Position numbers and translations under genes: made by a program
Notes under the pieces: model-generated
The model's database searches: none
Told to the model about the DNA's origin: nothing
The model's input: only the letters and a program-made list of their open reading frames with translations
In this document: positions 1 through 62,527 of the stretch, piece by piece
How positions within the stretch are numbered: the first letter of the stretch is position 1
How the letters are laid out: the number at the start of each line of letters is the position of its first letter
From: Candidatus Hydrogenedens sp.
GTDB lineage: Bacteria > Hydrogenedentota > Hydrogenedentia > Hydrogenedentales > Hydrogenedentaceae
Assembly: GCA_049968235.1 (NCBI GenBank)
Contig: JBMFRC010000017.1
Coordinates: 1-62,527 of the forward strand
Direction: 5' to 3'
Length of the DNA stretch: 62,527 nucleotides

Positions 1-2025
1 GAAATTTCTTTCCTGCCATTTGGCGAAAGGAATTTTCTCATAATCATCTTTCTTATAACTTTGCCAATGAACTCGAACTTCTTTCCCATAATGGAATATT
101 AGATTAAAATCAAATTTATTTGTTTCGGGGTCAAAAGGTGATAAATGATATACTGCTGAACTTTCCTTTTCGGATTTCATATTAGAAATACCGCAGAAAT
201 CGTCTCTTTCATAAGATATAATATTTCGTATGAATTGATTATTAGCAGGTTTGTGACGGTCATCTTGATAAAGAGAAAGTAATTCCGGGTAGCGAGTGCT
301 ATAAGGTGGTTCTTTAGCTTTCATCGCTTCCAATCGTTCATCCATAACATCCCAGCAGTAAGAATCCCAACGGGCATCAATATGAATGGCGGGGATACAA
401 TCTACAAAAATATTATTTTCTACCAGGTTATCTCTTCCCCCTCCAATCATTACACCACAAAGAGGAACACGGTAAATAATGTTCCCATATACAATAACAC
501 CGCTGGTACAGTCATCTAAATATATACCCCAAGCCCATAGAGGCGTCTCATATTGATAATTAAAGCACTCATTATTTGTTGAATCCTCATGTCCAAGTCC
601 AAAACCGTAAACATCATGAATAATATTATTCCGCAGGATATTTCCTCGATTTGTCCAATCTCTTCCCATATAAAAGGCACCTGCATCACCGGTTTCCTGG
701 CATACACGATATATTCTGTTATATTCAATAATATGGTCGTTACCACCTAATATAATTGCTGAATGGGGCGAATCATGGATTTCATTGTTGGCAATACGAT
801 TTGCCACACCATTGATTGAGACTCCTGGATGGTATGTTTTGTGAATTTTTGCAAAATTAAAAATATGATTATTAATAATTTGATGTCCTCCCGGTTCTAA
901 TGTCTTCTTATTCCCACCATTAACTGAAATTCCAGAACCTCCTAATTCAAAGAGGTCACACCCTTCAATTCGATTATTTTTACCACCATTTATCACTCCT
1001 GCGGTTTTATAAATGCCGGAAAATGAACATTTGGCGACCAAGCATTGTTCCGAGTCTTCTATGACAATACCTGTATCATTAGAAGCGAGGAAATTTAATC
1101 CTATAAAGTTTATATATTTAGCATTTTTTATATGTATTATATTGTTTGATGTAGCAAGGATGGGTTTATCTTCTGTTGTTTGTTCTCTAATAGGCATGGA
1201 AAAGTAAAGTTCCTGTGTTTCTTTATCGAAGTACCACTCATTTTCAGTATCGAGTAAAGAAATATGATTCTGCAAAAAGAACCTTCTTCCTTTTTTCGCT
1301 TCATAGTTAAATTCACCATCTATATCTATAATCCCACCTTCTTTTATAGACTTTATTTTTGCTATCTGAAACGCCCAATTGTAATTTGAAAAAGTGGCAA
1401 TTTCGAGGTTCTTTATTTCAATATTTAATAAATTATCAGGTAGGAGAGAGCATTGGAATGCATGTTTGGCTGTTTCAGGAGATACACCTGTTATAAAAGA
1501 CCATATTCCTCCCGGAATTTGTTCGTCGCTCTGATTGGGCCAGCGGGCTAATGTTTGAAGTTTGCCATGATACATTAAAATTCGTGGTTCTGATGCAATG
1601 TCTTCTACCTTTGCTTTATAAATATTACCCTGGAAACTTTCAAAATTCCGAATTTCTTTACCTCCAATAAGATATACTTCCTCCCCTTTATAATTTTGCC
1701 ATACGACAGGGAACTCGTTACTTCCCGAGTCTGCCTCGTTCAATTCTAAGGGTGATGTAAGTTCATATCTACCTTTACGAAGAAGAACGATCCCCCCTTT
1801 TTTTCCTGTGGAGGACATTATTTCTCGAAGTTTATCACGGGCTTTTTCTAATGTCTTAAAGGGTCCATCCATTTTGTTTTCCGTAGGTTCCGGAAGTGTT
1901 CCAGACCAATTATCATTTCCCTGTGGGGAAACATAAAAAATAGGATATTGGACTGAGAAAACACGATTGGATATTAAAAAAATAAAGAAGAAACAAGAAA
2001 TTACAAATAGGAATTTTCTAAACAT
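1..2025 (-). CDS. Secreted right-handed parallel beta-helix repeat protein (pectin-lyase fold). Partial: the C-terminus runs off the window start.
   Basis: ATG at 2025..2023 followed by a signal-peptide-like N-terminus MFRKFLFVISCFFFIFLISNRVFS. Open frame continues to position 1. Repeated beta-helix motifs NNHIFNFAKIHKTYHPGVSINGVANRIANNEIHDSPHSAIILGGNDHIIEYNRIY and GNIIYRVPLCGVMIGGGRDNLVENNIF. Missing from the ORF track because it has no in-window stop. Confidence 0.6.
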   Translation of the reverse strand, partial: MFRKFLFVISCFFFIFLISNRVFSVQYPIFYVSPQGNDNWSGTLPEPTENKMDGPFKTLEKARDKLREIMSSTGKKGGIVLLRKGRYELTSPLELNEADSGSNEFPVVWQNYKGEEVYLIGGKEIRNFESFQGNIYKAKVEDIASEPRILMYHGKLQTLARWPNQSDEQIPGGIWSFITGVSPETAKHAFQCSLLPDNLLNIEIKNLEIATFSNYNWAFQIAKIKSIKEGGIIDIDGEFNYEAKKGRRFFLQNHISLLDTENEWYFDKETQELYFSMPIREQTTEDKPILATSNNIIHIKNAKYINFIGLNFLASNDTGIVIEDSEQCLVAKCSFSGIYKTAGVINGGKNNRIEGCDLFELGGSGISVNGGNKKTLEPGGHQIINNHIFNFAKIHKTYHPGVSINGVANRIANNEIHDSPHSAIILGGNDHIIEYNRIYRVCQETGDAGAFYMGRDWTNRGNILRNNIIHDVYGFGLGHEDSTNNECFNYQYETPLWAWGIYLDDCTSGVIVYGNIIYRVPLCGVMIGGGRDNLVENNIFVDCIPAIHIDARWDSYCWDVMDERLEAMKAKEPPYSTRYPELLSLYQDDRHKPANNQFIRNIISYERDDFCGISNMKSEKESSAVYHLSPFDPETNKFDFNLIFHYGKEVRVHWQSYKKDDYEKIPFAKWQERNF

Positions 2026-2036
2026 TTTCTATTCCT

Positions 2037-3065
2037 TCATTTTATGGAAGATTTCATACTTGTTGTGATAGTACTTTTTATCGTAGATAATTTTTTTAAT
2101 AATTTTATGTATTCCTGTGGGACAACAGGATGGCGGATTAATTTATCTTCCTCTTCCCAGAGGTTTTTAAACCATATTAGAGATTTTTCTTCTCCCAATA
2201 TATTGCAAAAAGCATTCAAAAAATCAAGAGGTTCATCGGGCATTAGTGAGAATTTGTTCGTTCCCCAACGCCATGATGTTGTCATAATTTTAGATATTAA
2301 TTCGTGCGGGGAGATAGGTTTGATTATTTTTCGACAGGCAATAAGTTTAATCCGATGTTGTCCTGAAGGACTCCTTTTGATAACAAAATCACCTGAGGCA
2401 ATTTCAGGAAGAGCGATACTGGTTTTTTTCTTTTCATCATAAAGATGAATAATTGTTTCAATAATCTTTGTTTTTATCCAGTTGGTTTCTTCTATGGAGA
2501 AAGTATGAGGATTGGAAACATTTGTAAAAAACTGCAAATTTTTATTTATTCCCAATTCATCAAATTCATTCAACCATTGTGTTAAGTATGCATATATTTT
2601 CCGATGAAATTCTTTGCGGTTGTGTCTGTCTGGAAAGAACAAGTAATCTCCAGAAAAAGGTTTGACTACAAGTGCGGGACATTTTTTGTTAAGGATAAGT
2701 AAGTGTTGATGTTCCGATTTTGCTACTTTTGAAAATTCTTCTCCATCTTTTGCAACCACAAGGGCGAAATGGGCTTGTTTGAACTTCTGATTTTCCGCTT
2801 TTAAGTGAAATATAAACTGATATTTCCCTTCCTGAAACAAGTGTATTTTTAAACTGGTAATAGAAGCATTTCCTAAAACTTTTTGAATGGATGGTAAAAT
2901 AAATTTATCTTTACCGCAAAGATAATTATTGAACGAATTTACTAATGTATCAAATTGATAAAATCGTTTGAGTTCATTACCCCAGTAGTCGAAAAGCGGT
3001 CTAAAACCTGACCATAAAATTTTCATTGATGTTTTATTGAACTTTGATTGTGCTAATTTTTTCAT
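2037..3065 (-). CDS. Hypothetical protein, 342 aa, co-directional with and 12 nt upstream of the beta-helix gene.
   Basis: Intact ORF with an ATG start. I recognise no diagnostic motif. Confidence 0.4.
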   Translation of the reverse strand: MKKLAQSKFNKTSMKILWSGFRPLFDYWGNELKRFYQFDTLVNSFNNYLCGKDKFILPSIQKVLGNASITSLKIHLFQEGKYQFIFHLKAENQKFKQAHFALVVAKDGEEFSKVAKSEHQHLLILNKKCPALVVKPFSGDYLFFPDRHNRKEFHRKIYAYLTQWLNEFDELGINKNLQFFTNVSNPHTFSIEETNWIKTKIIETIIHLYDEKKKTSIALPEIASGDFVIKRSPSGQHRIKLIACRKIIKPISPHELISKIMTTSWRWGTNKFSLMPDEPLDFLNAFCNILGEEKSLIWFKNLWEEEDKLIRHPVVPQEYIKLLKKLSTIKSTITTSMKSSIK

Positions 3066-3285
3066 GAAATGATAAGCCTATCTTTTATTTATTCCCTTTT
3101 ACAAAAAAGTGTGTTCTATCTTCTGATAGTGAAATTATAATACTTTATGTGGTATGCTTTCTCATTCGTCTTTCAATATCAGAAATATCAAAACCTCTGT
3201 ATCCAGAATATATACAATTCCGTTTTTATAATAAAACGAATTTTGGTAAAAATCGAAACGAAATAAACTCCCCTTTGGTTGTAAT

Positions 3286-4125
3286 ATGTCTAAAAAAGAG
3301 ATTTATAGTATAACCTTTTTATTAATTTTATTTATAGGAATAGCTTCTTTTGCAGATAAAGAACATTGGGTAGATATTCAGCAAAAAGATAAAAATATTA
3401 TTACGAAACAAAGATTTGAAATTTTAGTAAATATAAAAGCAGAGAAAGAAGAGAAGCCATACTGTTTCTTCCCCCCTGAATTCGAAAATAACAATGAAAA
3501 TTTATCTCTGGATATTAAGAAAATGGGAACACGGGAATCGGAGCGTGAGGTAAATCTGGAAGTATGTGTTGAGGGGATTGCTCAAGAAGCAGGGGAATAT
3601 ACAATAGGTCCTTTGAAAATTCCTTATATCTTACTTTCTGCGGATATGGAAACCGAGTTTATAAAAGATAATACACGAGTTATACCTACTTCTTATTGGG
3701 AAGTGCCTTCCTTACAAATTAAGGTAAGAGATGAACGATTTTTCAAATATAAAAGATATGTATATACATTTAGTGGGATTATTCTATTTTTTATTGTATC
3801 CTTATTTTCTTTTCTGCTTTATAGAAATAGAAACAAAAAACAACCGATGAGAACAACAATCACAGTGAGTGATTCTCTACATGTGGCGAGGAAGTATAGA
3901 TTAGATGGCAATTATTATGAATACTTAAAAATACTACATGAAATTGTAAAAAGGTTGCAGACCAGTAAAGAAAATGCAGAACTGCTAAGTTTAGAAGAAA
4001 AATTAAAAGAAAAAATAAATGAAGTGGGTTATAAAGGGAGTGTCCCCACAGAGCAAGAATTGGATTTTTTCTGGAAAGAACTAACAAACAGTATTTCTGT
4101 TTATGAAGATAAAAAGAGTGAATGA
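3286..4125 (+). CDS. Hypothetical type-I membrane protein (signal peptide, extracellular domain, one TM, cytoplasmic tail). First gene of the Bat/MoxR operon.
   Basis: N-terminal MSKKEIYSITFLLILFIGIASFA; internal TM YTFSGIILFFIVSLFSFLLY followed by RNRNKK. Directly upstream of the MoxR ATPase with a 34-nt gap. Confidence 0.45.
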   Translation: MSKKEIYSITFLLILFIGIASFADKEHWVDIQQKDKNIITKQRFEILVNIKAEKEEKPYCFFPPEFENNNENLSLDIKKMGTRESEREVNLEVCVEGIAQEAGEYTIGPLKIPYILLSADMETEFIKDNTRVIPTSYWEVPSLQIKVRDERFFKYKRYVYTFSGIILFFIVSLFSFLLYRNRNKKQPMRTTITVSDSLHVARKYRLDGNYYEYLKILHEIVKRLQTSKENAELLSLEEKLKEKINEVGYKGSVPTEQELDFFWKELTNSISVYEDKKSE

Positions 4126-4159
4126 TGACTTTTATTAAACATAAGAAAGGAGACAATTT

Positions 4160-5146
4160 ATGTCGATAAGCGTTCAAGCAATTCGAGCACGAGTGGAACG
4201 ATATGCAGATATATTATCGCATGTACAGAATGAAATAGGAAAAGTTATTGTTGGACAACAATATATGATAGGACGTATGTTAGTTGGATTGTTAGCCAAT
4301 GGACATGTTCTTTTAGAAGGAGTTCCGGGTCTCGCCAAAACCACTGCAGTAAATACTCTCGCAAAAACCTTAGATTGTTCCTTTCATCGTATCCAATTTA
4401 CTCCAGACCTATTACCTGCAGATTTGATAGGAACATTGGTATATAACCCTAAAACGGGTGAATTTACCACTAAAAAAGGACCTGTTTTCGGCAATATTAT
4501 CTTAGCAGATGAAATTAATCGTGCACCGGCAAAAGTGCAAAGTGCTCTGTTAGAAGCAATGCAAGAGAGACAGGTTACCATTGGCGATAATACTTATAAA
4601 TTGGAAGAACCTTTTATGGTTCTTGCCACGCAAAATCCTATTGAGCAAGAAGGCACATACCCATTACCAGAAGCACAGGTTGACCGATTCATGCTTAAAT
4701 TAAAAGTTACATATCCTAATAGAAATGAAGAAAAAACAATTCTCGAAAGAATCGATTTGCTTCATCAACCGAGTGTCTCAACAATACTTTCAAAGCAACA
4801 AGTATTGGAAATGAGAGAAGTCGTAAATCAAATCTATGTAGATGAGAAAATTAAAAATTATATAGTTGATATTGTTCAAACAACAAGAAACCCGGATTTA
4901 TTCGGATTAAAAATAAACCATCTAATTGAATATGGTGCATCTCCGCGTGCTTCATTATATTTACAACAAACAGCCAGGGCATGGGCATTTTTACAGGGAG
5001 AAGGGAATGTTTTCCCTCATGATATAAAAACAATGGCTCCGGATGTCTTACGCCATCGTATAAAAGTTTCTTATGAAGCAGAAGCAGAAAATATTACAAG
5101 CGAAGATATTATTCAGAAAATACTTGACCATGTTCCTGTTCCATAA
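4160..5146 (+). CDS. MoxR-family AAA+ ATPase (AAA_3).
   Basis: VGQQYMIGRMLVGLLANGHVLLEGVPGLAKT (Walker A), ILADEINRAPAKVQSALLEAMQERQVTI (Walker B / sensor region), 328 aa. Shine-Dalgarno AAGGAG upstream. Confidence 0.9.
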   Translation: MSISVQAIRARVERYADILSHVQNEIGKVIVGQQYMIGRMLVGLLANGHVLLEGVPGLAKTTAVNTLAKTLDCSFHRIQFTPDLLPADLIGTLVYNPKTGEFTTKKGPVFGNIILADEINRAPAKVQSALLEAMQERQVTIGDNTYKLEEPFMVLATQNPIEQEGTYPLPEAQVDRFMLKLKVTYPNRNEEKTILERIDLLHQPSVSTILSKQQVLEMREVVNQIYVDEKIKNYIVDIVQTTRNPDLFGLKINHLIEYGASPRASLYLQQTARAWAFLQGEGNVFPHDIKTMAPDVLRHRIKVSYEAEAENITSEDIIQKILDHVPVP

Positions 5147-5155
5147 AAAGGCATT

Positions 5156-6046
5156 ATGGATAATATGTTAACAGCAGAAATGTTAGCCAAAGTCCGAAGA
5201 ATACAAATTCGGACTACCAAATTAGTAAATGATATTCTTGCCGGAAGATATGAAAGTGTCTTCCGTGGGCAGGGAGTTGAATTTAAGGAAGTGCGTGAAT
5301 ATGTGCCGGGGGATGATGTCCGTAATATTGATTGGAATGTTACTGCACGAACAGGTAGTCCCCATGTAAAAGTACTAACAGAAGAACGCGAACTTACTAT
5401 TATGCTCGTAGTAGATGCCAGTGGCTCACAAAGGTTCGGTTCTGTTTCTCAATTCAAATTAGAATTATCTGCTGAAGTGTGTGCGGTTCTTGCTTTCTCT
5501 GCTATTCAAAATAATGATAAGGTAGGTCTTGTTGTATTCACAGATGAGGTCGAGTTATTTTTGCCTCCACGGAAAGGAAGAAAATATGGATTAAGGGTTA
5601 TTCGTGAGGTTTTGTATCATGAACCCAAAAGTAAAAAGACCAATATAAATAAGTCTCTGGAATTTTTATCCCAAATCTTGAAACGCAGGTCTGTTATATT
5701 TATATTGTCTGATTTTAAAGATGAGCAATATGAAAAAACACTGAGAGTCCTTGCCCGCAGACATGATGTTATAGCCTGTATGATAACAGACCCGAGAGAA
5801 TTATCTCTGCCCGATATAGGTCTTATTACAGTTACTGATTCGGAAAGCGGAAAAGAAATTATTATTGATACAGGGAATGCAAAGTCTCGGGAGAGATACG
5901 CTACCCAAGCAAAAATGGAATATGAAAAGAAAAAGAAACTTTTGCTCCAATCAGGTGCGGAGTTTTTAGATATCCGAACAGATAAACCTTATATTGATGA
6001 ATTATATCGTTTCTTCCGTGCTCGTGAACGGAATTCAAACCGTTAA
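5156..6046 (+). CDS. DUF58 family protein (vWA-like, MoxR partner).
   Basis: FKEVREYVPGDDVRNIDWNVTARTG and LVVDASGSQRFGS, which are classic DUF58 motifs. 9-nt gap after the MoxR gene. Confidence 0.85.
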   Translation: MDNMLTAEMLAKVRRIQIRTTKLVNDILAGRYESVFRGQGVEFKEVREYVPGDDVRNIDWNVTARTGSPHVKVLTEERELTIMLVVDASGSQRFGSVSQFKLELSAEVCAVLAFSAIQNNDKVGLVVFTDEVELFLPPRKGRKYGLRVIREVLYHEPKSKKTNINKSLEFLSQILKRRSVIFILSDFKDEQYEKTLRVLARRHDVIACMITDPRELSLPDIGLITVTDSESGKEIIIDTGNAKSRERYATQAKMEYEKKKKLLLQSGAEFLDIRTDKPYIDELYRFFRARERNSNR

Positions 6047-6077
6047 AGAAGGATAATAAAAAAGAAATATTATTGCT

Positions 6078-6992
6078 ATGACATTTTTAAATATTTTTAT
6101 TAATATATGTCTTTTTGCAGTATCCGCAGGGGATGTAGGTGTTGAATTGTATAATCCCCGTATCCCATGGTTTCGTTCTTCTGAATATGTTATTCGAAAT
6201 TATGAAGTGGACAATAAAAATTGCCCTGAATGGAAAAATTTGTATGAAGAAATAGAGATTACAGAAAAACCAATAATAGGGGCTGAACATGAAGGATGTG
6301 TTAAAAAGGTTATTATTGACCCTATAAAATCAGGTAAGTATTTGATACCTTCATCTGTTGTAAAAAATAAAGAGGGGAAGGAATGGGAGACTTCTTCATT
6401 CGTTCTGGATGTTCGAGAACCTACTGATAAGGAAAAGGAAGAAATACAAAATATTGCAGGAATTATTGAACCCCAAATTGGGAATACTTACAAGAATCTA
6501 ATTGTAAATAGTTTGTTGGTTATTTCCCTTTTAATTGCTGTTGCATGTTCTATTTATTTATGGAAGAGATATTATATTAAGGGTAAAAGTATTGAAGAAA
6601 AGGTGGAACTACCGTGGGAAAAAGCATTCCGAAGATTGAGAGACCTGAAAGCAAAGGATTTGCCTTCTCAAAGTTTGTATGAACCTTATTATGTCCAATT
6701 AACATGGATACTTCGTTATTATATTGAAGACCGATTTAATATTCATGCTCCGGAACAAACTACTCAGGAGTTTATTGAAACCACCATGAAAGAAAAGGTC
6801 CTTACATCAGAGCAACAAAAATTGCTGTATTCCTTTTTAAGCCATTGCGATAAAGTGAAATTTGCTCAATTTGTTCCGACCATTGAACAAATGGAAGCAG
6901 GATATAATTTGGTGTGGAATTTTATTGAAGACACAAAGTTAAAGGAACAACCAAAAGAAGAAGGAAATCAACAGAATAGGGTATTACAGTGA
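6078..6992 (+). CDS. DUF4381-like membrane protein (signal peptide, TM, cytoplasmic xPExTxxEF domain).
   Basis: TM LIVNSLLVISLLIAVACSIYLW, then PWEKAFRRLRDLKAKDL...HAPEQTTQEFIE. Position between DUF58 and batA matches the canonical Bat operon order. Confidence 0.5.
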   Translation: MTFLNIFINICLFAVSAGDVGVELYNPRIPWFRSSEYVIRNYEVDNKNCPEWKNLYEEIEITEKPIIGAEHEGCVKKVIIDPIKSGKYLIPSSVVKNKEGKEWETSSFVLDVREPTDKEKEEIQNIAGIIEPQIGNTYKNLIVNSLLVISLLIAVACSIYLWKRYYIKGKSIEEKVELPWEKAFRRLRDLKAKDLPSQSLYEPYYVQLTWILRYYIEDRFNIHAPEQTTQEFIETTMKEKVLTSEQQKLLYSFLSHCDKVKFAQFVPTIEQMEAGYNLVWNFIEDTKLKEQPKEEGNQQNRVLQ

Positions 6993-8026
6993 TATTTTCA
7001 TACTTTCAAAATAAAGGTATTTTTTTTACATATCCTTACTTCTTTTTGTTTTTAATTCCTGCCCTTATCCTTTTCTTGTTTGAAATAAAAAGGAAAAGTA
7101 CCGCTTCTATTCTCTTTTCTTCGTATTCATTATTATCTGGCTGGGGAATTGATACCATGCATTGGCGGAGGTGGATAGGTCCATTATTATCATTTCTGGC
7201 TTTTAGTTGCTTTATCACAGCATTAGCAGGACCCACTTATGGAGTTAAATTAAACAGGGATAGAGCCAATGTCATTGACATTATGTTATGTCTGGATATT
7301 TCTGGAAGTATGAGCCAACAAGACTATATGTTAGGTGGAATGCCAAGAGACCGCTTATATGTGGCTAAAAAATCTGCTATTCATTTTATAGAACAAAGAA
7401 AAGAAAATAAGAATGACCGATTTGGATTAGACCGAATTGGATTGATACTTTTTGCAGGTGTGGCATGGACACGCTGTCCATTAACATTAGATTATGAAAT
7501 TTTGTTGCAGGCATTGAACAAGACAGATTTTGCTCCACAAGAAAAAGATGGAACTGCTATAGGTTCTGCATTAGGGCTTGCTGTTCGCCGGTTATTACAA
7601 AGTGAAGCCAAAAGCAAAGTAGTTATTTTATTGACAGATGGCATCAATAATCGGGGAGATATAACCCCTAAAGAAGCAAAAGAATTGGCAAAAGAAAAGG
7701 GTATTAAAGTATATACAATTGGAGCAGGAACTTCAGAAACGGGTTATTCAATAACAACAACCGGACAGATGATAAGAAACCAATCTATAGATGAAACACT
7801 ATTGCGAGAGATAGCAGAGGAAACAGGCGGAAAGTATTATCGTGCTACCGATATGGAGGGGCTTATGAAAGCATACGATGAAATCAGCCAATTAGAAGCG
7901 ACAGAAATAGATGTAAATGATTTTTATGAATACAAAGAAAATTTTTTACCTTTTGTAATTATAGGTGCGTTGTTGATGTTAGCATCTACTTACTCACGAC
8001 GGATTTTATGGGACCCGTTGCCATGA
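6989..8026 (+). CDS. batA: BatA-like von Willebrand factor A domain membrane protein.
   Basis: N-terminal TMs FFLFLIPALILFLFEIKRK. vWA MIDAS LCLDISGSM...LLTDGINN...YTIGAG. C-terminal TM. Probable GTG start overlapping the upstream stop (GTGA). Confidence 0.7.
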   Translation: MIFSYFQNKGIFFTYPYFFLFLIPALILFLFEIKRKSTASILFSSYSLLSGWGIDTMHWRRWIGPLLSFLAFSCFITALAGPTYGVKLNRDRANVIDIMLCLDISGSMSQQDYMLGGMPRDRLYVAKKSAIHFIEQRKENKNDRFGLDRIGLILFAGVAWTRCPLTLDYEILLQALNKTDFAPQEKDGTAIGSALGLAVRRLLQSEAKSKVVILLTDGINNRGDITPKEAKELAKEKGIKVYTIGAGTSETGYSITTTGQMIRNQSIDETLLREIAEETGGKYYRATDMEGLMKAYDEISQLEATEIDVNDFYEYKENFLPFVIIGALLMLASTYSRRILWDPLP

Positions 8027-8053
8027 GTAAAGGAGTAAGGAGTTTATAAACAA

Positions 8054-9118
8054 ATGTATTTTGTGTTTCCTTGGAAATATCTGCCTATCTGGATTTTGAT
8101 TACTTTAATATTGACGGGATTGATAAGTATATCTTTATTCTGGATGGAAAAGAGACGTAATATAAAGATTCATAAGTTTGGTGAGATGTTATTAACAAAG
8201 CGTTTAATACAGGGTTTTAGACCCTGGCTTCGGAAAGTAAGTATTATTACTGTAGTGCTTGGTTTTTTCTTTATTGTTTTAACTTTAGCACAGCCTCATT
8301 GGGGCGCTTCATGGGAAAAAACGCAGAAGTTAAGTAGAGATATATTATTTGTAATTGATACATCTGAGAGTATGCTGGCAGATGACTTACCTCCCAACCG
8401 TTTAGAAAGAGCACGACAGAAAGCCTTTCTTCTGATGGACCGTTGTGCCGGTGACCGATTTGGTATTATTGCATTTGCAGGCGAATCGGCACTGGTCTGT
8501 CCTTTAACATTAGACCATGGTTATGTAAAAACAATTCTTCGTTCACTGAATACAGATATGTTAAGCAAAGAAGGAACAGATATTTCAGAAGCCTTCAATG
8601 AAGTAGAGCAGGTATTCAAAGAGGATATTAAAAAGTCTGGGAAAGAAGACAAATATGCAAGAGCAGTTGTCGTTATAAGTGATGGGGAAGACCTTTCTGA
8701 AAATGCTGAAAAAAAAGCGGAAGCACTCGGAGAAAATATTTTTTTAGTCATTGTTGGAATGGCAACTCCTCAAGGGGCTGAAATTAAATTTCCTGAATGG
8801 ATGAAAAGGTATGTTAAAACTTCTAATATCAATCTCACACATAAATCTGTTTTAGATGAGAAGAAACTAAAAGAAATAGCCTTAAAAGGAAAAGGTTTTT
8901 ACATAAGAACTACTATGGACGATACAGATGTTAATATGATATTAGGAGAGTTAGAAAAAATACGAATGTTTTATCAGACAGATACATTGAGGTATCAGAA
9001 GGTAAATCGCTATCGTTGGCCTTTATCCATTGCTTGTATTTTCTTTGTCTGTGAAACAGCGATATGGATAATTTTGTCCTCAAAAAAGAAAATAGATACA
9101 CAAGTAGAGAAGATATGA
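8054..9118 (+). CDS. batB: BatB-like von Willebrand factor A domain membrane protein.
   Basis: N-terminal TMs. vWA FVIDTSESM...VVVISDGED...FLVIVG. C-terminal TM. Shine-Dalgarno AAGGAG. Confidence 0.7.
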   Translation: MYFVFPWKYLPIWILITLILTGLISISLFWMEKRRNIKIHKFGEMLLTKRLIQGFRPWLRKVSIITVVLGFFFIVLTLAQPHWGASWEKTQKLSRDILFVIDTSESMLADDLPPNRLERARQKAFLLMDRCAGDRFGIIAFAGESALVCPLTLDHGYVKTILRSLNTDMLSKEGTDISEAFNEVEQVFKEDIKKSGKEDKYARAVVVISDGEDLSENAEKKAEALGENIFLVIVGMATPQGAEIKFPEWMKRYVKTSNINLTHKSVLDEKKLKEIALKGKGFYIRTTMDDTDVNMILGELEKIRMFYQTDTLRYQKVNRYRWPLSIACIFFVCETAIWIILSSKKKIDTQVEKI

Positions 9119-9122
9119 AAAC

Positions 9123-9839
9123 ATGACAAGTTGTTTTATCCAAATGCATAATAAAAAGATTATGTTAGTTGTACTGGTAAGTTTTGTTTTCGGTTTTTAC
9201 TGTGATGCAGAAGATATAAAAAGTATCTGGAAATCATCACGAGAGAAGATTATAAAAGGTGAATTTGAAGAGTCCTGGAAAGAATATGAAGAATTATTGG
9301 TAAAAAGTCCCAAAAATTATGAGGTAGTATTTGGAGCCGGATGTTTAAAGTACTATCAGGCAGAGAAAAGTATAAGTTTACAGCAATTCGATGATGCGAA
9401 AAACCTTGTTAAAGATGCAGAACACTATTTTGATTCAGCAGTTCAGTTATCTAAAACCACAGATAAGAAAGCAGACGGTTTATATAATAAAGGGAATTGC
9501 AATTTATTAATAGCAAATGCACAAAAAGAAAATCCTCAATTATTGGATGAATGTATAAACTACTATAGAAATGCTATTCGTTATTATCGAGAAGCATTGG
9601 AGAATAAATCTAATTTCCCAGAAGCGAAAAAAAATTTAGAACATGCTCTATTTCAACTAAAACAGTTAATTCAAAAGAAAGAAAATAATAAGAATGAGAA
9701 TAAGCAGGATTCCCAATCCGATAAAGAACAAAAATTCAAAACGGTGTTTGTAGAAACGAAAACTGATTATCCCGATGCAGAAGTTCGTGTTTTAGAGGAA
9801 CAACCTAATGTTGTAGAGTTAAAAAAGAAGGGTAATTAA
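9123..9839 (+). CDS. batC: BatC-like TPR-repeat protein.
   Basis: Signal-peptide-like N-terminus. Helical TPR-like repeats (YNKGNCNLLIANAQ..., YYRNAIRYYREALE). Position after batB. Confidence 0.55.
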   Translation: MTSCFIQMHNKKIMLVVLVSFVFGFYCDAEDIKSIWKSSREKIIKGEFEESWKEYEELLVKSPKNYEVVFGAGCLKYYQAEKSISLQQFDDAKNLVKDAEHYFDSAVQLSKTTDKKADGLYNKGNCNLLIANAQKENPQLLDECINYYRNAIRYYREALENKSNFPEAKKNLEHALFQLKQLIQKKENNKNENKQDSQSDKEQKFKTVFVETKTDYPDAEVRVLEEQPNVVELKKKGN

Positions 9840-9840
9840 T

Positions 9841-10671
9841 ATGATAAGAGAACACTGTATAAAAGGATATATTGAGAACAAATTTATAAGAATCATTTAT
9901 GGGATACTTTTGCTTTTCTTTAATTTTAATTACCTAATAGCTCAAGATAATGTTCCCCCACTACTTAAAAGACCGGGAGAAGATGGAGGAGTGAAAAAAA
10001 ACTTAACGGCAGAGGTATTTGCGATAAAAACGGGTGAACGAAATACACAAATTACGAATGAAGAGACACAAAATAAATCCGGAGTATTAGGAGGGGATGA
10101 AGCCTTATCATTTATTACTAAAAAATTAGGAATAAATAATTACGAGGTAGTTTTTAAGGATGACCAACCAATCTTACCGGATAAAAAAAGTGAATTACAT
10201 TACCGGATAAAAGAAGGTTTAGATTATTATGTTATGCCTCAGGAGGTCGCTTCATCCGAAATATTTACATTGGATACTCGTGTCCAGATAACTGAGGAAG
10301 GTAAAAAAGTAGATGCTATCAAAGCGATAGCAAAAGCAAAATTAGGAGAACCTTTGGTGTATAAGGGGATAAAATCAAATAATGATGATTATATAATAAT
10401 ATTTACATTGAAAAATGAGGATAAAAATCAATCTAAGGGAGGTGAGCAAAATCAGGAACAACAAGAAAAAGAAGAAAACCAGAATCAACAGGATAAACAA
10501 GATAAAGATGAGCAACAAAAACAAGCAGAGGAAAACAAAAATGAAGAAAATAAAAAAGAAAACCGACAGATGGAAATATTGTTAGAATCATTAGATGATA
10601 TGGACCAAAAAGAACAAAAAGAAATGTTAAATGACCGTGAACATATTTTGTTACCCGAAAAATGGTGGTAA
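9841..10671 (+). CDS. Secreted hypothetical protein with a Q/E/K-rich low-complexity tail.
   Basis: N-terminal hydrophobic segment. C-terminal QNQEQQEKEENQNQQDKQDKDEQQKQAEENKNEENKKENRQ, encoded by a polypurine tract at about 10440-10570. Confidence 0.5.
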   Translation: MIREHCIKGYIENKFIRIIYGILLLFFNFNYLIAQDNVPPLLKRPGEDGGVKKNLTAEVFAIKTGERNTQITNEETQNKSGVLGGDEALSFITKKLGINNYEVVFKDDQPILPDKKSELHYRIKEGLDYYVMPQEVASSEIFTLDTRVQITEEGKKVDAIKAIAKAKLGEPLVYKGIKSNNDDYIIIFTLKNEDKNQSKGGEQNQEQQEKEENQNQQDKQDKDEQQKQAEENKNEENKKENRQMEILLESLDDMDQKEQKEMLNDREHILLPEKWW

Positions 10672-10672
10672 T

Positions 10673-12565
10673 ATGAAGGTTGAGATAGGACAAAATAAAC
10701 AACAAAAAGAAATGAGGATAAAGATTAATATTGTATCTCTATTACTATTTGTTTTTTTCTTTTATGGGGGAGTTATTCCCCTTGTTTATTCACAAGATTT
10801 ACCAATACAGGTTCAGGTAAATCCCTCAGAAGTAGGAGTAGGCGATTCTTTTGATGTAATCATTTCGATTCAAGGTACAAATGTTGGTGAACCCGTTATT
10901 TCTTCAGAAGAGGGAATAAAAATTAATCCCCAGTCATTTTATAATGGAATGAGTACGCAAATGCAGATAGGTTTTGGGCAATCTCGTATAGTTACAACAA
11001 AAGAAAGGCATTATCGTGGTTATGCACAACAAGAAGGGGAATGGAAAATATTTGTTCGGGCGGATGTTGATGGAAAACAATATGTTGCACCGGAAGTAAA
11101 AATCAAAGTAAGTAAAACAGCATCGTCTCCCCAAACCGTTCCTTCAATTCCATCTATACCACAGAGACAACCAAGAACTTTTCAGGGCAGAAAACGACAA
11201 TCCGGTAACCCCGGAACACAGACAGAGCAAACGCAATTCGACCAGGCTCTAATCGTCGAAAGCGAATTATCGAAACGAATCGTATTCCAAGGGGAAGTAT
11301 TAACTGTAATATTCCGTGCAAAAATCCTTGAATCTCCGGATATTTCCATACAAACCACAACAGGGAACCTTCCCGATTTACCTGTATTAGATGATTTTTA
11401 CATGGGAAAAGTGCAACAGAATACTCGAAAAGAAGACCAATCGGGAAAGATTTATCGTGTTATTGAACTATCGGTGCCCGTTTGTCCGAAGAGTGTGGGA
11501 ACACTAACAGTAAGTCCATGGGAATGGAATAACTGCTATATACGGTATTTTAATAATTGGGGTTGGCCAGAAATATATTCAATAAATAAAAGTTCAGAAG
11601 CATTAAATCTTGAAGTACGAGCATTACCCGATGCCCCAAATAATTATTACGGAGCCGTGGGTAAGTATACTCTAACCTCTAATCTATCACAAACAGAAGT
11701 AAATGTAGGAACTCCTATTTATTTGTCAATGACAATACGAGGTTCAGGAAATCCTGATTTTATAAGAGCCCCATCGAAACCTATTCTTGATTGGGCATAC
11801 ATTTCAGACGCGGAAATTATCAGTGGAAATACCGATACATGGGATAATGTGGAGAAGACAATTCGCTTTTCAATAACTCCAATGAAACCGGGAGATTATG
11901 AAATACCCGTAATAGAATACAATTACTTCAATCCTCAGATTGGGCAGTATACTACACTCCGTACAAATTCCTTTAAGGTGAAAGTTAACGGAGAAGCGAA
12001 AGATGTAGATAGTATAATTACCGCAGGAGGAACGCCACGAATGGAAACACGTAGTGTCGATTTGTCCAGTAGTGATCTGCTCCCTTTAATTACCGAAGGT
12101 ATCCAATTAAAGCCCAGGCGTTATTATTATAAAGGGAGTGCCATTACTATTTTTATTCTTTTCCCGCTTATTTCTATGATTTCAATTGGATTGGGTTTCC
12201 GTAAGGAGTATTTACGAAAAAATCCTATATACCTTCGCAAAATATCTGCGTACACAAATGCAATAGAAAAGTTTAATGAATTAAAAATAGAGACGGGTAT
12301 TCCCAATGCTGTAGAGCAATCACTCAAACAATATATCGGCGATGCTACAGGGAGTTTAAATACCTCAGGACTAACATCAGATGATATTGAAAATATTATG
12401 AGAAAACAGGGAATAGGGAACGACTTTATATACAAAACGGTAAAATTATTAAAAACCTGTGAACGGATACGATATAGTGGTTCCTCTGTCTCTGTAGATG
12501 AAAGCAAAGGATTGGAAGAAGGTTTTAATTTGTTAATAGAAGAATTAAAGAAGACATTAAGGTAA
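10673..12565 (+). CDS. batD: BatD-like oxygen-tolerance protein (signal peptide, large extracellular beta-rich domain, C-proximal TM, cytoplasmic tail).
   Basis: About 630 aa. Signal MRIKINIVSLLLFVFFFYGGVIPLVYSQD. TM ITIFILFPLISMISIGLGF near the C-terminus. Start taken at ATG 10673 to avoid the 41-nt overlap of the 10631 alternative. Confidence 0.6.
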   Translation: MKVEIGQNKQQKEMRIKINIVSLLLFVFFFYGGVIPLVYSQDLPIQVQVNPSEVGVGDSFDVIISIQGTNVGEPVISSEEGIKINPQSFYNGMSTQMQIGFGQSRIVTTKERHYRGYAQQEGEWKIFVRADVDGKQYVAPEVKIKVSKTASSPQTVPSIPSIPQRQPRTFQGRKRQSGNPGTQTEQTQFDQALIVESELSKRIVFQGEVLTVIFRAKILESPDISIQTTTGNLPDLPVLDDFYMGKVQQNTRKEDQSGKIYRVIELSVPVCPKSVGTLTVSPWEWNNCYIRYFNNWGWPEIYSINKSSEALNLEVRALPDAPNNYYGAVGKYTLTSNLSQTEVNVGTPIYLSMTIRGSGNPDFIRAPSKPILDWAYISDAEIISGNTDTWDNVEKTIRFSITPMKPGDYEIPVIEYNYFNPQIGQYTTLRTNSFKVKVNGEAKDVDSIITAGGTPRMETRSVDLSSSDLLPLITEGIQLKPRRYYYKGSAITIFILFPLISMISIGLGFRKEYLRKNPIYLRKISAYTNAIEKFNELKIETGIPNAVEQSLKQYIGDATGSLNTSGLTSDDIENIMRKQGIGNDFIYKTVKLLKTCERIRYSGSSVSVDESKGLEEGFNLLIEELKKTLR

Positions 12566-12570
12566 GTAGT

Positions 12571-13362
12571 ATGAATATTGGTTTGTTATGCATTTCTTTA
12601 TTTATAAGTTTAACAGGGAATATATATGACCAATCTTTTAGAGAAGGAAATGAATCGTATTATAAGAAAGATTTTGAAACCGCAATACAGAAGTATGAAA
12701 ATTTAATAAAATCAGGAATAGTGCATCCTATCCTTTTTTATAATTTGGGGAATGCTTATTATCATTCAGGAAAGAGAGGATTAGCAATTGCAAATTACGA
12801 ACGTACTCTTGAAATAAATCCATCCTTTAAACCTGCAAGAGATAATTTAAATAAAGTATTAAATGAAACGAAAAGGAATCTTGCAATACCAGAGGAACCT
12901 CTGTGGCTAAAATACTTATTTATCTGGCATTATGGAATACATATAAGATGGACATGGACTATAAGTCTTTTGTTCTGGCTAGTAGGATGGACAGTGATTG
13001 GATGCCTGATGTGGATAAAAGAGAAATATAGAAAGGGGATGTTAATTATAGGAATTATAACAATTGCTGTAGGTGTTATATTTTTAATCTCTGCCATTGT
13101 TAAAACCAATTCGACACCTTTAGGAGTGGTCATTGTTTCAGAATGCCCTGTTCATATAACTCCTTCGGAGAACAGTCCATCTCGATTTGAACTCTATGAG
13201 GGTGACCGTGTTCGTATAGAACGGGAAGAAGACACCTGGACATTAATTTCTACTGTAGATAACGAAAGAGGCTGGATAAAAAATGATACAATATTTATCT
13301 GGAAACCTCCTTATCGTAGTGTTGAAAATAAAATGAACATTGAAAAGAAAGTATCATCTTGA
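12571..13362 (+). CDS. batE: BatE-like TPR + TM + SH3b-domain protein.
   Basis: TPR block YNLGNAYYHSGKRGLAIANYERTLEINPSF. TMs WTISLLFWLVGWTVIGCLMWI and LIIGIITIAVGVIFLISAIV. SH3b-like EGDRVRIEREEDTWTLISTVDNERGWIKNDTIF. Confidence 0.65.
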   Translation: MNIGLLCISLFISLTGNIYDQSFREGNESYYKKDFETAIQKYENLIKSGIVHPILFYNLGNAYYHSGKRGLAIANYERTLEINPSFKPARDNLNKVLNETKRNLAIPEEPLWLKYLFIWHYGIHIRWTWTISLLFWLVGWTVIGCLMWIKEKYRKGMLIIGIITIAVGVIFLISAIVKTNSTPLGVVIVSECPVHITPSENSPSRFELYEGDRVRIEREEDTWTLISTVDNERGWIKNDTIFIWKPPYRSVENKMNIEKKVSS

Positions 13363-16079
13363 AAAACTTTATTGAATTATTGCAAAGCATATCATTATCT
13401 CCTCAAGATGGGATTTCTATTAATGAGTTTTTGTCTTCTGCTAAAAGATACTACAGGCAAAGTTGGGAAGAAATTCGTCAGAACCATAGAGAGGGATATT
13501 CCGGCAGACAAATACTGAAGCAGTTAAGTGAAATTACGGATATTCTCATTGAAGGGGTTTTATTGTATGCTTTATATGATTGCAATATAAATAAAAAAAT
13601 ATTTGACGGTATTTCCCTTTGTGCTTTAGGGGGGTATGGTCGTAGAGAATTATCGCCTCATTCCGATTATGATTTATGTTTTTTACATAAAGAAGAGATA
13701 GATAATTCTGTATTAGAGCCATTAATTCAAAGTTTTACAACGATGTTATGGGATTTGGGATTACATGTGAGTATTTCAATTTATACAGTTCCGGAAGCCT
13801 TGCAACTTATCGAGGACGACTCCAAGACCTATACTTCTTATTTACATATTCGAAATATTACAGGTCAATCTCGATTGTCAGAATTCCTGAAAGAAGGGTT
13901 GAAAGGCATATCTCAAAATGCTAAGGCAAAGGTATACGATATTATTTTTCAACGTATAGGAACTGCCTTTGCACAATCGGGAAGAGATTTATTTTCTCAT
14001 GAACCCGATATAAAAGAAAATGCAGGAGGATTAAGAGATTACCATGCATTATTATGGATTTTAGGACTGGAAAACAATTGCGGTTCAACCCTTGAAGACT
14101 TAGAAAAAAGTGGTTATGTTGAAAATAATACATATCTTTCCTTAGTAGATAGCCTTGATTTTCTATGGAAAATACGCAATGAACTTCATTTTATTAAAAA
14201 TAGAAATTGGGATTTATTAACTGTAGAAATGCAATATCATCTGTCTCAATTTCTTAATTACGGAGGTTCTGCGGATGAGGCAATTGAAAGATTTATGGAA
14301 GATTATTATTCTTCAGCAATGAGGATACGTTTATTGTTCGAATATATTGCCCGTAAAACGGAACAGAAAAATTTCCCAAAGACATATATTGAAATTCCTT
14401 CTTCAAATGTTGACGATAAATCTAATTATATATTGTATAACGGCTATTTAACACCGCGAATAGATGATAACAATTGGTTTGTGGAGAATCCTGTTCGTAT
14501 CATGGAATTATTCTGGGAAGTCTCCCGTAGAAAAGTGCCAATAGGATACACAAACCAGCATTGGATACAACAAAATTTGCATTTAATTAATGATAGTTTC
14601 CGAAACAATGATGTTGTCAGCAAATACTTGTTATCTATATGTAGCAAGCCCTTTTCTGCTGGATTTACATTTAGAGAAATGGAAAAGTTAGGTGTCCTAT
14701 CTAAATACATACCAGAATTTGGTGCTATTCAAGGAATTGTCCGATACAAAGATTTTCACAGTTATCCTGTCAATGAGCATATTTTGAGAGCGATTGAGTC
14801 ATTAGAAAATATTCCTCGTATGTCAGGTTCTATTGGAGAGATATTTAGAAAAGTATTAAAAGAAATTGAGGAACCACAAATTCTTGTCCTATCAATCCTT
14901 CTTCATGACCTCGGCAAGGTAGAAGGCGAGAGCCATATAGAAGCGGGAGTCCATATAGCAAGAACTGTTTGTGATAGATTGGGTTTATCTGATGAAGATA
15001 CAGAACATGTATCGTTTCTTGTTAGGAATCACCAACTTATGGTAAATGTAGCATTATATAGGGATATTGATGACACAGATGTTGTTCAGGCATTTGCCTC
15101 AGAGGTAAAAACAGAAAAAATTCTTAAAGAACTTATGATAATGAGTTATGCAGATTTATTTGCGGTAGGTCCCAATGTATGGAACGAGTGGAAGGGCTCT
15201 TTATTAGTCAATTTATATTTTAAAACACTACGAATGTTAAAAAAAGAGTATTTAAATGATATAACGGCTGAAGAAGCACTAACAGAGAAAATTAATCAGA
15301 TACTGGAAAAAGTTCCACAAAGAAATCGTTCTGAATTAGAATACCATTTGAATTCAATGGGTTCCGGCTATCTGGATGCATTTACCCCTGATGATATTAT
15401 CATACACCTGGATTGTTTGGAAGAAGCAATGGAAAAGGGGCTGGCGGTACGATGTTGGTCAAATGAATCTATAGGGATGAGTTACTTCGTTGTTGCTACA
15501 CGGGATAAACAGGGGTTATTTGCCCAAATTGCTGGATGTTTCGCTTCACAACTTATTGATATTTACAGTGCTTCTCTATATACCCGAGAAGATGGATGGG
15601 TTATGGATTATTTCCTTGTTCGCGATGCACCTCAACGGAGACCTCTTACAGAAGGACAGATTGTAACATTAGAAAAAACATTACGCTCGGTTATTTTAGA
15701 GGGTAAAGATGTGCAAATCCTTGTTGACAAAACAAAGACGAAATTATTTGCACTCAAAAAATCTCTGGCCCCTGTTCAGACATATATCCATTTTGATAAC
15801 GATTCTTCTAATAAACATACAGTTATTGATATAGAAACAGGAGACCGAACAGGTTTGTTATATGATATAGCCTCTGCTTTTTTCGTTATGGGATTGAACA
15901 TATATAAAGCAAGAATTAATACAGGGGCTTATCGGGTCCGTGATTCTTTTTATGTACAATTTCGTGATAGTAAAATAACACATAGAATATTACAATCCGC
16001 TATTCGTGCCGGATTGTTGGAATCTATTGATGCACAAAACATTCAACAGGAGCAAAACAATGACGAACACAATGACTAA
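13359..16079 (+). CDS. glnD: Bifunctional [protein-PII] uridylyltransferase / uridylyl-removing enzyme GlnD.
   Basis: Nucleotidyltransferase motif ALGGYGRRELSPHSDYDLCFLH. HD domain LLHDLGK. Two C-terminal ACT domains (TVIDIETGDRTGLLYDIASAF). 906 aa. Apparent TTG start overlapping the batE stop. Confidence 0.85.
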   Translation: MKNFIELLQSISLSPQDGISINEFLSSAKRYYRQSWEEIRQNHREGYSGRQILKQLSEITDILIEGVLLYALYDCNINKKIFDGISLCALGGYGRRELSPHSDYDLCFLHKEEIDNSVLEPLIQSFTTMLWDLGLHVSISIYTVPEALQLIEDDSKTYTSYLHIRNITGQSRLSEFLKEGLKGISQNAKAKVYDIIFQRIGTAFAQSGRDLFSHEPDIKENAGGLRDYHALLWILGLENNCGSTLEDLEKSGYVENNTYLSLVDSLDFLWKIRNELHFIKNRNWDLLTVEMQYHLSQFLNYGGSADEAIERFMEDYYSSAMRIRLLFEYIARKTEQKNFPKTYIEIPSSNVDDKSNYILYNGYLTPRIDDNNWFVENPVRIMELFWEVSRRKVPIGYTNQHWIQQNLHLINDSFRNNDVVSKYLLSICSKPFSAGFTFREMEKLGVLSKYIPEFGAIQGIVRYKDFHSYPVNEHILRAIESLENIPRMSGSIGEIFRKVLKEIEEPQILVLSILLHDLGKVEGESHIEAGVHIARTVCDRLGLSDEDTEHVSFLVRNHQLMVNVALYRDIDDTDVVQAFASEVKTEKILKELMIMSYADLFAVGPNVWNEWKGSLLVNLYFKTLRMLKKEYLNDITAEEALTEKINQILEKVPQRNRSELEYHLNSMGSGYLDAFTPDDIIIHLDCLEEAMEKGLAVRCWSNESIGMSYFVVATRDKQGLFAQIAGCFASQLIDIYSASLYTREDGWVMDYFLVRDAPQRRPLTEGQIVTLEKTLRSVILEGKDVQILVDKTKTKLFALKKSLAPVQTYIHFDNDSSNKHTVIDIETGDRTGLLYDIASAFFVMGLNIYKARINTGAYRVRDSFYVQFRDSKITHRILQSAIRAGLLESIDAQNIQQEQNNDEHND

Positions 16080-17487
16080 ATTTATAAAGTTTCTATCAAT
16101 GATTGCAGTTACGATACTAATTGCTCGAATATCGTATGCAGATATTCTCGAAGAGATAGAAAAGAGATTTATTGAAATACATGAAAAGGTAGGATGTTCA
16201 GTAGTCAATATTGAACGAGAATCACAAATTAATGCTGTCCCCATAAATCGCGAAGAATTATTTAAGCAATTTGGGTTACCAGTTCCAGAAGAAAAAGGAA
16301 CTCCATCGCTTCCCCCTAAAGAACAGAAGCAAAAAGTTACAGGTACCGGTTCAGGCTTTGTTTATTCCAAAGATGGATACATTATTACCAATAATCATGT
16401 AATAGAAGATGCAGATAAAATTACAGTAAAAACTGTATCCGGAAAAAAATATCCGGCGAAGGTAATTGGTGCTGATTCGGAATCCGACCTCGCTGTGATT
16501 AAAATAGAACCTGAAGAAGAGTTAGTACCTGTTATATTAGGCGATTCAGACCAGTTAAAAGTAGGGCAATTTGTTGCTGCAATTGGAAGTGCTCGCGGTT
16601 TGGAAGGTTCTGTTTCTTTTGGTCATATCAGTGCTTTAGGTAGGGAAAATCTTAGAGAATTACAACTGCAAGGACTTACATTTCAGCATTTAATACAGAC
16701 TGATGCAGGAATTAACCTCGGGAATAGTGGAGGTCCTTTAACAAATATTAAAGGCGAGGTGATAGGAATCAATGTCGCCTTAATGTTAGGTGCTAATAGA
16801 ATCGGTTTTGCAATTCCTATAAACACTGCGAAGCAAGTAATTCCTCAACTGATACAGGGCGGTAAGGTTGTAAGAGGCTATTTAGGTGTCGCTGTAACCG
16901 ATGTAGAACGCTATGGTGAAGCCTTAAATTTGCCAGCCAGTTCCGGTGCATTTGTAAAAAGAGTTCAGGAAGGAACACCTGCAGAAAAGGCAGGAATTAA
17001 AGTGTATGATGTTATTTTGAAAGTGGATGAACATGAAATTCAAACGGCACAGGATTTAGTTAATACCGTATCTTCCTATATGCCCGGGACCTCAGTAGTT
17101 TTAGAAATATGGAGAGATGAAAATAAAATTTCATTACCCATTACATTGGGAGAAAGAAATTTGCAAATTGCACAAAAGCCCCAGAAAAATGTGTCATTTT
17201 TAGGTATGACTTTTGTGGATTTGGACAGTAAGAGCAGGGAAAAATTAGGACTACCTCCTGATAGTCAAGGAGTTTTGATAGAAAATATTGAGACAGGAAG
17301 TCCCGCAGAAGAAGCAGGCTTGTTCCCCGGTGATATTATTTTAGAAGTTCAAAGGAAAATAGTTGGCAGTGTGAAGGACTTACTGGCAGTTCTCCCAGAC
17401 CTTATCAATTCAGGGAAACCCATTATGATTCGTTATCAACGAGAAAAACAAGAACCCGATATTACCATTGTTAGTGTTGCTCCATAA
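16060..17487 (+). CDS. htrA: HtrA/DegP-family periplasmic serine protease with two PDZ domains (catalytically intact).
   Basis: Triad context GSGFVYSKDGYIITNNHV (His), DLAVIKI (Asp), GNSGGPL (Ser). Two PDZ segments. ATG at 16060 overlaps the glnD stop (16079); an alternative ATG at 16072 is possible. The track start at 16006 is a GTG inside glnD. Confidence 0.85.
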   Translation: MTNTMTKFIKFLSMIAVTILIARISYADILEEIEKRFIEIHEKVGCSVVNIERESQINAVPINREELFKQFGLPVPEEKGTPSLPPKEQKQKVTGTGSGFVYSKDGYIITNNHVIEDADKITVKTVSGKKYPAKVIGADSESDLAVIKIEPEEELVPVILGDSDQLKVGQFVAAIGSARGLEGSVSFGHISALGRENLRELQLQGLTFQHLIQTDAGINLGNSGGPLTNIKGEVIGINVALMLGANRIGFAIPINTAKQVIPQLIQGGKVVRGYLGVAVTDVERYGEALNLPASSGAFVKRVQEGTPAEKAGIKVYDVILKVDEHEIQTAQDLVNTVSSYMPGTSVVLEIWRDENKISLPITLGERNLQIAQKPQKNVSFLGMTFVDLDSKSREKLGLPPDSQGVLIENIETGSPAEEAGLFPGDIILEVQRKIVGSVKDLLAVLPDLINSGKPIMIRYQREKQEPDITIVSVAP

Positions 17488-17504
17488 AAATATTTCTACA
17501 AATA

Positions 17505-18455
17505 TTATCGAGATACAGCAACTTCATAAATAGTTCTGAAAAAGGATTGCGGATTTCCTCCTTTAGGTCCTTTGGCAACACATTCAACTATATATTTTTT
17601 TTCTGCATTAAATTTAAGTGTTATCGTATTTTTATCCTCTTTTTGAATAACTCCATCTACTTTCCATGTGTAAGAGGAATATCCCTCAGCAGAAATTAAT
17701 TTTAGAGGTTGTTTCATTTTAACCTGCAAAGGAATGGGGTCATAGGATATTACCTTAGTTTCTGCACTTGCTTTACCTAACAAAATATCTGCATCTTTCT
17801 CTTCAACTTCAATAGTATAATTGCCCGGTTCCGGAAATGTAAATTCAAATGTAGATTCTCCTTCTCCCTGTTTAATCACTTGATGATTAACTCGCCATAT
17901 ATACAAAAGGTCCGGATTCCTTTCAAGATGTATTACCAGAGTTTGTCCTTCATAATGTAAGGGGGGAACTTCCAGATAAATATCAACTCTGTGAATGGGA
18001 GTAGCAAGCCCTAATTGTTTCTTTAATTCATCAACAGGAATACCTTCTTTTTTTGCACGATTTTCTAATGTATCAGGAAGTTTGTCCAATGGAGCATAAA
18101 CAGCAATAATAGATTTTCCAAAAGTTGTCTCAATAACTAAATCATAGGTCCCCGTTTCAAGCAATCTAGGAGTAATAACTATTTTATCATCTAATATCTG
18201 CACATGAATCATATGATTATATTTATTCTCACCTGCTAAAAATGACCAATTTTTTATATGTTCTTTTTTTAAGGGTTGATTTTTATAAAATATCTTTACG
18301 GTGACTTCTTGATTTAAATCATGGAATGTGATTTCATCAGGATTTGCATATAAATCTGGATTTTTTATATCTCCAAAAATAGATAATGAAAACATGAGAA
18401 GAAAAGCAATTGCACCATTGGCTATGAGTAATTTAAAATTATTATAGGGGAACAT
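17505..18455 (-). CDS. Hypothetical secreted protein, 316 aa.
   Basis: N-terminal TM/signal LLIANGAIAFLLMFSLSIFG. No recognisable catalytic motif. Confidence 0.4.
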   Translation of the reverse strand: MFPYNNFKLLIANGAIAFLLMFSLSIFGDIKNPDLYANPDEITFHDLNQEVTVKIFYKNQPLKKEHIKNWSFLAGENKYNHMIHVQILDDKIVITPRLLETGTYDLVIETTFGKSIIAVYAPLDKLPDTLENRAKKEGIPVDELKKQLGLATPIHRVDIYLEVPPLHYEGQTLVIHLERNPDLLYIWRVNHQVIKQGEGESTFEFTFPEPGNYTIEVEEKDADILLGKASAETKVISYDPIPLQVKMKQPLKLISAEGYSSYTWKVDGVIQKEDKNTITLKFNAEKKYIVECVAKGPKGGNPQSFFRTIYEVAVSR

Positions 18456-18592
18456 ATTCTAATACCTTTCCCTTCTATTAAATTTGTTAATAGTTTGCTA
18501 TAAAGGGATTATACTAATTTTAACAAAAGACCCCAATGTTTTATATTATTAATACATATCCAAAAAACAATATGATGACAATATAGGCAAAT

Positions 18593-20470
18593 ATGGATAC
18601 TCGGGATTTTGACATTATTATAGTTGGTGGAGGACATGCAGGTATTGAATCCGCATTAGGTGGAGCCCGTTTGGGGTATAGAACGATAATGATAACTCTT
18701 CAAATAGACAATATCGGAAAAATGTCCTGCAATCCTGCTATAGGAGGAGTGGCAAAAGGGCAACTGGTAAGAGAGATAGATGCATTAGGGGGAGAAATGG
18801 GTCGATGTATTGATAGGACGGGTATACAATTTAAAATGTTAAATCGTTCCAAAGGTCCCGCTGTTCATTCACCCAGGGCACAGGCAGACCGATTTCTTTA
18901 TCAGTGGGATATGAAGAGAGTATGTGAATTGCAGGAGAACCTATATTTAAAACAAGGAGAAGTTGCGGAAATTTGTGTCCATAAAAACAAGGTATATGGG
19001 GTTAAATTAACGACAGGAGAAGAAATTACGGGTAGGGTTGTTATTGTATGCACGGGAACATTTTTAGCCGGCTTACTTCATTTCGGAATGCAATCTGTTG
19101 TGGGAGGAAGGGCAGGAGACCCACCGGCTTCTTACTTAAGTGATTGCTACCGTCAATTGGGGTTTACTGTGGAAAGATTGAAGACCGGTACATGTGCTCG
19201 AATACACCGAAGAAGTATATGCTTTGATGGATTAGAAGAACAGAAAGGAGATGAAAACCCCCGTCCATTTTCCTTTTCAACTCCTATTGAAGGTTTTAAC
19301 CCTAATAAAGTATCGTGCTGGATTACTTATACGAATGAAAAGACACATGAAATTATCCGCAACAGTTTAGACCGTTCTCCTTTATATTCGGGAAGAATTT
19401 CCGGTATAGGACCACGATATTGTCCCAGTATTGAGGATAAGGTTGTTAAATTCCCTGACAAGACAAGTCATCATATCTTTTTAGAACCAGAAGGCGTAAA
19501 TACGGTTGAAGTATATGTCAATGGTTTATCTACAAGTTTGCCTGAAGATGTCCAGTTAGCCATGTTACATTCTATAAAAGGTTTAGAAGAAGCAGAAATT
19601 ATTCGCCCTGGATATGCAGTTGAGTATGATTTCATTCCACCCACACAACTCAAACTAAATTTAGAGACAAAATTAATTCAGGGGTTATTCCATGCAGGAC
19701 AAATTAATGGAACTTCAGGTTATGAAGAAGCAGGCGGTCAGGGTATTTATGCACTATTAAATGCAGTTCGTTATATAGAGGGCAAAGCCCCCTTGATTAT
19801 CGGAAGACATGAAGCCTATATCGGTGTTATGGTAGATGATATTGTTACTCGAGGAGTGAAAGAGCCTTATCGGTTATTTACATCTCGAGCAGAGTATCGC
19901 CTTCATTTACGACAGGATAATGCAGATATTCGCCTTGCTCATTATGGATTTGCTAATGATACAGTAATAGAAAAAGCAAGAAAAAAACAGGAAGAAGCAA
20001 AAAACGAAGTAGAACGATTAGAAAAACTTGTTATTCTTCCCAATCAACAAATTAATGAATGGCTAAACTCAATAGATGAACCTCCTCTCAACCATCCAAC
20101 TACGGGTGCTGTGTTAATAAGAAGACCCAAAGTCTCTATTCAGGATTTCTATCGATTTTTTCCCAAAGGAAAGCCTCTTCCTAAAGAAGTGGAAGAACTT
20201 GTCGAGATTTTGATTAAGTATCATGGGTATTTTGAACGAGAAGAAAAAATTGTTGAAAAATTCAAACGGTCTGAAAATATTTCTATTCCGCCTGACCTGG
20301 ATTATGATAGTATTGAAGGTCTTCCACGAGAGAGTAAACAACGCCTTAAAGAAGTGAAACCTGCGAATTTAGGACAGGCTTCCCGTATCCCGGGGATTCG
20401 TTCATCAGATTTAATGATATTACATCTATGTATTGAACGGAATAATATAACGAAAACAGGTTCTTTTTAA
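18593..20470 (+). CDS. mnmG: tRNA uridine-5-carboxymethylaminomethyl(34) synthesis enzyme MnmG (GidA).
   Basis: [26 protein letters not shown] motif. [27 protein letters not shown]. 625 aa. Confidence 0.9.
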
Positions 20471-21060
20471 GTTGCTCCACTTATTTTGTTATGGTAAAGT
20501 TCAGGTTTAATAACTGTATACATATTATTTGTATTAAGATTTTCATCAAGAAATGTGTTTATAGAATCTATAATATATTTGGGATTAGAAAAAACTTCAG
20601 GAAAATGTATTTCCAGCACTTTTAAATGGGGATTTTGAAAAAGAGAATCCATGATTTGATAGGTATGTTTTTCAAAAATTCGTAATAAATAACTTGAGTT
20701 AATTAAAGAAAAATTTTTGTCTTTTTTTTCTTTAATCATTTTTTGTTGAGAAAGGATAACTTCGGGTAAGGGTCTTTTAAGGAAAATAACACGTGCAGGG
20801 AAGGAGATTGTCATTTTTATCAGAAGAGGAGATACTATTTTAACTGCATAGCCTTTATACTTTTTAAGATATGATATATCCCTGATTATGTTTAAATTTT
20901 TTATAGGTTCATATTCAAAGTATCCATAGGGATTATGTTCATCGGGTAATCGTACAGAATCTTGGAGGATAGGAATTCCTCCAGCCTCTAACATTTGCAT
21001 AAGTAAAGATGTCCCTGAACGAGGCAATCCCGATACAATAATTAAATAGTCCCTGTCCAT
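20467..21060 (-). CDS. Sulfotransferase-family protein (P-loop PAPS-binding type).
   Basis: [18 protein letters not shown] (5-prime PSB-like loop). [12 protein letters not shown] (RxxxxxxxS 3-prime PB-like). 197 aa. Convergent 4-nt stop overlap with mnmG. Confidence 0.5.
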
Positions 21061-21148
21061 TGATTACTTTTTAAATACTCAATCGTTAAAAATAGTTGAA
21101 TGGTTTTATATAATATAGTATTTATACATTCAATTATAGGAAAGAACT

Positions 21149-22549
21149 ATGAAAAATATAAAAGTAAATAGTGTGATTCGTTTACCCTTTTCTTTCATTT
21201 TATTATGTATTATTTCTATTGCGGGTTGTAAAACACTTTACAATGGAGGTGTTTTACAATCAGAGATATTAAAAGCCAAGACAAAAGTTATTCCCGCATT
21301 GGTACATTTAACCCCTGTTAAACCCGTTTATAAATTAGGAAAGAAAGAAGAAGTAATAGCAATTGGAAGTGGTTTTGTCATATCAAAAGATGGTTATGTT
21401 GTAACAAATGAACATGTTGTAGGTGAAACTAAGAAGGTAAAATGCATTCTGAGTGATAAACGGGAGATAGAAGCGGATGTGGTTGGAACAGACCCATTTA
21501 CAGATATTGCGGTCTTAAAACTTCCTCCCCAAGAAAAATATGCATTTGTATCTATGGGCGATTCGGATGCTGTGCAAACGGGAGAAATTGTTCTTGCTAT
21601 GGGTAGTCCCCATGGACTTGCTCGTTCTGTATCTATGGGAATTGTAAGTATGACAGACCGCTATCTGGAAGATTCAAGAGGCGTTATCTCTGTTTTTAAT
21701 AACTTTATACAAACAGATGCAGCGATAAATCAGGGAAATAGTGGTGGTCCTCTGGTAAATTTAAAGGGAGAAGTGATAGGTATTAATTCACGAATGCTTG
21801 TAGGAGCAGAAAATGTAGGATTTGCTATACCCATTAACATAGCCAAAGAGGTGGTAGAAGAGATTATTAAATATGGAAAAATAAATAGAAGTTGGTTGGG
21901 ACTAAATTTGCAAGAAATGAAAGCAATAACAGAAGATACGAATAAACAGGGGGTTGTTATTGCCGATGTTGAAATTGATTCTCCAGCATATAAAGTAGGA
22001 ATTCGCTCAGGCGATATTCTAACGGCAGTTAATGAAGAACCTGTTCATGCAAGATTTCAAGAAGACCTGCCATTGGTAAGAAAAAAATTGGCTAATTTAG
22101 AAATAGGAAAAGAGGTAGAACTTACGGTTATGCGGGGAGATAAAGAAGAAAAAGTGAAAGTTCTCCCTGATGTGTACTCCGCTTATAAAGGACAGGAAAT
22201 AGAATTTACAGAATGGGGTTTCACTGCTTCTGATATTACAAACGAAATGGTAAAAAGACTGAGAATTCCCAATAGAAACGGTATTTATATTTCAGGTGTT
22301 CAGGATGGTAGTATTGCAAAAATATCGGGATTATTAGCGGGAGATGTTATTTTAGAAATAGAGGGAAAGCCTATAAAGAACCTTGAAGAATTTTTGAATG
22401 TATATAAGCAGACAATTAATAATGGACAACCCCGTATTTTACTTTTTGTCCAGCGGGGCGTTGTTACTCGATATGTTTTGGTAAAAAATACTATGGAAGA
22501 ACAACCAGAAGTTAAAATTATGGATGAAGGACATACAAGTCATGAATAG
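21149..22549 (+). CDS. htrA: HtrA/DegQ-family serine protease with PDZ domains (catalytically intact).
   Basis: GSGFVISKDGYVVTNEHV, DIAVLKL, GNSGGPLVN. Lipoprotein-like N-terminus ISIAGC. Confidence 0.85.
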   Translation: MKNIKVNSVIRLPFSFILLCIISIAGCKTLYNGGVLQSEILKAKTKVIPALVHLTPVKPVYKLGKKEEVIAIGSGFVISKDGYVVTNEHVVGETKKVKCILSDKREIEADVVGTDPFTDIAVLKLPPQEKYAFVSMGDSDAVQTGEIVLAMGSPHGLARSVSMGIVSMTDRYLEDSRGVISVFNNFIQTDAAINQGNSGGPLVNLKGEVIGINSRMLVGAENVGFAIPINIAKEVVEEIIKYGKINRSWLGLNLQEMKAITEDTNKQGVVIADVEIDSPAYKVGIRSGDILTAVNEEPVHARFQEDLPLVRKKLANLEIGKEVELTVMRGDKEEKVKVLPDVYSAYKGQEIEFTEWGFTASDITNEMVKRLRIPNRNGIYISGVQDGSIAKISGLLAGDVILEIEGKPIKNLEEFLNVYKQTINNGQPRILLFVQRGVVTRYVLVKNTMEEQPEVKIMDEGHTSHE

Positions 22550-23912
22550 CCCTTTTATAATGACAGCCATCTTAATCATTCAAAATGTAGCATTACTATT
22601 TGCACCTTCTCAGTTAGAAAATATTTATAATCAGATAAATCCCTCTATTGCGTTGGTTCAGTACTCATCCGAAGTAACAAATCAAATGACAGGTGAAGTT
22701 TCACGAAGAGATGGAAATGCCCTTGGCTTACTGGTATCCCCTGATGGATTGGTAATGGTTCCCGGTTTTGTGGAAGTAGAAAATGTCTCTTCCTTTAATT
22801 TCCGGGTCCGATTAAATATAAGGGGGGAGGAAAAGGAATTTAATGCGGTAAAATTGAGAAAACCCGATGACCTTAATATTATGTTCTTAAAAATTAATAA
22901 TGACACAAATACAAAATTCCCTTTTACACAGTTTGTTGAAGATTCCCCCAGGGTAGGTTCTGAAATTGCAATAATCGGGATATTAGGGGAAACAGTAGAT
23001 TACACGCGTTGTATCACAACGGCTCGGATAGGGGCTATCCTGGAAAAACCACGATTAACTTACTGCCTGGATGAAAATGTACGATTAGGATTTGTAGGTG
23101 CTCCTGTAATAAATGAACAGGAAAATGTTATCGGAGTTGTGGGTTTTGATTTAAGTAAAGCAGAAGGTGGAGAAGTGTACACGAGAAGCGGACATCCTCT
23201 TTTATATCAATATGCGTTATTCAAAAAATATATACAAAATCCTCCGGCTGTTCAATCTCAGGATGATGAACAAGGGGCGTGGTTGGGCGTTATTACACAA
23301 CCGCTAACCGATGATTTCGCAGAATATTGGGGCTTGCCTAAAGAAGGGGGCTTGATTGTTGCCACTATTGTAAATCCATCTCCAGCATCCGAGTGTGGCT
23401 TAAAGGTAGGGGATATTATTACGAATTTTAATGGTGTGCCTATTAAAGCCAAATATGACAGCGATGTTACTTCATTTACTAAATTAGTAAGAGAGGCTGG
23501 CGTTGGAAATTCAATTAAAATAGAAATTCTTAGAAATAAACAACCTATGACATTAATAGCGTTATTAGGGACGAGACCTCGCAGGTCATCCGAGGCAGAA
23601 GAGTATGAATGGGAAGCAGTAGGAGTAACTGTCCGTGAAATTACACCTGATATACGAATCGCATTAAGTATTGAAGACGCTGTTCAGGGTGTCTTAGTAT
23701 ATCGTGTTAAATCAGGAAGTCCTGCACAGATTGGAAGGTTAGCACGAGGCTTTATTATTCAGGCAATTGGAGATTTGCCTGTAAGGTCTATAGACGAATT
23801 TAAAACAGTTACAAAAATGCTACAGGAAAAGAAACCTAAAGAAATTACATTTTTCGCAAGGATTGGAAATATTTCAGGATTTTTTAGAGTACAACCTCGA
23901 TGGAATGAATAG
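22542..23912 (+). CDS. HtrA-like pseudo-protease (trypsin fold with two PDZ domains; catalytic His and Ser replaced).
   Basis: Aligned to the neighbouring HtrA, the His position reads LVMVPGFVE (His to Phe) and the Ser motif reads GFVGAPVIN (GNSGG to GFVGA). Asp is retained (DLNIMFLKI). Two PDZ segments (GAWLGVITQPL...GDIITNFNGVPI; GVTVREITPDIR...GFIIQAIGDLPV). Start ATG 22542 in ATGAATAG overlap with the upstream stop. Confidence 0.7.
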   Translation: MNSPFIMTAILIIQNVALLFAPSQLENIYNQINPSIALVQYSSEVTNQMTGEVSRRDGNALGLLVSPDGLVMVPGFVEVENVSSFNFRVRLNIRGEEKEFNAVKLRKPDDLNIMFLKINNDTNTKFPFTQFVEDSPRVGSEIAIIGILGETVDYTRCITTARIGAILEKPRLTYCLDENVRLGFVGAPVINEQENVIGVVGFDLSKAEGGEVYTRSGHPLLYQYALFKKYIQNPPAVQSQDDEQGAWLGVITQPLTDDFAEYWGLPKEGGLIVATIVNPSPASECGLKVGDIITNFNGVPIKAKYDSDVTSFTKLVREAGVGNSIKIEILRNKQPMTLIALLGTRPRRSSEAEEYEWEAVGVTVREITPDIRIALSIEDAVQGVLVYRVKSGSPAQIGRLARGFIIQAIGDLPVRSIDEFKTVTKMLQEKKPKEITFFARIGNISGFFRVQPRWNE

Positions 23913-23973
23913 TTTGTATAAATTGGATGGTTGAATTTTGTAGATTATTTTTATATAATTAATAGACTATTGG

Positions 23974-24049
23974 GCGGGATTAACTCAGTTGGTAGAGTGC
24001 CAGCTTCCCAAGCTGGATGTCGCGGGTTCGAGACCCGTATCCCGCTCCA
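23974..24049 (+). tRNA. tRNA-Gly (anticodon CCC), CCA encoded.
   Basis: Manual cloverleaf: acceptor GCGGGAT/ATCCCGC; U8A9 = TA; D-stem ACTC/GAGT; anticodon stem CCAGC/GCTGG with loop TTCCCAA (anticodon CCC); T-stem GCGGG/CCCGT with loop TTCGAGA; discriminator T, then CCA. Confidence 0.85.
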
Positions 24050-24126
24050 TTTTATTTTGATTTTTTGAAGGAATAGGCGTAATAATTATAAAAAAATGTT
24101 CTCTTTGTTAATTTGAGGGCTTTGAT

Positions 24127-25458
24127 ATGTATCCAGAAGATAAGAAAATTGATTTAAGTAATATGAATATTCTTATTGCAGATGACCAGGAAAGTTTGAC
24201 CGGTACTTTGGAAAGGGTTATAAAAAATATCTGGGGCTGTACAATTAAGTGCGTTTATAATGGTGATTCTGTATTGACAGAATTAAATAACGGGTATATG
24301 GGGAAGCCTTATGATGTATTAATAACGGATATGATAATGCCGGGCATCTCAGGATTGGAACTAATTCGTAAATCTTTAGAAATTCATCCGGGATTGGCAA
24401 TACTTGCAATGACCGCATATAAAGATGACTTTTCTTTTCTGGATGTATTCAAAGCGGGAGCCCATGATATATTGTTAAAACCTTTTTCAAAAGATGAATT
24501 ACAGGCAAAATTATACAGAGTTCTTCGTGAAATACATTTTATTCAATCCTGTCGTTCTGCAGAGAGAAGATATAGAGGACTTTTCAATTTATATGCGGAT
24601 GGTATCTTAATTCTTTATCCTGCGAATGGAGTAATTAAAGAATCAAATCATGCACTTACGGAATTGTTAGGATATAAAGAGGGAGAATTAGAAGGAGAAT
24701 GTTTTTATAAAGTTTTAACAGAACAGGAAAATACTCGATTTAAAAAATGGTATGAAGTTTTTCTTGTCGAAGGGACAGGGACACTATCTGATGTACAGGT
24801 AATAAAGCGAGATGGAACGATAATCCATTGTGATATTTCTGGTGCCCGTGTGATTACAGATCTTGATGATAATGTTTTTCTTATATTAAAAGATATAACT
24901 GAGCGAAAAAAAATGGAAGATGATTTAATTGAAGTTGCTCAAAAGGATGAATTAACAGGTCTGTTTAATAAAAGATCATTTGAAATGCAAATAGAATGGG
25001 CTGTAAAAAATGCAGAAGAAAGCTATTCGAACTATGCTCTCCTTATGATTGATGTAGATAATTTTAAAGAATGTAACGACACTTATGGACATACCGTAGG
25101 AGACCAGGTACTCAGTAATTTAGGAAAAATTATTGCGAGATGTATTCGTGGTAGTGATTCCGGTTTCCGTTTTGGTGGGGATGAGTTTGCTGTTATTTTA
25201 AGTGGAACTGACTCATCAATTAGCATAAAAGTGGCTGAACGAATTCAGAAACAATTTGCAAAGACAGAAACCTTTGGGACTTCTCTAAGTATTGGAATTG
25301 CTCAATTCAAAATAGGAATGTCCGTTGGGGAATTTGTGTTTCTTGCAGATAGAGCCCTATACGATGCCAAAAACCATGGAAAAAATGCTGTATTTTGTAT
25401 TAATCCGCAGGATAAAGTAGAATTATTACCTGAGATTCTTAGTAAAACGGATAATTAA
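24127..25458 (+). CDS. Response regulator with REC, PAS and GGDEF domains (diguanylate cyclase).
   Basis: REC ILIADDQ...DVLITDMIMPGISG...KPF. PAS region. RFGGDEF active-site motif. Shine-Dalgarno GAGGG. Confidence 0.85.
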   Translation: MYPEDKKIDLSNMNILIADDQESLTGTLERVIKNIWGCTIKCVYNGDSVLTELNNGYMGKPYDVLITDMIMPGISGLELIRKSLEIHPGLAILAMTAYKDDFSFLDVFKAGAHDILLKPFSKDELQAKLYRVLREIHFIQSCRSAERRYRGLFNLYADGILILYPANGVIKESNHALTELLGYKEGELEGECFYKVLTEQENTRFKKWYEVFLVEGTGTLSDVQVIKRDGTIIHCDISGARVITDLDDNVFLILKDITERKKMEDDLIEVAQKDELTGLFNKRSFEMQIEWAVKNAEESYSNYALLMIDVDNFKECNDTYGHTVGDQVLSNLGKIIARCIRGSDSGFRFGGDEFAVILSGTDSSISIKVAERIQKQFAKTETFGTSLSIGIAQFKIGMSVGEFVFLADRALYDAKNHGKNAVFCINPQDKVELLPEILSKTDN

Positions 25459-25470
25459 GATAGAATTGTT

Positions 25471-26805
25471 TTATAAGAGATAATCTTTATTAGAAAAGAA
25501 ATCAGATGTATCTTTTACTATAATAGGGGTTAAAAGAACAAGGGATAGGAGATTAGGCACAGCCATAAATGCATTAGCAATGTCTGCTAATGTCCATACC
25601 ATATTCAACTTAAGATTGGCTCCTAAGAAAACCGCAACAACCCATAATACCCTATATATTACAATACTTTTCCCTTTGAACAAGTATTCCCATGCCTTTT
25701 CTCCATAGTAAGACCAACCTAATATTGTTGAATATACAAAAGTAATTAAGGAAATAGAAAGGGCTACATTACCTGCTGATGAAAAGCCATTCCATGCATT
25801 TCTTACAATTTCCACAGGAGAAGAGGATTGTATCCATGCTCCGGAAGAAACTAAAACAAGACCTGTCAGAAAACAAATGACAACAGTATCCCAGAATGTC
25901 CCTGTTGCTGAAACAAGAGCCTGATGAACAGGATGACTTGTTTTTGCAGCAGATGCAACAATAGGGGCACTACCAAGACCTGCTTCATTGGAGAATAGTC
26001 CACGAGCAACACCGTATCGTATTGCAGACTTTACACTTGCTCCTAAAAAGCCTCCCAGTGCAGATTGCCCTGTGAATGCTGATTTAAATATTAGAACGAT
26101 AGAATCAGGAATATTTTGATAATGAATTATCAGAATTCCAATACAGCCTAAAAAATAGAAAATCACCATAAATGGAACCAATAATTCACAAACACGAGCA
26201 ATACTTCTAATTCCGCCTAAAATAACCAATCCTGTTAGAAATGCCACAATACAACCCGTTAGAAGTGTGGGAATTCTATAAGACTCGTGTAACATATTGG
26301 ACATAGCGTTGGACTGGACCATATTCCCAATTCCAAAAGAGGCTATTACAGTAAAAAGAGCAAAGAGGATTGCAAAGAATTTAGAATGAAGACCTCTTTC
26401 TAAAACATACATAGGTCCTCCTACAAATTCCCCTTTTTCATTCTGTGTTCTAAATTTTATAGACAAAACTGCTTCTGAATATTTTGTTGCAAAACCTAAT
26501 ATTCCTGTCAGCCACATCCAAAAAACAGCCCCTGGTCCACCTGCTGATATTGCGGTTGCTACGCCCACAATATTTCCTGTGCCAACGGTAGCGGCAAGGG
26601 CTGTCATTAAGGAAGCGAAATGACTAATTTCTCCCGGTTCCTTCTGGGGGGGTAAAAGAGAAAACCGTATCGCAGTTGTTATATGTTTTTGAATGAAACA
26701 TAATCGAATGGTTAGAAAAATATGGGTTCCTAACAAAAGTGTAATAGCGGGATAGCCCCAGATATAGTCTGATATTGACGATAGGAAATGCTCTATCCCT
26801 TGCAA
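25471..26805 (-). CDS. Alanine/glycine:cation symporter (AGCS family).
   Basis: 444 aa multi-TM protein with AGCS-like blocks GTGNIVGVATAISAGGPGAVFWMW and GLFSNEAGLGSAPI. Apparent TTG start. Confidence 0.75.
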   Translation of the reverse strand: MQGIEHFLSSISDYIWGYPAITLLLGTHIFLTIRLCFIQKHITTAIRFSLLPPQKEPGEISHFASLMTALAATVGTGNIVGVATAISAGGPGAVFWMWLTGILGFATKYSEAVLSIKFRTQNEKGEFVGGPMYVLERGLHSKFFAILFALFTVIASFGIGNMVQSNAMSNMLHESYRIPTLLTGCIVAFLTGLVILGGIRSIARVCELLVPFMVIFYFLGCIGILIIHYQNIPDSIVLIFKSAFTGQSALGGFLGASVKSAIRYGVARGLFSNEAGLGSAPIVASAAKTSHPVHQALVSATGTFWDTVVICFLTGLVLVSSGAWIQSSSPVEIVRNAWNGFSSAGNVALSISLITFVYSTILGWSYYGEKAWEYLFKGKSIVIYRVLWVVAVFLGANLKLNMVWTLADIANAFMAVPNLLSLVLLTPIIVKDTSDFFSNKDYLL

Positions 26806-26838
26806 CGGAAAATATCCTGAAATTTTTATTTAATGATA

Positions 26839-28308
26839 TTAACTGGTTATTTTCTCGGCTTTATATCCACCTTGCATGAGGTCTCGTCCATAGATAAGAC
26901 CAAAAACAATTACAAGAATAATGCAAAGTGCGGAAACATATCGGAAAGCAATACGACCTCCATACAGTTCAGCAGGATTTAATAATTCCTTTGCTGATTT
27001 ACTTATCTCCGATTCTTCAGGGGCTAACAAGAGAATGGCTCTTAAAAGATTTGCAGTTTTAATTTCAGGAAGTTTTTTATTACTTGTAAAATAATTCTCT
27101 ATTTCTTTAGCGTTTCCAAGAAGAGTATTCATCGCAGTCTGTTCTTTTCCTGATTTACTCTTTATATATTCCGGAAAGACCTTTGATACTTCTTGAACGA
27201 CAGCGATTGTTTTCTGAGTATCAAATTTTTCATGTCCATAGTAATCCGCAACTCTGCCCATTAAAGGTATTGTTAAAAGTCCCACTGCTATATTCCCTGC
27301 TACACCTAACAATGCAAGAGCAAATTCCCCACCTTTAGGAACTCTTTCCGCTGTAACACCTAACATAGTGGGCCAGAAGTAGCAAACGCCCAAAGCAAAA
27401 ATAGTATCCGCAATGAATATGGAAGTATAACTATTAGCAAAACTGAGCATGTAAAGCCCTATTCCTGATAAGATAGAAGAACTTAGTAACATTCCGGTAG
27501 GAGATAGTTTGTTTACGACAGGACCTGAAAATTGTCTTAATAATGCCATCAATAAACTTGTCCAGACCAATACTAACATGCCTGGAATTCCTCCAGATTC
27601 AAGAACGGAAGGAATCCAGCGATTGGGTCCTAGTTCAACAGATGCTGTCATCATCATACAAATAAATAATAGGATAAATAAAGGTCTTCCTAATGTCTCC
27701 TTAATCATTTCACCAAAACTTATACCGGATTGAGCCCGTTCCGTTTCAGGAAAGTTTTCCATAAGCATGATAACTGCATAGGAAAAAGCAGGAATTAAAA
27801 TAGACCCTACTTTAAGTTGCCAGGAAGTAATGCCCACCTTATCAAGAAAATAACAGAGTAACCCACCAATTACGATACCGCCGGGAAACCATACATGGAA
27901 CTGATTTAATTTTTCTGTTTTTCGGTCTGGATATAACGTTGCAACTAAAGGATTGCATGCTCCTTCTACAAGCCCATTGGCAAAGGCTATCGTTAATGCA
28001 CCAAAGAATAACATCCAGAAGCCCGTTGCGAAAATCATAAGGGATATCCCACTAACAAAAAATACGAAAGCAAGTCGAAGCAAAAATCGAATTCCCAGCA
28101 CAGAGCAAAGAGGTCCAAAAATTAAGATGGATATAGGGAATCCCCAGAGTCCCGCTCCACCTATCAAGCCAACTTGCTCATTTGTTAAAAGAAATTGTTG
28201 CTTTAACGGGTTCATAATAGCACTTAATACAGCAAAAGTCATCGCTGTGGCTATAAGGGCCACACAACTACCTACAAACAATTTCGTGGGTTTAATTTCC
28301 TGACTCAT
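26839..28308 (-). CDS. Putative MFS-type transporter with a C-terminal soluble extension.
   Basis: About 12 predicted TMs; PLMGRVADYYG resembles MFS motif A. Shine-Dalgarno AGGAG. Confidence 0.45.
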   Translation of the reverse strand: MSQEIKPTKLFVGSCVALIATAMTFAVLSAIMNPLKQQFLLTNEQVGLIGGAGLWGFPISILIFGPLCSVLGIRFLLRLAFVFFVSGISLMIFATGFWMLFFGALTIAFANGLVEGACNPLVATLYPDRKTEKLNQFHVWFPGGIVIGGLLCYFLDKVGITSWQLKVGSILIPAFSYAVIMLMENFPETERAQSGISFGEMIKETLGRPLFILLFICMMMTASVELGPNRWIPSVLESGGIPGMLVLVWTSLLMALLRQFSGPVVNKLSPTGMLLSSSILSGIGLYMLSFANSYTSIFIADTIFALGVCYFWPTMLGVTAERVPKGGEFALALLGVAGNIAVGLLTIPLMGRVADYYGHEKFDTQKTIAVVQEVSKVFPEYIKSKSGKEQTAMNTLLGNAKEIENYFTSNKKLPEIKTANLLRAILLLAPEESEISKSAKELLNPAELYGGRIAFRYVSALCIILVIVFGLIYGRDLMQGGYKAEKITS

Positions 28309-28439
28309 TTTTGGTCTCCTTGTATAATTTTATTTTTTGATTTAATTCTTTTGAATTACTTTAATCAATAATGAAAGAATATTTTATCAATTATTATGGA
28401 TTTTTATGTTTTAAGTCAAAAAAATAGTAATGGAAATAA

Positions 28440-29750
28440 ATGGATAAACGAGAATATATTGTATCAAAACTGTTTTGGATAATTTTACTTCTATTTTTCT
28501 TATCTTTGGGTTTTATATTCCAGAGTATATATCTTGTTTATGCAATTTATGTCTTTTTGATTATTTTTATAATTTCTGATTTCCTCAACAGGCTATGGTT
28601 AAAGGTTATAGAGTGTAATCGTAATGTCGGTCCATTGATAATTAATGAAGGACAGGAAGTAGAAGTAACTGTTTTTGTGCGTAATAAATTTTGGTTACCC
28701 ATCCCATGGTTGTATGTTGAGGATATAATTCCTTCGGGAAGTGAATGTATAGGGTCAAATGCTCAATTTTTAATGCTTATGCCCAATGAAATGATTACGA
28801 TTTCTTATAAATTACGATTTCCCCGACGAGGTTATCATAAAGTTGGACCCTTAATGTTAGAAACAGGCGATTTCTTTGGATTGCAAAGACGATTCCGCAC
28901 AGACGATAAGCAAGAATATATTACTGTATTACCTTCTGTGGTTTATATAAAAAGTTTTCAAGTATCTACACGCAGACCTCATGGTCCTATTAGAGTATCT
29001 CATAAGATTTATGAAGACCCCACACGAATTTACGGAATAAGGGAATATGTGCCGGGGGACCCAATAAAATCAATTCACTGGAAAGTCTCCGCTAAAGCGA
29101 ATAAATTACAGGTAAAAACCTATGAACCTGCAACTGTATTAGGAGCCACTCTTGCTATAGATATGTTTGAGGACAACTATCTCCCGCAAACAAGAGAAGA
29201 AAGGATGGAATTGGCAATTACAACAACTGCATCTATTGCTTACCTCCTTTATCTTTCGGGTGAACCTGTTGGACTGATTACAAATGGACTTGATGCAAGT
29301 GATAAGGCAAAATATTTTAGAGAACGGGAAACAGCCCTTGCTCGTGATGATCTGATTAAAAAATTGGTACAGGAGACACAGACAGAGCATATATCTCCCC
29401 TTAAGGTCCCTACAAAAAGGTCACCTGTCCAATTACAAAAAATATTAGAAAACCTTGCAAGAATTGTTCCTAATAAAGAGGTTAATATGACTTATCTCTT
29501 ACAAATAACGGCACCTCATATCCCCAGAGACAATGCTCTTGTATTGATAGTTCCTCAAGTTTCAGATGACCTCGCTTCAGTAATTGAAAATATGAAAGCA
29601 AGGGGATTTATTGTTAATGTATTTATAATTAAAGATGACAATGCCTATCAAGAGGCCGTTATTAAATTAGGAAAATTAGGGATTTTTGTTTTTCATATAC
29701 AGCATGAACAAGATTTGTTTTACATAGCACCGCAAAAGATTGGAGTTTGA
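28440..29750 (+). CDS. DUF58-family protein with N-terminal TM helices (a second MoxR-partner-type protein, with no MoxR adjacent).
   Basis: Two N-terminal TMs. IYGIREYVPGDPIKSIHWKVSAKANKLQVKTYE, the DUF58 core. 436 aa. Confidence 0.8.
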   Translation: MDKREYIVSKLFWIILLLFFLSLGFIFQSIYLVYAIYVFLIIFIISDFLNRLWLKVIECNRNVGPLIINEGQEVEVTVFVRNKFWLPIPWLYVEDIIPSGSECIGSNAQFLMLMPNEMITISYKLRFPRRGYHKVGPLMLETGDFFGLQRRFRTDDKQEYITVLPSVVYIKSFQVSTRRPHGPIRVSHKIYEDPTRIYGIREYVPGDPIKSIHWKVSAKANKLQVKTYEPATVLGATLAIDMFEDNYLPQTREERMELAITTTASIAYLLYLSGEPVGLITNGLDASDKAKYFRERETALARDDLIKKLVQETQTEHISPLKVPTKRSPVQLQKILENLARIVPNKEVNMTYLLQITAPHIPRDNALVLIVPQVSDDLASVIENMKARGFIVNVFIIKDDNAYQEAVIKLGKLGIFVFHIQHEQDLFYIAPQKIGV

Positions 29751-31489
29751 TGATGAAAATTCCAGAATGGATGGAAGACGGCAGTTTATCGTGGAGCGAA
29801 AAGAAAGAAGAACCTTCATCTAAACCAGTAACGGATGAAACTCCACCTCCTCGAATCCCTGTCCGGGAGGATTTTTTGGATATAAATATAATAAGAAACA
29901 AAAAAATTGGAGATATGGATTTTCACGCAAATTGGACTCTTACCGACACGCTTCTTAGTTTTATCAATCCCTTTCTTATTTTAATATTACTATGGTCTAT
30001 TGTATTTTTTCTGTTGGATGTTCGATATATATATACTGAGGTGAATGATAGGAATTTAAGGTTTGTTGTTTTTTGTTTTATTTTAGGTGTTGTGGCTGTA
30101 AACAGGATTTTTGCCACAGAAAGTGTGGAAGATGGGGTTGTGTATGGTTTTGCTTTGGGTTTAACAATAAGTTTTTATGTTGTAGTTAGTACCTCTATGT
30201 ATGGAACAGGTTCCTTTATATATAACCTCGTGACAGGAAATAATTTTATGGCATTCTTGTCCAACATGGGCGTAGTAATATTTTTATGGTGGCTTACGAA
30301 CAGGATAACTTACGAATGTTGTATTGATGAAAATATAAATGCCGGAGCAATTGGTATTACTACCAGTTTGAGTAAAGCATTTGAAAAAAGTAAACAGCAA
30401 AAGCCCCGAAAAGACCCTAAAATGCAAGGTCCTGATTTATTCTATGAATTGGAAGCGGTTGACCCTACACAATTAATATTTAAAGACCCTTCAGTAAAAG
30501 ATATTACTTTTAATGTTATGGGATTTGGAGACCGACTTTCTAAGATTCCTGCAGGTATATCAATATTATTCTTCAGTATCCCTGTTATGGGGATTTTCTC
30601 TTTAGGACTTCGTATTCTCGTAAATGGGGGTCAGAAGATAGTAAACGTCGGATGGTTTTATCTTGTGTTGTATGTCTTTTCTGCTTTATTGCTTCTTGTT
30701 ATGACAAGTCTTGGAGGACTTAGAGAATATTATAAAGTGAGGAAAGTTGCCGTCCCTTCATTGTTAGGTATTACATGGGTAATTTCCGGGATGTTAATTA
30801 TTATTATTGCTATGGTAAGTTCTGCCTATCTTCCATTACCTGCATTGCCAAAACCTTTTTATGTTGCAGAACATCAAGTGGACCCCTGGGTTCGTGAAAG
30901 CACTTTTCAATTAAATCCGGTTGTAGCAACTCCCATGGAAATATGGGAACAACAGATGATATTCCAAAAATTAGGATATGTGATAATCACACTTCTTGTT
31001 TTTGTCAGTATGTGGATTCTGTTTCAGGTAATTAAAAGACTATTTATAGAGTGGTTACAGATATCCGTGCAGAAGGGTGGAATTGGATTTCAGTGGTTAA
31101 GAAAATTTGTTGAACGAAGACCTAAGCAATTAAAAATCAGGAAGAAAGTATCCGTAAGTAAATCTAAATCAATTAAATTTGTTAACTCGTTATCCCATCC
31201 AGAAATGAGTAAGAAATTTAATCCAAATGAGCATATTGAATATGCATATCAGGCACTTTGTGCTCTGGCAGAAGATCTAGGTGTGCCTAAGAAACATAGT
31301 GAAACCCCATTAGAATTTTTGAAAAATTTGCCACAAAGTTTAGAAGTATTACGCGAAGAGATAGAAGAAATTACTCAACTATATCAAATTGTCGTTTTTT
31401 CACCGATAGTGTTTGATGAAAAAATTCTGGACCGTTTACGCAAATTTTGGATTTCATATAATCGAGTGAGAAACAAAATTGTGTATTAA
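29750..31489 (+). CDS. Polytopic membrane protein with a C-terminal DUF4129-like domain.
   Basis: Multiple TMs. C-terminal HIEYAYQALCALAEDLGVPKKHSETPLEFLKNLPQ (xPETPxEF signature). TGATG overlap with the DUF58 gene. Confidence 0.55.
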   Translation: MMKIPEWMEDGSLSWSEKKEEPSSKPVTDETPPPRIPVREDFLDINIIRNKKIGDMDFHANWTLTDTLLSFINPFLILILLWSIVFFLLDVRYIYTEVNDRNLRFVVFCFILGVVAVNRIFATESVEDGVVYGFALGLTISFYVVVSTSMYGTGSFIYNLVTGNNFMAFLSNMGVVIFLWWLTNRITYECCIDENINAGAIGITTSLSKAFEKSKQQKPRKDPKMQGPDLFYELEAVDPTQLIFKDPSVKDITFNVMGFGDRLSKIPAGISILFFSIPVMGIFSLGLRILVNGGQKIVNVGWFYLVLYVFSALLLLVMTSLGGLREYYKVRKVAVPSLLGITWVISGMLIIIIAMVSSAYLPLPALPKPFYVAEHQVDPWVRESTFQLNPVVATPMEIWEQQMIFQKLGYVIITLLVFVSMWILFQVIKRLFIEWLQISVQKGGIGFQWLRKFVERRPKQLKIRKKVSVSKSKSIKFVNSLSHPEMSKKFNPNEHIEYAYQALCALAEDLGVPKKHSETPLEFLKNLPQSLEVLREEIEEITQLYQIVVFSPIVFDEKILDRLRKFWISYNRVRNKIVY

Positions 31490-31506
31490 AAATATTCCAA
31501 TAACTT

Positions 31507-32376
31507 TTATTTTTTTGTTAATTGATTTAATAACATATCTGCCTTTTGATGCTCTCCACAGTTTCTTAATAAATCAATAGCAAGGTCATATCTTTTCTCT
31601 AAAATCATCTGATTACTTAGCGGTTCTAAAAGAGATTTTTTATATTTATCTGGAATATTATGAATTCCATCTTTATAGATATATTGAATAATTTTATTTA
31701 AAAAAATGGCTTTTTCTTGAGGATTATTGGCTAATATATTCATCCATTTTAACCATAATGAAACGGCTCTTTTATAATATCCTGCTTCCCACCATAAAAA
31801 ACTTGCAGTATCCAGTATTCCTTTCTTTTCTAACCATCTCCCTGCTTTTTTTGTTTTCCCAACACTTGTCAATAACTGAACTGCCTGTTGGGGTTCATTG
31901 GCTTTTAGTAATAGTTTTGCTGAATATTCTGTTTTTCCCGCTTTTGCATATTCTGTTGCAGACCTTATTAACATCCCAGCTTTTTCAAATGCCCAACCTG
32001 CTTCTTTATATCTCTGCATGGATGCATACACTTCCCCTAACTGGGCATATTTTTTTTCTTTTTTTAATCGTTCTATCGTTTGTTGAGGTGCTTTTAGAGA
32101 TTCAAGTTGTTGAATAAATTCGGATTCTTTATCTACTGTTTCTGAGGAAGGAGGAATAACTGGTATACTTTCCGATACAAATTTCCGACTTTGCCAAAAT
32201 TTATGAATTCTAAGGTAAATCTCGTAAATTAATAAAAGGATAACAAAAGTAATAACGACTTTTACTACTATAGGTGTCCAGGGCTCTATAAGTTCATAAC
32301 CGAAAATATCTTCAACCTTAGAGATAAGTTTACCTAAAAACTGATTCCAATACCAGTAAAAAATCTTCAAGCCCAT
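31507..32376 (-). CDS. Membrane-anchored TPR-like repeat protein.
   Basis: N-terminal TM VVKVVITFVILLLIYEIY. Helical repeats with YAQLGEVYASMQRYKEAGWAFEKAG-type TPR signatures. Confidence 0.45.
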   Translation of the reverse strand: MGLKIFYWYWNQFLGKLISKVEDIFGYELIEPWTPIVVKVVITFVILLLIYEIYLRIHKFWQSRKFVSESIPVIPPSSETVDKESEFIQQLESLKAPQQTIERLKKEKKYAQLGEVYASMQRYKEAGWAFEKAGMLIRSATEYAKAGKTEYSAKLLLKANEPQQAVQLLTSVGKTKKAGRWLEKKGILDTASFLWWEAGYYKRAVSLWLKWMNILANNPQEKAIFLNKIIQYIYKDGIHNIPDKYKKSLLEPLSNQMILEKRYDLAIDLLRNCGEHQKADMLLNQLTKK

Positions 32377-32390
32377 ATCTCCGTTTGAGG

Positions 32391-32786
32391 TTATGATTTA
32401 TTGGATTGATATTTTTGAATTTCAATTTGTGTGTTTTCTTTAATAGAAAATAAGGGAGCAAGAGAACTTGTTATTTTGCCGATAATGTTGACATCTGTGA
32501 TAAGTCTGCATTCATTTTCTACTGAAACAGGCGTTTTCCCGAAAGGTATTGCAATAGAATTACCTTCTACCCAAAAACAAATAGTTCCTGGCAAAACAAC
32601 ATCTGTTGCTGTTTCTTCTAAAATTGTTTCCATAGGAACTTCAAAGTATATTTCATCCCCCCAACGATGAGTTATAGAGCGAACAGGAAGTATTTCCCAT
32701 AACTCGTTTGCAGTTGGCGAATAAATTAATTCTCCTTTTAAGGTATAACCTTCCCAGCATATAATAATTTCTCTTTTATCTTGCAT
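32391..32786 (-). CDS. Small cyclophilin-like-fold protein (PF04126-like).
   Basis: 131 aa. IIICWEGYTLKGELIYSPTANELWEILPV...WGDEIYFEVP...GTICFWVEGNSIAIPFG pattern, recalled from the cyclophilin-like family. Not verifiable here. Confidence 0.35.
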   Translation of the reverse strand: MQDKREIIICWEGYTLKGELIYSPTANELWEILPVRSITHRWGDEIYFEVPMETILEETATDVVLPGTICFWVEGNSIAIPFGKTPVSVENECRLITDVNIIGKITSSLAPLFSIKENTQIEIQKYQSNKS

Positions 32787-32798
32787 ATACCTAAACCA

Positions 32799-34334
32799 TT
32801 ATATAGTTGCCTTAATTTTCAACAAATACCATGCATCATTATTATACATACACATTTCCGGGATTTTGGGTAATATTTTAGAAAGTGTATTAGCAACTTC
32901 TATTTCTAAAAGGACAGGATTGTTAGTGAAGAATGCATCTATGGCGTTTGTATCATTAAAGAAAAATCCATAGGGACAGGCATTTTGCATAGTTTGATTG
33001 CTTTCTTCCTGGGGAAGTTGAGTAATCTTTTCAACAACTTGAGAAAGTTGGTCTTTATTATTTGTTATAACTACATGTGGAGATTTTAGCCCAATAAATA
33101 AAGTGAGTGGAATATTCGTCAATTTTTCTAAATCAGCTTTTATTACTTCAAATTCACCCATAGGTTCATCGGACACTCCAGCAATACCTAATAAAGACTT
33201 TAGAGTATTTATTTGATTGCACATAGTTATTAGGATAACACCCGGCATATCTCCTTCCGTTGGTGGGGATATTCCAATAGATAACTCATCCTGAAACAAA
33301 GGAGAATTAATAAAACCGCTAATACGACCTAAACTCTTCTTAAGTTGTCCTGATGAGTCGCGACGTGGAAGTTCCATAAGCAAACTTTTAAGTCCATTGG
33401 TTATTGCAAGGTCAAATTTGACCATTGTATTATCTGGCATGAAGTTGAAAGCCTGTAATACAGGTATAGATGGATTGTTGGATGGTTTTTGTTGAGAATG
33501 AATGGCTATAGCAATTTCGTGAAAACTATCTTCAGGATTAATAACAGCACATATTTCGTCATATTCAGTGCCAAGTACAAGAAGAAGCGCCTTAAGCCAT
33601 ACAGGCTCAAAAGGTTGTTTAGGATTATTGAGTATTGCTTTTAAATCATCAGATAAGGATAAAAGTATAACTGTTTCATCGGGACTAATTACCGGTTTGC
33701 CCTCTAAACCATAATGAAACGATGGGGGAACGGTATTTCCTGAAATAGACCTAGTAAGCAATTCAATACTATTTGAGAGAAAAATATATCCATTATGTTC
33801 AGTAAAACCAATATTTAATTTACTATCCCAATATGCGGATAATTTACCCGAAATAAACCAGAACCACGATGTCCGCAATGTGGTTTTTTTTGCGTTTGGA
33901 AAGATTTTTTGTAATGAATTTGTATTCTCTCCAGCAATCACCGCTTCCCATTTGTCATCTAAAGTATAAAAGAAAGCACAGGGACTATTAATGTTTGCTC
34001 CAAGAGATTTTAAATTTTCGATTGTCTTTTCTTTATCTTCTTTTATTACAAAATTCCAAGTGGGATCTTTTTTTAATGAGTTACTAATTTCATTATTACG
34101 GAAATTGTTAATTTTGAAAAAAGAATAGATTATGTTTCCAAGAGATGGACTGACTAATGCGAGAGCATCAGGTTGAGGCAAATAAGACAATAGTTTTCGA
34201 GCAGGTAAATGTTTCTCAGCACCGTATATCTGTGTTTCTTTCAGGGGCTTATTTTCTATCTGTTTACCACATGAAATAAAACATATTATAATTACAACGG
34301 TTAGTAATCTAATAGTGATACCACTTTTTTTCAT
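32799..34334 (-). CDS. Hypothetical lipoprotein, 511 aa.
   Basis: Lipobox LTVVIIICFISCGKQ. Shine-Dalgarno AGGAG. No recognisable catalytic motif. Confidence 0.45.
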   Translation of the reverse strand: MKKSGITIRLLTVVIIICFISCGKQIENKPLKETQIYGAEKHLPARKLLSYLPQPDALALVSPSLGNIIYSFFKINNFRNNEISNSLKKDPTWNFVIKEDKEKTIENLKSLGANINSPCAFFYTLDDKWEAVIAGENTNSLQKIFPNAKKTTLRTSWFWFISGKLSAYWDSKLNIGFTEHNGYIFLSNSIELLTRSISGNTVPPSFHYGLEGKPVISPDETVILLSLSDDLKAILNNPKQPFEPVWLKALLLVLGTEYDEICAVINPEDSFHEIAIAIHSQQKPSNNPSIPVLQAFNFMPDNTMVKFDLAITNGLKSLLMELPRRDSSGQLKKSLGRISGFINSPLFQDELSIGISPPTEGDMPGVILITMCNQINTLKSLLGIAGVSDEPMGEFEVIKADLEKLTNIPLTLFIGLKSPHVVITNNKDQLSQVVEKITQLPQEESNQTMQNACPYGFFFNDTNAIDAFFTNNPVLLEIEVANTLSKILPKIPEMCMYNNDAWYLLKIKATI

Positions 34335-34478
34335 TTTCTTTTCTCCTGTACAATAATTAGAAAAAGGTCTTTATTAAAGTGTTTTTGAGGAATAATATTG
34401 TTATAATTTTAACTTAATTAAAGTGTATTGTAATAGTTTTAATAAGTGATAAACAATAAGAGAAGTTTGGGTAAAATA

Positions 34479-35954
34479 ATGATACAGAAAAGTTCATCGT
34501 TAAAAGACTTAACAATAGTCATCATAGGAGCCTCCGGTGATTTATCGTTACGAAAAATATTCCCCGCATTCTATGCGCTATACCAGAAAAAATTATTACC
34601 TGAAAGGGTACGAATTATTGGTTTCTCGCGTACAGAAATGGATGATGAAAAATTCCGAGAAAAAATTAAAAATTCTTTAGTTAAAGAGAATGTACCTGTT
34701 TCTGATTTAGATGAATTTTTAAAAAGATGTTTTTATTGTAGAGGAAGATATGATGAGTTCCAAGATTATGAAAGGATGGGAGACTTAATCCGACAATTAG
34801 AAGATGGCAACTTATCAAATAAAATATATTACCTTGCTATCCCACCGTTCTTGTTTTTACCTGTCTCAAACGCACTTGCCCATTCAAATCTGATTCATAC
34901 GCAAGAAGAGAAAGGTGTCTGGACACGGGTTGTAGTGGAAAAACCCTTTGGTAGGGATAGAGAGAGTTCCGATGAACTAACCGCAGGATTACAGAAAGTA
35001 TTCTGTGAGGAACAAGTATATCGTATAGACCATTATCTAGCTAAAGAAGTTATTCAAAATTTGATGATACTCCGTTTTGCAAATTTAATATTAGAGCCAC
35101 TCTGGAATCGCCAGTATATACAAAATGTGCGCATTTCATGGATGGAAGATATAGGCATAGAAGGCCGGGGAGGCTATTTTGATGAATATGGGATTATTCG
35201 CGATGTAATGCAAAATCATCTACTTCAAATTTTAGCATTGGTAGGAATGGAACAGCCTATACGATTGGAGGCAGATTACATTCGAGATGAGAAAGTTAAA
35301 GTCCTGAGATGTATTCCTCCCATAACCCTTTCTCAATTAGTAGTAGGACAATACGGACCAGGTATTTTGCAATGCAAGAAATGCGAAATGAAACATGGTT
35401 ATCGAGATGAAGAGGGCGTTCCTAAAGATTCCATTACCCCTACTTATGCAGCAGTTTCTTTATTTATCAAAAATCGAAGATGGGATGGTGTTCCATTTCT
35501 AATTCGGGCAGGGAAAGGATTATCTAAACGGACAACGGAGATAAAAATACAGTTTCGTGAGGTTCCGGGAAATATATTCACAGAGACCGCACCACAGTTA
35601 ACCCCTAATGAATTATTAATTCAGGTGCAACCCAATGCAATGATAGCATTGAAAATCGTAAATAAAATTCCCGGGTTATCTCTTGTCCTGGGAGAATCAA
35701 ATCTTGATTTATCCTATGAATCCGCTTTTGAATCTCGTGTCCCTGATGCGTATGAATTGCTATTATTAGATGTAATACGCGGAGATAAGAGCTTATTTAT
35801 CCGTTCAGATGAATTGGAAGCGGCATGGAATATATTTAGTCCCGTTTTATTAGAATTAGAAAAAAAGAGAATTCAACCCGTTGTATATCCCTTTGGGTCA
35901 GAAGGTCCCTATACAGCCGATTTGTTAGCAAGTAAATATGGAACAGCATGGTAA
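34479..35954 (+). CDS. zwf: Glucose-6-phosphate 1-dehydrogenase.
   Basis: IIGASGDLSLRKIFPAFYALY NADP motif. RIDHYLAKE active-site motif. EKPFGRD. Start taken at ATG 34479; the track start at 34446 is GTG. Confidence 0.9.
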   Translation: MIQKSSSLKDLTIVIIGASGDLSLRKIFPAFYALYQKKLLPERVRIIGFSRTEMDDEKFREKIKNSLVKENVPVSDLDEFLKRCFYCRGRYDEFQDYERMGDLIRQLEDGNLSNKIYYLAIPPFLFLPVSNALAHSNLIHTQEEKGVWTRVVVEKPFGRDRESSDELTAGLQKVFCEEQVYRIDHYLAKEVIQNLMILRFANLILEPLWNRQYIQNVRISWMEDIGIEGRGGYFDEYGIIRDVMQNHLLQILALVGMEQPIRLEADYIRDEKVKVLRCIPPITLSQLVVGQYGPGILQCKKCEMKHGYRDEEGVPKDSITPTYAAVSLFIKNRRWDGVPFLIRAGKGLSKRTTEIKIQFREVPGNIFTETAPQLTPNELLIQVQPNAMIALKIVNKIPGLSLVLGESNLDLSYESAFESRVPDAYELLLLDVIRGDKSLFIRSDELEAAWNIFSPVLLELEKKRIQPVVYPFGSEGPYTADLLASKYGTAW

Positions 35955-35985
35955 ACATGGTAAATAAAATAAGAAGGATAAAAAA

Positions 35986-36960
35986 ATGAAAATAGAAAAA
36001 ATAACCCGAACACAAATTTATTTAACCTTATTAGTAATAATTTCAGTCAGTATTTTAGGTGTATCTTGTGGAAAAACTACAGAGAACAAGGATGTAGAGA
36101 AAAAAGTTAAAAAACCACGAATCGCATTAATCATGAAATCGCTTGCAAATGAATTCTTTAAGACGATGGAAGAAGGTGCCCGAAAACATCATCAAGCACA
36201 TTTATCCGAGTATGATTTGATTGTGGAAGGGATTAAAGATGAATTAGATATTAATCGTCAGGTTCAACTTATGGAAAATATGATAGGGCAAAAAGTAGAT
36301 GCCATTGTTATCGCCCCTGCGGATTCAAAAGCATTAGTCCCTGTATGTAAAAGAGCAATGAAAGAAGGAATAATTGTAATTAATATAGATAACCGTCTTG
36401 ATGAAGAGGTACTTAAACAAAACGAAATTAAAATTCCCTTTGTTGGACCTGATAACCGCAAAGGAGCCAGGGAAGTGGGACTTTATCTTGCAGAGCGTTT
36501 ACAAGCAGGGGAACATGTCGCAGTAATTAATGGCGTCCCGACCGCATATAACGCTATCCAGAGACGATTGGGTTTCTTAGATGCTATTAAAGAAAAAGGA
36601 CTTAATCTCGTCGCTGATGAAAATGGGGATTGGGAAATGTCAAAAGCGAACAAAGTTGTCTCCGCATTAATGACCGAAAAACCGGAAATCAAGGGTATCT
36701 TTTGTGCCAATGATAGTATGGCATTGGGTGCTATTTCTGCATTGAAGGCAGGAAATTTTATGGATAAAGTGAAAGTCGTAGGATTTGATAACATTTCTGC
36801 TGCAAATGAATTGGTAGAAAAAGGCGAACTTTTAGCAACGGCTGACCAACATGCGGACCATCTGGCTGTCTATGGAATTGAATATGCTTTAGAATGCTTA
36901 AAAACAGGTACAGTTCCTGAAGATAAGGAAACGCCTGTAGATTTAATTGTGAAAAAATAG
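35986..36960 (+). CDS. Sugar ABC transporter periplasmic substrate-binding lipoprotein (RbsB/LsrB-like).
   Basis: Lipobox ILGVSCGK. IALIMKSLANEFFKTMEEGA and VDAIVIAPADSKALVPVCKRAMKEGIIVINIDN, typical of Peripla_BP_4. Confidence 0.8.
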   Translation: MKIEKITRTQIYLTLLVIISVSILGVSCGKTTENKDVEKKVKKPRIALIMKSLANEFFKTMEEGARKHHQAHLSEYDLIVEGIKDELDINRQVQLMENMIGQKVDAIVIAPADSKALVPVCKRAMKEGIIVINIDNRLDEEVLKQNEIKIPFVGPDNRKGAREVGLYLAERLQAGEHVAVINGVPTAYNAIQRRLGFLDAIKEKGLNLVADENGDWEMSKANKVVSALMTEKPEIKGIFCANDSMALGAISALKAGNFMDKVKVVGFDNISAANELVEKGELLATADQHADHLAVYGIEYALECLKTGTVPEDKETPVDLIVKK

Positions 36961-36969
36961 GCTATTCAA

Positions 36970-37926
36970 ATGAAAACAAATATAATAAATTTTTTTAAAG
37001 AACAAATAGGACTTTTAGTTGCTCTTTTATTCTTGATTATCTTTTTTAGTATTAAATCTCAGTATTTTTTTACTTACTCTACATTTATTACCATTGTTAA
37101 CCAGATACCCCATATTTTACTTTTATCGACGGGTATGTCAGTAGTTTTGATAATAGGAGGTATTGACCTATCTGTTGGTTCTGTTTTAGGGTTATCAGGC
37201 GCCGTATTAGGTATTTTGCTAACAAAGAACTATTCGCTTCCCGTATCAATTATTGCGTGTTTTATTGTGGGGATATTTTGTGGGTTAACAAATGGTTTTA
37301 TCGTTACCCAGTGGCGTATTCCGTCTTTTATAGTAACATTAGGTATGTTAGAAGCGGGCAGAGGATTAACATATCTTTTTACCAACTCGATTACACAATA
37401 TTTAGGTTCTAAACTGGATATAATTGCAGAACCTAATATAATGGGTATTCGTTTCCCTCTGTTATTAGCAGTAGTCGTTGTCCTGTTTATCCATTTATTA
37501 ATGATTTATACCCCATGGGGAAGGCATTGTTTTGCAATAGGAGCCAGAGAAGAAACTGCACATTTATCAGGGATAAATGTAAGAAAAGTTTTATGGAGTG
37601 TTTATATCCTTTCTGGTTTCCTGGCTTCTCTTGCGGGTTTACTACATTGTGCAAGACTAAGTTCTTCTGACCCCAATGCGGGTATTGGCTATGAATTATC
37701 TGCCATTGCTGCAGCTGTCATTGGAGGAAATAGCCTCAGTGGAGGAAAAGGGTCAGTTATTGGTACCATGTTAGGTGTTGTGATCATTGCCACATTAGAG
37801 GTGGGGCTTGTGCAGATAAGTGTCCCCGAACCGTGGAAACGAGTGATTACGGGATTGGTTATTATTCTTGCTGTTATTGTTGATACATATCGAGGAAGAA
37901 TAAAACTATTTCGTAAGGGAATTTAA
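36970..37926 (+). CDS. Sugar ABC transporter permease (RbsC-like).
   Basis: 10 TM segments. IIGGIDLSVGSVLGLSGAV and AAAVIGGNSLSGGKGSVIGTMLGVVII. No ATPase gene follows. Confidence 0.8.
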   Translation: MKTNIINFFKEQIGLLVALLFLIIFFSIKSQYFFTYSTFITIVNQIPHILLLSTGMSVVLIIGGIDLSVGSVLGLSGAVLGILLTKNYSLPVSIIACFIVGIFCGLTNGFIVTQWRIPSFIVTLGMLEAGRGLTYLFTNSITQYLGSKLDIIAEPNIMGIRFPLLLAVVVVLFIHLLMIYTPWGRHCFAIGAREETAHLSGINVRKVLWSVYILSGFLASLAGLLHCARLSSSDPNAGIGYELSAIAAAVIGGNSLSGGKGSVIGTMLGVVIIATLEVGLVQISVPEPWKRVITGLVIILAVIVDTYRGRIKLFRKGI

Positions 37927-37935
37927 AAGGATAAA

Positions 37936-38757
37936 ATGATACATATTTCCGTTAATGAAAAAGAGATAGAAGTGCCAGAGGGAATATCGTTACAAAAAAT
38001 AAAAGAAAAATACAAACCCGATGCGGATATTATAATCTGGAATGGTTTCCCTGTAAATAACGAGATTGAGTTGACAAAAAAAGTTAATGATAAAGACCAT
38101 TTAGTATTTATTAAACGGGGAGAAATACCATCATACGATGAATTAGAATTTTTAATGGTGGCACGTCATAGTCCGGGAGTGCATGAAAAAGTAAAAAAAA
38201 GTATCGTAGGAATCGCAGGATTGGGAGGCTTGGGTTCAACAGTAGCAATTGCTCTAACTCGTCTGGGAATAGGAAAATTGATTCTAGCTGACTTTGATGT
38301 AGTTGAACCGAGTAATTTGAATAGACAGCAATACTATATAAAGAATTTAGGAATGTATAAAACAGATGCAATGAGGGAAATTCTAAAAGATATTAATCCT
38401 TATGTGGATATAGAAACTTATACAGAAAAGATAAATCCGGATAATATACAACGCATTTTTACAAAAGTTCATATACTTGTTGAGGCTTTCGACACAGCAG
38501 AAGGGAAGCGAATGTTAATTGAGAATTTCCACAAATATTACCCCAATAAGGTTATTGTAAGTGCTTCCGGATTGGCAGGTTATTTCTCTTCAAATTCACT
38601 TAAAGTAAGAAAAGTAACTTCATACTTATATATTGTTGGTGATGAAGAAAATTCAGCAGGACCCAGAGCCGGCTTAATGTCACCAAGAGTTGGTATCGCT
38701 GGAAACTTACAAGCAAACACAGTTTTGCGTATCATTATGGGTGAATTAACACCATAA
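37936..38757 (+). CDS. ThiF/MoeB-family E1-like adenylyltransferase with an N-terminal ThiS-like ubiquitin-fold domain (fusion).
   Basis: N-terminus MIHISVNEKEIEVPEGISLQKIKEKY...LVFIKRG (ThiS-like, no free GG end). Then IVGIAGLGGLGSTVAIALTRLGIGKLILADFDVVEPSNLNRQ (E1 Rossmann/ATP motif). Confidence 0.7.
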   Translation: MIHISVNEKEIEVPEGISLQKIKEKYKPDADIIIWNGFPVNNEIELTKKVNDKDHLVFIKRGEIPSYDELEFLMVARHSPGVHEKVKKSIVGIAGLGGLGSTVAIALTRLGIGKLILADFDVVEPSNLNRQQYYIKNLGMYKTDAMREILKDINPYVDIETYTEKINPDNIQRIFTKVHILVEAFDTAEGKRMLIENFHKYYPNKVIVSASGLAGYFSSNSLKVRKVTSYLYIVGDEENSAGPRAGLMSPRVGIAGNLQANTVLRIIMGELTP

Positions 38758-38782
38758 CAAAAGAAACTATGGAGAACATAAT

Positions 38783-40270
38783 ATGAAAACACCGCATATC
38801 GTTATTATAGGTGCAGGACCGGGAGGATTAACCGCAGGGATGATACTAGTAAATAAAGGTTTTGATGTAACTATATTTGAAAAAGACGAGACAATCGGAG
38901 GACGCAATAAATGTCTGATATTAGGGGATTATAAGTTCGATTTAGGACCAACTTTTTTGATGATGAGATATGTATTAGAACAGATTTTTCAATTAGCAGG
39001 TAAGAACGTTCATGATTATTTAAAAATTATTCGCTTAGACCCAATGTATCGTTTGTCATTTAAAAATTATTTTCTGGATGTTACGGACAACCATGATGAA
39101 ATGGCTCAGAGAATAGAGAAACTGTTTCCAGGTGCAAAAACAGGATTTGAAAATTTCATGAAGAGAGAAGATATTCGGTTTAGATACATGAAAAAGTGTT
39201 TAGAAAAACCATATCTTTCTATTTTTAATATGGTGGGGAAAAATTTAGTTATGGCTCTTCCACATCTTGCAATAGGAAGAACTGTTAATGATGTACTTAC
39301 AGATTATTTTAATGAAGAAAATCTAAGAATCTGTTTCTGTTTTCAAAGTAAATATTTAGGCATGTCTCCATGGGAATGTCCCGGAGCCTTTGCTATGATT
39401 GCTTTTGTGGAACATAATTTTGGAATAGACCATATTCAGGGTGGTTTATCTGAAATTTCATCTGCTATGGAAAAAGTTTTTCAAGAGTTAGGAGGAAAAA
39501 TATACACGAATGCAAAAGTTAAACAAATAGAAGTGAAAAACCAAACTGCTACTGGTATTGTTTTAGAAGATGACACCCGAATAGAAGGAGATGAAATTAT
39601 TATCAACGCAGATTTCGCTTATGCCATGAGCACGCTCTTTGAACCAGGTCTCTTAAAAAAATATTCTGTAGAGAATCTTCGTAAGAAAAAATATTCCTGT
39701 TCTACATTCATGTTATATCTCGGATTGGATAGGTTATATGACGAGGTTCATCATACAATACATTTTGCGGAAGATTATCATAAAAACACCGATGAAATAG
39801 CGAACAAGAAAATTCTATCTGAAGATTTTTCATTTTATGTTCGTAATGCAAGTATTACTGACCCTTCTTTAGCACCCGAAGGGCATTCCGCTTTATATAT
39901 ATTAGTTCCTGTTCCCAATAATACATCAGAAATCAATTGGGATAATATCAAAGACCACTATCGAGATAAAGTTATTGAAAAGATTAAAGAACGAACATCA
40001 ATGAAAGATATAGATAAACATATTAAAAAAGAGTATTGTATAACTCCATATGAATGGGAAAATATGGGAGTATTTAATGGTGCTACTTTTAATTTAGCAC
40101 ATAATTTAATGCAAATGTTGTATTTTCGTCCACACAATAAATTTGAAGAAATAGACCATTGTTATTTAGTAGGAGGTGGAACGCATCCGGGAAGCGGTTT
40201 GCCAACTATATATGAATCAGGGAGAATAACTTCAGAATTAATAATGAGAAAGTATGGAATTGTAAATTAA
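38783..40270 (+). CDS. FAD-dependent oxidoreductase of the phytoene desaturase (CrtI) family.
   Basis: HIVIIGAGPGGLTAGMILVNKGFDVTIFEKDETIGGR dinucleotide motif. C-terminal YLVGGGTHPGSGLPTIYESG family signature. 495 aa. Confidence 0.75.
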   Translation: MKTPHIVIIGAGPGGLTAGMILVNKGFDVTIFEKDETIGGRNKCLILGDYKFDLGPTFLMMRYVLEQIFQLAGKNVHDYLKIIRLDPMYRLSFKNYFLDVTDNHDEMAQRIEKLFPGAKTGFENFMKREDIRFRYMKKCLEKPYLSIFNMVGKNLVMALPHLAIGRTVNDVLTDYFNEENLRICFCFQSKYLGMSPWECPGAFAMIAFVEHNFGIDHIQGGLSEISSAMEKVFQELGGKIYTNAKVKQIEVKNQTATGIVLEDDTRIEGDEIIINADFAYAMSTLFEPGLLKKYSVENLRKKKYSCSTFMLYLGLDRLYDEVHHTIHFAEDYHKNTDEIANKKILSEDFSFYVRNASITDPSLAPEGHSALYILVPVPNNTSEINWDNIKDHYRDKVIEKIKERTSMKDIDKHIKKEYCITPYEWENMGVFNGATFNLAHNLMQMLYFRPHNKFEEIDHCYLVGGGTHPGSGLPTIYESGRITSELIMRKYGIVN

Positions 40271-40341
40271 TTATTTTGCTTTTCGATAAAAATTGACTAA
40301 AATAAAAAAATGGCTAAAATTATATTGCGTGGAAATTAAAT

Positions 40342-41799
40342 ATGTCGGATGAAGAAATAAATATAAGCGAATTGGAAGAAAAAAAAGAGAATAAAAAGGA
40401 AAAGGAATTATTTAAATACAAGCCCACGGTTCCTATTTTACTTAGAGTTTCTGAAGATAAGATGCAAATGCTTATGAGTGGGGATATTCGGGGTTGGAAA
40501 AAGGATGAACTATTAGAATATCTTGAAGGGAAACTGAAGGAAGAAAAAATACTTGAACCAGATATTATTGGAAATGCAAAGAACCGTCTTTTAGAAATTA
40601 TTGAGAAGGGAGAAATTTTTGAGAATATTATATTGTTACGCGGTAAACAACCAGTTCCACCCGTTGAAGGAAGAATTGATTGGAAACAGGATTTCTTTGC
40701 CGAAGGCTATGAAATAGACCCTGAAACAGGGATGATGGATTATCGAAAGCCTAAAGCACAATTAAATGTAAAAGCGGGACAACTTTTAGCCATTGTTATT
40801 CTTCCTAAAGAAGGAGAAGATGGAGTTGATGTGTTCGGGAAAATTATCCCTGCTCCGAAACCCAAACCAATCCGTTTGAGGGCAGGTAGAAATGTAAAAG
40901 TAGATGAAACAAATACTCGTTTTTTTGCAGTAATTGATGGCAGGTTTCGTTTAGAAGACGATATTATTCACATAGACAATTATCTGGAGATTCAGGGTAG
41001 TGTCGGTTTAGAAACGGGAAATATAAGTCATTTAGGGTATTTAGTTATTAATAAGAATGTTGAATCTGATAGTGTTGTTCATGCGGAAGGGGATATAGAA
41101 ATAAAAGGATATGTGGAACAAGCAGATATAACGACCAAAGGAAAATTATTAGTTCAAGGTGGTATTACAGGTGGTTTTGAAAAAAAAGTTATTGCAAAAG
41201 GGACAATAACAGCAAAATATTTTTTAAACTTGCTTGCTGAATCTGAAGAAGGTGTATATGTGGGGAAAGAAATAGACCAGTCCTTTGTTCGTTCTCGAGG
41301 ACCTGTAATCGTGGGAGGAAGAATTGTTGGTGGAGAAATTATCGCTTTAGGTGAAGTAAAGGCAGACCAGATAGGGAGTGAAGCCTGTATAAAAACAACG
41401 TTAGTCCTTGGCGAAGACTATTTTTTACCGCGTTATATCAAGCCTTTTGAAGATGAAAAAAAAGAGAAGGAGGAACTTTTGAAAAAGATTGTAAAAGGTA
41501 TTAAACCTTTACAAAATCGGTGGCAATCGTTACCTCAGGATGCTAAAAACGCATATGTAAAACTTGTCCAGCAGGCTAAAACAATAAAAGAAAGTATTGA
41601 TGAACTGGATAAGAAAATTAATGAATTAACAGAAAAATCTAGGAAAAAATCTCTACCCCAAGCCATTGCAAGAAAACATCTTTATCCGGAAGTATTTATA
41701 AAAATAGGGGATAAAACATTTCAGACACGAGAATATATCAAAGGTCCTGTTAAAGTAGCACTCGTAACAGGAGAAATTCATCTTCTGGCAGTGTCTTAG
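40342..41799 (+). CDS. FapA/DUF342-family protein (flagellar-assembly-protein-A-like).
   Basis: N-terminal domain, then a repetitive beta-solenoid-like region: VKAGQLLAIVILPKEGEDGVDVFGKIIPAPKPKPIRLRAGRNVKVDE...GDIEIKGYVEQADITTKGKLLVQGGITGG. C-terminal coiled coil. Confidence 0.55.
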   Translation: MSDEEINISELEEKKENKKEKELFKYKPTVPILLRVSEDKMQMLMSGDIRGWKKDELLEYLEGKLKEEKILEPDIIGNAKNRLLEIIEKGEIFENIILLRGKQPVPPVEGRIDWKQDFFAEGYEIDPETGMMDYRKPKAQLNVKAGQLLAIVILPKEGEDGVDVFGKIIPAPKPKPIRLRAGRNVKVDETNTRFFAVIDGRFRLEDDIIHIDNYLEIQGSVGLETGNISHLGYLVINKNVESDSVVHAEGDIEIKGYVEQADITTKGKLLVQGGITGGFEKKVIAKGTITAKYFLNLLAESEEGVYVGKEIDQSFVRSRGPVIVGGRIVGGEIIALGEVKADQIGSEACIKTTLVLGEDYFLPRYIKPFEDEKKEKEELLKKIVKGIKPLQNRWQSLPQDAKNAYVKLVQQAKTIKESIDELDKKINELTEKSRKKSLPQAIARKHLYPEVFIKIGDKTFQTREYIKGPVKVALVTGEIHLLAVS

Positions 41800-41817
41800 A
41801 AGTATATATTGAAAATC

Positions 41818-44517
41818 CTATGCACCTCCGGGAGCAAAACCATCTTCTGTATTTGGGTCCTGATGATAATAACCACCAGAACTATTAAACAACTGAATAA
41901 CACGCAATATCTCGTTTAGATTTATTTGAAAGTCAGGTGGATTGTAATCTGCAGTATGGTTGGAGCAATTTCTGGGTCCGGTTGGGATTGGTGCATATCC
42001 ATCTTCCGTTCCCTGTTTACACGAATAACCTCCTGCATTGTAAAATTGAATTACACGAAGAAGTTCAACTAACTCAATTCGCCAATTGCCATTAGTATCA
42101 CAGTTATGGTAAGGTAAAACTTCTCCTTCCGCTTGTCCTTCGGGTATCCCCTCAGGTGTTCCTTCTAATGTTCCTTCTGTCGTTCCTTCAGAAATACCTT
42201 CAATAGTCCCTTCATTTCCACATGCGTTGAATATCAATACCCATTCTTCTACACGTCCCTGGCCTCCTGAAACAGCATCTGCAACCTGAAGTGTCCATGT
42301 GCCATACATATTTTCACCAGTGAAAGTTGATAGTGGCATAGCAGGTGCGAATACGCCTGTATAAGGACTTGAACCTGCTTCAAGAGATATAGATGATGAA
42401 TCGGAGAATACCGTATTTACCATATTGATACCCCCTTGCGGAACGGATGTGAATAAAAGGACCTCAGTTCCTAAAGGAGATATCAGTTTCATTCTTAATT
42501 GACTGACATCCGGATGAGTTACCGTTACACGAATTTTCACATTTTGAATAATTCTTGAAAGAGGAACTTGTAAAGGTAAGAAACTATTACCCGGGTCTAA
42601 TAATGTAGAAAAATGATTGGTTTTGAATTCAACATCACAATCCGGATATTGAATTTCCCCTTCTCCTTCTACGGGTGTTCCTTCCCCTTCTCCTTCTTCT
42701 CCTTCAGGTTCTTCACCTTCTAATGTTCCCTCGAAGGTTGTCCGGGGGCATATTCCATCGTAGCCAACCCAACACCCTTTTGCTTCTAAAAGTGGTATTT
42801 GTTCACATAACACTGATTCAGGTAAAGGATTCCCTTCTAAACCTATCTCATCACCTGAACCTAAACCTACATTCTGGATTAGTGATTGAATATCTTCAAT
42901 TTGATTGTCCCATAAGAATAAATGTTCTAAATTTTCTAAGTTTTGTAGAGCATGTATATCGGATATGTTATTTCGTCCTAAATTGAGTAGTTTAAGTCCG
43001 AATAATGAACTTAAAGGTGAAATATCAGTAATATTATTATTCCATAAAATAAGTGTCTCTAAATTTCTGATTTTATAAATTCCCGTCAAATTTTGAATAT
43101 TACGAGAAGAAGCGTTAAGGGTCTTCAAAATAACAAGGTCACCTTCATAAATATCTTTTGTTTGTTCGTACCCCAGTGCATCTTTTACTGCTGCTTCTAA
43201 ATTGGGGTCATCAAAATGAACTACTTCTCCGGCACCGAAAACATCAATTAGAACTTTTTGGGATAACACCTCTTCTGTTCCGGATACTGCTCTGCATTGA
43301 TATTCACCCTGACTGGAACCTGATATAGGGTTAATAACCCATTGATTTGAATTCGGTCCTGAAATAACACCGTTATGACTCCAGTAAAAAGTCGGTACTG
43401 TCGTTCCACCTTTTACTTTAAATAAAAGCACCGCCTCTTCACCCACATTATACAAACCACCAACAGGTTGAATGAGTATCTGGAGAGGGACTTTACGTAC
43501 ACCCAGATATACGCCCCATGATTGTCTTCCTCCTAATCGAGTTGATGGGTTATAAATTGATGCAGAATCAGAAACCGCAATAGAAAATCGTGCATTGTCT
43601 AAGATTGTTGCATAAGGAATAATATAAGTTGAAGAATTGGGTCCCACAATTTCAAATGATGAAGGGAAAGAGTAACCGTTTGAATCTGTTCTTAACCACT
43701 GGAAGGTTAAAGGACCATCTCCTCCGGTTACCTGTACAGAAAGTGTCGCCTGGTCTCCTGTATCAATAACACCTGGATTTGCCCCAATACCTATTATTCT
43801 CGGAGGAGGAACAATACTACATCTACTAAACCATACTTCGCGTGTACCTGCCCCGGAATATGCCTGGATATTCGTTTGTCCATTTCCATCTATATCTCCA
43901 CCTGCACCTAAATAATTGGTTCCTGTATTTCCAAATGTTACATAACGACTCGGTCCAAAATTAATATAGTCATCTAAATTAATATAATTTAAAGCCCAAC
44001 CATAACCTTCCCGTTCTGCAAAATATCGCACAAGGTCTTTTAAGAAATTATTCAGAAAATTAAATGTTACAGAATCTCCACAAGTCATATAGCCCGCAAG
44101 GAAATACTGAACCGCAAAAGCAAGGAGAGGGTCCTTGTTACGAAGTTCATTAATTACATCAAAGTGCATTGTTTGCCCTAATACATTCAAAGTAATATTT
44201 AAGTCTCTTTCTACTTGTTGCATATTGGCTCGAAAGCCTTCTTGTATGGATATAATTCTGTCTAAAGGAATTTGCGGAGAATTATTTAACAAGACTGCAG
44301 ATAGTAATCCAAGATGGTCTTCCTCTTTTAGTCCATTACCATCACGGTCAGCTCCATAAATATGAGCAAATCTTCCAGGTGCCATGTCATCTAAGGTATA
44401 GTCAACTGCCCATAAAATATAATCATAATCTACATCGATGCGGTCTGTGTATCCTGAAAATGAATATATCAATGAGATTGCCAGGATTAGAATGTTAAGT
44501 AAGTTTCTAACTTTCAT
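41818..44517 (-). CDS. Large secreted surface protein: internalin-like LRR region, Ig-like domains, proprotein-convertase P-domain, Glu/Gly linkers, and a C-terminal tandem EF-hand/dockerin-like module.
   Basis: Signal MKVRNLLNILILAISLIYSFS, with Shine-Dalgarno GGAGG before the internal ATG at 44517. 22-aa LRRs NLETLILWNNNITDISPLSSLFGLKLLNLGRNNISDIHALQNLENLEHLFLWDNQIEDIQSL. Ig-like FQWLRTDSNG and GEYQCRAVSG. P-domain IRVTVTHPDVSQLRMKLISPLGTEVLLF...GTWTLQVADAVSGGQG. C-terminal DTNGNWRIELVELLRVIQFYN...EDGYAP and a second copy. Confidence 0.7.
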   Translation of the reverse strand: MKVRNLLNILILAISLIYSFSGYTDRIDVDYDYILWAVDYTLDDMAPGRFAHIYGADRDGNGLKEEDHLGLLSAVLLNNSPQIPLDRIISIQEGFRANMQQVERDLNITLNVLGQTMHFDVINELRNKDPLLAFAVQYFLAGYMTCGDSVTFNFLNNFLKDLVRYFAEREGYGWALNYINLDDYINFGPSRYVTFGNTGTNYLGAGGDIDGNGQTNIQAYSGAGTREVWFSRCSIVPPPRIIGIGANPGVIDTGDQATLSVQVTGGDGPLTFQWLRTDSNGYSFPSSFEIVGPNSSTYIIPYATILDNARFSIAVSDSASIYNPSTRLGGRQSWGVYLGVRKVPLQILIQPVGGLYNVGEEAVLLFKVKGGTTVPTFYWSHNGVISGPNSNQWVINPISGSSQGEYQCRAVSGTEEVLSQKVLIDVFGAGEVVHFDDPNLEAAVKDALGYEQTKDIYEGDLVILKTLNASSRNIQNLTGIYKIRNLETLILWNNNITDISPLSSLFGLKLLNLGRNNISDIHALQNLENLEHLFLWDNQIEDIQSLIQNVGLGSGDEIGLEGNPLPESVLCEQIPLLEAKGCWVGYDGICPRTTFEGTLEGEEPEGEEGEGEGTPVEGEGEIQYPDCDVEFKTNHFSTLLDPGNSFLPLQVPLSRIIQNVKIRVTVTHPDVSQLRMKLISPLGTEVLLFTSVPQGGINMVNTVFSDSSSISLEAGSSPYTGVFAPAMPLSTFTGENMYGTWTLQVADAVSGGQGRVEEWVLIFNACGNEGTIEGISEGTTEGTLEGTPEGIPEGQAEGEVLPYHNCDTNGNWRIELVELLRVIQFYNAGGYSCKQGTEDGYAPIPTGPRNCSNHTADYNPPDFQINLNEILRVIQLFNSSGGYYHQDPNTEDGFAPGGA

Positions 44518-44771
44518 ATTTTGCCTCCAAATTATATACATATTTTTATTTATTCCTGATTAAATATTATATCCTATTTTTATTATATAACAAATCCATT
44601 AACAAAAATTAAATTAAAATGCCAAATTTTTAACATAATATTTTTGTATAAAAATATGTGATTCTTTATTGTAAAAATTGAAAAACAAGTTTGTTTTATT
44701 TTATATTTTAGTTTATACTTATATTGTGATTTAATTATGATATTTTTTAATTAAAAATAAAGGTAAATCAG

Positions 44772-46982
44772 ATGACAATGAAAGAGAGTAGATATAAAAT
44801 GAAAATCGAGTTTCTATTTTTTTTATTTTTATTCACAATATTTTGTTTATTTCCTCCTGTCTATGCTCAAGATATATTCGGATTGCTTTACAACGCTAAT
44901 GAAGGTTCTGGACATCAGGACCGTCCTTTAAATCTTGCAAATCGAACAGGGAACATTACAATTGATACAGACTCTATGTTGATATATGGCGATATTACTC
45001 CGACTCGTTATGGAGAAGAAGTGGCAGGAGTATGTGTGTTTCGTTTTAGTTATGTTAATTTAGGTCCTAATGTAAATGTAACAATTCAAGGGAAACGACC
45101 TCTGGCAATATTGTCTGCGACAGATATGGTTATCAATACAAATTTGATAGTTGCCCCTGGAACATTAGGAGGTGCTTTTGGTGGAGAAGGGGGCAAAGGT
45201 GGAGAAGGAGGTAAAGCAGGTAGTGGAATGGGTGCAGAAGGGGGTTTTGGTGGAAATGCAGGAGCGGGTGGCTTGGGTTACGATGAAGCAAGTAATGGTC
45301 ATGCGGGAACAGTTGGAACAAAAGGGAATAATTCGGGTCCTGGAACATGGGAAGGAGAATTTATCCCGGAAGGTGGAAGTGGTGAAAATGGCAAAGCAGG
45401 AAAGAACGGACAATGTTATATTTCTGCCAGTTCTTTGCTTATAGCAGGGGGTAGTGGAGGAGGTGGTGGCGGCGGTGGCGGCGGAAGAGGAGGTTCTGGT
45501 GATGGTGGCGGTGGCGGAGGTGGTGGTTCTGGAGGCGGTGGTGGTGGTGCTTTCACATTAATTCTTCCTACGGAAAAATCAGGTGAAGGGGGTGGGATTG
45601 GAACCTCTGTTGGTGGTGCCGGTGGAGATGGAGGTAGCGGTGGAAATGGTGGCACTGGGGCTTTAGGTGGTGCTGGAGGAGATAATTATCCATTAGGTTC
45701 TAAAGAGGTTGTTACACTGTTCATAAAAGATTATGGAGAAAATGGTGGAGATGGAGGCAAAGGTGGAACAGGTGGTGGTGCATTAATTTTAGGTGCAAGA
45801 GGAATGCTAACGCTTGGTAATAATATCATCATAGATATATCTGCTGGAATACCCGAAAATGGAACGACAGGTACAGGTGGTGGAGCAGGAGGGAGAGGAG
45901 GATATGGAACACCCGGTATGCTAAAACTTCAAGGTTCTCTTATTAACCTTCCTGCGGGTGTCTTACGCCCAACAATTAAAGCCAATTATTCGGGTGACCT
46001 TTACGCAGAATCAAATGGCAGGGTAACTTTAATCACAAATATGTCCCAATATTTACTTGGTTTTAGATTACCGAATTTTTCTAATCCGGGGACATTAATT
46101 GGTTGGACATTAAACAATTCTGTTTTGAGAGATTATAATGTGTTTAATCCGACAGAAGATACTCCCCTGATACCTGAATTAAGTTCCGGGCTTAATGTCG
46201 AAGGGTATTTGAATAATAATGTGCTTTATGAAAACATTATAGAAGCCACAGAACCGGAATCTGTTGTAAGAAATGTTGAACTCAAAAGAATTACCGGAAT
46301 TAATTCATATTTTGAAGGTTTTGACCATATTATTTTGATTAATCAGGGAGAGATTTATTTATCACGAGTATATTTAAAAGTAGGAAGTAATAATCCTATG
46401 CCTATTGGTTTTGGAACGGGAGACCTTGCAGTTGGTGCACGATGGACAACTTTAATTCCAACGACAAATCCTCTTACTGATGTAGAAGTAATAATTTTAG
46501 ATAATATTCCCGGGGAAGGTGAAGGGGTGTCAGAAGGAATAGTCGAAGGTGAAGGAGTAATAGAAGGAATAGCAGAAGGGGAGGGGATAGCCGAAGGTAT
46601 TATGGAAGGCGAAGGGCAACAGGAAGGAACTATTGAAGGAGCATCTGATGGTGAAGGAGTAGTAGAGGGAAGTTCAGAAGGGGAAATATGCACATATCAT
46701 TCTGCAGATACAAATAAAGACTGGATAATCAATCTTGCCGAATTGTTAAGAGCTATACAATTATTTAATTCTAATCAATATCATTGTGATGAAGCTACGG
46801 AGGATGGGTATGCTCCGGGAGCCGGATTACAAAATTGTCAACCCCATAAAAGTGATTATAGTCCTGTGTCCTGGAAAATAGAATTAAATGAACTATTGAG
46901 GCTTATACAATTTTTTAATTCCCCCGGAAGTAGATACCATTGTGATACGAATGGCGAAGATGGATACAATCCGGGAATATAA
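44772..46982 (+). CDS. Secreted Gly-rich surface protein; paralog of the N-terminal part of the 47110 gene, with the same C-terminal tandem EF-hand/dockerin-like module as the 41818 gene.
   Basis: Signal MKIEFLFFLFLFTIFCLFPPVYA. Conserved block CVFRFSYVNLGPNVNVTIQGKRPLAILSATDMVIN. About 250 aa of GGxGG low complexity. GTPGMLKLQGS...NGRVTLITNM. EGEG linker. C-terminal ICTYHSADTNKDWIINLAELLRAIQLFNS...EDGYAPG, then NCQPHKSDYSPVSWKIELNELLRLIQFFNS...EDGYNPGI. Confidence 0.7.
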   Translation: MTMKESRYKMKIEFLFFLFLFTIFCLFPPVYAQDIFGLLYNANEGSGHQDRPLNLANRTGNITIDTDSMLIYGDITPTRYGEEVAGVCVFRFSYVNLGPNVNVTIQGKRPLAILSATDMVINTNLIVAPGTLGGAFGGEGGKGGEGGKAGSGMGAEGGFGGNAGAGGLGYDEASNGHAGTVGTKGNNSGPGTWEGEFIPEGGSGENGKAGKNGQCYISASSLLIAGGSGGGGGGGGGGRGGSGDGGGGGGGGSGGGGGGAFTLILPTEKSGEGGGIGTSVGGAGGDGGSGGNGGTGALGGAGGDNYPLGSKEVVTLFIKDYGENGGDGGKGGTGGGALILGARGMLTLGNNIIIDISAGIPENGTTGTGGGAGGRGGYGTPGMLKLQGSLINLPAGVLRPTIKANYSGDLYAESNGRVTLITNMSQYLLGFRLPNFSNPGTLIGWTLNNSVLRDYNVFNPTEDTPLIPELSSGLNVEGYLNNNVLYENIIEATEPESVVRNVELKRITGINSYFEGFDHIILINQGEIYLSRVYLKVGSNNPMPIGFGTGDLAVGARWTTLIPTTNPLTDVEVIILDNIPGEGEGVSEGIVEGEGVIEGIAEGEGIAEGIMEGEGQQEGTIEGASDGEGVVEGSSEGEICTYHSADTNKDWIINLAELLRAIQLFNSNQYHCDEATEDGYAPGAGLQNCQPHKSDYSPVSWKIELNELLRLIQFFNSPGSRYHCDTNGEDGYNPGI
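45440..45560 (+). repeat. (GGN)n glycine-codon microsatellite-like tract inside the 44772 gene.
   Basis: ggtagtggaggaggtggtggcggcggtggcggcggaagaggaggttctggtgatggtggcggtggcggaggtggtggttctggaggcggtggtggtggt, encoding GGSGGGGGGGGGGRGGSGDGGGGGGGGSGGGGGG. Confidence 0.8.
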
Positions 46983-47109
46983 AATATGGTATTATTTAAT
47001 AGTAAGTTTTTATTGACTTTTGAAATGAAAAAGGTTATAATAAAGTTAAATATAATTAAGGATTAATAATAATTATCAATAAACTACAATATACAAAGGA
47101 GGAAGGATA

Positions 47110-50100
47110 ATGAAAATTTATGTGCTCAAAAGTAGTATTGGTCTTTTGTTCGTATTTGCTGTGTGTATGCTGATACTAACATTAGACGCACATACTCAGA
47201 CTTCTTCGGCATATTATGTCGGAGACCCAAATGGTCCGGATTTGAATGCACCCAGTGGTTCAACACTGGTATTTAATACGGATGCATTGACCATGACAGG
47301 ACAAAATGGAGCAACGCCATTCAGTCATAATGCAAGTAATGAAGGTGGTGTTGCCGTTTATAGGTTTAAAAATGTCAATATTTCGACAGGTGTGACAATA
47401 AATGTATTAGGTTCAAGACCATTAGCTTTATCAGCCTATCGAGATATGTCAATTGCCTCCTCATTTAATGTAAATGGTTCAGTAGCGGGTCGTTCTGGTG
47501 GTGGTGTTGGCGGAAGTGGTGGTGTTGGGGGAGCAGGTCGCCCTGGTGGTTCAACGGCGGGTGCTGGTGGTGCGGGGGGGCCAGGCAGACCCGGTGGACC
47601 CGGTGCAGATTCTTTCTGGCAACAGGGACAACCCGGTCAAAATGGTGTAGGAGGTTCAGATGGTTCTCCTGGTCAAAATGGTTTTGCAGGTCAGAACGGT
47701 GGTGCAGGTGAGCCAGGTACTTTTGGATTTGGAACACAGGGGGGTCCTTCTGGAGGCACATTAGGTCAGGGTGGAACGGTAGGTGGTGCAGGTGCTCAAA
47801 ATGGAGTGGGTTCAACAGCAGTTGGTACTTTAGGTGGAGGTGGTAGTACAAGTTTCCCTCATGGTAGTAATGGTGGAAATGGAACAAATGCAAATTCATC
47901 TTTACCGGGAACAAATGGACAAAATGGACAGGCAGGTGAAAGTGGGAAAAATGGTGGAGATGGTTATAGTGGTGTTTTTAATGTTCCTGTTAATACATTA
48001 GATTTATTCGGTGGTGCTGGTGGAGGCGGAGGTGGAGGCGGAGGTGGAGGTCAAGGTGGTGGTCAAGGTGGTGGTGGAGGTGGTGGTGCTAGCGGAGGTA
48101 GTGGTGGTGGCGGTGGTGCAGGTGAGTATCTTGCGGACCGTGCAAATGGAGGTAGTGGTGGAGCCAGTGGAAAAGGTGGTGATGGTGGAAGAGGTGGTAA
48201 TGGAGGTGTTGGCGGAAGTGGAGGTAACGGTGGTAATGGAGCAAATGGTGGTGGTGCAATAATACTTTCTGCTCGTGGTTTATTAAGAGTTCCATCCCTT
48301 ATGACCGTAGATGTTTCCTGTACATCCCCTACAACAGGTTCTTCCGGTTCTCTTGCCCCTGCATTAGGGCAACCAGGTGGTCCTCAAGTAGGGTATCCAT
48401 CTACGGGAAGAGGTTTTGGACAGGCAGGTGGTGAAGGTCAAGTAATTAATTTGTTGTTATTTACCATTGAAGGAGGAGATGGCGGTAGAGGTGGAGATGG
48501 AAATTTAGGTGGTGCAGGTGGAAATGGAGCGGTAGGTGGTAACGGTGGTTCCGGTGGGAACGGTGGATATGCAACTCCGGGTATGGTTAAACTACATGGT
48601 TCTATTGTTATTGCCAATAATCTTGTTGTAACAGCAGGAGGAGCCAGAGATGCTTCTGCTGAGAATAATGGAAAATTAACACTAATTTCTAATATGAATG
48701 ATACATTGATTAATGCATATCAGCCGAATACTTCCCTTTCAACACCTACATTAGTTCGCGGTTCAACAACAAATCCTGCTATTCAAGGGATTTCTAATTT
48801 TACAGATGAAATTAGATTTCCTAATCATTATTATAAACATCCATTTATTCCGCAATTACTTCAAGGACCTTCCGTTGAAGGACTTTTACAGTCTCCATAC
48901 TGGAATGAGAGTTTTGTGAATGCTATAACACCCAATCAAGTTATTCCTGCTGGGGCACCGCCAATGACCCCAAGAGTAGTATTAAAAAGACTTAATTATG
49001 GATATGGAAATAATTACAGTCCATTTAAAGAGTTTGACCAGATTGTTGTTATCAATGAATCTTCAACACAAACATTTTCAGGTTTATATTTGAAAGTAGA
49101 TAATGCTACAGCGAATCCTCCTGCAACTCCGAAGAAAATTAATAATGGTACAGGAGAACTGGCACCGGGACAAATCTGGACAACGACAGTTCCGTATGAT
49201 GCTCAGGTAACATTATTACAATTGGCACAGATAACTCAGCAACCTACGGATGTCGCTGTTTGGCCCGGTGGTTATGCGCAATTTAGTGTTGTTGCCCAAA
49301 GTTCATCATCGATTGATTATCAGTGGTTCCGTAATACAGATGGAACATTCAGAGAGATAATAGGTGCTACAAATAGTTCGTATGAAATTTTAACTGTATC
49401 CGAAGCATTACAGGGATGGTATCGAGTACGTCTCAGAAATAATGCCGGAGATGTATTTTCAAGAGATGCTTTCCTGAATGTTCTTGAAGCACCCATTATT
49501 ACTCAACATCCGCAGGATGTAAATGAGTATCCTAATATGTTGGTTTCGTTTAATGTGGAAACATTGAAGCCTACAGACCCACCTCCTGCCCCGGGTATTG
49601 ACCCATCTATTGATTATACAATAGTAAGTCGTGGGTATCAGTGGCAGTTTGCTCCACAGTTAGAACCGCCTGAATTACCTCCTGAAACAGTTCCACCAAG
49701 TGAAAATTTCTATGATTTGCCGGGGGCTGATGCAAGAGAAAAAACATATAATATTGCATCAATAAGTGAGGCAAATCAAGGGTGGTATCGAGTTAAAGTA
49801 ATGAATGATACGGGAACCGCTATATCAAATCCAGCAAAGTTAAATGTCTATGATGGTGTTCGAATTTTAGAACAACCTACAAGTATATCCGCACCACCCC
49901 ATGCTAATGTTACATTCCAGACACGGGTAACGGGTGCGTTACCTATTTGGTGGCAATGGCAAGTAGCTCCATCTACAAATGGTCCATGGACAAATATTCC
50001 TGGACAAACCGGTTCGTATCCAATAGGAACTTCACCGAGTGGTAATCCACCAGGATTTACAATTACTGCTAATATCCTTGATGTTACAGCAAACGCGTAT

Positions 50101-51546
50101 TATCGTTGTAAAGTATTTAATGGCGGGAATCTATTAGGAGTTCTTACAGACCCAGCCTATTTAGAAATTCGTGACCCGGCTATTATGGTTCAGCCGACAT
50201 CTAAATCTGTAAATCCGGGACAGGCTGTAAACTTTGTCGTTTCGGCAGGTGGCTCAGGTGTCCTGACTTATAGATGGTATTTCTTCCCTGCAGATTTAGA
50301 TGGAGAAACAATGCCTCCTCCTCCGAATGTATGTGATTTACCTCAGCCATGTGCAGAGAATATTATATACCAAGGCTCAGGTTCTTCTTATGCAATCTAT
50401 AATATTTATGGTCCCCCAATAGGACCAGGTGCACAAGAATCCAACGAAGGTTATTACTATGTCCGTGTGGATAATTCAATGGGACATGTAGAGTCTGTCG
50501 TTGTTTACTTGAAAGTTAATGACCCACCTACAATTATAACTCAACCTGCTAATGATCAAGTGGATGAAGGTGGTGCTACGACATTGTCTGTAACTGCATA
50601 TAGCGGAACAAATGTTACATATCAGTGGCGATTGAATGGTATAAACCTTACAAGTGATGGAGTTCATATATTTGGAGCAACACTTAATGCATTACCGGGT
50701 ACCACAACAAGTACACTACAAATACTTGGTGCTCGTATAGAAGATGAAGGCTATTATGATGTTGTAATTACAAACTCTGCAGGTTATGTAATTTCTAATC
50801 AAGCTTACTTAATTGTTGGTGACCCATTGGAAATAGTAGAAACAGAGAATCCGGGCAAAGCATATATAAATTCGCCGGAAGTCCGGTTGAGTGTAACAAC
50901 ACAAGGTGGAAAGGGCACAAGAACCTATCAATGGTATAAGAATGGCACAGGTCCTTCGAATGCAATTGGCAGTCCTATTTTAAGTAATGCAGACCCATAC
51001 ACTGCATATCTGACTTTGTATGATGTTACCCTTGCAGATTCCGGTATCTACTACTGCAGTATCACGGATGCCCGGGGAACTCTTTGGACACCCGCGTTGC
51101 AGTTAACTATTTATGAACATTTGTCAACACCAATTATTGCCGGTGACCCAGAGGTAGAGAAGAAAGTCGGAGAATCGTATACATTTGAAGTAATCGTAAG
51201 TGGTGGTGTCCCACCGTTACATTACTTATGGCAACATGATGACCTGAATACAAAGACTGTTTATACAGTTGGAGGCGATTCTTCAATATTAACTCTTAAT
51301 GACCTACAGGTTACAGATTCCGGTGACTATTATGTTGTTGTGAGTGATAGCGGTGAAACATGGAATGAAGAAACACAACAATATGAACCCGAAACTAAGG
51401 TATCCAATCGGATACGATTGAATGTATCTCCAGAAATTCCTGCGGGAAATGTGTTTGGATATATTATCCTTGTGATGCTTATTACAATAATGGGTGTATA
51501 TGCAGTGAAACGGTTTGAAAGAAGACCGAAAAAACAGCACAGTTAG
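47110..51546 (+). CDS. Giant (1478 aa) secreted, C-terminally membrane-anchored protein: paralogous Gly-rich N-terminal region plus seven I-set Ig-like repeats.
   Basis: Strong Shine-Dalgarno AGGAGG. Signal/TM LLFVFAVCMLILTL. Block VAVYRFKNVNISTGVTINVLGSRPLALSAYRDMSI paralogous to the 44772 gene. GGxGG tract. ATPGMVKLHGS...NGKLTLISNM. Seven repeats of Y(Q/R)W...NG...G.Y.(C/V).(V/I).N..G (for example YQWFRNTDG...GWYRVRLRNNAGDV; YQWRLNG...GYYDVVITNSAGYV). C-terminus SPEIPAGNVFGYIILVMLITIMGVYAVKRFERRPKKQHS (TM plus basic tail). Confidence 0.75.
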   Translation: MKIYVLKSSIGLLFVFAVCMLILTLDAHTQTSSAYYVGDPNGPDLNAPSGSTLVFNTDALTMTGQNGATPFSHNASNEGGVAVYRFKNVNISTGVTINVLGSRPLALSAYRDMSIASSFNVNGSVAGRSGGGVGGSGGVGGAGRPGGSTAGAGGAGGPGRPGGPGADSFWQQGQPGQNGVGGSDGSPGQNGFAGQNGGAGEPGTFGFGTQGGPSGGTLGQGGTVGGAGAQNGVGSTAVGTLGGGGSTSFPHGSNGGNGTNANSSLPGTNGQNGQAGESGKNGGDGYSGVFNVPVNTLDLFGGAGGGGGGGGGGGQGGGQGGGGGGGASGGSGGGGGAGEYLADRANGGSGGASGKGGDGGRGGNGGVGGSGGNGGNGANGGGAIILSARGLLRVPSLMTVDVSCTSPTTGSSGSLAPALGQPGGPQVGYPSTGRGFGQAGGEGQVINLLLFTIEGGDGGRGGDGNLGGAGGNGAVGGNGGSGGNGGYATPGMVKLHGSIVIANNLVVTAGGARDASAENNGKLTLISNMNDTLINAYQPNTSLSTPTLVRGSTTNPAIQGISNFTDEIRFPNHYYKHPFIPQLLQGPSVEGLLQSPYWNESFVNAITPNQVIPAGAPPMTPRVVLKRLNYGYGNNYSPFKEFDQIVVINESSTQTFSGLYLKVDNATANPPATPKKINNGTGELAPGQIWTTTVPYDAQVTLLQLAQITQQPTDVAVWPGGYAQFSVVAQSSSSIDYQWFRNTDGTFREIIGATNSSYEILTVSEALQGWYRVRLRNNAGDVFSRDAFLNVLEAPIITQHPQDVNEYPNMLVSFNVETLKPTDPPPAPGIDPSIDYTIVSRGYQWQFAPQLEPPELPPETVPPSENFYDLPGADAREKTYNIASISEANQGWYRVKVMNDTGTAISNPAKLNVYDGVRILEQPTSISAPPHANVTFQTRVTGALPIWWQWQVAPSTNGPWTNIPGQTGSYPIGTSPSGNPPGFTITANILDVTANAYYRCKVFNGGNLLGVLTDPAYLEIRDPAIMVQPTSKSVNPGQAVNFVVSAGGSGVLTYRWYFFPADLDGETMPPPPNVCDLPQPCAENIIYQGSGSSYAIYNIYGPPIGPGAQESNEGYYYVRVDNSMGHVESVVVYLKVNDPPTIITQPANDQVDEGGATTLSVTAYSGTNVTYQWRLNGINLTSDGVHIFGATLNALPGTTTSTLQILGARIEDEGYYDVVITNSAGYVISNQAYLIVGDPLEIVETENPGKAYINSPEVRLSVTTQGGKGTRTYQWYKNGTGPSNAIGSPILSNADPYTAYLTLYDVTLADSGIYYCSITDARGTLWTPALQLTIYEHLSTPIIAGDPEVEKKVGESYTFEVIVSGGVPPLHYLWQHDDLNTKTVYTVGGDSSILTLNDLQVTDSGDYYVVVSDSGETWNEETQQYEPETKVSNRIRLNVSPEIPAGNVFGYIILVMLITIMGVYAVKRFERRPKKQHS
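48000..48125 (+). repeat. (GGN)n glycine-codon tract inside the 47110 gene.
   Basis: ggtggtgctggtggaggcggaggtggaggcggaggtggaggtcaaggtggtggtcaaggtggtggtggaggtggtggtgctagcggaggtagtggtggtggcggtggtgca. Confidence 0.8.
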
Positions 51547-51575
51547 GTATTGAAAAAATCAAAGTGAATAGCAAG

Positions 51576-51614
51576 GTCTGCTGGATACAAAATGTCCAGC
51601 AGACTTTCTTTATT
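51576..51614 (+). terminator. Rho-independent terminator after the 1478-aa gene.
   Basis: GTCTGCTGGA-tacaaaatg-TCCAGCAGAC perfect 10-bp stem followed by TTTCTTTATT. Confidence 0.7.
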
Positions 51615-51647
51615 AATACCCATAATGTAATTCAGAAAGGTTAAGAT

Positions 51648-53063
51648 ATGCTTATTATGATTAATTTTATATTTTATTTTTCGATGTTCATTTTCAATGG
51701 AATAGAAACAATTTCAGAAGAAATTAGACTCTTGCCTGTTTATCAATTAACTTTTTCAGCGAAAAATCATGAATTAGACAATAACGATAATTTTTCGTAT
51801 GATGACAGATTTATTTGTTATGACACGAGAGGAAGTTTAGGTTATGGGATAGAAAATTGTACAAGTATTGAAATAGTAGAAATCTCAACAGGGAAAGAGA
51901 TAAAAATATATCAACCTAATAAAATACGATTAGGTACAAAACCTGCTCCGGGAATTGGTGCTGTTTCATTTCATCCACAAGAATATTCATTAGTTTTCAT
52001 TCACGGTCCTGAAATTCAAAATTTATATAATCCCATTCAAATTGAAGATATTTATTCAAAAACAAATCGGCGAGGTTGTATTATTTCTCTAAGTGAAGAT
52101 TTAATCGTAAAAAACAGAACTTGGGTTGATTTCAGGTCCGTTTCTTGTGATACAGAAATTCCGCCAGGGGCACAAAGGGGAGGGTCACATCGACATGAAT
52201 ATTCACTGAATGGTAAAAGGATAGGTTGTACTTATGATGATAAATTACTACCACAGTATGGCAGGACAATCGCATATTTTGAAAAAACAGATACATTATT
52301 ACCCAATGCAAGTTATTATTTTGCTCTACTTGTTAAAGTAGTGCCACCAGAACTCGCAAAAGAGGGCGATTTTGTTAAGGCTTTGGGTGACTCATGGGTT
52401 GACCCGGAAGGGAAAATGAGAGCATTTATTGGGACTATCAAAGAAGGAGAAAACTTTGTAGATTATTTGTGCATTGTTGAAATACCCGAAGATGTAGATA
52501 TTCAATCTTCAAAATCTGGAAGTTGTATAGAATATCCTGAACCTCCGAAAGGGCTTAATGTATATAAAATCACAAAAGTAAACTGCTCAGGGATTGTTCG
52601 TTGTTCTTATGATGGTAAAAGAATAGCCTATCTTGATAAAGATATAAATGGGAAAACTCAAATTTTTATGATAACAAAGAAAAAAGAAGATGAGAGAAAA
52701 TCATTTGAATATTCACAACCTATTCAAGTTACATTTTTGCCTAATGGTGTTGAAGATAATATGAGATGGCATCCTTCTAACAATATAATATTTTCGATTA
52801 GCGAAGGGGCCATTATTGCTGTATATGTTAAGGAAGGAAAAAATTTCGGAAAATCTATTTTTATTACACCAAAATATAAGATAAATAAGCCATATGCATT
52901 AGTAGTATCGAGAAAAGGAGAGTATTTAGCCTTTAACCGCTGTGTTCCAACTTATGATGAAAGGGGTGTAAGATTGTTTTCAACAGAAGGTAAGGATTTT
53001 TCTCAGATATTTTTACTGAGATTCAAAGGTGGTGATACAGATATTTTTACTCATATAGAGTAA
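51648..53063 (+). CDS. Hypothetical TolB-like beta-propeller protein (PD40-like repeats).
   Basis: FSYDDRFICYDTRGS and CSYDGKRIAYLDKDINGKTQIFMI resemble PD40 / WD40-like beta-propeller repeats. N-terminal hydrophobic segment. 471 aa. Confidence 0.4.
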   Translation: MLIMINFIFYFSMFIFNGIETISEEIRLLPVYQLTFSAKNHELDNNDNFSYDDRFICYDTRGSLGYGIENCTSIEIVEISTGKEIKIYQPNKIRLGTKPAPGIGAVSFHPQEYSLVFIHGPEIQNLYNPIQIEDIYSKTNRRGCIISLSEDLIVKNRTWVDFRSVSCDTEIPPGAQRGGSHRHEYSLNGKRIGCTYDDKLLPQYGRTIAYFEKTDTLLPNASYYFALLVKVVPPELAKEGDFVKALGDSWVDPEGKMRAFIGTIKEGENFVDYLCIVEIPEDVDIQSSKSGSCIEYPEPPKGLNVYKITKVNCSGIVRCSYDGKRIAYLDKDINGKTQIFMITKKKEDERKSFEYSQPIQVTFLPNGVEDNMRWHPSNNIIFSISEGAIIAVYVKEGKNFGKSIFITPKYKINKPYALVVSRKGEYLAFNRCVPTYDERGVRLFSTEGKDFSQIFLLRFKGGDTDIFTHIE

Positions 53064-53076
53064 AATACAATGGTAT

Positions 53077-53814
53077 TTATTGGGATATAATTTTTTGAAT
53101 TATAATACCTGCGGAAGTTAAACCAAAGATACCTGGAATATAAGAAATACTTCCAATCGCTTGTTTTTTTGCATCGCTATGTATTGTTGTGTTTTTATTA
53201 AAATCGTTATTTATGTATATTTGTTTCGGGGTCTCTGTGGAAAAAACACAGGTTATACCATTGATTATACCTCGTTTTTTTAATTCTACTCGAACATTTT
53301 TAGCTAATGGACAGGTATGAGTCTTTGAAATATCCCTTATTGTAATAGATGAAGGGTCTACTTTCATTCCTGCACCCATACATGCAACTGTAAAAATTTT
53401 TTCTTTATATAGTGAGACTAACAAATCTATTTTGGAATGGAGAGTATCAATAGCATCTATAGCAAAATGGAAGTCTTTTTTAATAATTTCTAATATGTTT
53501 TCTGAATTAACAAATGTAGAAAATTTATGTATAGTAACTTCAGGATTAATTTTTAACATTCGTTCTTCCGCTATATCTACTTTATGTCTACCTATATCGG
53601 GATAAGTTGCTAAAATTTGTCTGTTTATATTAGACTCCTCAATTTGGTCAAAGTCAACGATGGTGATCGTTCCTATCCCCGCTCTTACGAGGGCTTCTAA
53701 TGCGTATGAGCCAACTCCTCCCAGACCAAATACTGCCACATGGGCAGATTGTAATTTTGTAAATTTTTCTTTTCCTAATAAGGTAATTGTTCTTTCTGAA
53801 AAATTCCTTTCCAT
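53077..53814 (-). CDS. tcdA: tRNA threonylcarbamoyladenosine dehydratase TcdA (CsdL), ThiF-family E1-like.
   Basis: LQSAHVAVFGLGGVGSYALEALVRAGIGTITIVDFDQIEESNINRQ. DAIDTLHSKIDLLVSLYKEKIFTVACMGAG. CVFSTE near the C-terminus. Very close to E. coli TcdA architecture. Confidence 0.8.
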   Translation of the reverse strand: MERNFSERTITLLGKEKFTKLQSAHVAVFGLGGVGSYALEALVRAGIGTITIVDFDQIEESNINRQILATYPDIGRHKVDIAEERMLKINPEVTIHKFSTFVNSENILEIIKKDFHFAIDAIDTLHSKIDLLVSLYKEKIFTVACMGAGMKVDPSSITIRDISKTHTCPLAKNVRVELKKRGIINGITCVFSTETPKQIYINNDFNKNTTIHSDAKKQAIGSISYIPGIFGLTSAGIIIQKIISQ

Positions 53815-53935
53815 GGTTTTAATACCCTTAAATTTTTTTATTATAGGAATAAAAAAAGCATAAATTTCGTTTTTTGTGAACGAAACTAAAACATTAGTTA
53901 GTTTAACACGAAACCAAAATAAAGGAGAAAATAAT

Positions 53936-54553
53936 ATGTCCTATCAATTGCCTACATTACCTTATGCGTATGATGCTTTAGAACCCCATATAGATACGAG
54001 GACGATGGAGATACACCATCAGAAGCATCACGGAACCTATGTGGATACTGTCAATAAGGCATTAGAGACATTACCTCAGTTTACCAGTCTATCTGTAGAA
54101 AGTTTATTAAGTCGTATAAAAGAAGTTCCTGAGGAAAAAAGACAGGTTGTTATTAATCATGGGGGTGGACATGCCAATCACAGTTTATTCTGGGAAATTA
54201 TGTCCCCTAAAGGAGGTGGACAGCCTAAAGATGACCTATTAAAGGCAATCGAGAAACAGTTTGGAAGTTACTTGTCATTTAAGGAAACATTTGAAAATTC
54301 AGCAAAAACACGATTTGGTAGCGGTTGGGCATGGCTTGTTGTTGACCCTGCAGATGGTGGACTTAAAGTTTACAGTACAGCCAATCAAGATTCGCCGATA
54401 TTACAGGGACATATTCCTATTTTAGGCCTGGATGTATGGGAGCATGCTTATTATCTGAAATATCAGAATCGACGTCCTGAATATATTTCTGCTTTTTGGA
54501 ATGTTGTTTATTGGGATAAGGTATACGAATTCTGGAAACAAGCTTTGAAATAA
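53936..54553 (+). CDS. Fe/Mn-family superoxide dismutase.
   Basis: [34 protein letters not shown] and DVWEHAYYL (metal ligands). Shine-Dalgarno AAGGAG 8 nt upstream of ATG 53936. The track start at 53876 adds 20 unlikely residues. Confidence 0.9.
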
Positions 54554-54590
54554 AAATATGAAATAAATAATAGAAGGGAAAAAGCATGTA

Positions 54591-55466
54591 TTATTCTATG
54601 CTCTTTTCTTTTTTTATGTTTAATATAAACTCACTTATTTTTGTAGATACAAGGTCCCGTTCATGGTCCCAAAAAATTACATGGTCGGAATTCTCCAACC
54701 ATATCACTTCTTTTTGTTGAGATTGAATTTTTTCAAAGACCTGAGAAACAGCATCAGGAGATGCGACACTATCCCTTTTAGAATGAATTATTAGAGTAGG
54801 GCAGGTAATTTGTGCTAATATGGCATCCCTTTTTGCCCTTTCTGCGATTTCCATAGCAACAAGCCCTGCTTTTGAAGGAATCCAATGGTAGGATATAATT
54901 TTTTCAGCCACTTCTCTGCGTAATATCGGTTGCTGTTCTGGTGGTATGTATACCCATCGAACGAACGGGGATAAATACTGTATCCATTTTTCAGGTGGTA
55001 ATAAAAGTTTGGGATTTGGTGTTATTCCGTAGTAAGGGCTGGCAAGTATTAATCCATCAAAATTTGTTTTTGCATAAGAGAGTGTAGCTAAAGCTCCCCC
55101 CATAGAATGCCCTAAAACAATTACAGTTTTATACAATTTCTTCAAATTAATAATATTATCAATTACTGATTCTAAAAGGATATCTACAGATACTTTTTCA
55201 AAATCTATTGGAGAAGTTCCATGTCCAGGTAAGAGAATGGTTTTGACAAAAATATCTAATTCCGCAAGTTTATAGGGTAAGTTTTCAAAATTATTAGGAC
55301 AACCTGCAAAACCGTGAACCATTAATAATGCAGTATTTGAATATTGATTACCTAATTCTAACGGTTCAGCCCCTTTCAGTATCTTTGTAGAAGGGTTTCG
55401 GGGTAATTGTAAGTCATAATTTTTAACTTTTCTTGAACTGAAAAAAGCAAGGTCAAATTTAGGCAT
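54591..55466 (-). CDS. Alpha/beta-hydrolase-fold esterase/lipase.
   Basis: LLMVHGFAG (oxyanion-hole region). VLGHSMGGALAT (GxSxG nucleophile elbow). 291 aa. Confidence 0.75.
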   Translation of the reverse strand: MPKFDLAFFSSRKVKNYDLQLPRNPSTKILKGAEPLELGNQYSNTALLMVHGFAGCPNNFENLPYKLAELDIFVKTILLPGHGTSPIDFEKVSVDILLESVIDNIINLKKLYKTVIVLGHSMGGALATLSYAKTNFDGLILASPYYGITPNPKLLLPPEKWIQYLSPFVRWVYIPPEQQPILRREVAEKIISYHWIPSKAGLVAMEIAERAKRDAILAQITCPTLIIHSKRDSVASPDAVSQVFEKIQSQQKEVIWLENSDHVIFWDHERDLVSTKISEFILNIKKEKSIE

Positions 55467-55505
55467 TAGATATTTCCTAACTAATCATATAGATTTTATG
55501 TTTAT

Positions 55506-56150
55506 TTATATATAAACATATGGGCTTATAAGGGAGAAAGGCGGATTTGGCTTATAACATGCACCATAGAAGAATAAGTCAACCAACCCTTCTGCTAATT
55601 CCGGGGTGAGGTGTAATTCTGGTCTATCTGATTTTGCCATAACATGCATATCCATGATACCGAGGAAAGCAAGAGTGAGAGCCCTTGCGTCTCCTCCGGA
55701 TAAATCTGCTTTTTCCAGACCTTCTTTCATAATTGATTCGATAATTTTGAAACGTTGTCTTCCTATATCACTTCCTCGAATAGGAGGGGCAGAACGAATG
55801 GGGGCAAAATATACATGTAAAATAAGACGAACAGACTGAAGGTCCTTTTCCGCCATTTCAAAAGTAGCACGAATAATTGCTTTTAATTTTCCTATTGTAT
55901 CGGAGTAATTTTGTTTTATATATATCATTTTTTCTAAAAGTTGTTTTACAATAGATTCCACCAGTTTTCGGAATAAATCTTCTTTGTTCTGGAAGTAGTA
56001 ATATAAGACGGGGCGAGTAACACCAGCATCCTCAATAATTTCTCTTATACTTGTTCCTTCATATCCTTTTTCAGAGAAAAGTTTTAGGGCGCTTTTTAGC
56101 AACCGTTCTTCAGTAGAAAAGTTTTGTTCGTTAATTTGTTCAATAGCCAT
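55506..56150 (-). CDS. TetR/AcrR-family transcriptional regulator.
   Basis: N-terminal HTH LLKSALKLFSEKGYEGTSIREIIEDAGVTRPVLYYYFQNKEDLF. Confidence 0.85.
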   Translation of the reverse strand: MAIEQINEQNFSTEERLLKSALKLFSEKGYEGTSIREIIEDAGVTRPVLYYYFQNKEDLFRKLVESIVKQLLEKMIYIKQNYSDTIGKLKAIIRATFEMAEKDLQSVRLILHVYFAPIRSAPPIRGSDIGRQRFKIIESIMKEGLEKADLSGGDARALTLAFLGIMDMHVMAKSDRPELHLTPELAEGLVDLFFYGACYKPNPPFSLISPYVYI

Positions 56151-56245
56151 TTCTAAGCCCTTTAACTAACGGTCGTTATATTAATTTCTACTATTATATC
56201 ACTTTTTTGCTTATTTTGATAATTTTTTACTTTTTGACTACATAG

Positions 56246-56845
56246 TTATGGATATAAATTGACCCGTTCCCAGTTATTGAAATCTATATCATTTCTAAAA
56301 TAAAGCACTCGTTCATGCAAGCGGTAAGGTTTTTTCTGCCAAAATTCAATCTCTAATGGGATGAGTCGATATCCTCCCCAGAAAGGAGGGCGATGAACTT
56401 TTGAAATTCCAAACTGAGTAAGATATTTAGCCACTCTTTTTTTCAATTCATATCTGTTAGATAGAATTTGTGATTGTTTAGAAGCCCATGCACCTATTTG
56501 AGATAGGCGGTCTCTTGAATTAAAGTATTGGTCTGATTTCTCTTCTTCAACTTTTTCTACATTTCCTCGGATACGAATTTGTTTGCCAAGTTCGTGCCAG
56601 TAAAAACAAAGGCCTGCTCTTGGATTTGTTTGAATTTGCAGACTTTTTTTGCTGGTATAATTAGTGTAAAAGATAAAACCATCATTATCCCATTGTTTGA
56701 CTAAAACTATTCGAATATCAGGGTTACCATCGGGGGTCGAAGTTGCCAGTCCAGCAGAGACGGCGTATTCGATATCTAATTTTTGTTTTGCTTCTTCATA
56801 CCATTGCTCAAATACTTTAAAAGGATTATCCTCTGCCGGAATCAT
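56246..56845 (-). CDS. pdxH: Pyridoxamine 5-prime-phosphate oxidase.
   Basis: 199 aa. RIVLVK...GFIFYTNYTSKK...RIRG. IEFWQKKPYRLHERVLYFR. C-terminal WERVNLYP, typical of PdxH. Confidence 0.8.
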   Translation of the reverse strand: MIPAEDNPFKVFEQWYEEAKQKLDIEYAVSAGLATSTPDGNPDIRIVLVKQWDNDGFIFYTNYTSKKSLQIQTNPRAGLCFYWHELGKQIRIRGNVEKVEEEKSDQYFNSRDRLSQIGAWASKQSQILSNRYELKKRVAKYLTQFGISKVHRPPFWGGYRLIPLEIEFWQKKPYRLHERVLYFRNDIDFNNWERVNLYP

Positions 56846-56866
56846 ATTTTTATTTATTGTATAAGT

Positions 56867-57697
56867 TTATTGTTCGAGAAATTTTTTGAGATATTGTATA
56901 CTATCGGTGGCTATTTTTTCAGGTCCTAGGTCAAATTTGAATACTTCAACAGACATATACCCTGTATATCTAATATCTTTAAGTGCTTGAACAATAGGAG
57001 TGAAATCAACCTTTCCCATACCGGGACCTAATAGGTTTTCATCATTGGCGTGATAGTGTTTTAGATATTTAGCACATTTGCGTATGATTACTTCACGAGG
57101 CTCTTGAAGAAAAGCCATAGCCTTTGTATCCAGTAATAATTGAAATTTAGGATGATTAATAGCTTCTATAAGTTCAATGGTTTCTTCAACCGTATGACAG
57201 AAGTTTGTTTCCCAGTGTGTTAGTTGTTCCATGCAGATAGTTACATCTCTTTTTTCACATACAGGCATGGCTTGAGCAAATACTTCACATGCATAATTGA
57301 ATGCTTGATTATAAGAAGTATCCCGCATTACATTGCGCTGTTTGGGTGAGCCGAAGACAATAATTTTTCCACCTATATCAGCACAGAAATTAGCCAATTC
57401 TTTCAAATAATGGGCGGTATAATTCCTTATTTCGGGGTCAGGATGAGTAAGATAAACATTTTCAGGTCCTACAAATACCCAGTGGATTCCGAGAATCTCC
57501 AATCCTACTTTTTCAGCGATATTTCGTATTTCTTTACGGGTTTCAGCGGGTATATCTGTTACATATTTTGATATCGTAAAGGGTGCAATTTCTAATCCAT
57601 CGTAGCCTAAATCTTTGACATATTTAATAGTTCTTTCCATATCATTCCATTCTTTAAATATTTCATTACAAATACCAATTTTAATTTTTTTGCTCAT
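56867..57697 (-). CDS. Sugar phosphate isomerase/epimerase (xylose-isomerase-like TIM barrel, AP_endonuc_2 family).
   Basis: LGYDGLEI, HWVFVGPEN, metal-binding-like HYHANDEN...MSVEVF. 276 aa. Confidence 0.65.
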   Translation of the reverse strand: MSKKIKIGICNEIFKEWNDMERTIKYVKDLGYDGLEIAPFTISKYVTDIPAETRKEIRNIAEKVGLEILGIHWVFVGPENVYLTHPDPEIRNYTAHYLKELANFCADIGGKIIVFGSPKQRNVMRDTSYNQAFNYACEVFAQAMPVCEKRDVTICMEQLTHWETNFCHTVEETIELIEAINHPKFQLLLDTKAMAFLQEPREVIIRKCAKYLKHYHANDENLLGPGMGKVDFTPIVQALKDIRYTGYMSVEVFKFDLGPEKIATDSIQYLKKFLEQ

Positions 57698-57715
57698 ATG
57701 ATTTCCTTTAATTTT

Positions 57716-59110
57716 TTATTTGTTATTTTTGAATATATTTACACGATTTCCACCGGAACGTTTTGCGGTATACATACAATTATCTGCAAATCGTATAAAG
57801 GAACGAAGAGAGAATTTTTCTTTATATGCAATGACACCGATAGATAGAGTTAAATTATTGAATTTCTTCGCTTCAAATGATGAACGAATACGGTCTGCTA
57901 CCAACAATGCTTGGGTTGTATCGGTTTCAGGCAAGATTATAGTAAACTCATCACCACCATATCGAAATCCTGTGTCTACATGTTCACGGGTACACTCTTT
58001 GACAATCTGTCCAACTGTTTTTAATACTTTATCACCCATTAGATGACCGTGACAATCGTTATAGGTCTTGAATTGGTCTATATCAAAAAGTAATAAGGAT
58101 AGAGGATGTCGTTGTCTTTTGGCTCGTTCTATTTCGGATTCCAATCTATCATAAAAATACCGCTGATTATATAAATCTGTAAGGCTATCTTTTATGGATA
58201 TTTCTTTCAGTTTATTTTCCAGTTCTTTCTGTGGGGTTATATCTTTGAAAATAGCCAGAATTGAATGGATTAGTTGTTTTTCTTTTTTTACGCAAGAAAA
58301 TGAAATATTCACAGGAACTTGTTTTTTATCTTTTCGAACGAATTCTGTTTCATAATTTTGCACGCATTCTTTTTCACGAATCATTTGCAGTATGTATTTT
58401 GATTCTTCTTTTGAGCCTGCTAAAAGAAATGATAAATACTTCTCTTTTATTTCATCTTCTTTATAGTCTAATATATGTAATGCCCCTTGATTTGCGTAGT
58501 TGATTTGAAATGCGGGGGTCAAAATAAAAATACCATCTACAGAAGTATTGATCAGTTGTTCAAGATATTCTTTGGTTTCTCTTAATTCCTTGTTTGTAAT
58601 TTTTAGTTGTTCTGTTGCTTCATGAATACGCTGTTGCAATTCTTTCTCATGGTTTTTTTGAGCCATGATAAGAGAACGATGTTCTAAGGCTCTTCTTATA
58701 GCAATTTTAATTTCTTCTAATTGAAAAGGTTTGAGAATGTAATCATAAGCCCCTAATCGCAATGCTTCAATGGCATTTTTTACATCCTGTAAACCGGTCA
58801 TCATTATTATTTCAAGGTCGGAATGTTGTTCTTTTGCTTTTTTGAGAAAGTGTAAGCCATCCATTTCTGGCATTAGATAATCTACAAGAGCTAAAGAAAA
58901 AGGTTCTTTAGATATTTTAGAAAGGGCTTCCTTAGGAGATGTTGTAGAAATACAATTATAATTTAAATCTTTCAGGAAAGTTTGGATGAGTTCGAGGATG
59001 GTTGTGTCATCATCAACTACAAGTATTTTATCTCTCTGTGTGAATTTACTTCCTTTTTTCTTTGAGATATCGGTATTCTGGATATTTGCAGATGCTTTGT
59101 CTTTCTTCAT
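57716..59110 (-). CDS. Response regulator with REC, PAS and GGDEF domains (diguanylate cyclase); paralog of the 24127 gene.
   Basis: ILVVDDD...LALVDYLMPEMDG...KPF (REC). PAS. RYGGDEF. Confidence 0.85.
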   Translation of the reverse strand: MKKDKASANIQNTDISKKKGSKFTQRDKILVVDDDTTILELIQTFLKDLNYNCISTTSPKEALSKISKEPFSLALVDYLMPEMDGLHFLKKAKEQHSDLEIIMMTGLQDVKNAIEALRLGAYDYILKPFQLEEIKIAIRRALEHRSLIMAQKNHEKELQQRIHEATEQLKITNKELRETKEYLEQLINTSVDGIFILTPAFQINYANQGALHILDYKEDEIKEKYLSFLLAGSKEESKYILQMIREKECVQNYETEFVRKDKKQVPVNISFSCVKKEKQLIHSILAIFKDITPQKELENKLKEISIKDSLTDLYNQRYFYDRLESEIERAKRQRHPLSLLLFDIDQFKTYNDCHGHLMGDKVLKTVGQIVKECTREHVDTGFRYGGDEFTIILPETDTTQALLVADRIRSSFEAKKFNNLTLSIGVIAYKEKFSLRSFIRFADNCMYTAKRSGGNRVNIFKNNK

Positions 59111-59134
59111 TAAAATAAACTTGTTTGTTAATTA

Positions 59135-59398
59135 TTATAACCATTTTACTACAGCCACAGCAGCGGCTAAAGAACCAAAAGCAAATCCTATTTTCCATTT
59201 TCCAGGAAGTTTATTTTTATCAAATTGTTTGGTAGCCAATGAACCACTTATACCTTTTTTGGATGCGAGTTCTTTATCAGCTCCAAGTGCATCACCTTTT
59301 CCTTTTCCCTGTGCATAGGTAGGAGTTACTATGAGTAGAATAAAAAGCAGAAGAATAAGAGTAACAAATACAATCTTCCATCTTTTATTTATTAACAT
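59135..59398 (-). CDS. Small secreted/membrane protein, 87 aa.
   Basis: MLINKRWKIVFVTLILLLFILLIVTPTYA signal. Lys/Gly-rich middle. C-terminal hydrophobic FAFGSLAAAVAVVKWL. Shine-Dalgarno GGAGGT before ATG 59398. Confidence 0.4.
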   Translation of the reverse strand: MLINKRWKIVFVTLILLLFILLIVTPTYAQGKGKGDALGADKELASKKGISGSLATKQFDKNKLPGKWKIGFAFGSLAAAVAVVKWL

Positions 59399-59526
59399 AG
59401 AGTTTACCTCCATATTAAATGGTTTTTATATTCTAATTAATTATAGCATAAAAATTAGATATTATTTAAAGTATTTATAATATCTTTATTATAAAAACGA
59501 TAAACTGCGAAGTTTAGTTAAGTATG

Positions 59527-60081
59527 TTATTCTGTTGTGGTAGTATTTCCGAAGACAAAAAATTCGCTAATAAGGAGGAAGACAAGTCCTATTACAATAG
59601 CAAGGTCAGCAATATTAAATATTCCTGTTCTTAGACTGAAAGAACCAAACCCAATTCCTATATTCATAAAATCCACAACTTTGCCATCTCGAAAAATTCG
59701 GTCAATAATATTTCCCAATCCACCTGCAATGATTAGTGAAAAACTAAACATAGTTGTAGCAGGCAGATTTGTTTTATAGAACATTAGTATCAGTAAGATA
59801 AGGAGAACAATGGAATTTAATATCGTGAAGAGCCAGAAGCGGAGGGAATCCGGTAACTGACTGCCTAAACTTAAAAAGGCACCGGTATTTTCCGTGTAGG
59901 TAAGACGGAATAAATCGTGGGGTGTCCATGATTCCGGGAAGTGGATACTGGGTTTTCCTTTTAAATATTTTATTGCGGTAATTTTAGTGACCTGGTCGAG
60001 TGCCAATATAACAATCAGTAAAAGCAATACGAGGATATGAAGACGAGAAAAGTGTATTTGCAAAATAATAATCCTTATCAA
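59527..60081 (-). CDS. lspA: Lipoprotein signal peptidase (signal peptidase II).
   Basis: IIAGGLGNIIDRIFRDGKVVDFMNIGIGFGSFSLRTGIFNIADLAIVIGLVFLLI (conserved Asn/Asp and FN(I/L)AD motif). Apparent TTG start. Confidence 0.85.
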   Translation of the reverse strand: MIRIIILQIHFSRLHILVLLLLIVILALDQVTKITAIKYLKGKPSIHFPESWTPHDLFRLTYTENTGAFLSLGSQLPDSLRFWLFTILNSIVLLILLILMFYKTNLPATTMFSFSLIIAGGLGNIIDRIFRDGKVVDFMNIGIGFGSFSLRTGIFNIADLAIVIGLVFLLISEFFVFGNTTTTE

Positions 60082-60259
60082 TATTTTTTGAATTATTGAA
60101 TATTTTACATAGGTGGTATTTTAAATTTTTTTTGTATATAAACTCTACTTTGTATGAATTTTAGAAATAAAAGAACTGTGTGAATTGTTTTACATATATG
60201 TATAATATAAATGATGTAACAAACATATAATAAAACCTTATATAAAGAAAGGGAAGTTT

Positions 60260-60796
60260 ATGATTAAAGATAAAGTATTAAACGCATTAAACAAGCAAAT
60301 TAATGAAGAGATTTATTCAGCCTACCTATATGCGTCCATGAGGGCTTATTTTGAGAAATTGAACTTGAAAGGTTTCGCTAATTGGTTGAAAATTCAAGTT
60401 CAGGAGGAACTTTTCCATGCACGGAAATTTGAGAATTATATTTTTGAAAGAGGTGGCGAAGTAGAATTGTATGAGATAAAGAAGCCTACAAAAAGTTGGA
60501 AGAGTCCTCTGGATGCTTTCGAGGCTGTATATAAACATGAATGTCATATCACGGAATGTATAAATAAGTTAGCCGAAGTTGCAGAGAAAGAAGGGGACCG
60601 CTCTACGCGTATGTTTTTAGATTGGTTTATTAATGAACAGGTAGAGGAAGAAGCCAATGCAGATGGAATTTTGCAGAAACTTCAAATGGTTAAAGATGCC
60701 CCCGGCGGAATTTACTGGATAGATAAAGAATTAGAACAGCGAGTTCTTAATCCATTGGTTATTGCTGATATTACTGGAGCCACAACAGCACAATAA
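60260..60796 (+). CDS. ftn: Ferritin (non-haem, Ftn-like).
   Basis: LNKQINEEIYSAYLYASMRAYFE, QVQEELFHARKF and FLDWFINEQVEEE, the ferroxidase di-iron ligand pattern. Confidence 0.85.
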   Translation: MIKDKVLNALNKQINEEIYSAYLYASMRAYFEKLNLKGFANWLKIQVQEELFHARKFENYIFERGGEVELYEIKKPTKSWKSPLDAFEAVYKHECHITECINKLAEVAEKEGDRSTRMFLDWFINEQVEEEANADGILQKLQMVKDAPGGIYWIDKELEQRVLNPLVIADITGATTAQ

Positions 60797-60889
60797 TCTT
60801 TGAGATAAGAAATAAAATAAGACCTGTTTTTGTTTATTTTGGTGGAAGCAATATAAACTAAACAAAAAAAACATAAAGGAGAATTGTAT

Positions 60890-61486
60890 ATGTGTTTAGT
60901 AAAAGTTCAACAAAAAGCCCCGGATTTTACTGCGACTGCTGTTATGCCAGATGGAAGTTTTAATGAAAAGTTCCAACTATCCGATTGCCAGGGGAAATAT
61001 GTATTATTGTATTTTTATCCACTGGATTTTACTTTTGTTTGTCCATCAGAAATTTTAGCATTTGACAAAAAATTGGAAGAGTTTAAATCCCGAGATTGTG
61101 AAGTAATTGGTGTTTCTGTAGATTCTCATTTCACACACTGGGCATGGAGAAATACACCGGTGGAAAAAGGAGGTATAGGCAATATCCGTTATCCATTGGT
61201 TTCTGATTTAACAAAGAAAATATCGAGAGACTACGGTGTATTACTTAATGATGCAGTGGCACTACGCGGACTTTTTATCATGGATAAAGATTTGATTGTG
61301 CGTCATATGTTGATAAATGATTTGCCTATCGGAAGGAGTGTTGATGAAGCACTACGTGTTCTTGATGCTATTCAGTATCATGAAGAACATGGAGAGGTAT
61401 GTCCTGCTAATTGGAAAAAAGGTGAGAAGGCAATGAGACCCGATGCAAAAGGTGTCGCCGAATATTTGTCTAAATATGCAAAATAA
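60890..61486 (+). CDS. ahpC: Typical 2-Cys peroxiredoxin (AhpC/TSA family).
   Basis: FYPLDFTFVCPSEI (peroxidatic Cys). GEVCPANWKKGE (resolving Cys). Shine-Dalgarno AAAGGAG 8 nt before ATG 60890 (the track start at 60884 is TTG). No ahpF adjacent. Confidence 0.85.
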   Translation: MCLVKVQQKAPDFTATAVMPDGSFNEKFQLSDCQGKYVLLYFYPLDFTFVCPSEILAFDKKLEEFKSRDCEVIGVSVDSHFTHWAWRNTPVEKGGIGNIRYPLVSDLTKKISRDYGVLLNDAVALRGLFIMDKDLIVRHMLINDLPIGRSVDEALRVLDAIQYHEEHGEVCPANWKKGEKAMRPDAKGVAEYLSKYAK

Positions 61487-61504
61487 ATAAATAAGAAAAA
61501 TATA

Positions 61505-61548
61505 CCCCCCCCCGATATATTACTAAATATATCGGGGGATTTTTTTAA
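61505..61548. terminator. Bidirectional Rho-independent terminator between the convergent ahpC and HTH genes.
   Basis: CCCCCCCGATATAT-tactaa-ATATATCGGGGG followed by ATTTTTTT. The C-run gives an A-rich tail on the other strand. Confidence 0.8.
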
Positions 61549-61552
61549 TAAA

Positions 61553-61903
61553 TTAATCTTCATTATCTTCATCTATATCGAATAATGAACCTATGTTTTC
61601 TTCATATTTTTTCTTTTTACGAGATGACTTAGAAGGTGTATATATATCTTCTATTTCTTGCGAAATTTTTTGAAGGTTTTTTCTACCCATAGATTTGTTT
61701 TTTTGTTCTTTCTGGATAAACACACCAAAATCTCTTGCCATCTTATTTAAGTCTTCAACAAACAGTGTTTCTGTAGTTCTCCATGATTTACCAATTTTAA
61801 ATCCCCTCAATTTCCCGTTTCTAAACATCTGTCGAATAGTGAGTGGTTTTAGTTTTAAGAATTCAGATATTTCCTCAACTGTTAACACTTTTTCTTTGGG
61901 CAT
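61553..61903 (-). CDS. Excisionase-family (Xis/MerR-like) helix-turn-helix DNA-binding protein with an acidic/basic tail.
   Basis: LTVEEISEFLKLKPLTIRQMFRNGKLRGFKIGKSWRT matches the excisionase-family HTH pattern. Shine-Dalgarno GAGGA. Confidence 0.6.
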   Translation of the reverse strand: MPKEKVLTVEEISEFLKLKPLTIRQMFRNGKLRGFKIGKSWRTTETLFVEDLNKMARDFGVFIQKEQKNKSMGRKNLQKISQEIEDIYTPSKSSRKKKKYEENIGSLFDIDEDNED

Positions 61904-61949
61904 ACAATTTTCCTCAGTATGTAGTTTGTATGTATCATTTATAATTATA

Positions 61950-61971
61950 TAAATACATATTTATGTATTTA
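61950..61971. promoter_or_regulatory. Perfect palindrome (candidate operator) in the divergent promoter region between the HTH gene and the coiled-coil gene.
   Basis: TAAATACATA-tt-TATGTATTTA: 10-bp arms with a 2-nt spacer, in a 196-bp AT-rich intergenic region. Confidence 0.5.
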
Positions 61972-62099
61972 AATTCAAATATTTGTATAAAATTAAAGAA
62001 ATATTATTGACAAATAGAACTAAAATAGATGTATAATCTAAGTAACAACTTATAATCTCTTTTTAAGAATTAATGTAGATTAAACAGGAGATATGGGAC

Positions 62100-62527
62100 A
62101 TGCCAGATGAATATACTGAGAATTTGGATAAACTCAGGAAGATTTTTGATGAAATCTCAGAGATGGATTTAAAAACGACAAAAAGTTATCAAGAGTTCTT
62201 ATTAAAACTTCATACTGCAATAAAACATCAATATGTAAATTTTTCAAAGACAAGAAAAACGGCGGAAGATAATTGGAAATCCTTAAAGGAACAATTAAGT
62301 TTATGGGAAAAAACTTTTGAAAAGGTTTTGTTGGAGAAACAAGAAACTGCAGGACAAATTGAGAGTATGAGAACTCTGTTAGACGAAAAAATTTATGCTT
62401 TAACAACAAAAGAAGATGAACTGGAAACTTTATTGGCAGAGAATAAAAGTAAAGAGGAGGAGATAGAACAGTTAAGGAACGATGTTGATGAACTAAAGAA
62501 ACAGATAGAAGATTTAAAATTAACAGG
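62100..62527 (+). CDS. Coiled-coil protein, partial (runs off the window end).
   Basis: Shine-Dalgarno AGGAG, then ATG at 62100. MPDEYTENLDKLRKIFDEISE...EEEIEQLRNDVDELKKQIEDLKLT, heptad-rich. Confidence 0.5.
   Translation, partial: MPDEYTENLDKLRKIFDEISEMDLKTTKSYQEFLLKLHTAIKHQYVNFSKTRKTAEDNWKSLKEQLSLWEKTFEKVLLEKQETAGQIESMRTLLDEKIYALTTKEDELETLLAENKSKEEEIEQLRNDVDELKKQIEDLKLT

What the first reader, a model, noticed from the sequence alone, without database searches (positions are those of the whole stretch)
22542..23912. Catalytically dead HtrA paralog translationally coupled to an active HtrA
The 21149 gene is a canonical HtrA (His in TNEHV, Asp in DIAVLKL, Ser in GNSGGPL). The downstream gene overlaps it (ATGAATAG) and keeps the trypsin fold and both PDZ domains. 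Aligned to the 21149 gene, its His is replaced by Phe (LVMVPGFVE) and the GNSGG serine motif reads GFVGA; only the Asp survives. An inactive PDZ-bearing HtrA subunit made in a fixed ratio with an active one suggests a hetero-oligomeric cage or a regulatory, substrate-capturing subunit, in the way DegS/DegQ oligomers are gated by PDZ domains.
Basis: seen in the sequence. Interest (0 to 1): 0.5.

Follow-up and report, generated by a model that had tools for sequence, protein, structure and literature searches.

The report
Inert HtrA partner of active HtrA
This gene encodes a protease look-alike that has lost all three catalytic residues. It is strongly conserved and always sits directly behind a working HtrA protease gene, in this phylum and in several others, so it is probably a non-cutting helper subunit rather than a dying gene.

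Summary
Gene 22542..23912 (Candidatus Hydrogenedens MAG) is a full-length HtrA homologue: trypsin fold, two PDZ domains and a signal peptide. Its start codon overlaps the stop codon of a canonical HtrA (21149..22549) by 8 nt (ATGAATAG). The canonical Asp position, however, is Asn112, not Asp, in three independent alignments. All three triad residues are therefore gone.

It is not a pseudogene. dN/dS is about 0.06. Orthologues occur in at least 80 Hydrogenedentota species. The nucleophile is never Ser in 81 sequences. Every locus with upstream DNA has the active, lipobox-bearing HtrA directly upstream, and start and stop overlap in 59 of 66.

More distant inert relatives, 68 of the top 150 cluster representatives, occur in Planctomycetota, Calditrichota and Zixibacteria. 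All nine examined show the same active-then-inert tandem. About 55 active HtrAs of ~680 aa carry a second PDZ pair of the inert-gene type, which looks like a fusion.

The best reading is a non-catalytic, PDZ-bearing partner subunit of the upstream lipoprotein HtrA. Physical association is inferred, not shown. The closest precedents are MamO/MamE, Deg5/Deg8, PflC and the Leptospira LIC20143/20144 operon. I rate it a new variant of a known kind, of moderate interest.

The parts
21086..21114 (+). Possible sigma-70-like promoter (TTAAAA-17-TATAAT) in the 88-nt gap upstream of gene 1. Weak evidence.
   Evidence: The number of promoter-like sites in the region (17) is not clearly above shuffles (12.4 +/- 3.6), so this is only a candidate.
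21149..22549 (+). Gene 1: an active HtrA/DegP-type serine protease, 466 aa. It has a lipoprotein signal (lipobox SIAGC, Cys27 at 21227..21229), His89 (21413..21415), Asp119 (21503..21505), Ser198 (21740..21742) and two PDZ domains.
   Evidence: The triad is intact in 66 of 66 orthologues. A conserved ..xGC(A/V)T lipobox Cys is present in the orthologues.
22527..22531 (+). Shine-Dalgarno-like AAGGA for gene 2, inside the 3' end of gene 1 and 10 nt before the ATG.
   Evidence: Sequence. An SD-like motif 4-16 nt upstream of the start occurs in 63 of the 64 related loci where a start was found (66 examined).
22542..22549 (+). 8-nt overlap ATGAATAG. The start codon of gene 2 overlaps the last codons and the TAG stop of gene 1 in a different frame.
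   Evidence: Overlaps of 1-14 nt occur in 59 of 66 Hydrogenedentota loci and 4-8 nt overlaps in 4 of 9 distant loci.
22542..23912 (+). Gene 2: an inert HtrA-like protein (pseudoprotease), 456 aa plus stop.
   Evidence: NCBI calls the identical protein P0001 'PDZ domain-containing protein'.
22542..22604 (+). Sec-type signal peptide (MNSPFIMTAILIIQNVALLFA) with no lipobox Cys.
   Evidence: By inspection. Orthologues all begin with a short polar N-region, a hydrophobic core and an AxA-like site, and have no conserved Cys.
22614..23270 (+). Degenerate chymotrypsin-fold domain (residues ~25-243). Triad positions are Phe76 (22767..22769, ttt), Asn112 (22875..22877, aat) and Val185 (23094..23096, gta). 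The L3-equivalent loop is about 9 aa shorter than in gene 1. The L2-equivalent loop carries a 4-aa insertion and the family motif GFDLSxAEGGxxYxRSGHPLxYQ.
   Evidence: alignments; column counts; conservation: L2-equivalent 0.82 vs domain mean 0.63; dN/dS 0.06-0.07.
23277..23576 (+). PDZ1 (residues 246-345), with a conserved carboxylate-binding loop AWLGV.
23616..23909 (+). PDZ2 (residues 359-456), with the conserved loop GxTVRE and the C-terminal motif GFFRxQPRW.

Best explanation
Gene 2 encodes an exported, catalytically inert HtrA-family protein (Phe76/Asn112/Val185 in place of His/Asp/Ser). It keeps the protease fold and both PDZ domains. It is the obligate genetic partner of the active, lipid-anchored HtrA encoded directly upstream. 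The two are transcribed together and translated in a coupled way, because the start codon and its SD lie inside the end of gene 1.

The most likely function is a non-catalytic subunit that works with the active HtrA in the periplasm. Its two PDZ domains, and the still-constrained former active-site cleft, would capture unfolded or C-terminal peptide ligands. They would either build mixed or stacked oligomers with the active trimers or gate their activity, while the lipoprotein partner tethers the assembly to a membrane.

Shown: inert triad, intact fold, purifying selection, conserved tandem and overlap across phyla, and a family-wide derived inert lineage. Inferred: export, co-translation ratio, physical association and PDZ-mediated substrate capture.
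For: Inert. Triad columns come from three alignments. The nucleophile column is V68/I9/A2/T1/M1 and never Ser in 81 orthologues. No GNSGG motif is present in 68 full-length distant relatives.

Functional. NG86 dN/dS is 0.066, 0.059 and 0.067 for the inert protease domain against L001-L003, compared with 0.07-0.11 for the active gene. Mean pairwise identity across 67 species is 0.52 for the inert domain and 0.58 for its PDZ domains. The most conserved segments are the former cleft loops, with the L2-equivalent at 0.82.

Partnering. An orthologue of gene 1 lies immediately upstream on the same strand in every Hydrogenedentota locus that holds upstream DNA: 66 complete and 7 partial or interrupted. 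Its triad is intact in 66 of 66. Start/stop overlap is seen in 59 of 66 and an SD-like site in 63 of the 64 loci where a start was found. Nine of nine distant inert relatives, from Planctomycetota, Calditrichota and unnamed lineages, also follow a Trypsin+PDZ HtrA, with gaps of -8 to +228 nt, while the flanking genes all differ. Five partners that were checked keep TNxHV/DIAV/GNSGGP and score 320-400 bits against gene 1. On the protease-domain model of the gene 1 family they average 269 bits, against 183 for the window's third HtrA.

One old lineage. All 60 distant inert proteins score higher on the inert-domain HMM (mean 63.5 bits) than on the active-partner HMM (11.5). Active proteins do the opposite.

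Fusion hint. In 55 active HtrAs of ~680 aa, the first PDZ pair is gene-1-like in 55 of 55 and the second pair gene-2-like in 54 of 55. One such gene has no inert gene downstream.

Different targeting. Gene 1 has a conserved lipobox. Gene 2 has a plain signal peptide.

Precedents. MamO promotes MamE proteolysis without needing its own triad (PMC4794232). Deg5/Deg8 form hetero-oligomers (PMC4877387).
Against: No direct evidence of a physical complex exists. The tools gave no multimer prediction, no PAE and no coordinates. In the MamO/MamE precedent no physical interaction was detected. Co-operonic, coupled genes can act sequentially rather than in one complex.

The 4-PDZ 'fusion' set was selected by similarity to the gene 2 profile, so the PDZ-type comparison is partly circular. 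Only one genomic context was inspected.

The L3 sensor loop of the inert protein is shortened, so DegS-like allosteric relay through it is uncertain. Signal peptide and lipobox calls rest on inspection and regular expressions, not a dedicated predictor. Taxonomic breadth rests on a few MAG labels, some obviously wrong (Nitrospirales, Bathyarchaeia).
Confidence: 0.6

Rival explanations
1. A stand-alone periplasmic holdase or chaperone. The inert protein forms its own homo-oligomers, as DegP S210A does, and binds unfolded envelope proteins independently. It is only co-regulated with the protease, giving a division of labour between a pure chaperone and a pure protease.
For: The full HtrA architecture, intact PDZ loops and a constrained cleft are what a substrate-binding, non-cutting HtrA needs. 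Chaperone activity of protease-dead DegP is established knowledge (cited within PMC4877387). MamO and MamE showed no detectable interaction.
Against: A stand-alone chaperone would not need such tight linkage. Linkage holds in 73 of 73 and 9 of 9 loci, with overlapping start and stop in most, while all other neighbours change. The active HtrAs carrying a gene-2-type PDZ pair in the same chain argue for action in one particle.
Confidence: 0.22
2. A structural scaffold co-opted from HtrA, like C. jejuni PflC in the flagellar motor, with a role unrelated to proteolysis.
For: PflC is a periplasmic protease-PDZ-PDZ protein without a triad, and also has Asp replaced by Asn. It forms a lattice (PMC12222027). 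HtrA proteins oligomerise readily.
Against: In PflC the active-site region is the most divergent, atrophied part. Here the cleft loops are the most conserved part. No conserved neighbour other than the active HtrA points to any machine. The family spans phyla with different envelopes.
Confidence: 0.07
3. A cryptic enzyme or small-ligand binder. The family-specific L2 motif (invariant Asp203 and Ser216, near-invariant His218 in GFDLS...RSGHPL) forms a new active or metal/ligand site, so the protein is not inert.
For: The L2-equivalent loop is the best conserved segment (0.82). It holds a Ser, a His and an Asp that are invariant or nearly so in Hydrogenedentota. MamO shows that HtrA-derived pseudoproteases can gain metal binding.
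Against: The motif is not conserved in the distant inert relatives that share the same tandem (RHGYP, RPGYP, RYDHP and others). Residues 207-216 are predicted to be disordered (pLDDT <50). No coordinates were available to test the geometry. Ser and His two residues apart is not a known protease arrangement.
Confidence: 0.05
4. A decaying duplicate (pseudogene) of the upstream HtrA.
For: All three catalytic residues are lost.
Against: The ORF is intact in 80 species. dN/dS is 0.05-0.07, at or below that of the active gene. The family has its own invariant motifs. It is conserved across phyla.
Confidence: 0.01

Closest known systems
MamO / MamE (and MamE1/MamE2) of magnetotactic bacteria (PMC4794232)
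   Same: An HtrA-derived pseudoprotease is retained next to an active HtrA paralogue. The presence of the inert protein, but not its triad, is needed for the active one to cleave its targets. Duplication followed by loss of the triad happened repeatedly.
   Different: MamO has a C-terminal TauE transporter domain and a di-histidine metal site, no PDZ pair, and is magnetosome-specific. Gene 2 does not match the MamO model and is far below the MamE and MamP cut-offs. No MamO-MamE contact was detected. Here the pair is a general envelope module spanning several phyla.
Arabidopsis Deg5/Deg8 hetero-oligomer (reviewed in PMC4877387)
   Same: Two HtrA paralogues assemble 1:1 from homotrimers into one complex. 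[quoted passage not shown] This is a model for a stack of an active trimer and an inert trimer.
   Different: They are eukaryotic thylakoid-lumen proteins with unlinked genes. Association of the present pair is not shown.
PflC of Campylobacter jejuni (PMC12222027)
   Same: A periplasmic protease-PDZ-PDZ protein of HtrA origin without the triad. Asp is also replaced by Asn.
   Different: PflC is 364 aa and forms a flagellar-motor lattice. Its active-site region has atrophied, and it is not encoded next to an active HtrA. Here the cleft loops are the most conserved part.
Leptospira interrogans LIC20143/LIC20144 and LIC11112/LIC11111 operons (in-silico paper PMC7709667)
   Same: A triad-bearing HtrA gene is followed in the same operon by an 'HtrA-like' gene in which only PDZ domains are recognised. 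For LIC11112/11111 a stop/start overlap and a heterodimer were proposed.
   Different: That work was annotation only. The second gene was described as PDZ-only, not as an inert protease domain. Homology of LIC20144 to this family could not be tested here because no sequence was available.
Canonical DegP/DegQ (E. coli, Legionella; PDB 3otp, 3pv2)
   Same: They share the domain order, the predicted fold (Foldseek E 7e-28), periplasmic location and two PDZ domains.
   Different: Identity is only ~20%. Gene 2 has no His/Asp/Ser, a shortened L3 loop and an extended L2 loop, and falls below the TIGR02037 cut-off (111 vs 416 bits).

Membership tests
HtrA/DegP/DegQ serine endopeptidases (MEROPS S1C; TIGR02037) | Chymotrypsin-fold protease domain | tested here: met
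   Trypsin_2 1.8e-7. The AF2 model (pLDDT 81) matches DegP/DegQ at E 7e-28. hhalign to the active partner family gives prob 99.96%.
HtrA/DegP/DegQ serine endopeptidases (MEROPS S1C; TIGR02037) | His-Asp-Ser catalytic triad with the GNSGG nucleophile/oxyanion motif | tested here: not met
   Phe76, Asn112 and Val185. The motif reads GFVGA. Ser is absent in 81 of 81 orthologues.
HtrA/DegP/DegQ serine endopeptidases (MEROPS S1C; TIGR02037) | One or two C-terminal PDZ domains | tested here: met
   Two PDZ domains (PDZ_2 1.4e-14, PDZ_1 3.4e-5). BLASTP of the PDZ pair against gene 1 gives E 1e-15.
HtrA/DegP/DegQ serine endopeptidases (MEROPS S1C; TIGR02037) | Score above the curated family cut-off | tested here: not met
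   TIGR02037 scores 111.2 bits against a cut-off of 416.2. No NCBIfam model reaches its cut-off.
HtrA/DegP/DegQ serine endopeptidases (MEROPS S1C; TIGR02037) | Export to the periplasm or cell envelope | tested here: inconclusive
   An N-terminal hydrophobic signal-like segment is present in the window protein and in 64 orthologues. No dedicated predictor was run.
MamO-type HtrA pseudoprotease | Degenerate triad in an HtrA-derived domain | tested here: met
MamO-type HtrA pseudoprotease | MamO sequence family, with a TauE domain and a di-His metal site | tested here: not met
   The MamO model NF040961 does not hit gene 2. MamE scores 39.7 bits against a cut-off of 800. There is no extra C-terminal domain.
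Hetero-oligomeric HtrA (Deg5/Deg8 type) | The two paralogues physically assemble into one oligomer | not testable with these tools
   Only indirect support exists: a conserved tandem and fused PDZ pairs.
Inert HtrA partner family (defined here: Hydrogenedentota core plus distant relatives) | About 450-490 aa, with a signal peptide, a degenerate protease domain lacking GNSGG, and two PDZ domains | tested here: met
Inert HtrA partner family (defined here: Hydrogenedentota core plus distant relatives) | Encoded immediately downstream of, and on the same strand as, a triad-bearing HtrA of the gene 1 type | tested here: met
   True for the window, for 73 of 73 Hydrogenedentota loci with upstream DNA and for 9 of 9 distant loci.
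Inert HtrA partner family (defined here: Hydrogenedentota core plus distant relatives) | The inert protease domain is closer to other inert domains than to active ones | tested here: met
   True for 60 of 60. There is a caveat: the set was selected with the family profile.
Leptospira LIC20143/LIC20144-type operon | Sequence homology of the second gene to this inert family | not tested
The arrangement is known only from PMC7709667.

The most novel reading that the evidence does not exclude
The active lipoprotein HtrA and the inert HtrA form an obligate, fixed-ratio hetero-oligomeric protease-chaperone machine. This two-gene module is ancient and spread over several poorly studied phyla (Hydrogenedentota, Planctomycetota, Calditrichota, Zixibacteria, perhaps Leptospira). 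In some lineages it has collapsed into a single four-PDZ polypeptide. If true, it would be the first bacterial HtrA built from dedicated catalytic and non-catalytic subunits, analogous to ClpP/ClpR rings. The comparison with ClpP/ClpR comes from my own knowledge and was not tested here.
Probability: 0.35. Interest if true: 0.65.

Novelty: new variant of a known kind. Interest (0 to 1): 0.5.

Why it matters
Bacterial HtrA proteases are textbook homo-oligomers in which each subunit both cuts and binds. A conserved, phylum-spanning pair of one cutting and one inert subunit would show that bacterial envelope quality control can also use dedicated non-catalytic subunits. It would offer a natural system for separating the chaperone/capture function of HtrA from its protease function.

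There is a practical point too. Pipelines label these proteins 'serine protease Do' (JGI) or 'PDZ domain-containing protein' (NCBI). The first label is wrong, because the proteins lack a nucleophile, and the second is uninformative. The family has no model of its own in Pfam or NCBIfam.

Tried and rejected
Pseudogene: rejected by dN/dS, intact ORFs and conservation.

A restored triad elsewhere: I looked for conserved Ser, His and Asp outside the canonical positions. The only candidate is the L2 motif (D203/S216/H218). It is not conserved in the distant relatives and lies in a low-confidence loop. Its geometry could not be tested because no coordinates were returned.

My first count of the 'Asp column' (and again) used Asp110. 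hhalign and the PDB profile alignment showed the canonical position is Asn112, so those Asp counts refer to the wrong column.

A word-indexed search with a profile of distant relatives added few names (one new phylum, Zixibacteria) and found no Leptospira. Two of the three cluster look-ups gave almost no taxonomy.

Literature searches for Hydrogenedentes plus HtrA found nothing. Searches for HtrA pseudoproteases or hetero-oligomers gave only MamO, PflC, Deg5/8, inactive cyanobacterial Degs and the Leptospira in-silico paper.

The promoter and terminator scan was uninformative. Rfam found only the tRNA.

A linker-concatenated AF2 run to mimic a multimer was considered and dropped.
Full report
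**What is there.** The window is a contig of a Candidatus Hydrogenedens MAG. The product of 22542..23912 is 100% identical to an NCBI protein named only 'PDZ domain-containing protein'.

Gene 1 (21149..22549, +, 466 aa) is a canonical HtrA. It scores Trypsin_2 6e-32 and TIGR02037 2e-103, has two PDZ domains, and carries the motifs TNEHV, TDIAVLKL and GNSGGP. It also has a lipoprotein-type signal (…SIAGC).

Gene 2 starts at ATG 22542, inside the last codons of gene 1, so the overlap is ATGAATAG. An AAGGA lies 10 nt upstream. An alternative ATG at 22524 exists, but it is missing from the close relatives L002, L003 and L006.

**Is gene 2 an HtrA, and is it dead?** Gene 2 matches Trypsin_2 only weakly (1.8e-7). 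It matches TIGR02037 at 5.7e-32, which is 111 bits against a cut-off of 416. It has two clear PDZ domains. An AlphaFold2 model built on 22 family sequences has mean pLDDT 81, and its best PDB matches are DegP and DegQ at E 7e-28 with about 20% identity.

phmmer against PDB HtrAs, MAFFT against gene 1 and hhalign between the two gene families agree on two positions. The catalytic His position is Phe76 (VPGFVE vs TNEHV). The nucleophile position is Val185 (GFVGAP vs GNSGGP).

MAFFT, the family profile against MucD and hhalign (prob 99.96%, E 7e-39) all place the catalytic Asp (T-D-IAVLKL, S-D-VAVLKI) opposite Asn112 (L-N-IMFLKI). Asn112 is invariant in the family. The conserved Asp110 sits two residues earlier. 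All three triad residues are therefore replaced.

hhalign also shows that the L3-equivalent loop is about nine residues shorter than in gene 1. The L2-equivalent loop carries a four-residue insertion.

**Not a pseudogene.** A pattern scan of one genome per GTDB species found 89 relatives, of which 80 were fetched (L001-L080). Nearly all are labelled Hydrogenedentota. A few labels (Nitrospirales, Bathyarchaeia, Rhodothermaeota) are probably MAG mislabels. All 80 have an open reading frame of the same length.

Nei-Gojobori dN/dS of the inert protease domain against L001, L002 and L003 is 0.066, 0.059 and 0.067. That is at or below the value for the active gene 1, which is 0.07-0.11.

Across 81 sequences the nucleophile column is V68, I9, A2, T1, M1 and never Ser. 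The His column is H68, F6, Y2. Phe occurs only in the window's own clade (the window plus L001-L005). Loss of Ser, and the invariant Asn112, therefore go back to the origin of the family, whereas His to Phe is a late, clade-specific change.

Within the inert domain the best conserved segments are the former cleft loops. Mean top-residue frequency is 0.82 for the L2-equivalent (GFDLSxAEGGxxYxRSGHPLxYQ) and 0.72-0.73 for the His loop, the Asp strand and the L3-equivalent (EKPRxTYC). The domain mean is 0.63. Both PDZ carboxylate-binding loops (AWLGV, GxTVRE) are nearly invariant.

**The pairing is the conserved unit.** In every Hydrogenedentota locus that contains upstream DNA, the gene directly upstream on the same strand is the orthologue of gene 1. 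There are 66 complete copies at 430-900 bits. Seven more are cut by a contig end or interrupted. Two of those seven carry a single in-frame stop.

These partners keep His, Asp and Ser in 66 of 66. They also share a lipobox Cys at the same aligned place (…xGC[AV]T). The inert proteins have ordinary signal peptides without a conserved Cys.

The start codon of the inert gene overlaps the end of the active gene by 1-14 nt in 59 of 66 loci. An SD-like motif sits 4-16 nt upstream in 63 of the 64 loci where a start was found.

**The family is wider than the phylum.** A profile search of 1.84 billion cluster representatives gave 684 hits at E<1e-30. The top 150 contain three groups.

- The Hydrogenedentota core, at 400-630 bits.
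- 68 full-length proteins of 430-560 aa, at 170-330 bits, that have no GNSGG motif and degenerate triad columns.
- 57 proteins with GNSGG, almost all about 680 aa.

Source names place the distant inert proteins in Planctomycetota, Calditrichota and Zixibacteria. They are annotated 'PDZ domain-containing protein' or, wrongly, 'serine protease Do'.

Their protease domains score higher on an HMM of the inert domain (mean 63.5 bits) than on an HMM of the active partner (11.5 bits) in 60 of 60 cases. Active proteins behave the opposite way. This is one old inert lineage rather than many recent decays, although the set was chosen with the family profile.

I looked up nine of these distant proteins in their contigs. 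All nine lie directly downstream of a Trypsin+PDZ HtrA on the same strand, with gaps of -8 to +228 nt, and six of the nine gaps fall within -8 to +2. Every other neighbour differs. Five partners that I checked have intact TNxHV/DIAV/GNSGGP and score 320-400 bits against gene 1. On the protease-domain model of the gene 1 family they average 269 bits, whereas the window's third HtrA scores 183.

**A fusion-like variant.** The ~680-aa proteins are active HtrAs with four PDZ domains. I scored them with separate HMMs for the PDZ pairs of the two gene families. The first pair is gene-1-like in 55 of 55 and the second pair gene-2-like in 54 of 55. One such gene, P0138, has no inert gene after it.

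This looks like an active partner that has taken over the PDZ pair of the inert partner. It argues that the PDZ pair is what the inert protein contributes, and that it acts in the same particle. The argument is weakened by how the set was selected and by the single genomic context inspected.

**Mechanism.** I commit to the following. The inert protein is a non-catalytic partner of the upstream lipoprotein HtrA. It is made from the same mRNA by coupled translation and exported by Sec. It then joins, or docks onto, the membrane-tethered active oligomer. There its PDZ pair and its still-constrained cleft bind unfolded clients and extend or gate the cage.

Shown: inert triad, retained fold, purifying selection, conserved tandem and overlap. 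Inferred: export, stoichiometry, contact and client binding. Confidence is about 0.6.

The main rival, at about 0.22, is a separate pure chaperone that is merely co-regulated with the protease. A PflC-like scaffold (about 0.07) fits poorly, because here the cleft is the best conserved part rather than the most atrophied. A new active or ligand site in the L2 motif (about 0.05) cannot be excluded without coordinates, but that motif is absent from the distant relatives that share the tandem.

**Comparison with known systems.** Four documented cases come close.

- MamO/MamE: an HtrA pseudoprotease that promotes the active paralogue's cleavage without needing its own triad. Triad loss after duplication happened repeatedly in that system (PMC4794232).
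- PflC: an inert HtrA used as a motor scaffold (PMC12222027).
- Inactive cyanobacterial Degs.

An in-silico paper on Leptospira notes operons in which a triad-bearing HtrA is followed by a 'PDZ-only' HtrA-like gene, with a stop/start overlap in one of them (PMC7709667). This may be the same module, but I could not test the homology.

I found no paper on this family or on HtrA in Hydrogenedentota. The library searched is incomplete. Gene 2 fails membership of the active HtrA family on its defining feature, the triad, and it does not match the MamO model.

**Verdict.** It generalises to an old, multi-phylum tandem of an active and an inert HtrA. The kind, a pseudoenzyme paralogue beside its active relative, is known, including within the HtrA family. 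The conserved coupled pair with full PDZ architecture, and its apparent fusion form, is a new variant. Interest is 0.5.

Noticed in passing
window 16006..17487 (+): A third HtrA gene of 493 aa, with intact TNNHV/DLAVI/GNSGGP and two PDZ domains, lies 3.6 kb upstream of the pair. The genome therefore has a stand-alone canonical HtrA as well as the active/inert tandem. The same gene is present in L001-L003.
   Followed up: partly
P0138 and about 54 other representatives; loci L088/L089: Active HtrAs of ~680 aa with four PDZ domains. The second PDZ pair resembles the inert gene's pair more than the active gene's pair. P0138 has no inert gene downstream. This is a possible fusion form of the two-gene module.
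   Followed up: partly
window 23139..23210 (gene 2 residues 200-223): The L2-equivalent loop GFDLSKAEGGEVYTRSGHPLLYQ is the most conserved stretch of the inert protease domain (0.82). It has invariant Asp203 and Ser216 and near-invariant His218, yet is partly predicted to be disordered (pLDDT <50 for residues 207-216). Its role is unexplained.
   Followed up: partly
L015 1047..1049 and L043 2761..2763: In two related MAGs the active partner gene carries one in-frame stop codon (GAG->TAG, TAY->TAA), while the inert gene is intact. These are either assembly errors or rare loss of the active gene.
   Followed up: partly
window 23974..24049 (+): tRNA-Gly (anticodon CCC) lies 62 nt after the stop of gene 2. 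No terminator-like hairpin was found between them.
   Followed up: no
window 24127..25458 (+) and 57716..59110 (-): Two paralogous response-regulator-PAS-GGDEF diguanylate cyclase genes. One of them lies directly downstream of the HtrA pair and the tRNA.
   Followed up: no
window 47110..51546 (+) and 41818..44541 (-): Two large proteins with eukaryote-like repeats: a 1478-aa protein with Ig_3/I-set domains, and a 906-aa protein with LRR, Ig and proprotein-convertase P domains.
   Followed up: no
L004, L007, L012, L017, L021, L064, L076 (record titles): Several MAGs that carry clear Hydrogenedentota-type copies of the pair are labelled Nitrospirales/Nitrospiraceae, Bathyarchaeia, Rhodothermaeota or FCB group. 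These are probably mislabelled or contaminated bins.
   Followed up: no
JGI annotations of P0021, P0143, P0182 and others: Members of the inert family are annotated 'serine protease Do' or 'S1-C subfamily serine protease' although they lack a nucleophile. This is a systematic mis-annotation.
   Followed up: partly

What the first reader, a model, noticed from the sequence alone, without database searches (positions are those of the whole stretch)
28440..31489. MoxR-less DUF58 + DUF4129-like membrane-protein pair at the window centre, mirroring the DUF58-DUF4381 pair in the Bat operon
The 28440 gene is a long, TM-anchored DUF58 protein (IYGIREYVPGDPIKSIHWKV). It is translationally coupled (TGATG overlap) to a 580-aa polytopic membrane protein whose C-terminal domain carries the HSETPLEFLKNL signature. 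The same xPE(T)TxxEF signature closes the DUF4381-like protein (HAPEQTTQEFIE, 6078..6992) that follows the first DUF58 in the Bat operon. The window therefore holds two DUF58 + PExTxEF-membrane-protein modules, but only one MoxR ATPase and only one set of vWA proteins. Either the second module borrows the MoxR from the Bat operon in trans, or it works without an ATPase. Neither module has a characterised function.
Basis: partly seen in the sequence, partly recalled or inferred. Interest (0 to 1): 0.55.

Follow-up and report, generated by a model that had tools for sequence, protein, structure and literature searches.

The report
DUF58–DUF4129 membrane pair lacking its MoxR
Two tightly coupled genes of a Candidatus Hydrogenedens genome encode a membrane-tethered vWA-like adaptor (DUF58) and an eight-helix membrane protein ending in a DUF4129 domain; relatives in other phyla usually have a MoxR ATPase gene directly upstream, this phylum never does within the DNA I could see, and the function of the whole system is unknown.

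Summary
ORF A (28440..29750) is a DUF58 protein: an N-terminal helical hairpin, a beta-sandwich and a vWA fold. ORF B (29747/29750/29753..31489) is an eight-helix membrane protein with a C-terminal DUF4129 domain. The genes abut. The only MoxR in the 62.5 kb window is the Bat-operon one, 23 kb upstream.

New here: the pair is a stand-alone unit in seven independent Hydrogenedentota contexts, with no MoxR within 10 kb. Full-length homologues of both proteins in Planctomycetota and some Verrucomicrobiota form a MoxR-DUF58-DUF4129 triad in 34 of 68 resolvable loci. Annotated genomes of four other phyla link MoxR, DUF58 and a DUF4129 or transglutaminase membrane protein. So the pair is the ATPase-unlinked form of a widespread, uncharacterised three-gene system.

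ORF A keeps 75 positions that are near-invariant in triad orthologues. Its non-canonical MIDAS is shared with them and is not a result of losing MoxR.

The "mirror" with the Bat operon is weakly supported. The 6078 protein has no Pfam hit. Its family gives only sub-threshold DUF4381 and DUF4129 matches.

Whether a MoxR acts in trans or the pair works without one could not be settled: a genome-wide MoxR count was not possible. Modest interest; a new variant of a known kind.

The parts
28440..29750 (+). ORF A: long, membrane-tethered DUF58 protein (436 aa)
   Evidence: Pfam DUF58 58.7 bits. 339 homologues, with the Hydrogenedentota orthologues at 45-93% identity. Mean column identity is 66% across 28 sequences.
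28446..28607 (+). ORF A N-terminal two-helix membrane hairpin (residues 3-56). Basic residues on both flanks imply that the globular part is cytoplasmic.
   Evidence: AF2 helices 3-26 and 30-56; hydrophobic segment 14-32. The topology is inferred from the positive-inside rule applied to the sequence.
28608..28931 (+). ORF A beta-sandwich domain (residues 57-164)
   Evidence: AF2 model: strands 57-164, pLDDT 83-93.
28950..29138 (+). ORF A signature stretch of DUF58 (residues 171-233: ...YEDPTRIYGIREYVPGDPIKSIHWK...). It is the most conserved part of the protein but is modelled with low confidence.
   Evidence: Invariant columns R179-K226. Conserved also in planctomycete triad orthologues. pLDDT is below 50.
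29145..29729 (+). ORF A vWA-fold domain (residues 236-430), with a non-canonical MIDAS position: D241-M-F-E-D245 (29160..29174) in place of DxSxS.
29747..31489 (+). ORF B: eight-helix inner-membrane protein with a C-terminal DUF4129 domain. It is 580 aa from TTG 29747; alternative starts are ATG 29750 and ATG 29753.
   Evidence: 90 close homologues, all Hydrogenedentota where a source gives a phylum name, except one partial protein labelled Nitrospiraceae. 763 cluster representatives at E<=1e-30.
29750..29938 (+). ORF B N-terminal disordered tail (residues 1-63), inferred to be cytoplasmic. Relatives in the phylum carry TDFxSL repeats here; the window protein has only degenerate copies.
   Evidence: pLDDT below 50. 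TDFxSL in 19 of 30 Hydrogenedentota sequences and 0 of 27 planctomycete homologues.
29939..30346 (+). ORF B helices 1-4 and the conserved motif WWLTNRITYECCIDENINAG (residues 180-199), placed on the cytoplasmic side by the inferred topology.
   Evidence: AF2 helices 64-95, 100-123, 126-150 and 165-190. Invariant W180, C190, D193, E194. The motif is shared with planctomycete homologues.
30557..31039 (+). ORF B helices 5-8 (residues 270-430), with a short predicted periplasmic loop at residues 360-394
   Evidence: AF2 helices 270-293, 295-330, 339-359 and 395-442. Basic loops LREYYKVRK and KRLF...RKK indicate the cytoplasmic sides.
31244..31450 (+). ORF B DUF4129 domain, with the invariant T-P-x-E-F (T519, P520, E522, F523; 31304..31318)
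   Evidence: Pfam DUF4129 43.9 bits; invariant T519 and E522. hhalign probability is 100% against the planctomycete C-terminal domain and 84% against the T. roseum DUF4129 protein.
4160..5146 (+). The only MoxR (AAA_3) gene in the window, first gene of the Bat-type operon. It is the candidate trans-acting ATPase; that role is not shown.
   Evidence: Pfam AAA_3 224 bits and AAA_lid_2. It is the sole MoxR hit in the window.
5156..6046 (+). Bat-operon DUF58: short, soluble, with canonical MIDAS VVDASGS. Included for comparison.
   Evidence: Pfam DUF58 268.5 bits and VWA_2; sequence; only 28% identity to ORF A over 81 residues.
6078..6992 (+). Bat-operon membrane protein: an N-terminal hydrophobic segment, then (inferred topology) an exported domain that matches BatD below threshold in 17 of 34 family members, one TM helix, and a cytoplasmic C-terminal helical domain with HAPEQTTQEF. 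Included for comparison.
   Evidence: No Pfam hit for the window protein. Family-level sub-threshold matches to DUF4381 (22/34), BatD (17/34) and DUF4129 (5/34). TM prediction.

Best explanation
ORF A and ORF B are the membrane-proximal core of a MoxR-DUF58-DUF4129 system whose ATPase gene is not linked to it in the phylum Hydrogenedentota.

Shown:
- ORF A has an N-terminal helical hairpin, a beta-sandwich and a vWA-fold domain.
- ORF B has eight long helices and ends in a small helical DUF4129 domain with an invariant TPxEF.
- The two genes are always adjacent.
- Orthologue-level relatives in Planctomycetota sit directly behind a MoxR AAA+ gene in half of the resolvable loci.

Inferred:
- The hairpin tethers ORF A to the inner membrane with its globular domains in the cytoplasm, and the DUF4129 domain of ORF B is also cytoplasmic (positive-inside rule).
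- The DUF58 vWA domain docks on the DUF4129 domain of its membrane partner. These two modules stay constant while the membrane or periplasmic part varies between phyla.
- A MoxR hexamer, where present, remodels or loads this complex. This is how MoxR-class ATPases work with vWA adaptors in NorQ-NorD, CbbQ-CbbO and RavA-ViaA.
- In this genome the ATPase is most likely supplied in trans. It could be the Bat-operon MoxR 23 kb upstream, the only one in view, or an unlinked paralogue outside the window.

What the complex does at the membrane is unknown.
For: - Phylum-wide stand-alone pair: seven independent contexts, with gaps from -32 to +25 nt between the two genes, flanks that differ, and no AAA_3 within 10 kb.
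- Full-length homologues of ORF B outside the phylum score 250-290 bits over profile positions 58-580. They carry only DUF4129 in Pfam.
- Of 80 GTDB loci, nearly all Planctomycetota: 31 contiguous MoxR->DUF58->DUF4129 triads, plus 3 with an insertion; 7 pairs without MoxR; 27 with the membrane gene alone; 12 at contig edges. The triad DUF58s are 33-36% identical to ORF A over nearly its full length (typically residues ~10-430). The triad MoxR is AAA_3 at 215 bits.
- ORF A shares 75 positions that are >=90% conserved in both the pair-only and the triad groups. These include the whole YEDPTRI..R.Y..GDP...HW signature and the same non-canonical MIDAS position. This argues for an unchanged core mechanism.
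- The DUF58 + DUF4129 association is constant across different membrane modules. T. roseum has MoxR-DUF58-DUF4129, with only the DUF4129 domain alignable to ORF B. Listeria has MoxR-DUF58-TgpA-like, with Transglut_core plus a near-threshold C-terminal DUF4129 match (24.2 bits, cut-off 24.8). Actinomyces has MoxR-DUF58-transglutaminase, with Transglut_core only at E<=0.001. Haloferax has DUF4129-DUF58 with a MoxR nearby.
- A MoxR is present in the same genome region.
Against: - No physical interaction was tested or modelled. DUF58-DUF4129 docking rests on gene co-occurrence only.
- In a planctomycete locus where both systems occur (L011), the Bat-type and triad-type modules each keep their own MoxR. 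That argues against free sharing of one ATPase.
- The window MoxR is no closer to triad MoxRs (41-46% identity) than to a Bat-type one (49%).
- A DUF58 surface patch that is >=90% conserved in triads (NGRDAADRIRQEGW), and kept in planctomycete pair-only loci, has diverged in Hydrogenedentota. This could mean loss of an ATPase contact.
- In the P. aeruginosa tgpA operon the first gene, PA2875, could be disrupted without loss of viability, while tgpA is essential (PMC3507681). That PA2875 is the MoxR is my own knowledge; the paper does not say so.
- The MIDAS motif is non-canonical throughout the subfamily, so the integrin-style metal-mediated ligand contact may not apply.
Confidence: 0.5

Rival explanations
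1. The pair works without any AAA+ ATPase. DUF58 would be a static cytoplasmic regulator or assembly partner of the membrane protein, and MoxR would be an accessory that Hydrogenedentota has dispensed with. The phylum-specific N-terminal TDFxSL tail of ORF B might then take over a regulatory role.
For: - No MoxR in cis in 7 of 7 Hydrogenedentota contexts.
- Even in Planctomycetota, 7 loci are pair-only and 27 have the membrane gene alone.
- The triad-conserved DUF58 patch has diverged in Hydrogenedentota only.
- The N-terminal tail with TDFxSL repeats is present only in the MoxR-unlinked phylum: 19 of 30 against 0 of 27.
- PA2875 is dispensable in P. aeruginosa.
Against: - 75 positions near-invariant in triad orthologues are retained, including the DUF58 signature stretch.
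- Gene unlinking does not show functional independence.
- A MoxR exists 23 kb away.
- The window's own ORF B has only degenerate copies of the tail motif.
Confidence: 0.33
2. The pair is a second copy of the same kind of module as the Bat-operon DUF58 + 6078 protein and functions as part of the Bat system.
For: - Both modules are a DUF58 gene followed by a membrane protein with a cytoplasmic helical C-terminus carrying [EQ]T[PT]xEF.
- The 6078 family gives sub-threshold DUF4381 (22/34) and DUF4129 (5/34) matches on exactly that region.
- hhalign puts the motifs in register.
- The 23-24 kb spacing to the Bat operon is kept in one related genome.
Against: - hhalign probability is 1-3%, and the window's 6078 protein has no Pfam hit.
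- The two DUF58s are only 28% identical over 81 residues. They differ in architecture (soluble versus hairpin + beta-sandwich) and in MIDAS (DASGS versus DMFED).
- In more distant Hydrogenedentota the pair has unrelated flanks.
- In planctomycetes the module has its own MoxR, separate from the Bat one (L011).
Confidence: 0.12
3. The pair is a decaying remnant of a triad that lost its ATPase and no longer functions.
For: Absence of the MoxR gene in cis.
Against: - Intact ORFs in every genome examined.
- ORF A has 66% mean column identity and ORF B 40% across the phylum, with many invariant residues.
- Adjacency is conserved despite complete turnover of the flanking genes.
Confidence: 0.02

Closest known systems
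MoxR - DUF58 - DUF4129 membrane protein triads of Planctomycetota (and some Verrucomicrobiota); uncharacterised, seen here in GTDB genomes
   Same: - Both proteins are homologous over nearly their full length. ORF A is 33-36% identical. ORF B matches at 250-290 bits across its helices, the WW..LT..C..DE motif, the LGLRxY motif and the DUF4129 domain.
- Gene order and tight spacing are the same.
- The non-canonical MIDAS position is the same.
   Different: - A MoxR gene lies directly upstream in 34 of 68 resolvable loci there, and in none here.
- The planctomycete ORF B homologues lack the N-terminal tail. They carry a long low-complexity insert between helices 7 and 8.
MoxR - DUF58 - TgpA-type transglutaminase operons (P. 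aeruginosa PA2875-PA2874-tgpA, PMC3507681; bifidobacterial PFNA cluster, PMC12067865; Listeria and Actinomyces examples)
   Same: A long DUF58 is followed by a polytopic membrane protein. In the Listeria example that protein's C-terminus gives a near-threshold DUF4129 match (24.2 bits, cut-off 24.8). The Actinomyces transglutaminase protein showed no DUF4129 at E<=0.001. The genes are tightly coupled or co-transcribed.
   Different: - ORF B has no Transglut_core and no DUF3488.
- It has no large periplasmic domain.
- Its membrane part shows no detectable homology to TgpA-like proteins.
- There is no MoxR in cis.
Bat (Bacteroides aerotolerance-type) operon: MoxR-DUF58-DUF4381-like-BatA-BatB-TPR-BatD-TPR, present in this window at about 4.1-13.4 kb
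   Same: It contains a DUF58 followed by a membrane protein with a cytoplasmic helical end carrying an [EQ]T[PT]xEF motif. MoxR-class systems are of unknown mechanism.
   Different: The Bat DUF58 is short and soluble with canonical MIDAS. The partner is single-pass, with an N-terminal domain that gives sub-threshold BatD matches and is inferred to be exported. The operon includes vWA BatA/BatB and TPR proteins. Homology of the C-terminal domains is not significant.
[not shown]
   Different: In those systems the adaptor uses a canonical MIDAS and the target is a soluble or redox enzyme. Here MIDAS is D-x-[FH]-x-[D/x], the putative target is a membrane protein of unknown function, and the ATPase gene is unlinked.
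Thermomicrobium roseum TRD_RS12235-12245 (MoxR family ATPase, DUF58, DUF4129 domain-containing protein; RefSeq annotation)
   Same: The same three families occur in the same order. Its DUF58 aligns to ORF A residues 33-424 at 25% identity. Its DUF4129 domain aligns at 84% hhalign probability.
   Different: The membrane part of the T. roseum DUF4129 protein (469 aa) is not alignable to ORF B, and a MoxR is present in cis.

Membership tests
DUF58 (PF01882) | Match to the Pfam model above the gathering score, including the R-x-Y-x-x-G-D-x-x-R/K-x-I-x-W signature | tested here: met
   58.7 bits against 23.4, residues 200-341 on profile positions 2-129 of 216. The signature REYVPGDPIKSIHWK is present. 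Only the first 60% of the model is matched.
vWA / MIDAS-containing domains | Rossmann-like vWA fold | tested here: met
   [not shown]
vWA / MIDAS-containing domains | Canonical MIDAS motif D-x-S-x-S after strand beta-1 | tested here: not met
   ORF A has D241-M-F-E-D. The phylum consensus is D-L-H-E-D and planctomycete triad orthologues have D-F-H-x-x. The Bat DUF58 in the same window has D-A-S-G-S.
DUF4129 (PF13559) | Match to the Pfam model above the gathering score at the C-terminus of a membrane protein | tested here: met
   43.9 bits against 24.8, residues 500-568 on profile positions 1-68 of 69; 46.7 bits on the isolated C-terminal fragment.
TgpA-type transglutaminase membrane proteins | Transglut_core (PF01841) domain in a large periplasmic loop | tested here: not met
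   No Transglut_core hit in ORF B at E<=0.1, nor in 10 distant homologues. The model has only a 35-residue loop at that position. The positive controls Listeria and Actinomyces score 89.8 and 67.5 bits.
TgpA-type transglutaminase membrane proteins | DUF3488 (PF11992) N-terminal membrane domain | tested here: not met
   No Pfam hit. hhalign of the family profile against the Listeria and Actinomyces TgpA-like proteins aligns nothing outside the C-terminal region. Sensitivity is limited, since a single sequence was used on one side.
MoxR-DUF58-DUF4129/TgpA three-gene system | MoxR (AAA_3) gene adjacent to the DUF58 gene | tested here: not met
   The nearest MoxR is 23 kb upstream, in the Bat operon. 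None lies within 10 kb in six other Hydrogenedentota loci. The feature is met in 34 of 68 planctomycete loci.
MoxR-DUF58-DUF4129/TgpA three-gene system | DUF58 gene immediately followed by a membrane protein gene ending in DUF4129 | tested here: met
   for the window; for relatives.
MoxR-DUF58-DUF4129/TgpA three-gene system | A MoxR of the matching clade somewhere in the same genome | not testable with these tools
   Only 10 kb around a named gene can be fetched.
DUF4381 (PF14316), for the Bat-operon protein 6078..6992 | Match to the Pfam model above the gathering score | tested here: not met
   The window protein has no hit at E<=10. In its family, 22 of 34 members match below threshold, best 25.9 bits against 27.2.
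Known anti-phage defence systems (PADLOC) | Match of ORF A or ORF B to any PADLOC model | tested here: not met
   No hit at E<=0.01.

The most novel reading that the evidence does not exclude
The DUF58-DUF4129 pair is an autonomous membrane module that needs no AAA+ partner. On this reading Hydrogenedentota is a natural MoxR-free lineage. A phylum-specific N-terminal tail of the membrane protein, carrying TDFxSL short linear motifs, replaces ATPase-driven control. DUF4129 would be the universal docking domain for DUF58-type vWA adaptors, with the invariant Glu of TPxEF as the contact. That would give the first functional assignment to both DUFs.
Probability: 0.25. Interest if true: 0.5.

Novelty: new variant of a known kind. 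Interest (0 to 1): 0.3.

Why it matters
MoxR-DUF58 operons are among the most widespread uncharacterised AAA+ systems in bacteria and archaea. They include the Bat operons, the mycobacterial moxR loci, and the operon of the essential P. aeruginosa tgpA. Nobody knows what DUF58 or DUF4129 do.

This analysis shows three things:
- DUF58 and DUF4129 are the constant partners across at least five phyla, while the membrane or periplasmic part changes.
- One family lacks the transglutaminase entirely. It has eight helices, is common in Planctomycetota and is present throughout the Hydrogenedentota sampled here.
- In every Hydrogenedentota context examined (7 of 7), that family's ATPase gene is unlinked.

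This gives a clean comparative handle for asking which parts of DUF58 serve the ATPase and which serve the membrane partner. Three states can be compared: triad, pair, and membrane gene alone. The analysis does not reveal a new kind of system.

Tried and rejected
- Exact look-up of the 580-aa ORF B found nothing, because the database gene call starts at ATG 29753.
- NCBIfam has no model for either protein.
- Full-length hhalign of the 6078 family against the ORF B families aligned only basic juxtamembrane stretches. Domain-only hhalign put the TxEF motifs in register but was not significant.
- A metagenome scan for 6078 homologues returned only four close relatives.
- Names for the planctomycete-tier proteins were not available from cluster look-up. 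Taxonomy came from the GTDB record titles instead.
- The idea that ORF B is a TgpA that lost its transglutaminase domain was rejected: no homology of the membrane parts was detected.
- The idea that the degenerate MIDAS results from losing MoxR was rejected: triad orthologues have the same substitution.
- Promoter and terminator scans gave no more sites than shuffled sequence.
- A defence-system reading was rejected.
- The literature has essentially nothing on DUF4129: two papers, both incidental.


Full report
SOURCE AND OBSERVATION

The window is a 62,527-nt NCBI contig of a Candidatus Hydrogenedens sp. MAG, phylum Hydrogenedentota, 35% G+C.

ORF A (28440..29750, +, 436 aa) matches Pfam DUF58 at 58.7 bits (cut-off 23.4). 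The match covers residues 200-341 and only the first 60% of the model.

ORF B (29747..31489, +) matches Pfam DUF4129 at 43.9 bits (cut-off 24.8) over residues 500-568. NCBIfam has no model for either protein.

TTG 29747 and ATG 29753 are in the same frame, and a GGAG lies at 29742-29745. The NCBI call in a sister assembly starts at the equivalent of 29753 (578 aa). The genes are tightly coupled whichever start is used.

Searching the window's own proteins against all its ORFs finds exactly one MoxR (4160..5146; AAA_3 at 224 bits). It also finds two DUF58 genes and two vWA genes, BatA-like and BatB-like.

ANATOMY OF ORF A

An AlphaFold model built on 28 orthologues has mean pLDDT 76. It shows:
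- two N-terminal helices (residues 3-26 and 30-56) forming a hairpin;
- a beta-sandwich (residues 57-164);
- a low-confidence stretch (residues 171-233);
- an alpha/beta domain (residues 236-430).

Basic residues flank both ends of the hairpin (MDKREY...; ...NRLWLKVIECNR). I infer that the globular part is cytoplasmic.

The canonical MIDAS D-x-S-x-S is absent. ORF A has D241-M-F-E-D, and the phylum consensus is D-L-H-E-D. The Bat-operon DUF58 in the same window has D-A-S-G-S.

The low-confidence stretch is the most conserved part of the protein (...YEDPTRIxGIREYVPGDP..IHWK...).

ANATOMY OF ORF B

The model, built on 30 orthologues, has mean pLDDT 77. It shows:
- a disordered 63-residue N-terminus;
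- four long helices (residues 64-190);
- a conserved segment WWLTNRITYECCIDENINAG, with W180, C190, D193 and E194 invariant;
- a disordered basic loop (about residues 215-260);
- three more helices (residues 270-359);
- a 35-residue loop;
- an eighth long helix (from residue 395);
- a compact helical C-terminal domain, which is the DUF4129 match. T519 and E522 of ETPLEF are invariant.

Basic loops (LREYYKVRK; KRLF...RKFVERRPKQLKIRKK) place the N-terminus, the Cys-acidic motif and the DUF4129 domain on the cytoplasmic side. This topology is an inference from the positive-inside rule.

CONSERVATION WITHIN THE PHYLUM

ORF B has 90 close homologues. All are Hydrogenedentota where a source gives a phylum name, except one partial protein labelled Nitrospiraceae. 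ORF A has 339; the best 120 are at 45-93% identity.

Seven independent genomic contexts were read: the window, L002, L003, L004, L091, L092 and L093. ORF B identity in these goes down to 35%.
- All have the DUF58 gene directly in front of the DUF4129 gene, from a 32-nt overlap to a 25-nt gap.
- None has an AAA_3 gene within 10 kb.
- All flanks are unrelated, apart from L003.
- L003 shares the window's synteny. Its Bat operon lies 24 kb upstream, as in the window.

The pair is therefore a self-contained, selectively maintained bicistronic unit. That rules out a decaying remnant.

RELATIVES OUTSIDE THE PHYLUM

A profile search of 1.84 billion cluster representatives gave 763 proteins at E<=1e-30. 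A second tier scores 250-290 bits and covers the whole protein except the N-terminal tail. Ten of these proteins carry only DUF4129 in Pfam and no transglutaminase core.

Aligned with ORF B, they share the helices, the WW..KLTWDC..IDE motif, the LGLRRYLRQR motif and the C-terminal domain.

A scan of GTDB genomes returned 80 loci. Nearly all are Planctomycetota (Gemmataceae, Pirellulales, Planctomycetaceae, Thermoguttaceae), with a few Verrucomicrobiota.

I mapped the window's MoxR, ORF A and ORF B onto these loci. The counts were corrected by hand where stop-to-stop ORFs overlap:
- 31 contiguous MoxR -> long DUF58 -> DUF4129 triads;
- 3 triads interrupted by an insertion;
- 7 DUF58 -> DUF4129 pairs without a MoxR upstream;
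- 27 loci with the membrane gene alone;
- 12 loci at contig edges.

The triad DUF58s are 33-36% identical to ORF A over nearly its full length (typically residues ~10-430). The triad ATPase is a bona fide AAA_3 MoxR at 215 bits.

So the window's pair is the ATPase-unlinked form of a three-gene system. Linkage to MoxR is frequent but facultative even in Planctomycetota.

WIDER PATTERN

tblastn of ORF A against annotated plasmids and chromids found four examples.
- Thermomicrobium roseum: MoxR family ATPase -> DUF58 -> DUF4129 domain-containing protein. Only the DUF4129 domain is alignable to ORF B, at hhalign probability 84%.
- Actinomyces oris: MoxR -> DUF58 -> transglutaminase membrane protein (Transglut_core only at E<=0.001).
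- Listeria monocytogenes: MoxR -> DUF58 -> TgpA-like protein, with Transglut_core at 89.8 bits plus a C-terminal DUF4129 match at 24.2 bits, just under the 24.8 cut-off.
- Haloferax mediterranei: DUF4129 -> DUF58, with a MoxR nearby.

The literature gives matching cases. A review (PMC12067865) describes the bifidobacterial PFNA cluster as containing a MoxR-subfamily AAA-ATPase, a DUF58 protein and a transglutaminase. The tgpA paper shows that P. aeruginosa PA2875-PA2874-tgpA is co-transcribed (PMC3507681).

Across these systems the DUF58 adaptor is constant and a DUF4129-type C-terminus recurs in most of them. The membrane or periplasmic part varies. On this I base the inference that the vWA-like domain of DUF58 docks on DUF4129.

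ORF B is not a TgpA:
- it has no Transglut_core and no DUF3488;
- it has no large periplasmic domain;
- its membrane part is not alignable to TgpA-like proteins.

TRANS-ACTING MoxR OR NONE?

For an unchanged, ATPase-served mechanism:
- 75 positions of ORF A are >=90% conserved with the same residue in both the Hydrogenedentota (pair-only) group and the planctomycete (triad) group. These include the signature stretch.
- The unusual MIDAS substitution is shared, so it is not a consequence of losing MoxR.

For independence:
- A patch that is >=90% conserved in triads (NGRDAADRIRQEGW), and kept in planctomycete pair-only loci, has diverged in Hydrogenedentota.
- Hydrogenedentota ORF B proteins have gained an N-terminal tail with one to three TDFxSL motifs: 19 of 30 against 0 of 27 planctomycete homologues. 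The window's own copy is degenerate.
- In P. aeruginosa the first gene of the tgpA operon can be disrupted while tgpA is essential. That PA2875 is the MoxR is my own knowledge.

Against simple sharing of the Bat MoxR:
- In locus L011 a Bat-type MoxR+DUF58 and a triad sit head to head, each with its own MoxR.
- The window MoxR is 41-46% identical to triad MoxRs and 49% to that Bat-type one.

A genome-wide MoxR count in Hydrogenedentota would decide most of this. It could not be done with the remaining tools.

I put ATPase supplied in trans (the Bat MoxR or an unlinked paralogue) at about 0.5 and ATPase independence at about 0.33.

THE MIRROR WITH THE BAT OPERON

The 6078..6992 protein has four parts:
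- an N-terminal hydrophobic segment;
- a domain of about 120 residues;
- one TM helix (residues 141-159);
- a C-terminal helical domain with HAPEQTTQEF.

I infer that the 120-residue domain is exported and the C-terminal domain is cytoplasmic.

The protein has no Pfam hit, not even its C-terminal fragment at E<=10.

Its family is confined to Hydrogenedentota by the names given (one member carries a Bathyarchaeia label, probably a mis-binned contig). Among 34 members:
- 22 give sub-threshold DUF4381 matches (best 25.9 bits, cut-off 27.2);
- 17 give sub-threshold BatD matches on the N-terminal domain;
- 5 give sub-threshold DUF4129 matches (best 22.6 bits, cut-off 24.8), aligned exactly on the TTQEF...VKFA region.

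Profile-profile comparison of the isolated C-terminal domains puts APEQTTQEF and R..qTPyEF in register. The probability is only 1-3% and E is 0.014-0.055. Full-length comparison fails.

The resemblance is a lead and not a demonstrated homology.

The two DUF58 proteins differ clearly:
- they are 28% identical over 81 residues;
- one is soluble, the other has a hairpin and a beta-sandwich;
- one has a canonical MIDAS, the other does not.

OTHER CHECKS

Neither protein matches any PADLOC defence model. Promoter and terminator pattern scans are at background level. The literature on DUF4129 is essentially empty.

VERDICT

The pair is a new variant, ATPase-unlinked and without a transglutaminase, of a known but uncharacterised gene neighbourhood: MoxR-DUF58-DUF4129/TgpA. 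Its value is comparative, since the triad, pair and solo states of one orthologous system could be used to dissect what MoxR does for DUF58. It is not a surprise for a specialist. Interest 0.3.

Noticed in passing
window 29750..29938; homologues in alignment A1: Hydrogenedentota ORF B proteins have a 50-90 residue disordered N-terminal tail with one to three copies of TDFxSL (19 of 30 sequences). The window's own protein has only degenerate copies (DGSLSW, REDFLDIN). Planctomycete homologues, which mostly have MoxR in cis, have neither the tail nor the motif (0 of 27).
   Followed up: partly
window 30287..30346: The motif WW..N[RK]LT.[ED]C[CT].[IV]DE...AG follows helix 4 of ORF B. It is conserved from Hydrogenedentota to Planctomycetota (C190, D193 and E194 invariant in the phylum). 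By inferred topology it is cytoplasmic, and it could be a metal or ligand site.
   Followed up: no
loci L006-L085 (alignment A3, columns ~450-650): Planctomycete ORF B homologues carry a 100-250 residue low-complexity insert rich in K, D, G, S and Q. It lies in the loop between helices 7 and 8, which is predicted to be periplasmic. Topologically this is where TgpA proteins have their transglutaminase domain.
   Followed up: no
L011 5398..11854 (Gemmataceae MAG JBJMQT010000153.1): A Bat-type MoxR+DUF58 on the minus strand and a triad-type MoxR+DUF58+DUF4129 on the plus strand sit head to head. Each DUF58 has its own MoxR in this genome.
   Followed up: partly
window 29283..29330 (ORF A residues ~282-297): The patch NGRDAADRIRQEGW is >=90% conserved in planctomycete triad DUF58s and kept in planctomycete pair-only loci. 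It reads NGLDASDKAKYFRE in the window and is variable across Hydrogenedentota. It is a candidate ATPase-contact surface.
   Followed up: partly
window 28950..29138 (ORF A residues 171-233): The most conserved stretch of the DUF58 protein is the one AlphaFold models with pLDDT below 50. This is consistent with a segment that folds only on a partner, or with a shallow alignment.
   Followed up: no
window 6078..6992: The N-terminal domain of the Bat-operon membrane protein gives sub-threshold BatD (DUF11-like) matches in 17 of 34 family members. The protein may therefore combine a BatD-like domain, inferred to be exported, with a DUF4381/DUF4129-like cytoplasmic end.
   Followed up: partly
window 31507..32376 (-) ; L001 3151..4032: The convergent downstream gene (289 aa, one TM helix, weak TPR-like hits) is a single ORF in the window. 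It is called as two ORFs (109 + 180 aa) in the sister assembly GCA_049971155.1, which suggests a frameshift or an assembly difference.
   Followed up: no
L095 (Haloferax mediterranei pHME322, 179246-189238): In this haloarchaeal replicon the order is reversed: a 256-aa DUF4129 protein, then a 660-aa DUF58. The MoxR is on the opposite strand and a baseplate J/gp47-family gene lies next to it.
   Followed up: no

What the first reader, a model, noticed from the sequence alone, without database searches (positions are those of the whole stretch)
41818..51546. Locus of three giant surface proteins that may form a cohesin/dockerin-like cell-surface assembly system
Three adjacent genes (907, 736 and 1478 aa) encode signal-peptide proteins built from eukaryote-like adhesion modules: internalin-type LRRs, a P-domain, I-set Ig-like repeats and Gly-rich tracts. 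The two divergently transcribed genes (41818..44517 minus; 44772..46982 plus) both end in the same tandem Ca-loop/helix module, which resembles an EF-hand/dockerin repeat. The third protein lacks that module. Instead it has seven Ig-like beta-sandwich repeats and a C-terminal TM anchor with a basic tail. Inference: it could be the membrane-anchored scaffold (cohesin-like receptor) onto which the other two dock. I do not recognise this exact architecture or C-terminal module as a described system.
Basis: partly seen in the sequence, partly recalled or inferred. Interest (0 to 1): 0.7.

Follow-up and report, generated by a model that had tools for sequence, protein, structure and literature searches.

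The report
New dockerin-like tag on surface adhesins
Two of three neighbouring giant surface-protein genes of an uncultured Hydrogenedentota bacterium end in an undescribed calcium-loop module. The module tags thousands of secreted proteins in that phylum and is genetically tied to true cohesin genes, so it is probably a new kind of dockerin; the third protein is not its receptor.

Summary
Three ORFs encode signal-peptide proteins with the stated domains. P1 and P2 share a C-terminal module (50% identity over 149 aa, E 9e-38). P3 has seven Ig-like repeats, one TM helix and a basic tail.

It occurs in about 3,000 protein clusters, dozens per Hydrogenedentota genome, on unrelated passenger domains. 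Most copies are C-terminal; some are N-terminal, tandem or stand-alone.

P2 and P3 are paralogues with a Gly-rich beta-helix. True cohesins exist in the phylum: a conserved signal peptide–cohesin–module protein lies in operons with TM-anchored cohesins and classical dockerins.

Verdict: a new dockerin-like docking or tethering module. The dockerin-like reading is partly supported. P3 as the cohesin-like scaffold is not. The receptor is unproven; anchored cohesins are the best candidates.

The parts
41818..44541 (-). P1 gene (907 aa; probable true start at 44517, 899 aa). Architecture: signal peptide, unknown N-domain, 2 Ig, internalin-type LRR, (EG)n linker, P-domain, (EG)n linker, module.
41821..42114 (-). 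P1 C-terminal tandem F-hand module (aa 810-907). Variant form: Cys replaces the conserved Ala before loop 1, and repeat 2 has no Cys pair.
42115..42219 (-). P1 acidic Glu/Gly-rich linker before the module. A second such linker lies at 42652-42738.
   Evidence: sequence reading
42229..42546 (-). P1 proprotein-convertase P-domain (aa 666-771).
   Evidence: PF01483, 47.9 bits
42748..43221 (-). P1 internalin-type leucine-rich repeats (aa ~441-598).
43252..43806 (-). P1 two Ig_3/I-set-like domains (aa ~246-430).
44542..44771 (.). Divergent P1/P2 intergenic region with sigma-70-like hexamer matches on both strands. Consensus matches only.
44772..46982 (+). P2 gene (736 aa). Architecture: signal peptide, Gly-rich right-handed beta-helix, (EG)n linker, module.
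44868..46508 (+). P2 beta-helix region. The Gly-rich part at 45153-45905 is 43% Gly and was not modelled with confidence.
46509..46688 (+). P2 60-aa (EGx)n acidic linker.
46689..46979 (+). P2 C-terminal tandem F-hand module (aa 640-736). AF2 model pLDDT 86.
47110..51546 (+). P3 gene (1478 aa). Architecture: signal peptide, beta-helix paralogous to P2, 7 Ig-like repeats, TM anchor, basic tail. No module.
47197..49251 (+). P3 N-terminal Gly-rich beta-helix region, paralogous to P2.
49252..51429 (+). P3 seven Ig-like (I-set/Ig_3) repeats.
51451..51543 (+). P3 C-terminal TM helix (aa 1448-1466) and basic tail KRFERRPKKQHS, preceded by the conserved SPEIP(A/V)GN.
51573..51607 (+). Terminator-like hairpin (15-bp stem) just after P3.

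Best explanation
The locus is a conserved three-gene cluster for Sec-exported envelope or surface adhesins of a Candidatus Hydrogenedens-like bacterium.
- P1 is an Ig/LRR/P-domain protein.
- P2 is a Gly-rich right-handed beta-helix.
- P3 is a paralogous beta-helix followed by seven Ig-like domains and a C-terminal TM anchor.

P1 and P2 end, after a flexible acidic (EGx)n linker, in a ~95-aa module that is an internal duplication. Each half is a Ca2+-type loop, an amphipathic helix ELLRxIQFFN and a Cys-braced hairpin YHC..TEDGYxPG. Loop 1 has the canonical EF-hand ligand pattern, and there is no entering helix. That makes it an 'F-hand' pair, as in dockerins.

Proposed mechanism (inferred, not shown): outside the cytoplasm the module folds with Ca2+ and disulfides. 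It then acts as a non-covalent docking or tethering device that holds many different passenger proteins on one shared receptor at the cell envelope. It would be a dockerin analogue.

The best candidate receptors are the single-cohesin proteins with a C-terminal TM anchor. They are encoded in operons together with a conserved 'cohesin + module' adaptor-like protein. P3 is not the receptor. It is a sister of P2 that reaches the envelope through its own TM anchor instead of the module.
For: Shown:
- Module homology between P1 and P2: E 9e-38.
- Internal duplication: hhalign probability 99.9%, E 6.7e-33, with a one-residue insertion in loop 2.
- Consensus of 277 unique modules: D(100%)-x-[ND]-x-[DN]-x-x-[IV]-[SND]-x-x-E(100%) in loop 1. 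Cys36 and Cys53 are conserved at 98-99%.
- The profile against PDB lists almost only EF-hand proteins aligned on loop 1 plus helix 1, at E 0.04-0.5.
- EF-hand_6 passes the Pfam cut-off on family member P0010 (26.2 bits; cut-off 25). Dockerin_1 reaches 21.3 against a cut-off of 22.9.
- AF2 model: pLDDT 86, loop-helix-hairpin twice.
- 3,002 clusters at 50% identity carry the module.
- 137 of the best 155 have it within 10 aa of the C-end. Others have it right after the signal peptide, in tandem arrays or alone.
- 89 Pfam families occur among 70 carriers.
- 500 confirmed stretches in genome representatives. All of the best 77 loci are Hydrogenedentota MAGs by record title or by contig set, and 19-25 copies from a single genome are among them.
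- Modules are ~70% identical within a genome against 64% between genomes; 0 of 2000 permutations reach this.
- Same passenger, either anchor: P2 has the module and P3 a TM anchor; P3-like L033 and L034 have the module.
- A conserved signal peptide-cohesin-module protein occurs in at least 12 loci or clusters. Pfam Cohesin passes its cut-off in 4 of 6 tested. The profile hits only cohesins in PDB, 18 of 18.
- Operons in L028, L037 and L082 combine this protein with TM-anchored cohesins and classical dockerin proteins; L075 pairs it with a TM-anchored cohesin only.
- The four closest genomes holding the P1-P2-P3 or P2-P3 cluster also hold the cohesin-module gene (L005, L007, L008, L009).
Against: - No binding data exist, and no multimer prediction was possible.
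- The window modules themselves miss the EF-hand and Dockerin cut-offs: 14 bits, or nothing.
- Loop 2 is a non-canonical 13-residue loop containing Pro.
- Classical dockerins lie in the same operons and could be the real partners of those cohesins.
- In the window's low-GC lineage the cohesin-like domain is divergent: no Pfam hit, hhalign probability 76%. No anchored cohesin was seen there.
- Module-only proteins and TM-anchored arrays of modules (P0003/4/6, P0015, P0016, P0119) are unusual for dockerins.
- It is unknown whether these bacteria have an outer membrane, so 'surface' may in fact mean periplasmic face.
Confidence: 0.5

Rival explanations
1. The module is an envelope anchor for a non-protein or unrelated receptor (LPS/EPS glycan, peptidoglycan or an S-layer). 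The cohesins of the phylum bind only the classical dockerins. In the cohesin-module protein the module merely replaces the TM anchor used by the sister cohesins.
For: Choice-of-anchor pattern seen twice:
- P2 has the module and P3 a TM anchor.
- One cohesin has the module and three have TM anchors in L082.
Classical dockerin genes sit in the same operons. Many aromatic and His residues are conserved (W65 98%, Y60 96%, Y84 99%, H7/H56), as in sugar-binding sites. No recurrent protein partner lies next to module genes.
Against: There is no similarity to any known carbohydrate- or wall-binding module. TM-anchored proteins that display only modules (P0016, P0015, P0119) would not need a second envelope anchor. 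B-type anchored cohesins form a separate class from the A and C types, which leaves room for a second ligand type.
Confidence: 0.22
2. One reading: P3 is the membrane-anchored scaffold, and its seven Ig-like repeats are the cohesin-like receptors on which the modules of P1 and P2 dock.
For: The P1-P2-P3 order, or at least P2-P3, is conserved in L001, L006, L004, L013, L002, L003 and L058, with P1 and P2 divergent in L029. Protein identity falls as low as 47-49%. P3 is anchored and multivalent.
Against: - The repeats are I-set/Ig_3, not cohesin.
- P1 itself carries the same kind of Ig domain.
- P3 shares its N-terminal 700 aa with P2.
- P3-like proteins L033 and L034 carry the module.
- About 90% of module genes in 78 loci have no such neighbour, and only 5 loci hold a complete multi-Ig TM-anchored protein.
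- Dozens of carriers per genome would have to share one locus-specific scaffold.
Confidence: 0.06
3. The module is a sorting or secretion signal read by a dedicated export or attachment machinery (as with T9SS CTD, PEP-CTERM/exosortase or LPXTG/sortase). It may be removed after transport.
For: It sits at the extreme C-terminus in 88% of carriers, on many unrelated secreted proteins per genome, mostly within one phylum.
Against: - It also lies directly after the signal peptide (P0057, P0085, P0116, P0135, P0144, and 11 loci), internally, in tandem arrays and alone.
- The fold is a helix/loop with disulfides, not a beta-sandwich CTD or a TM tripartite signal.
- NCBIfam sorting-signal models give nothing at E<=10.
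- No conserved machinery gene lies nearby.
Confidence: 0.07
4. Modules bind one another in a Ca2+-dependent way. Tagged proteins, module-only proteins and TM-anchored module arrays would then form a self-associating extracellular mesh, a cadherin-like logic, without a separate receptor.
For: Stand-alone signal peptide plus module proteins, tandem arrays of 2-5 modules, and TM-anchored arrays exist. Module sequence is very strongly conserved on unrelated passengers and is homogenised within genomes.
Against: There is no direct evidence. The arrays are mostly in divergent sequences, at least one of them from CPR rather than Hydrogenedentota. Solved dockerins and EF-hand pairs normally pair their two halves within one chain (background knowledge).
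Confidence: 0.07
5. The module is only a Ca2+-stabilised structural cap or folding nucleus with no binding role.
For: It has Ca-loop features and disulfides. No partner has been demonstrated.
Against: About 40 of 97 positions are at least 85% conserved across unrelated proteins, including exposed Arg, Gln, Asn, His and Trp. The module lies at the end of long flexible linkers, and stand-alone copies exist. All of this argues for a shared interaction surface.
Confidence: 0.05

Closest known systems
Type I/II/III dockerin modules (Pfam PF00404) of cellulosomal and non-cellulosomal cohesin-dockerin systems
   Same: - Tandem duplicated Ca-loop plus helix ('F-hand') with no entering helix.
- Placed at a protein terminus after a flexible linker.
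- Present on many unrelated secreted proteins per genome.
- Occasionally N-terminal or doubled.
- Occurs in genomes, operons and even polypeptides with true cohesins.
   Different: - ~95 aa rather than ~60-70.
- Each half carries an extra Cys-braced beta-hairpin (YHC..TEDGYxPG).
- Loop position 12 is Glu, as in EF-hands, where dockerins have Asp (the dockerin residue is background knowledge).
- Loop 2 has 13 residues including a Pro.
- PF00404 does not reach its cut-off.
- Cohesin binding is untested.
- Passengers are mostly adhesin-like rather than glycoside hydrolases.
EF-hand pairs (Pfam EF-hand_6/EF-hand_7; calmodulin, hippocalcin, calcineurin B)
   Same: Loop 1 fits the canonical 12-residue pattern D-x-[DN]-x-[DN]-x-x-I-[SND]-x-x-E followed by a helix. 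EF-hand proteins dominate the sub-threshold PDB sequence hits. One family member passes the EF-hand_6 cut-off.
   Different: There is no entering (E) helix. The module is extracytoplasmic and disulfide-bonded, the second loop is non-canonical, the hairpins are extra, and it is used as a terminal tag.
C-terminal sorting domains (T9SS CTD, PEP-CTERM, LPXTG, GlyGly-CTERM) and Haft's 'choice-of-anchor' logic
   Same: A lineage-restricted tag on many secreted proteins. Homologous passengers carry either the tag or a TM-type C-terminal anchor.
   Different: It is not a beta-sandwich and not a motif-TM-basic tripartite signal. It works at either end, in tandem or alone. No NCBIfam model matches.
Two-partner-secretion and autotransporter beta-helix adhesins (EtpA, HMW1, FHA; VacA, Ag43), for the P2/P3 N-terminal region
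   Different: There is no Pfam Haemagg_act/TPS or autotransporter domain. Half of the model (the 43% Gly part) has low confidence. There is no beta-barrel partner. The proteins are anchored by the module or by a TM helix.

Membership tests
Dockerin (PF00404) | Sequence match to the Dockerin_1 profile at or above its gathering score (22.9 bits) | tested here: not met
   No Dockerin_1 hit for the P1 or P2 modules even at E<=10. Family members are near threshold only: P0010 21.3 bits, P0005 15.1.
Dockerin (PF00404) | Tandem duplication of a Ca-binding loop followed by a helix (F-hand), with no entering helix | tested here: met
   hhalign of repeat 1 against repeat 2: probability 99.9%, E 6.7e-33. 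The AF2 secondary structure is coil-helix-hairpin twice.
Dockerin (PF00404) | Acidic or amide ligands at loop positions 1, 3, 5, 9 and 12 in both loops | tested here: inconclusive
   Loop 1 fits: D 100%, N/D 93%, D/N 97%, S/N/D 81%, E 100%. Loop 2 has an extra residue and a Pro (D-Y-N-P-Q-D-W-x-I-x-L-S-E). Metal binding was not measured.
Dockerin (PF00404) | Fold superposes on solved dockerins | tested here: inconclusive
Dockerin (PF00404) | Binds a cohesin | not testable with these tools
   Only indirect evidence: fusion to cohesin in a conserved ~260-aa protein, and operons with TM-anchored cohesins.
Dockerin (PF00404) | Cohesin-bearing proteins present in the same genomes | tested here: met
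   PF00963 passes its cut-off in L075 (53.2 bits), L037 gene C (51.2), L028, L037 and L010. Profile A5 hits only cohesins in PDB. The L082 cluster holds 4 cohesin genes. In the window's own lineage the domain is divergent: hhalign probability 76%.
Cohesin (PF00963), for the P3 Ig repeats | Match to the cohesin profile; ~140-aa jelly-roll domain | tested here: not met
   P3 gives only Ig_3, I-set, V-set and Ig_2 hits, and no Cohesin hit at E<=0.1. The repeat period is ~105 aa. The Hydrogenedentota cohesin HMM finds nothing in the window.
EF-hand (PF13405/PF13499) | Profile match at or above the gathering score; helix-loop-helix | tested here: not met
   Window P2 module: EF-hand_6 at 14 bits against a cut-off of 25. 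P1 module: none. P0010 passes at 26.2 bits. There is no entering helix in the model.
T9SS CTD / PEP-CTERM / other NCBIfam sorting signals | Model match, and strictly C-terminal position | tested here: not met
   NCBIfam finds nothing at E<=10 for the module or for the P3 tail. The module is also N-terminal, internal, tandem or stand-alone.
Internalin-type LRR / Ig I-set / P-domain (passenger domains of P1 and P3) | Pfam matches above the gathering score | tested here: met
   LRR_4 43.4, LRR_8 33.9, Ig_3 43.3, P_proprotein 47.9 bits in P1. Ig_3 135.3 and I-set 95.5 bits in P3.
TpsA (two-partner secretion) adhesins, for P2/P3 | Haemagg_act/TPS domain; right-handed beta-helix | tested here: inconclusive

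The most novel reading that the evidence does not exclude
Hydrogenedentota (and, in divergent form, some CPR bacteria) use a previously unrecognised, disulfide-braced double F-hand module as a second dockerin type, orthogonal to the classical one. In this reading it docks a secretome of dozens to hundreds of adhesin-like proteins per cell onto membrane-anchored single-cohesin receptors, with a cohesin-module adaptor in between. That would be a non-cellulolytic 'adhesin-some' with two tiers of cohesin-dockerin specificity.
Probability: 0.3. Interest if true: 0.8.

Novelty: new variant of a known kind. Interest (0 to 1): 0.62.

Why it matters
If the module is a dockerin analogue, it defines a large protein family (about 3,000 clusters) that no library recognises. 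It would also give the first handle on how an uncultured, globally distributed phylum displays its surface proteins. The work names concrete candidate receptors, the anchored cohesins, so the hypothesis can be tested with a few recombinant proteins. A small, Ca2+-switchable, disulfide-stabilised docking pair orthogonal to classical cohesin-dockerin pairs would also be useful for designer protein scaffolds. In annotation terms, thousands of 'hypothetical' proteins would become recognisable as envelope-tethered proteins.

Tried and rejected
- Pfam and NCBIfam on the full proteins and on the isolated module and P3 tail: no family for the module or the tail.
- PDB by sequence with two profiles: only sub-threshold EF-hand hits.
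- Foldseek against PDB: nothing significant.
- The afdb50 library was unavailable.
- The word-indexed homologue search returned only 8-20 short hits and gave no taxonomic breadth.
- Clustering of all neighbours in 78 loci did not reveal a recurrent non-module partner.
- Contexts of stand-alone module genes and of a CPR tandem-module gene were housekeeping.
- No module was found in IMG/VR viral contigs.
- The AF2 model of the P2 N-region was only half confident, so the beta-helix assignment rests on ~250 residues.
- Two Hydrogenedentota genome papers and a biogas MAG paper mention nothing about this module.
- Peer et al. 2009 on non-cellulosomal cohesins and dockerins is not held.
- Rejected: T9SS CTD, PEP-CTERM or RTX/T1SS identity. 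The fold is wrong, signal peptides are present and the position is not strictly C-terminal.
- Rejected: P3 Ig repeats as cohesins.
Full report
**1. The observation**

The three ORFs exist as described.
- P1: 41818..44541 (-), 907 aa. It gives the 899 aa of the closest orthologue.
- P2: 44772..46982 (+), 736 aa.
- P3: 47110..51546 (+), 1478 aa.

All three begin with signal-peptide-like N-termini, judged by reading the sequence.

Pfam finds the following:
- P1: two Ig_3 domains, LRR_4/LRR_8 and a proprotein-convertase P-domain at 666-771.
- P3: Ig_3, I-set and V-set, only in the C-terminal half.
- P2: nothing.

NCBIfam gives only partial internalin LRR matches.

P1 and P2 share their last ~149 aa at 50% identity, E 9e-38. 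The ELLRxIQFFN motif occurs four times in the whole window, twice in each of these genes.

P3 has seven Ig-like repeats with a period of ~105 aa, a TM helix at 1448-1466 and a 12-residue basic tail.

That region contains tracts of 42-43% Gly.

**2. Source and context**

The flanking genes are ordinary chromosomal genes:
- a MoxR/DUF58/VWA/BatD operon;
- GlnD, HtrA proteases and MnmG;
- GGDEF response regulators;
- G6PD and a sugar ABC transporter;
- ThiF, FapA and superoxide dismutase.

All close relatives of the three proteins come from Candidatus Hydrogenedens / Hydrogenedentota MAGs. Some are deposited under the label 'Nitrospirales'.

The gene order is conserved.
- P1-P2-P3 occurs in L001, L006, L004 and L013.
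- P2-P3 occurs in L002, L003 and L058.
- P1 and P2 are divergent neighbours in L029.

Protein identity falls from 84% to 47% across these loci. This is a real, conserved gene cluster.

**3. Anatomy of the module**

Repeat 1 and repeat 2 of the module are clearly homologous. hhalign gives probability 99.9% and E 6.7e-33 over 42 columns, with a one-residue insertion in loop 2.

The consensus of 277 unique modules reads:
- Repeat 1: H-[ST]-A-D-x-[ND]-x-[DN]-x-x-[IV]-[SND]-L-S-E-LLRVIQFFN-SGG-YHC-xxG-TEDGYAPG-xGxxxC.
- Repeat 2: PH-x-S-D-Y-N-P-Q-D-W-x-I-x-L-S-E-LLRLIQFFN-SGG-YH-x-C-xx-TEDGFCPG.

Loop 1 has the canonical EF-hand ligand positions 1, 3, 5, 9 and 12 and the hydrophobic position 8. Asp1 and Glu12 are invariant. 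Loop 2 has 13 residues. Cys36 and Cys53 are conserved at 98-99%, and a second Cys pair at 68%. This fits an extracytoplasmic, disulfide-bonded domain.

The AF2 model has pLDDT 86 and pTM 0.78. It shows coil, helix and beta-hairpin twice, with no helix before the loops.

**4. Is it a known family?**

Sequence libraries do not recognise it.
- Pfam and NCBIfam find no family for the isolated module, even at E<=10. The only match is EF-hand_6 at 14 bits on the P2 module.
- Some relatives come closer. On P0010, EF-hand_6 passes its cut-off (26.2 against 25) and Dockerin_1 nearly does (21.3 against 22.9).
- Against PDB sequences nothing is significant. About 50 of the 60 listed sub-threshold hits are EF-hand proteins, all aligned on loop 1 plus helix 1.

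Structure comparison points weakly to dockerins.
- Foldseek finds nothing significant.

I read this as a distant F-hand relative, dockerin-like in topology, with a hairpin extension of its own. It is not a member of PF00404.

**5. Distribution**

A profile search of 1.84 billion representatives finds 3,002 clusters at E<=1e-3 and 2,497 at E<=1e-10.

Position in the best 155:
- 137 have the module within 10 residues of the C-end.
- Others have it directly after the signal peptide: P0057, P0085, P0116, P0135, P0144.
- Others have it internally, or in tandem arrays of two to five.
- Some proteins are signal peptide plus module only.

Seventy carriers hold 89 different Pfam families, mainly Ig-like, InlB B-repeat, beta-helix, LRR, PASTA, CHRD and PMP repeats.

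The scan of genome representatives confirmed 500 stretches. All of the best 77 loci lie in Hydrogenedentota MAGs, by record title or by contig set. Single genomes contribute 19-25 copies to that top list alone.

An E/G-rich linker precedes the module in 35-43% of C-terminal carriers.

Modules on unrelated proteins of one genome are ~70% identical, against 64% between genomes. None of 2000 permutations reaches this difference.

Divergent tandem copies also occur in a Candidatus Buchananbacteria (CPR) protein. They also occur in type-I membrane proteins that display several modules.

NCBI names the carriers 'hypothetical' or 'LRR domain-containing'. Two Hydrogenedentota genome papers do not mention the module.

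**6. The third protein**

- P3's repeats are Ig domains, not cohesins.
- Its N-terminal 700 aa are homologous to P2.
- Relatives of that N-terminal region in L033 and L034 end in the module instead of a TM anchor.
- A more distant relative, P0173, ends in GVPVAG + TM + RRRRRQ.
- Complete multi-Ig, TM-anchored neighbours occur in only 5 of 78 loci. Four are orthologues of this locus.

P2 and P3 are therefore sister beta-helix adhesins with alternative attachment devices. This is the pattern Haft calls 'choice of anchor' (background knowledge). It argues that the module serves localisation, not that P3 receives it.

**7. True cohesins**

One recurrent carrier is a 254-305-aa protein made of a signal peptide, a ~140-aa domain and the module. 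It occurs in L005, L007-L010, L019, L028, L037, L075, P0124 and P0098.

That domain is a cohesin.
- PF00963 passes its cut-off in four of six tested, up to 53.2 bits.
- A profile of these domains hits only cohesins in PDB: 18 of 18, best E 1.6e-6.

The copies in the window's low-GC lineage are divergent (hhalign probability 76%, E 2.4e-5). They lie in the same four genomes that hold the P1-P2-P3 or P2-P3 cluster.

The operon in L037 and L028 reads, in order:
- a 482-512-aa protein with an N-terminal classical dockerin (GDVNLDGxxNVLDVQ...; Dockerin_1 20.5 bits in the L028 copy; for the L037 copy's dockerin segment the only PDB hits are dockerins);
- the cohesin-module protein;
- a cohesin with a long Pro-rich stalk, a TM helix and a basic tail;
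- a further cohesin; in L037, where it is complete, it carries a short stalk and a hydrophobic, basic C-end (Pfam 51.2 bits), while the L028 copy is cut by the contig end.

L075 has the cohesin-module gene next to a cohesin-TM gene.

L082 has two small classical-dockerin proteins, three TM-anchored cohesins and the cohesin-module protein in a row.

The stalked 'B' cohesins form a class apart from the A and C types.

Classical dockerin loops are rare in the ~1 Mb of DNA sampled. Five proteins have a clearly dockerin-like loop followed by a helix, against about 100 module carriers. The sample is biased towards modules.

**8. Mechanism**

Shown:
- the architecture of the module;
- the EF-hand-type ligand pattern;
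- mass occurrence as a terminal tag on secreted proteins;
- genetic linkage and fusion to cohesins.

Inferred:
- the module binds Ca2+ and forms disulfides outside the cytoplasm;
- it tethers its passenger non-covalently to a shared envelope receptor.

My preferred receptor is an anchored cohesin. This follows adaptor logic: classical dockerin binds the A cohesin, and the module binds a B or C cohesin. The same data also fit a module that anchors to something else, with all cohesins serving the classical dockerins. I give the docking or tethering role about 0.5, and the cohesin receptor about 0.3 overall. The P3-scaffold model gets about 0.06.

**9. Verdict**

The finding is real. It is more interesting for the module than for the three-gene locus itself. 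The module is a new variant of the dockerin/F-hand kind, and none of Pfam-A, NCBIfam release 20 or the PDB recognises it. The proposed cohesin-like role of P3 is not.

Noticed in passing
L028:1-3719, L037:533-4600, L075:345-2158, L082:1093-6670: Hydrogenedentota carry compact cohesin/dockerin operons. They hold small proteins with classical dockerins, up to three single-cohesin proteins with C-terminal TM anchors (one class with a long Pro-rich stalk, another ending PGCG(CG) plus a hydrophobic, basic C-end), and one cohesin fused to the new module.
   Followed up: partly
window 51430-51543; also P0173 C-end and L071:6228-10982 C-end: P3 orthologues end in a conserved SPEIP(A/V)GN + TM + basic tail. 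P0173 ends GVPVAG + TM + RRRRRQ, and an unrelated Ig protein ends GIPAS + TM + RKKAWLRK. This motif-TM-basic layout resembles a sortase- or exosortase-type sorting signal, but no NCBIfam model matches it.
   Followed up: partly
P0024 (L080/L081:8001-9008), P0015, P0016, P0119: Divergent copies of the module occur in tandem in a Candidatus Buchananbacteria (CPR) protein. They also occur in type-I membrane proteins that display 2-5 modules above a C-terminal TM helix. The fold is therefore not confined to Hydrogenedentota.
   Followed up: partly
window 43807-44451 (P1 aa 31-245): The N-terminal domain of P1 has no Pfam match. It contains further EF-hand/dockerin-like loops (GADRDGNGLKEED, GGDIDGNGQTNIQAY). 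The domain recurs in L050, L066 and L024 proteins.
   Followed up: no
window 45153-45905 and 47461-48567: The 42-43% Gly tracts (GGxGGxGG runs interrupted by short hydrophobic strands) recall PE_PGRS-type sequences. AF2 could not model them (pLDDT ~25). They explain the locally higher G+C (0.39-0.43 against 0.32-0.36) and the long spurious antisense ORFs at 46355-46693 and 47465-47914.
   Followed up: partly
window 4160-12565: A Bat-like operon: MoxR AAA ATPase, DUF58, two VWA proteins and a BatD-domain protein. A second DUF58/DUF4129 pair lies at 28440-31489.
   Followed up: no
window 16006-17487, 21149-22549, 22524-23912: Three HtrA/DegP-type Trypsin_2-PDZ proteases lie within 8 kb. The third has a weak protease domain.
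   Followed up: no
window 51648-53063: A DUF3748 protein directly follows P3. The same is true in L001, L002 and L006. This may be plain synteny among close relatives.
   Followed up: no
L028:4527-8309 and L037:5872-8208: Large module-bearing proteins are transcribed divergently from the cohesin operons. They contain repeated DxNGNGVIDCxD Ca-loop-like units separated by (EG)n linkers.
   Followed up: no
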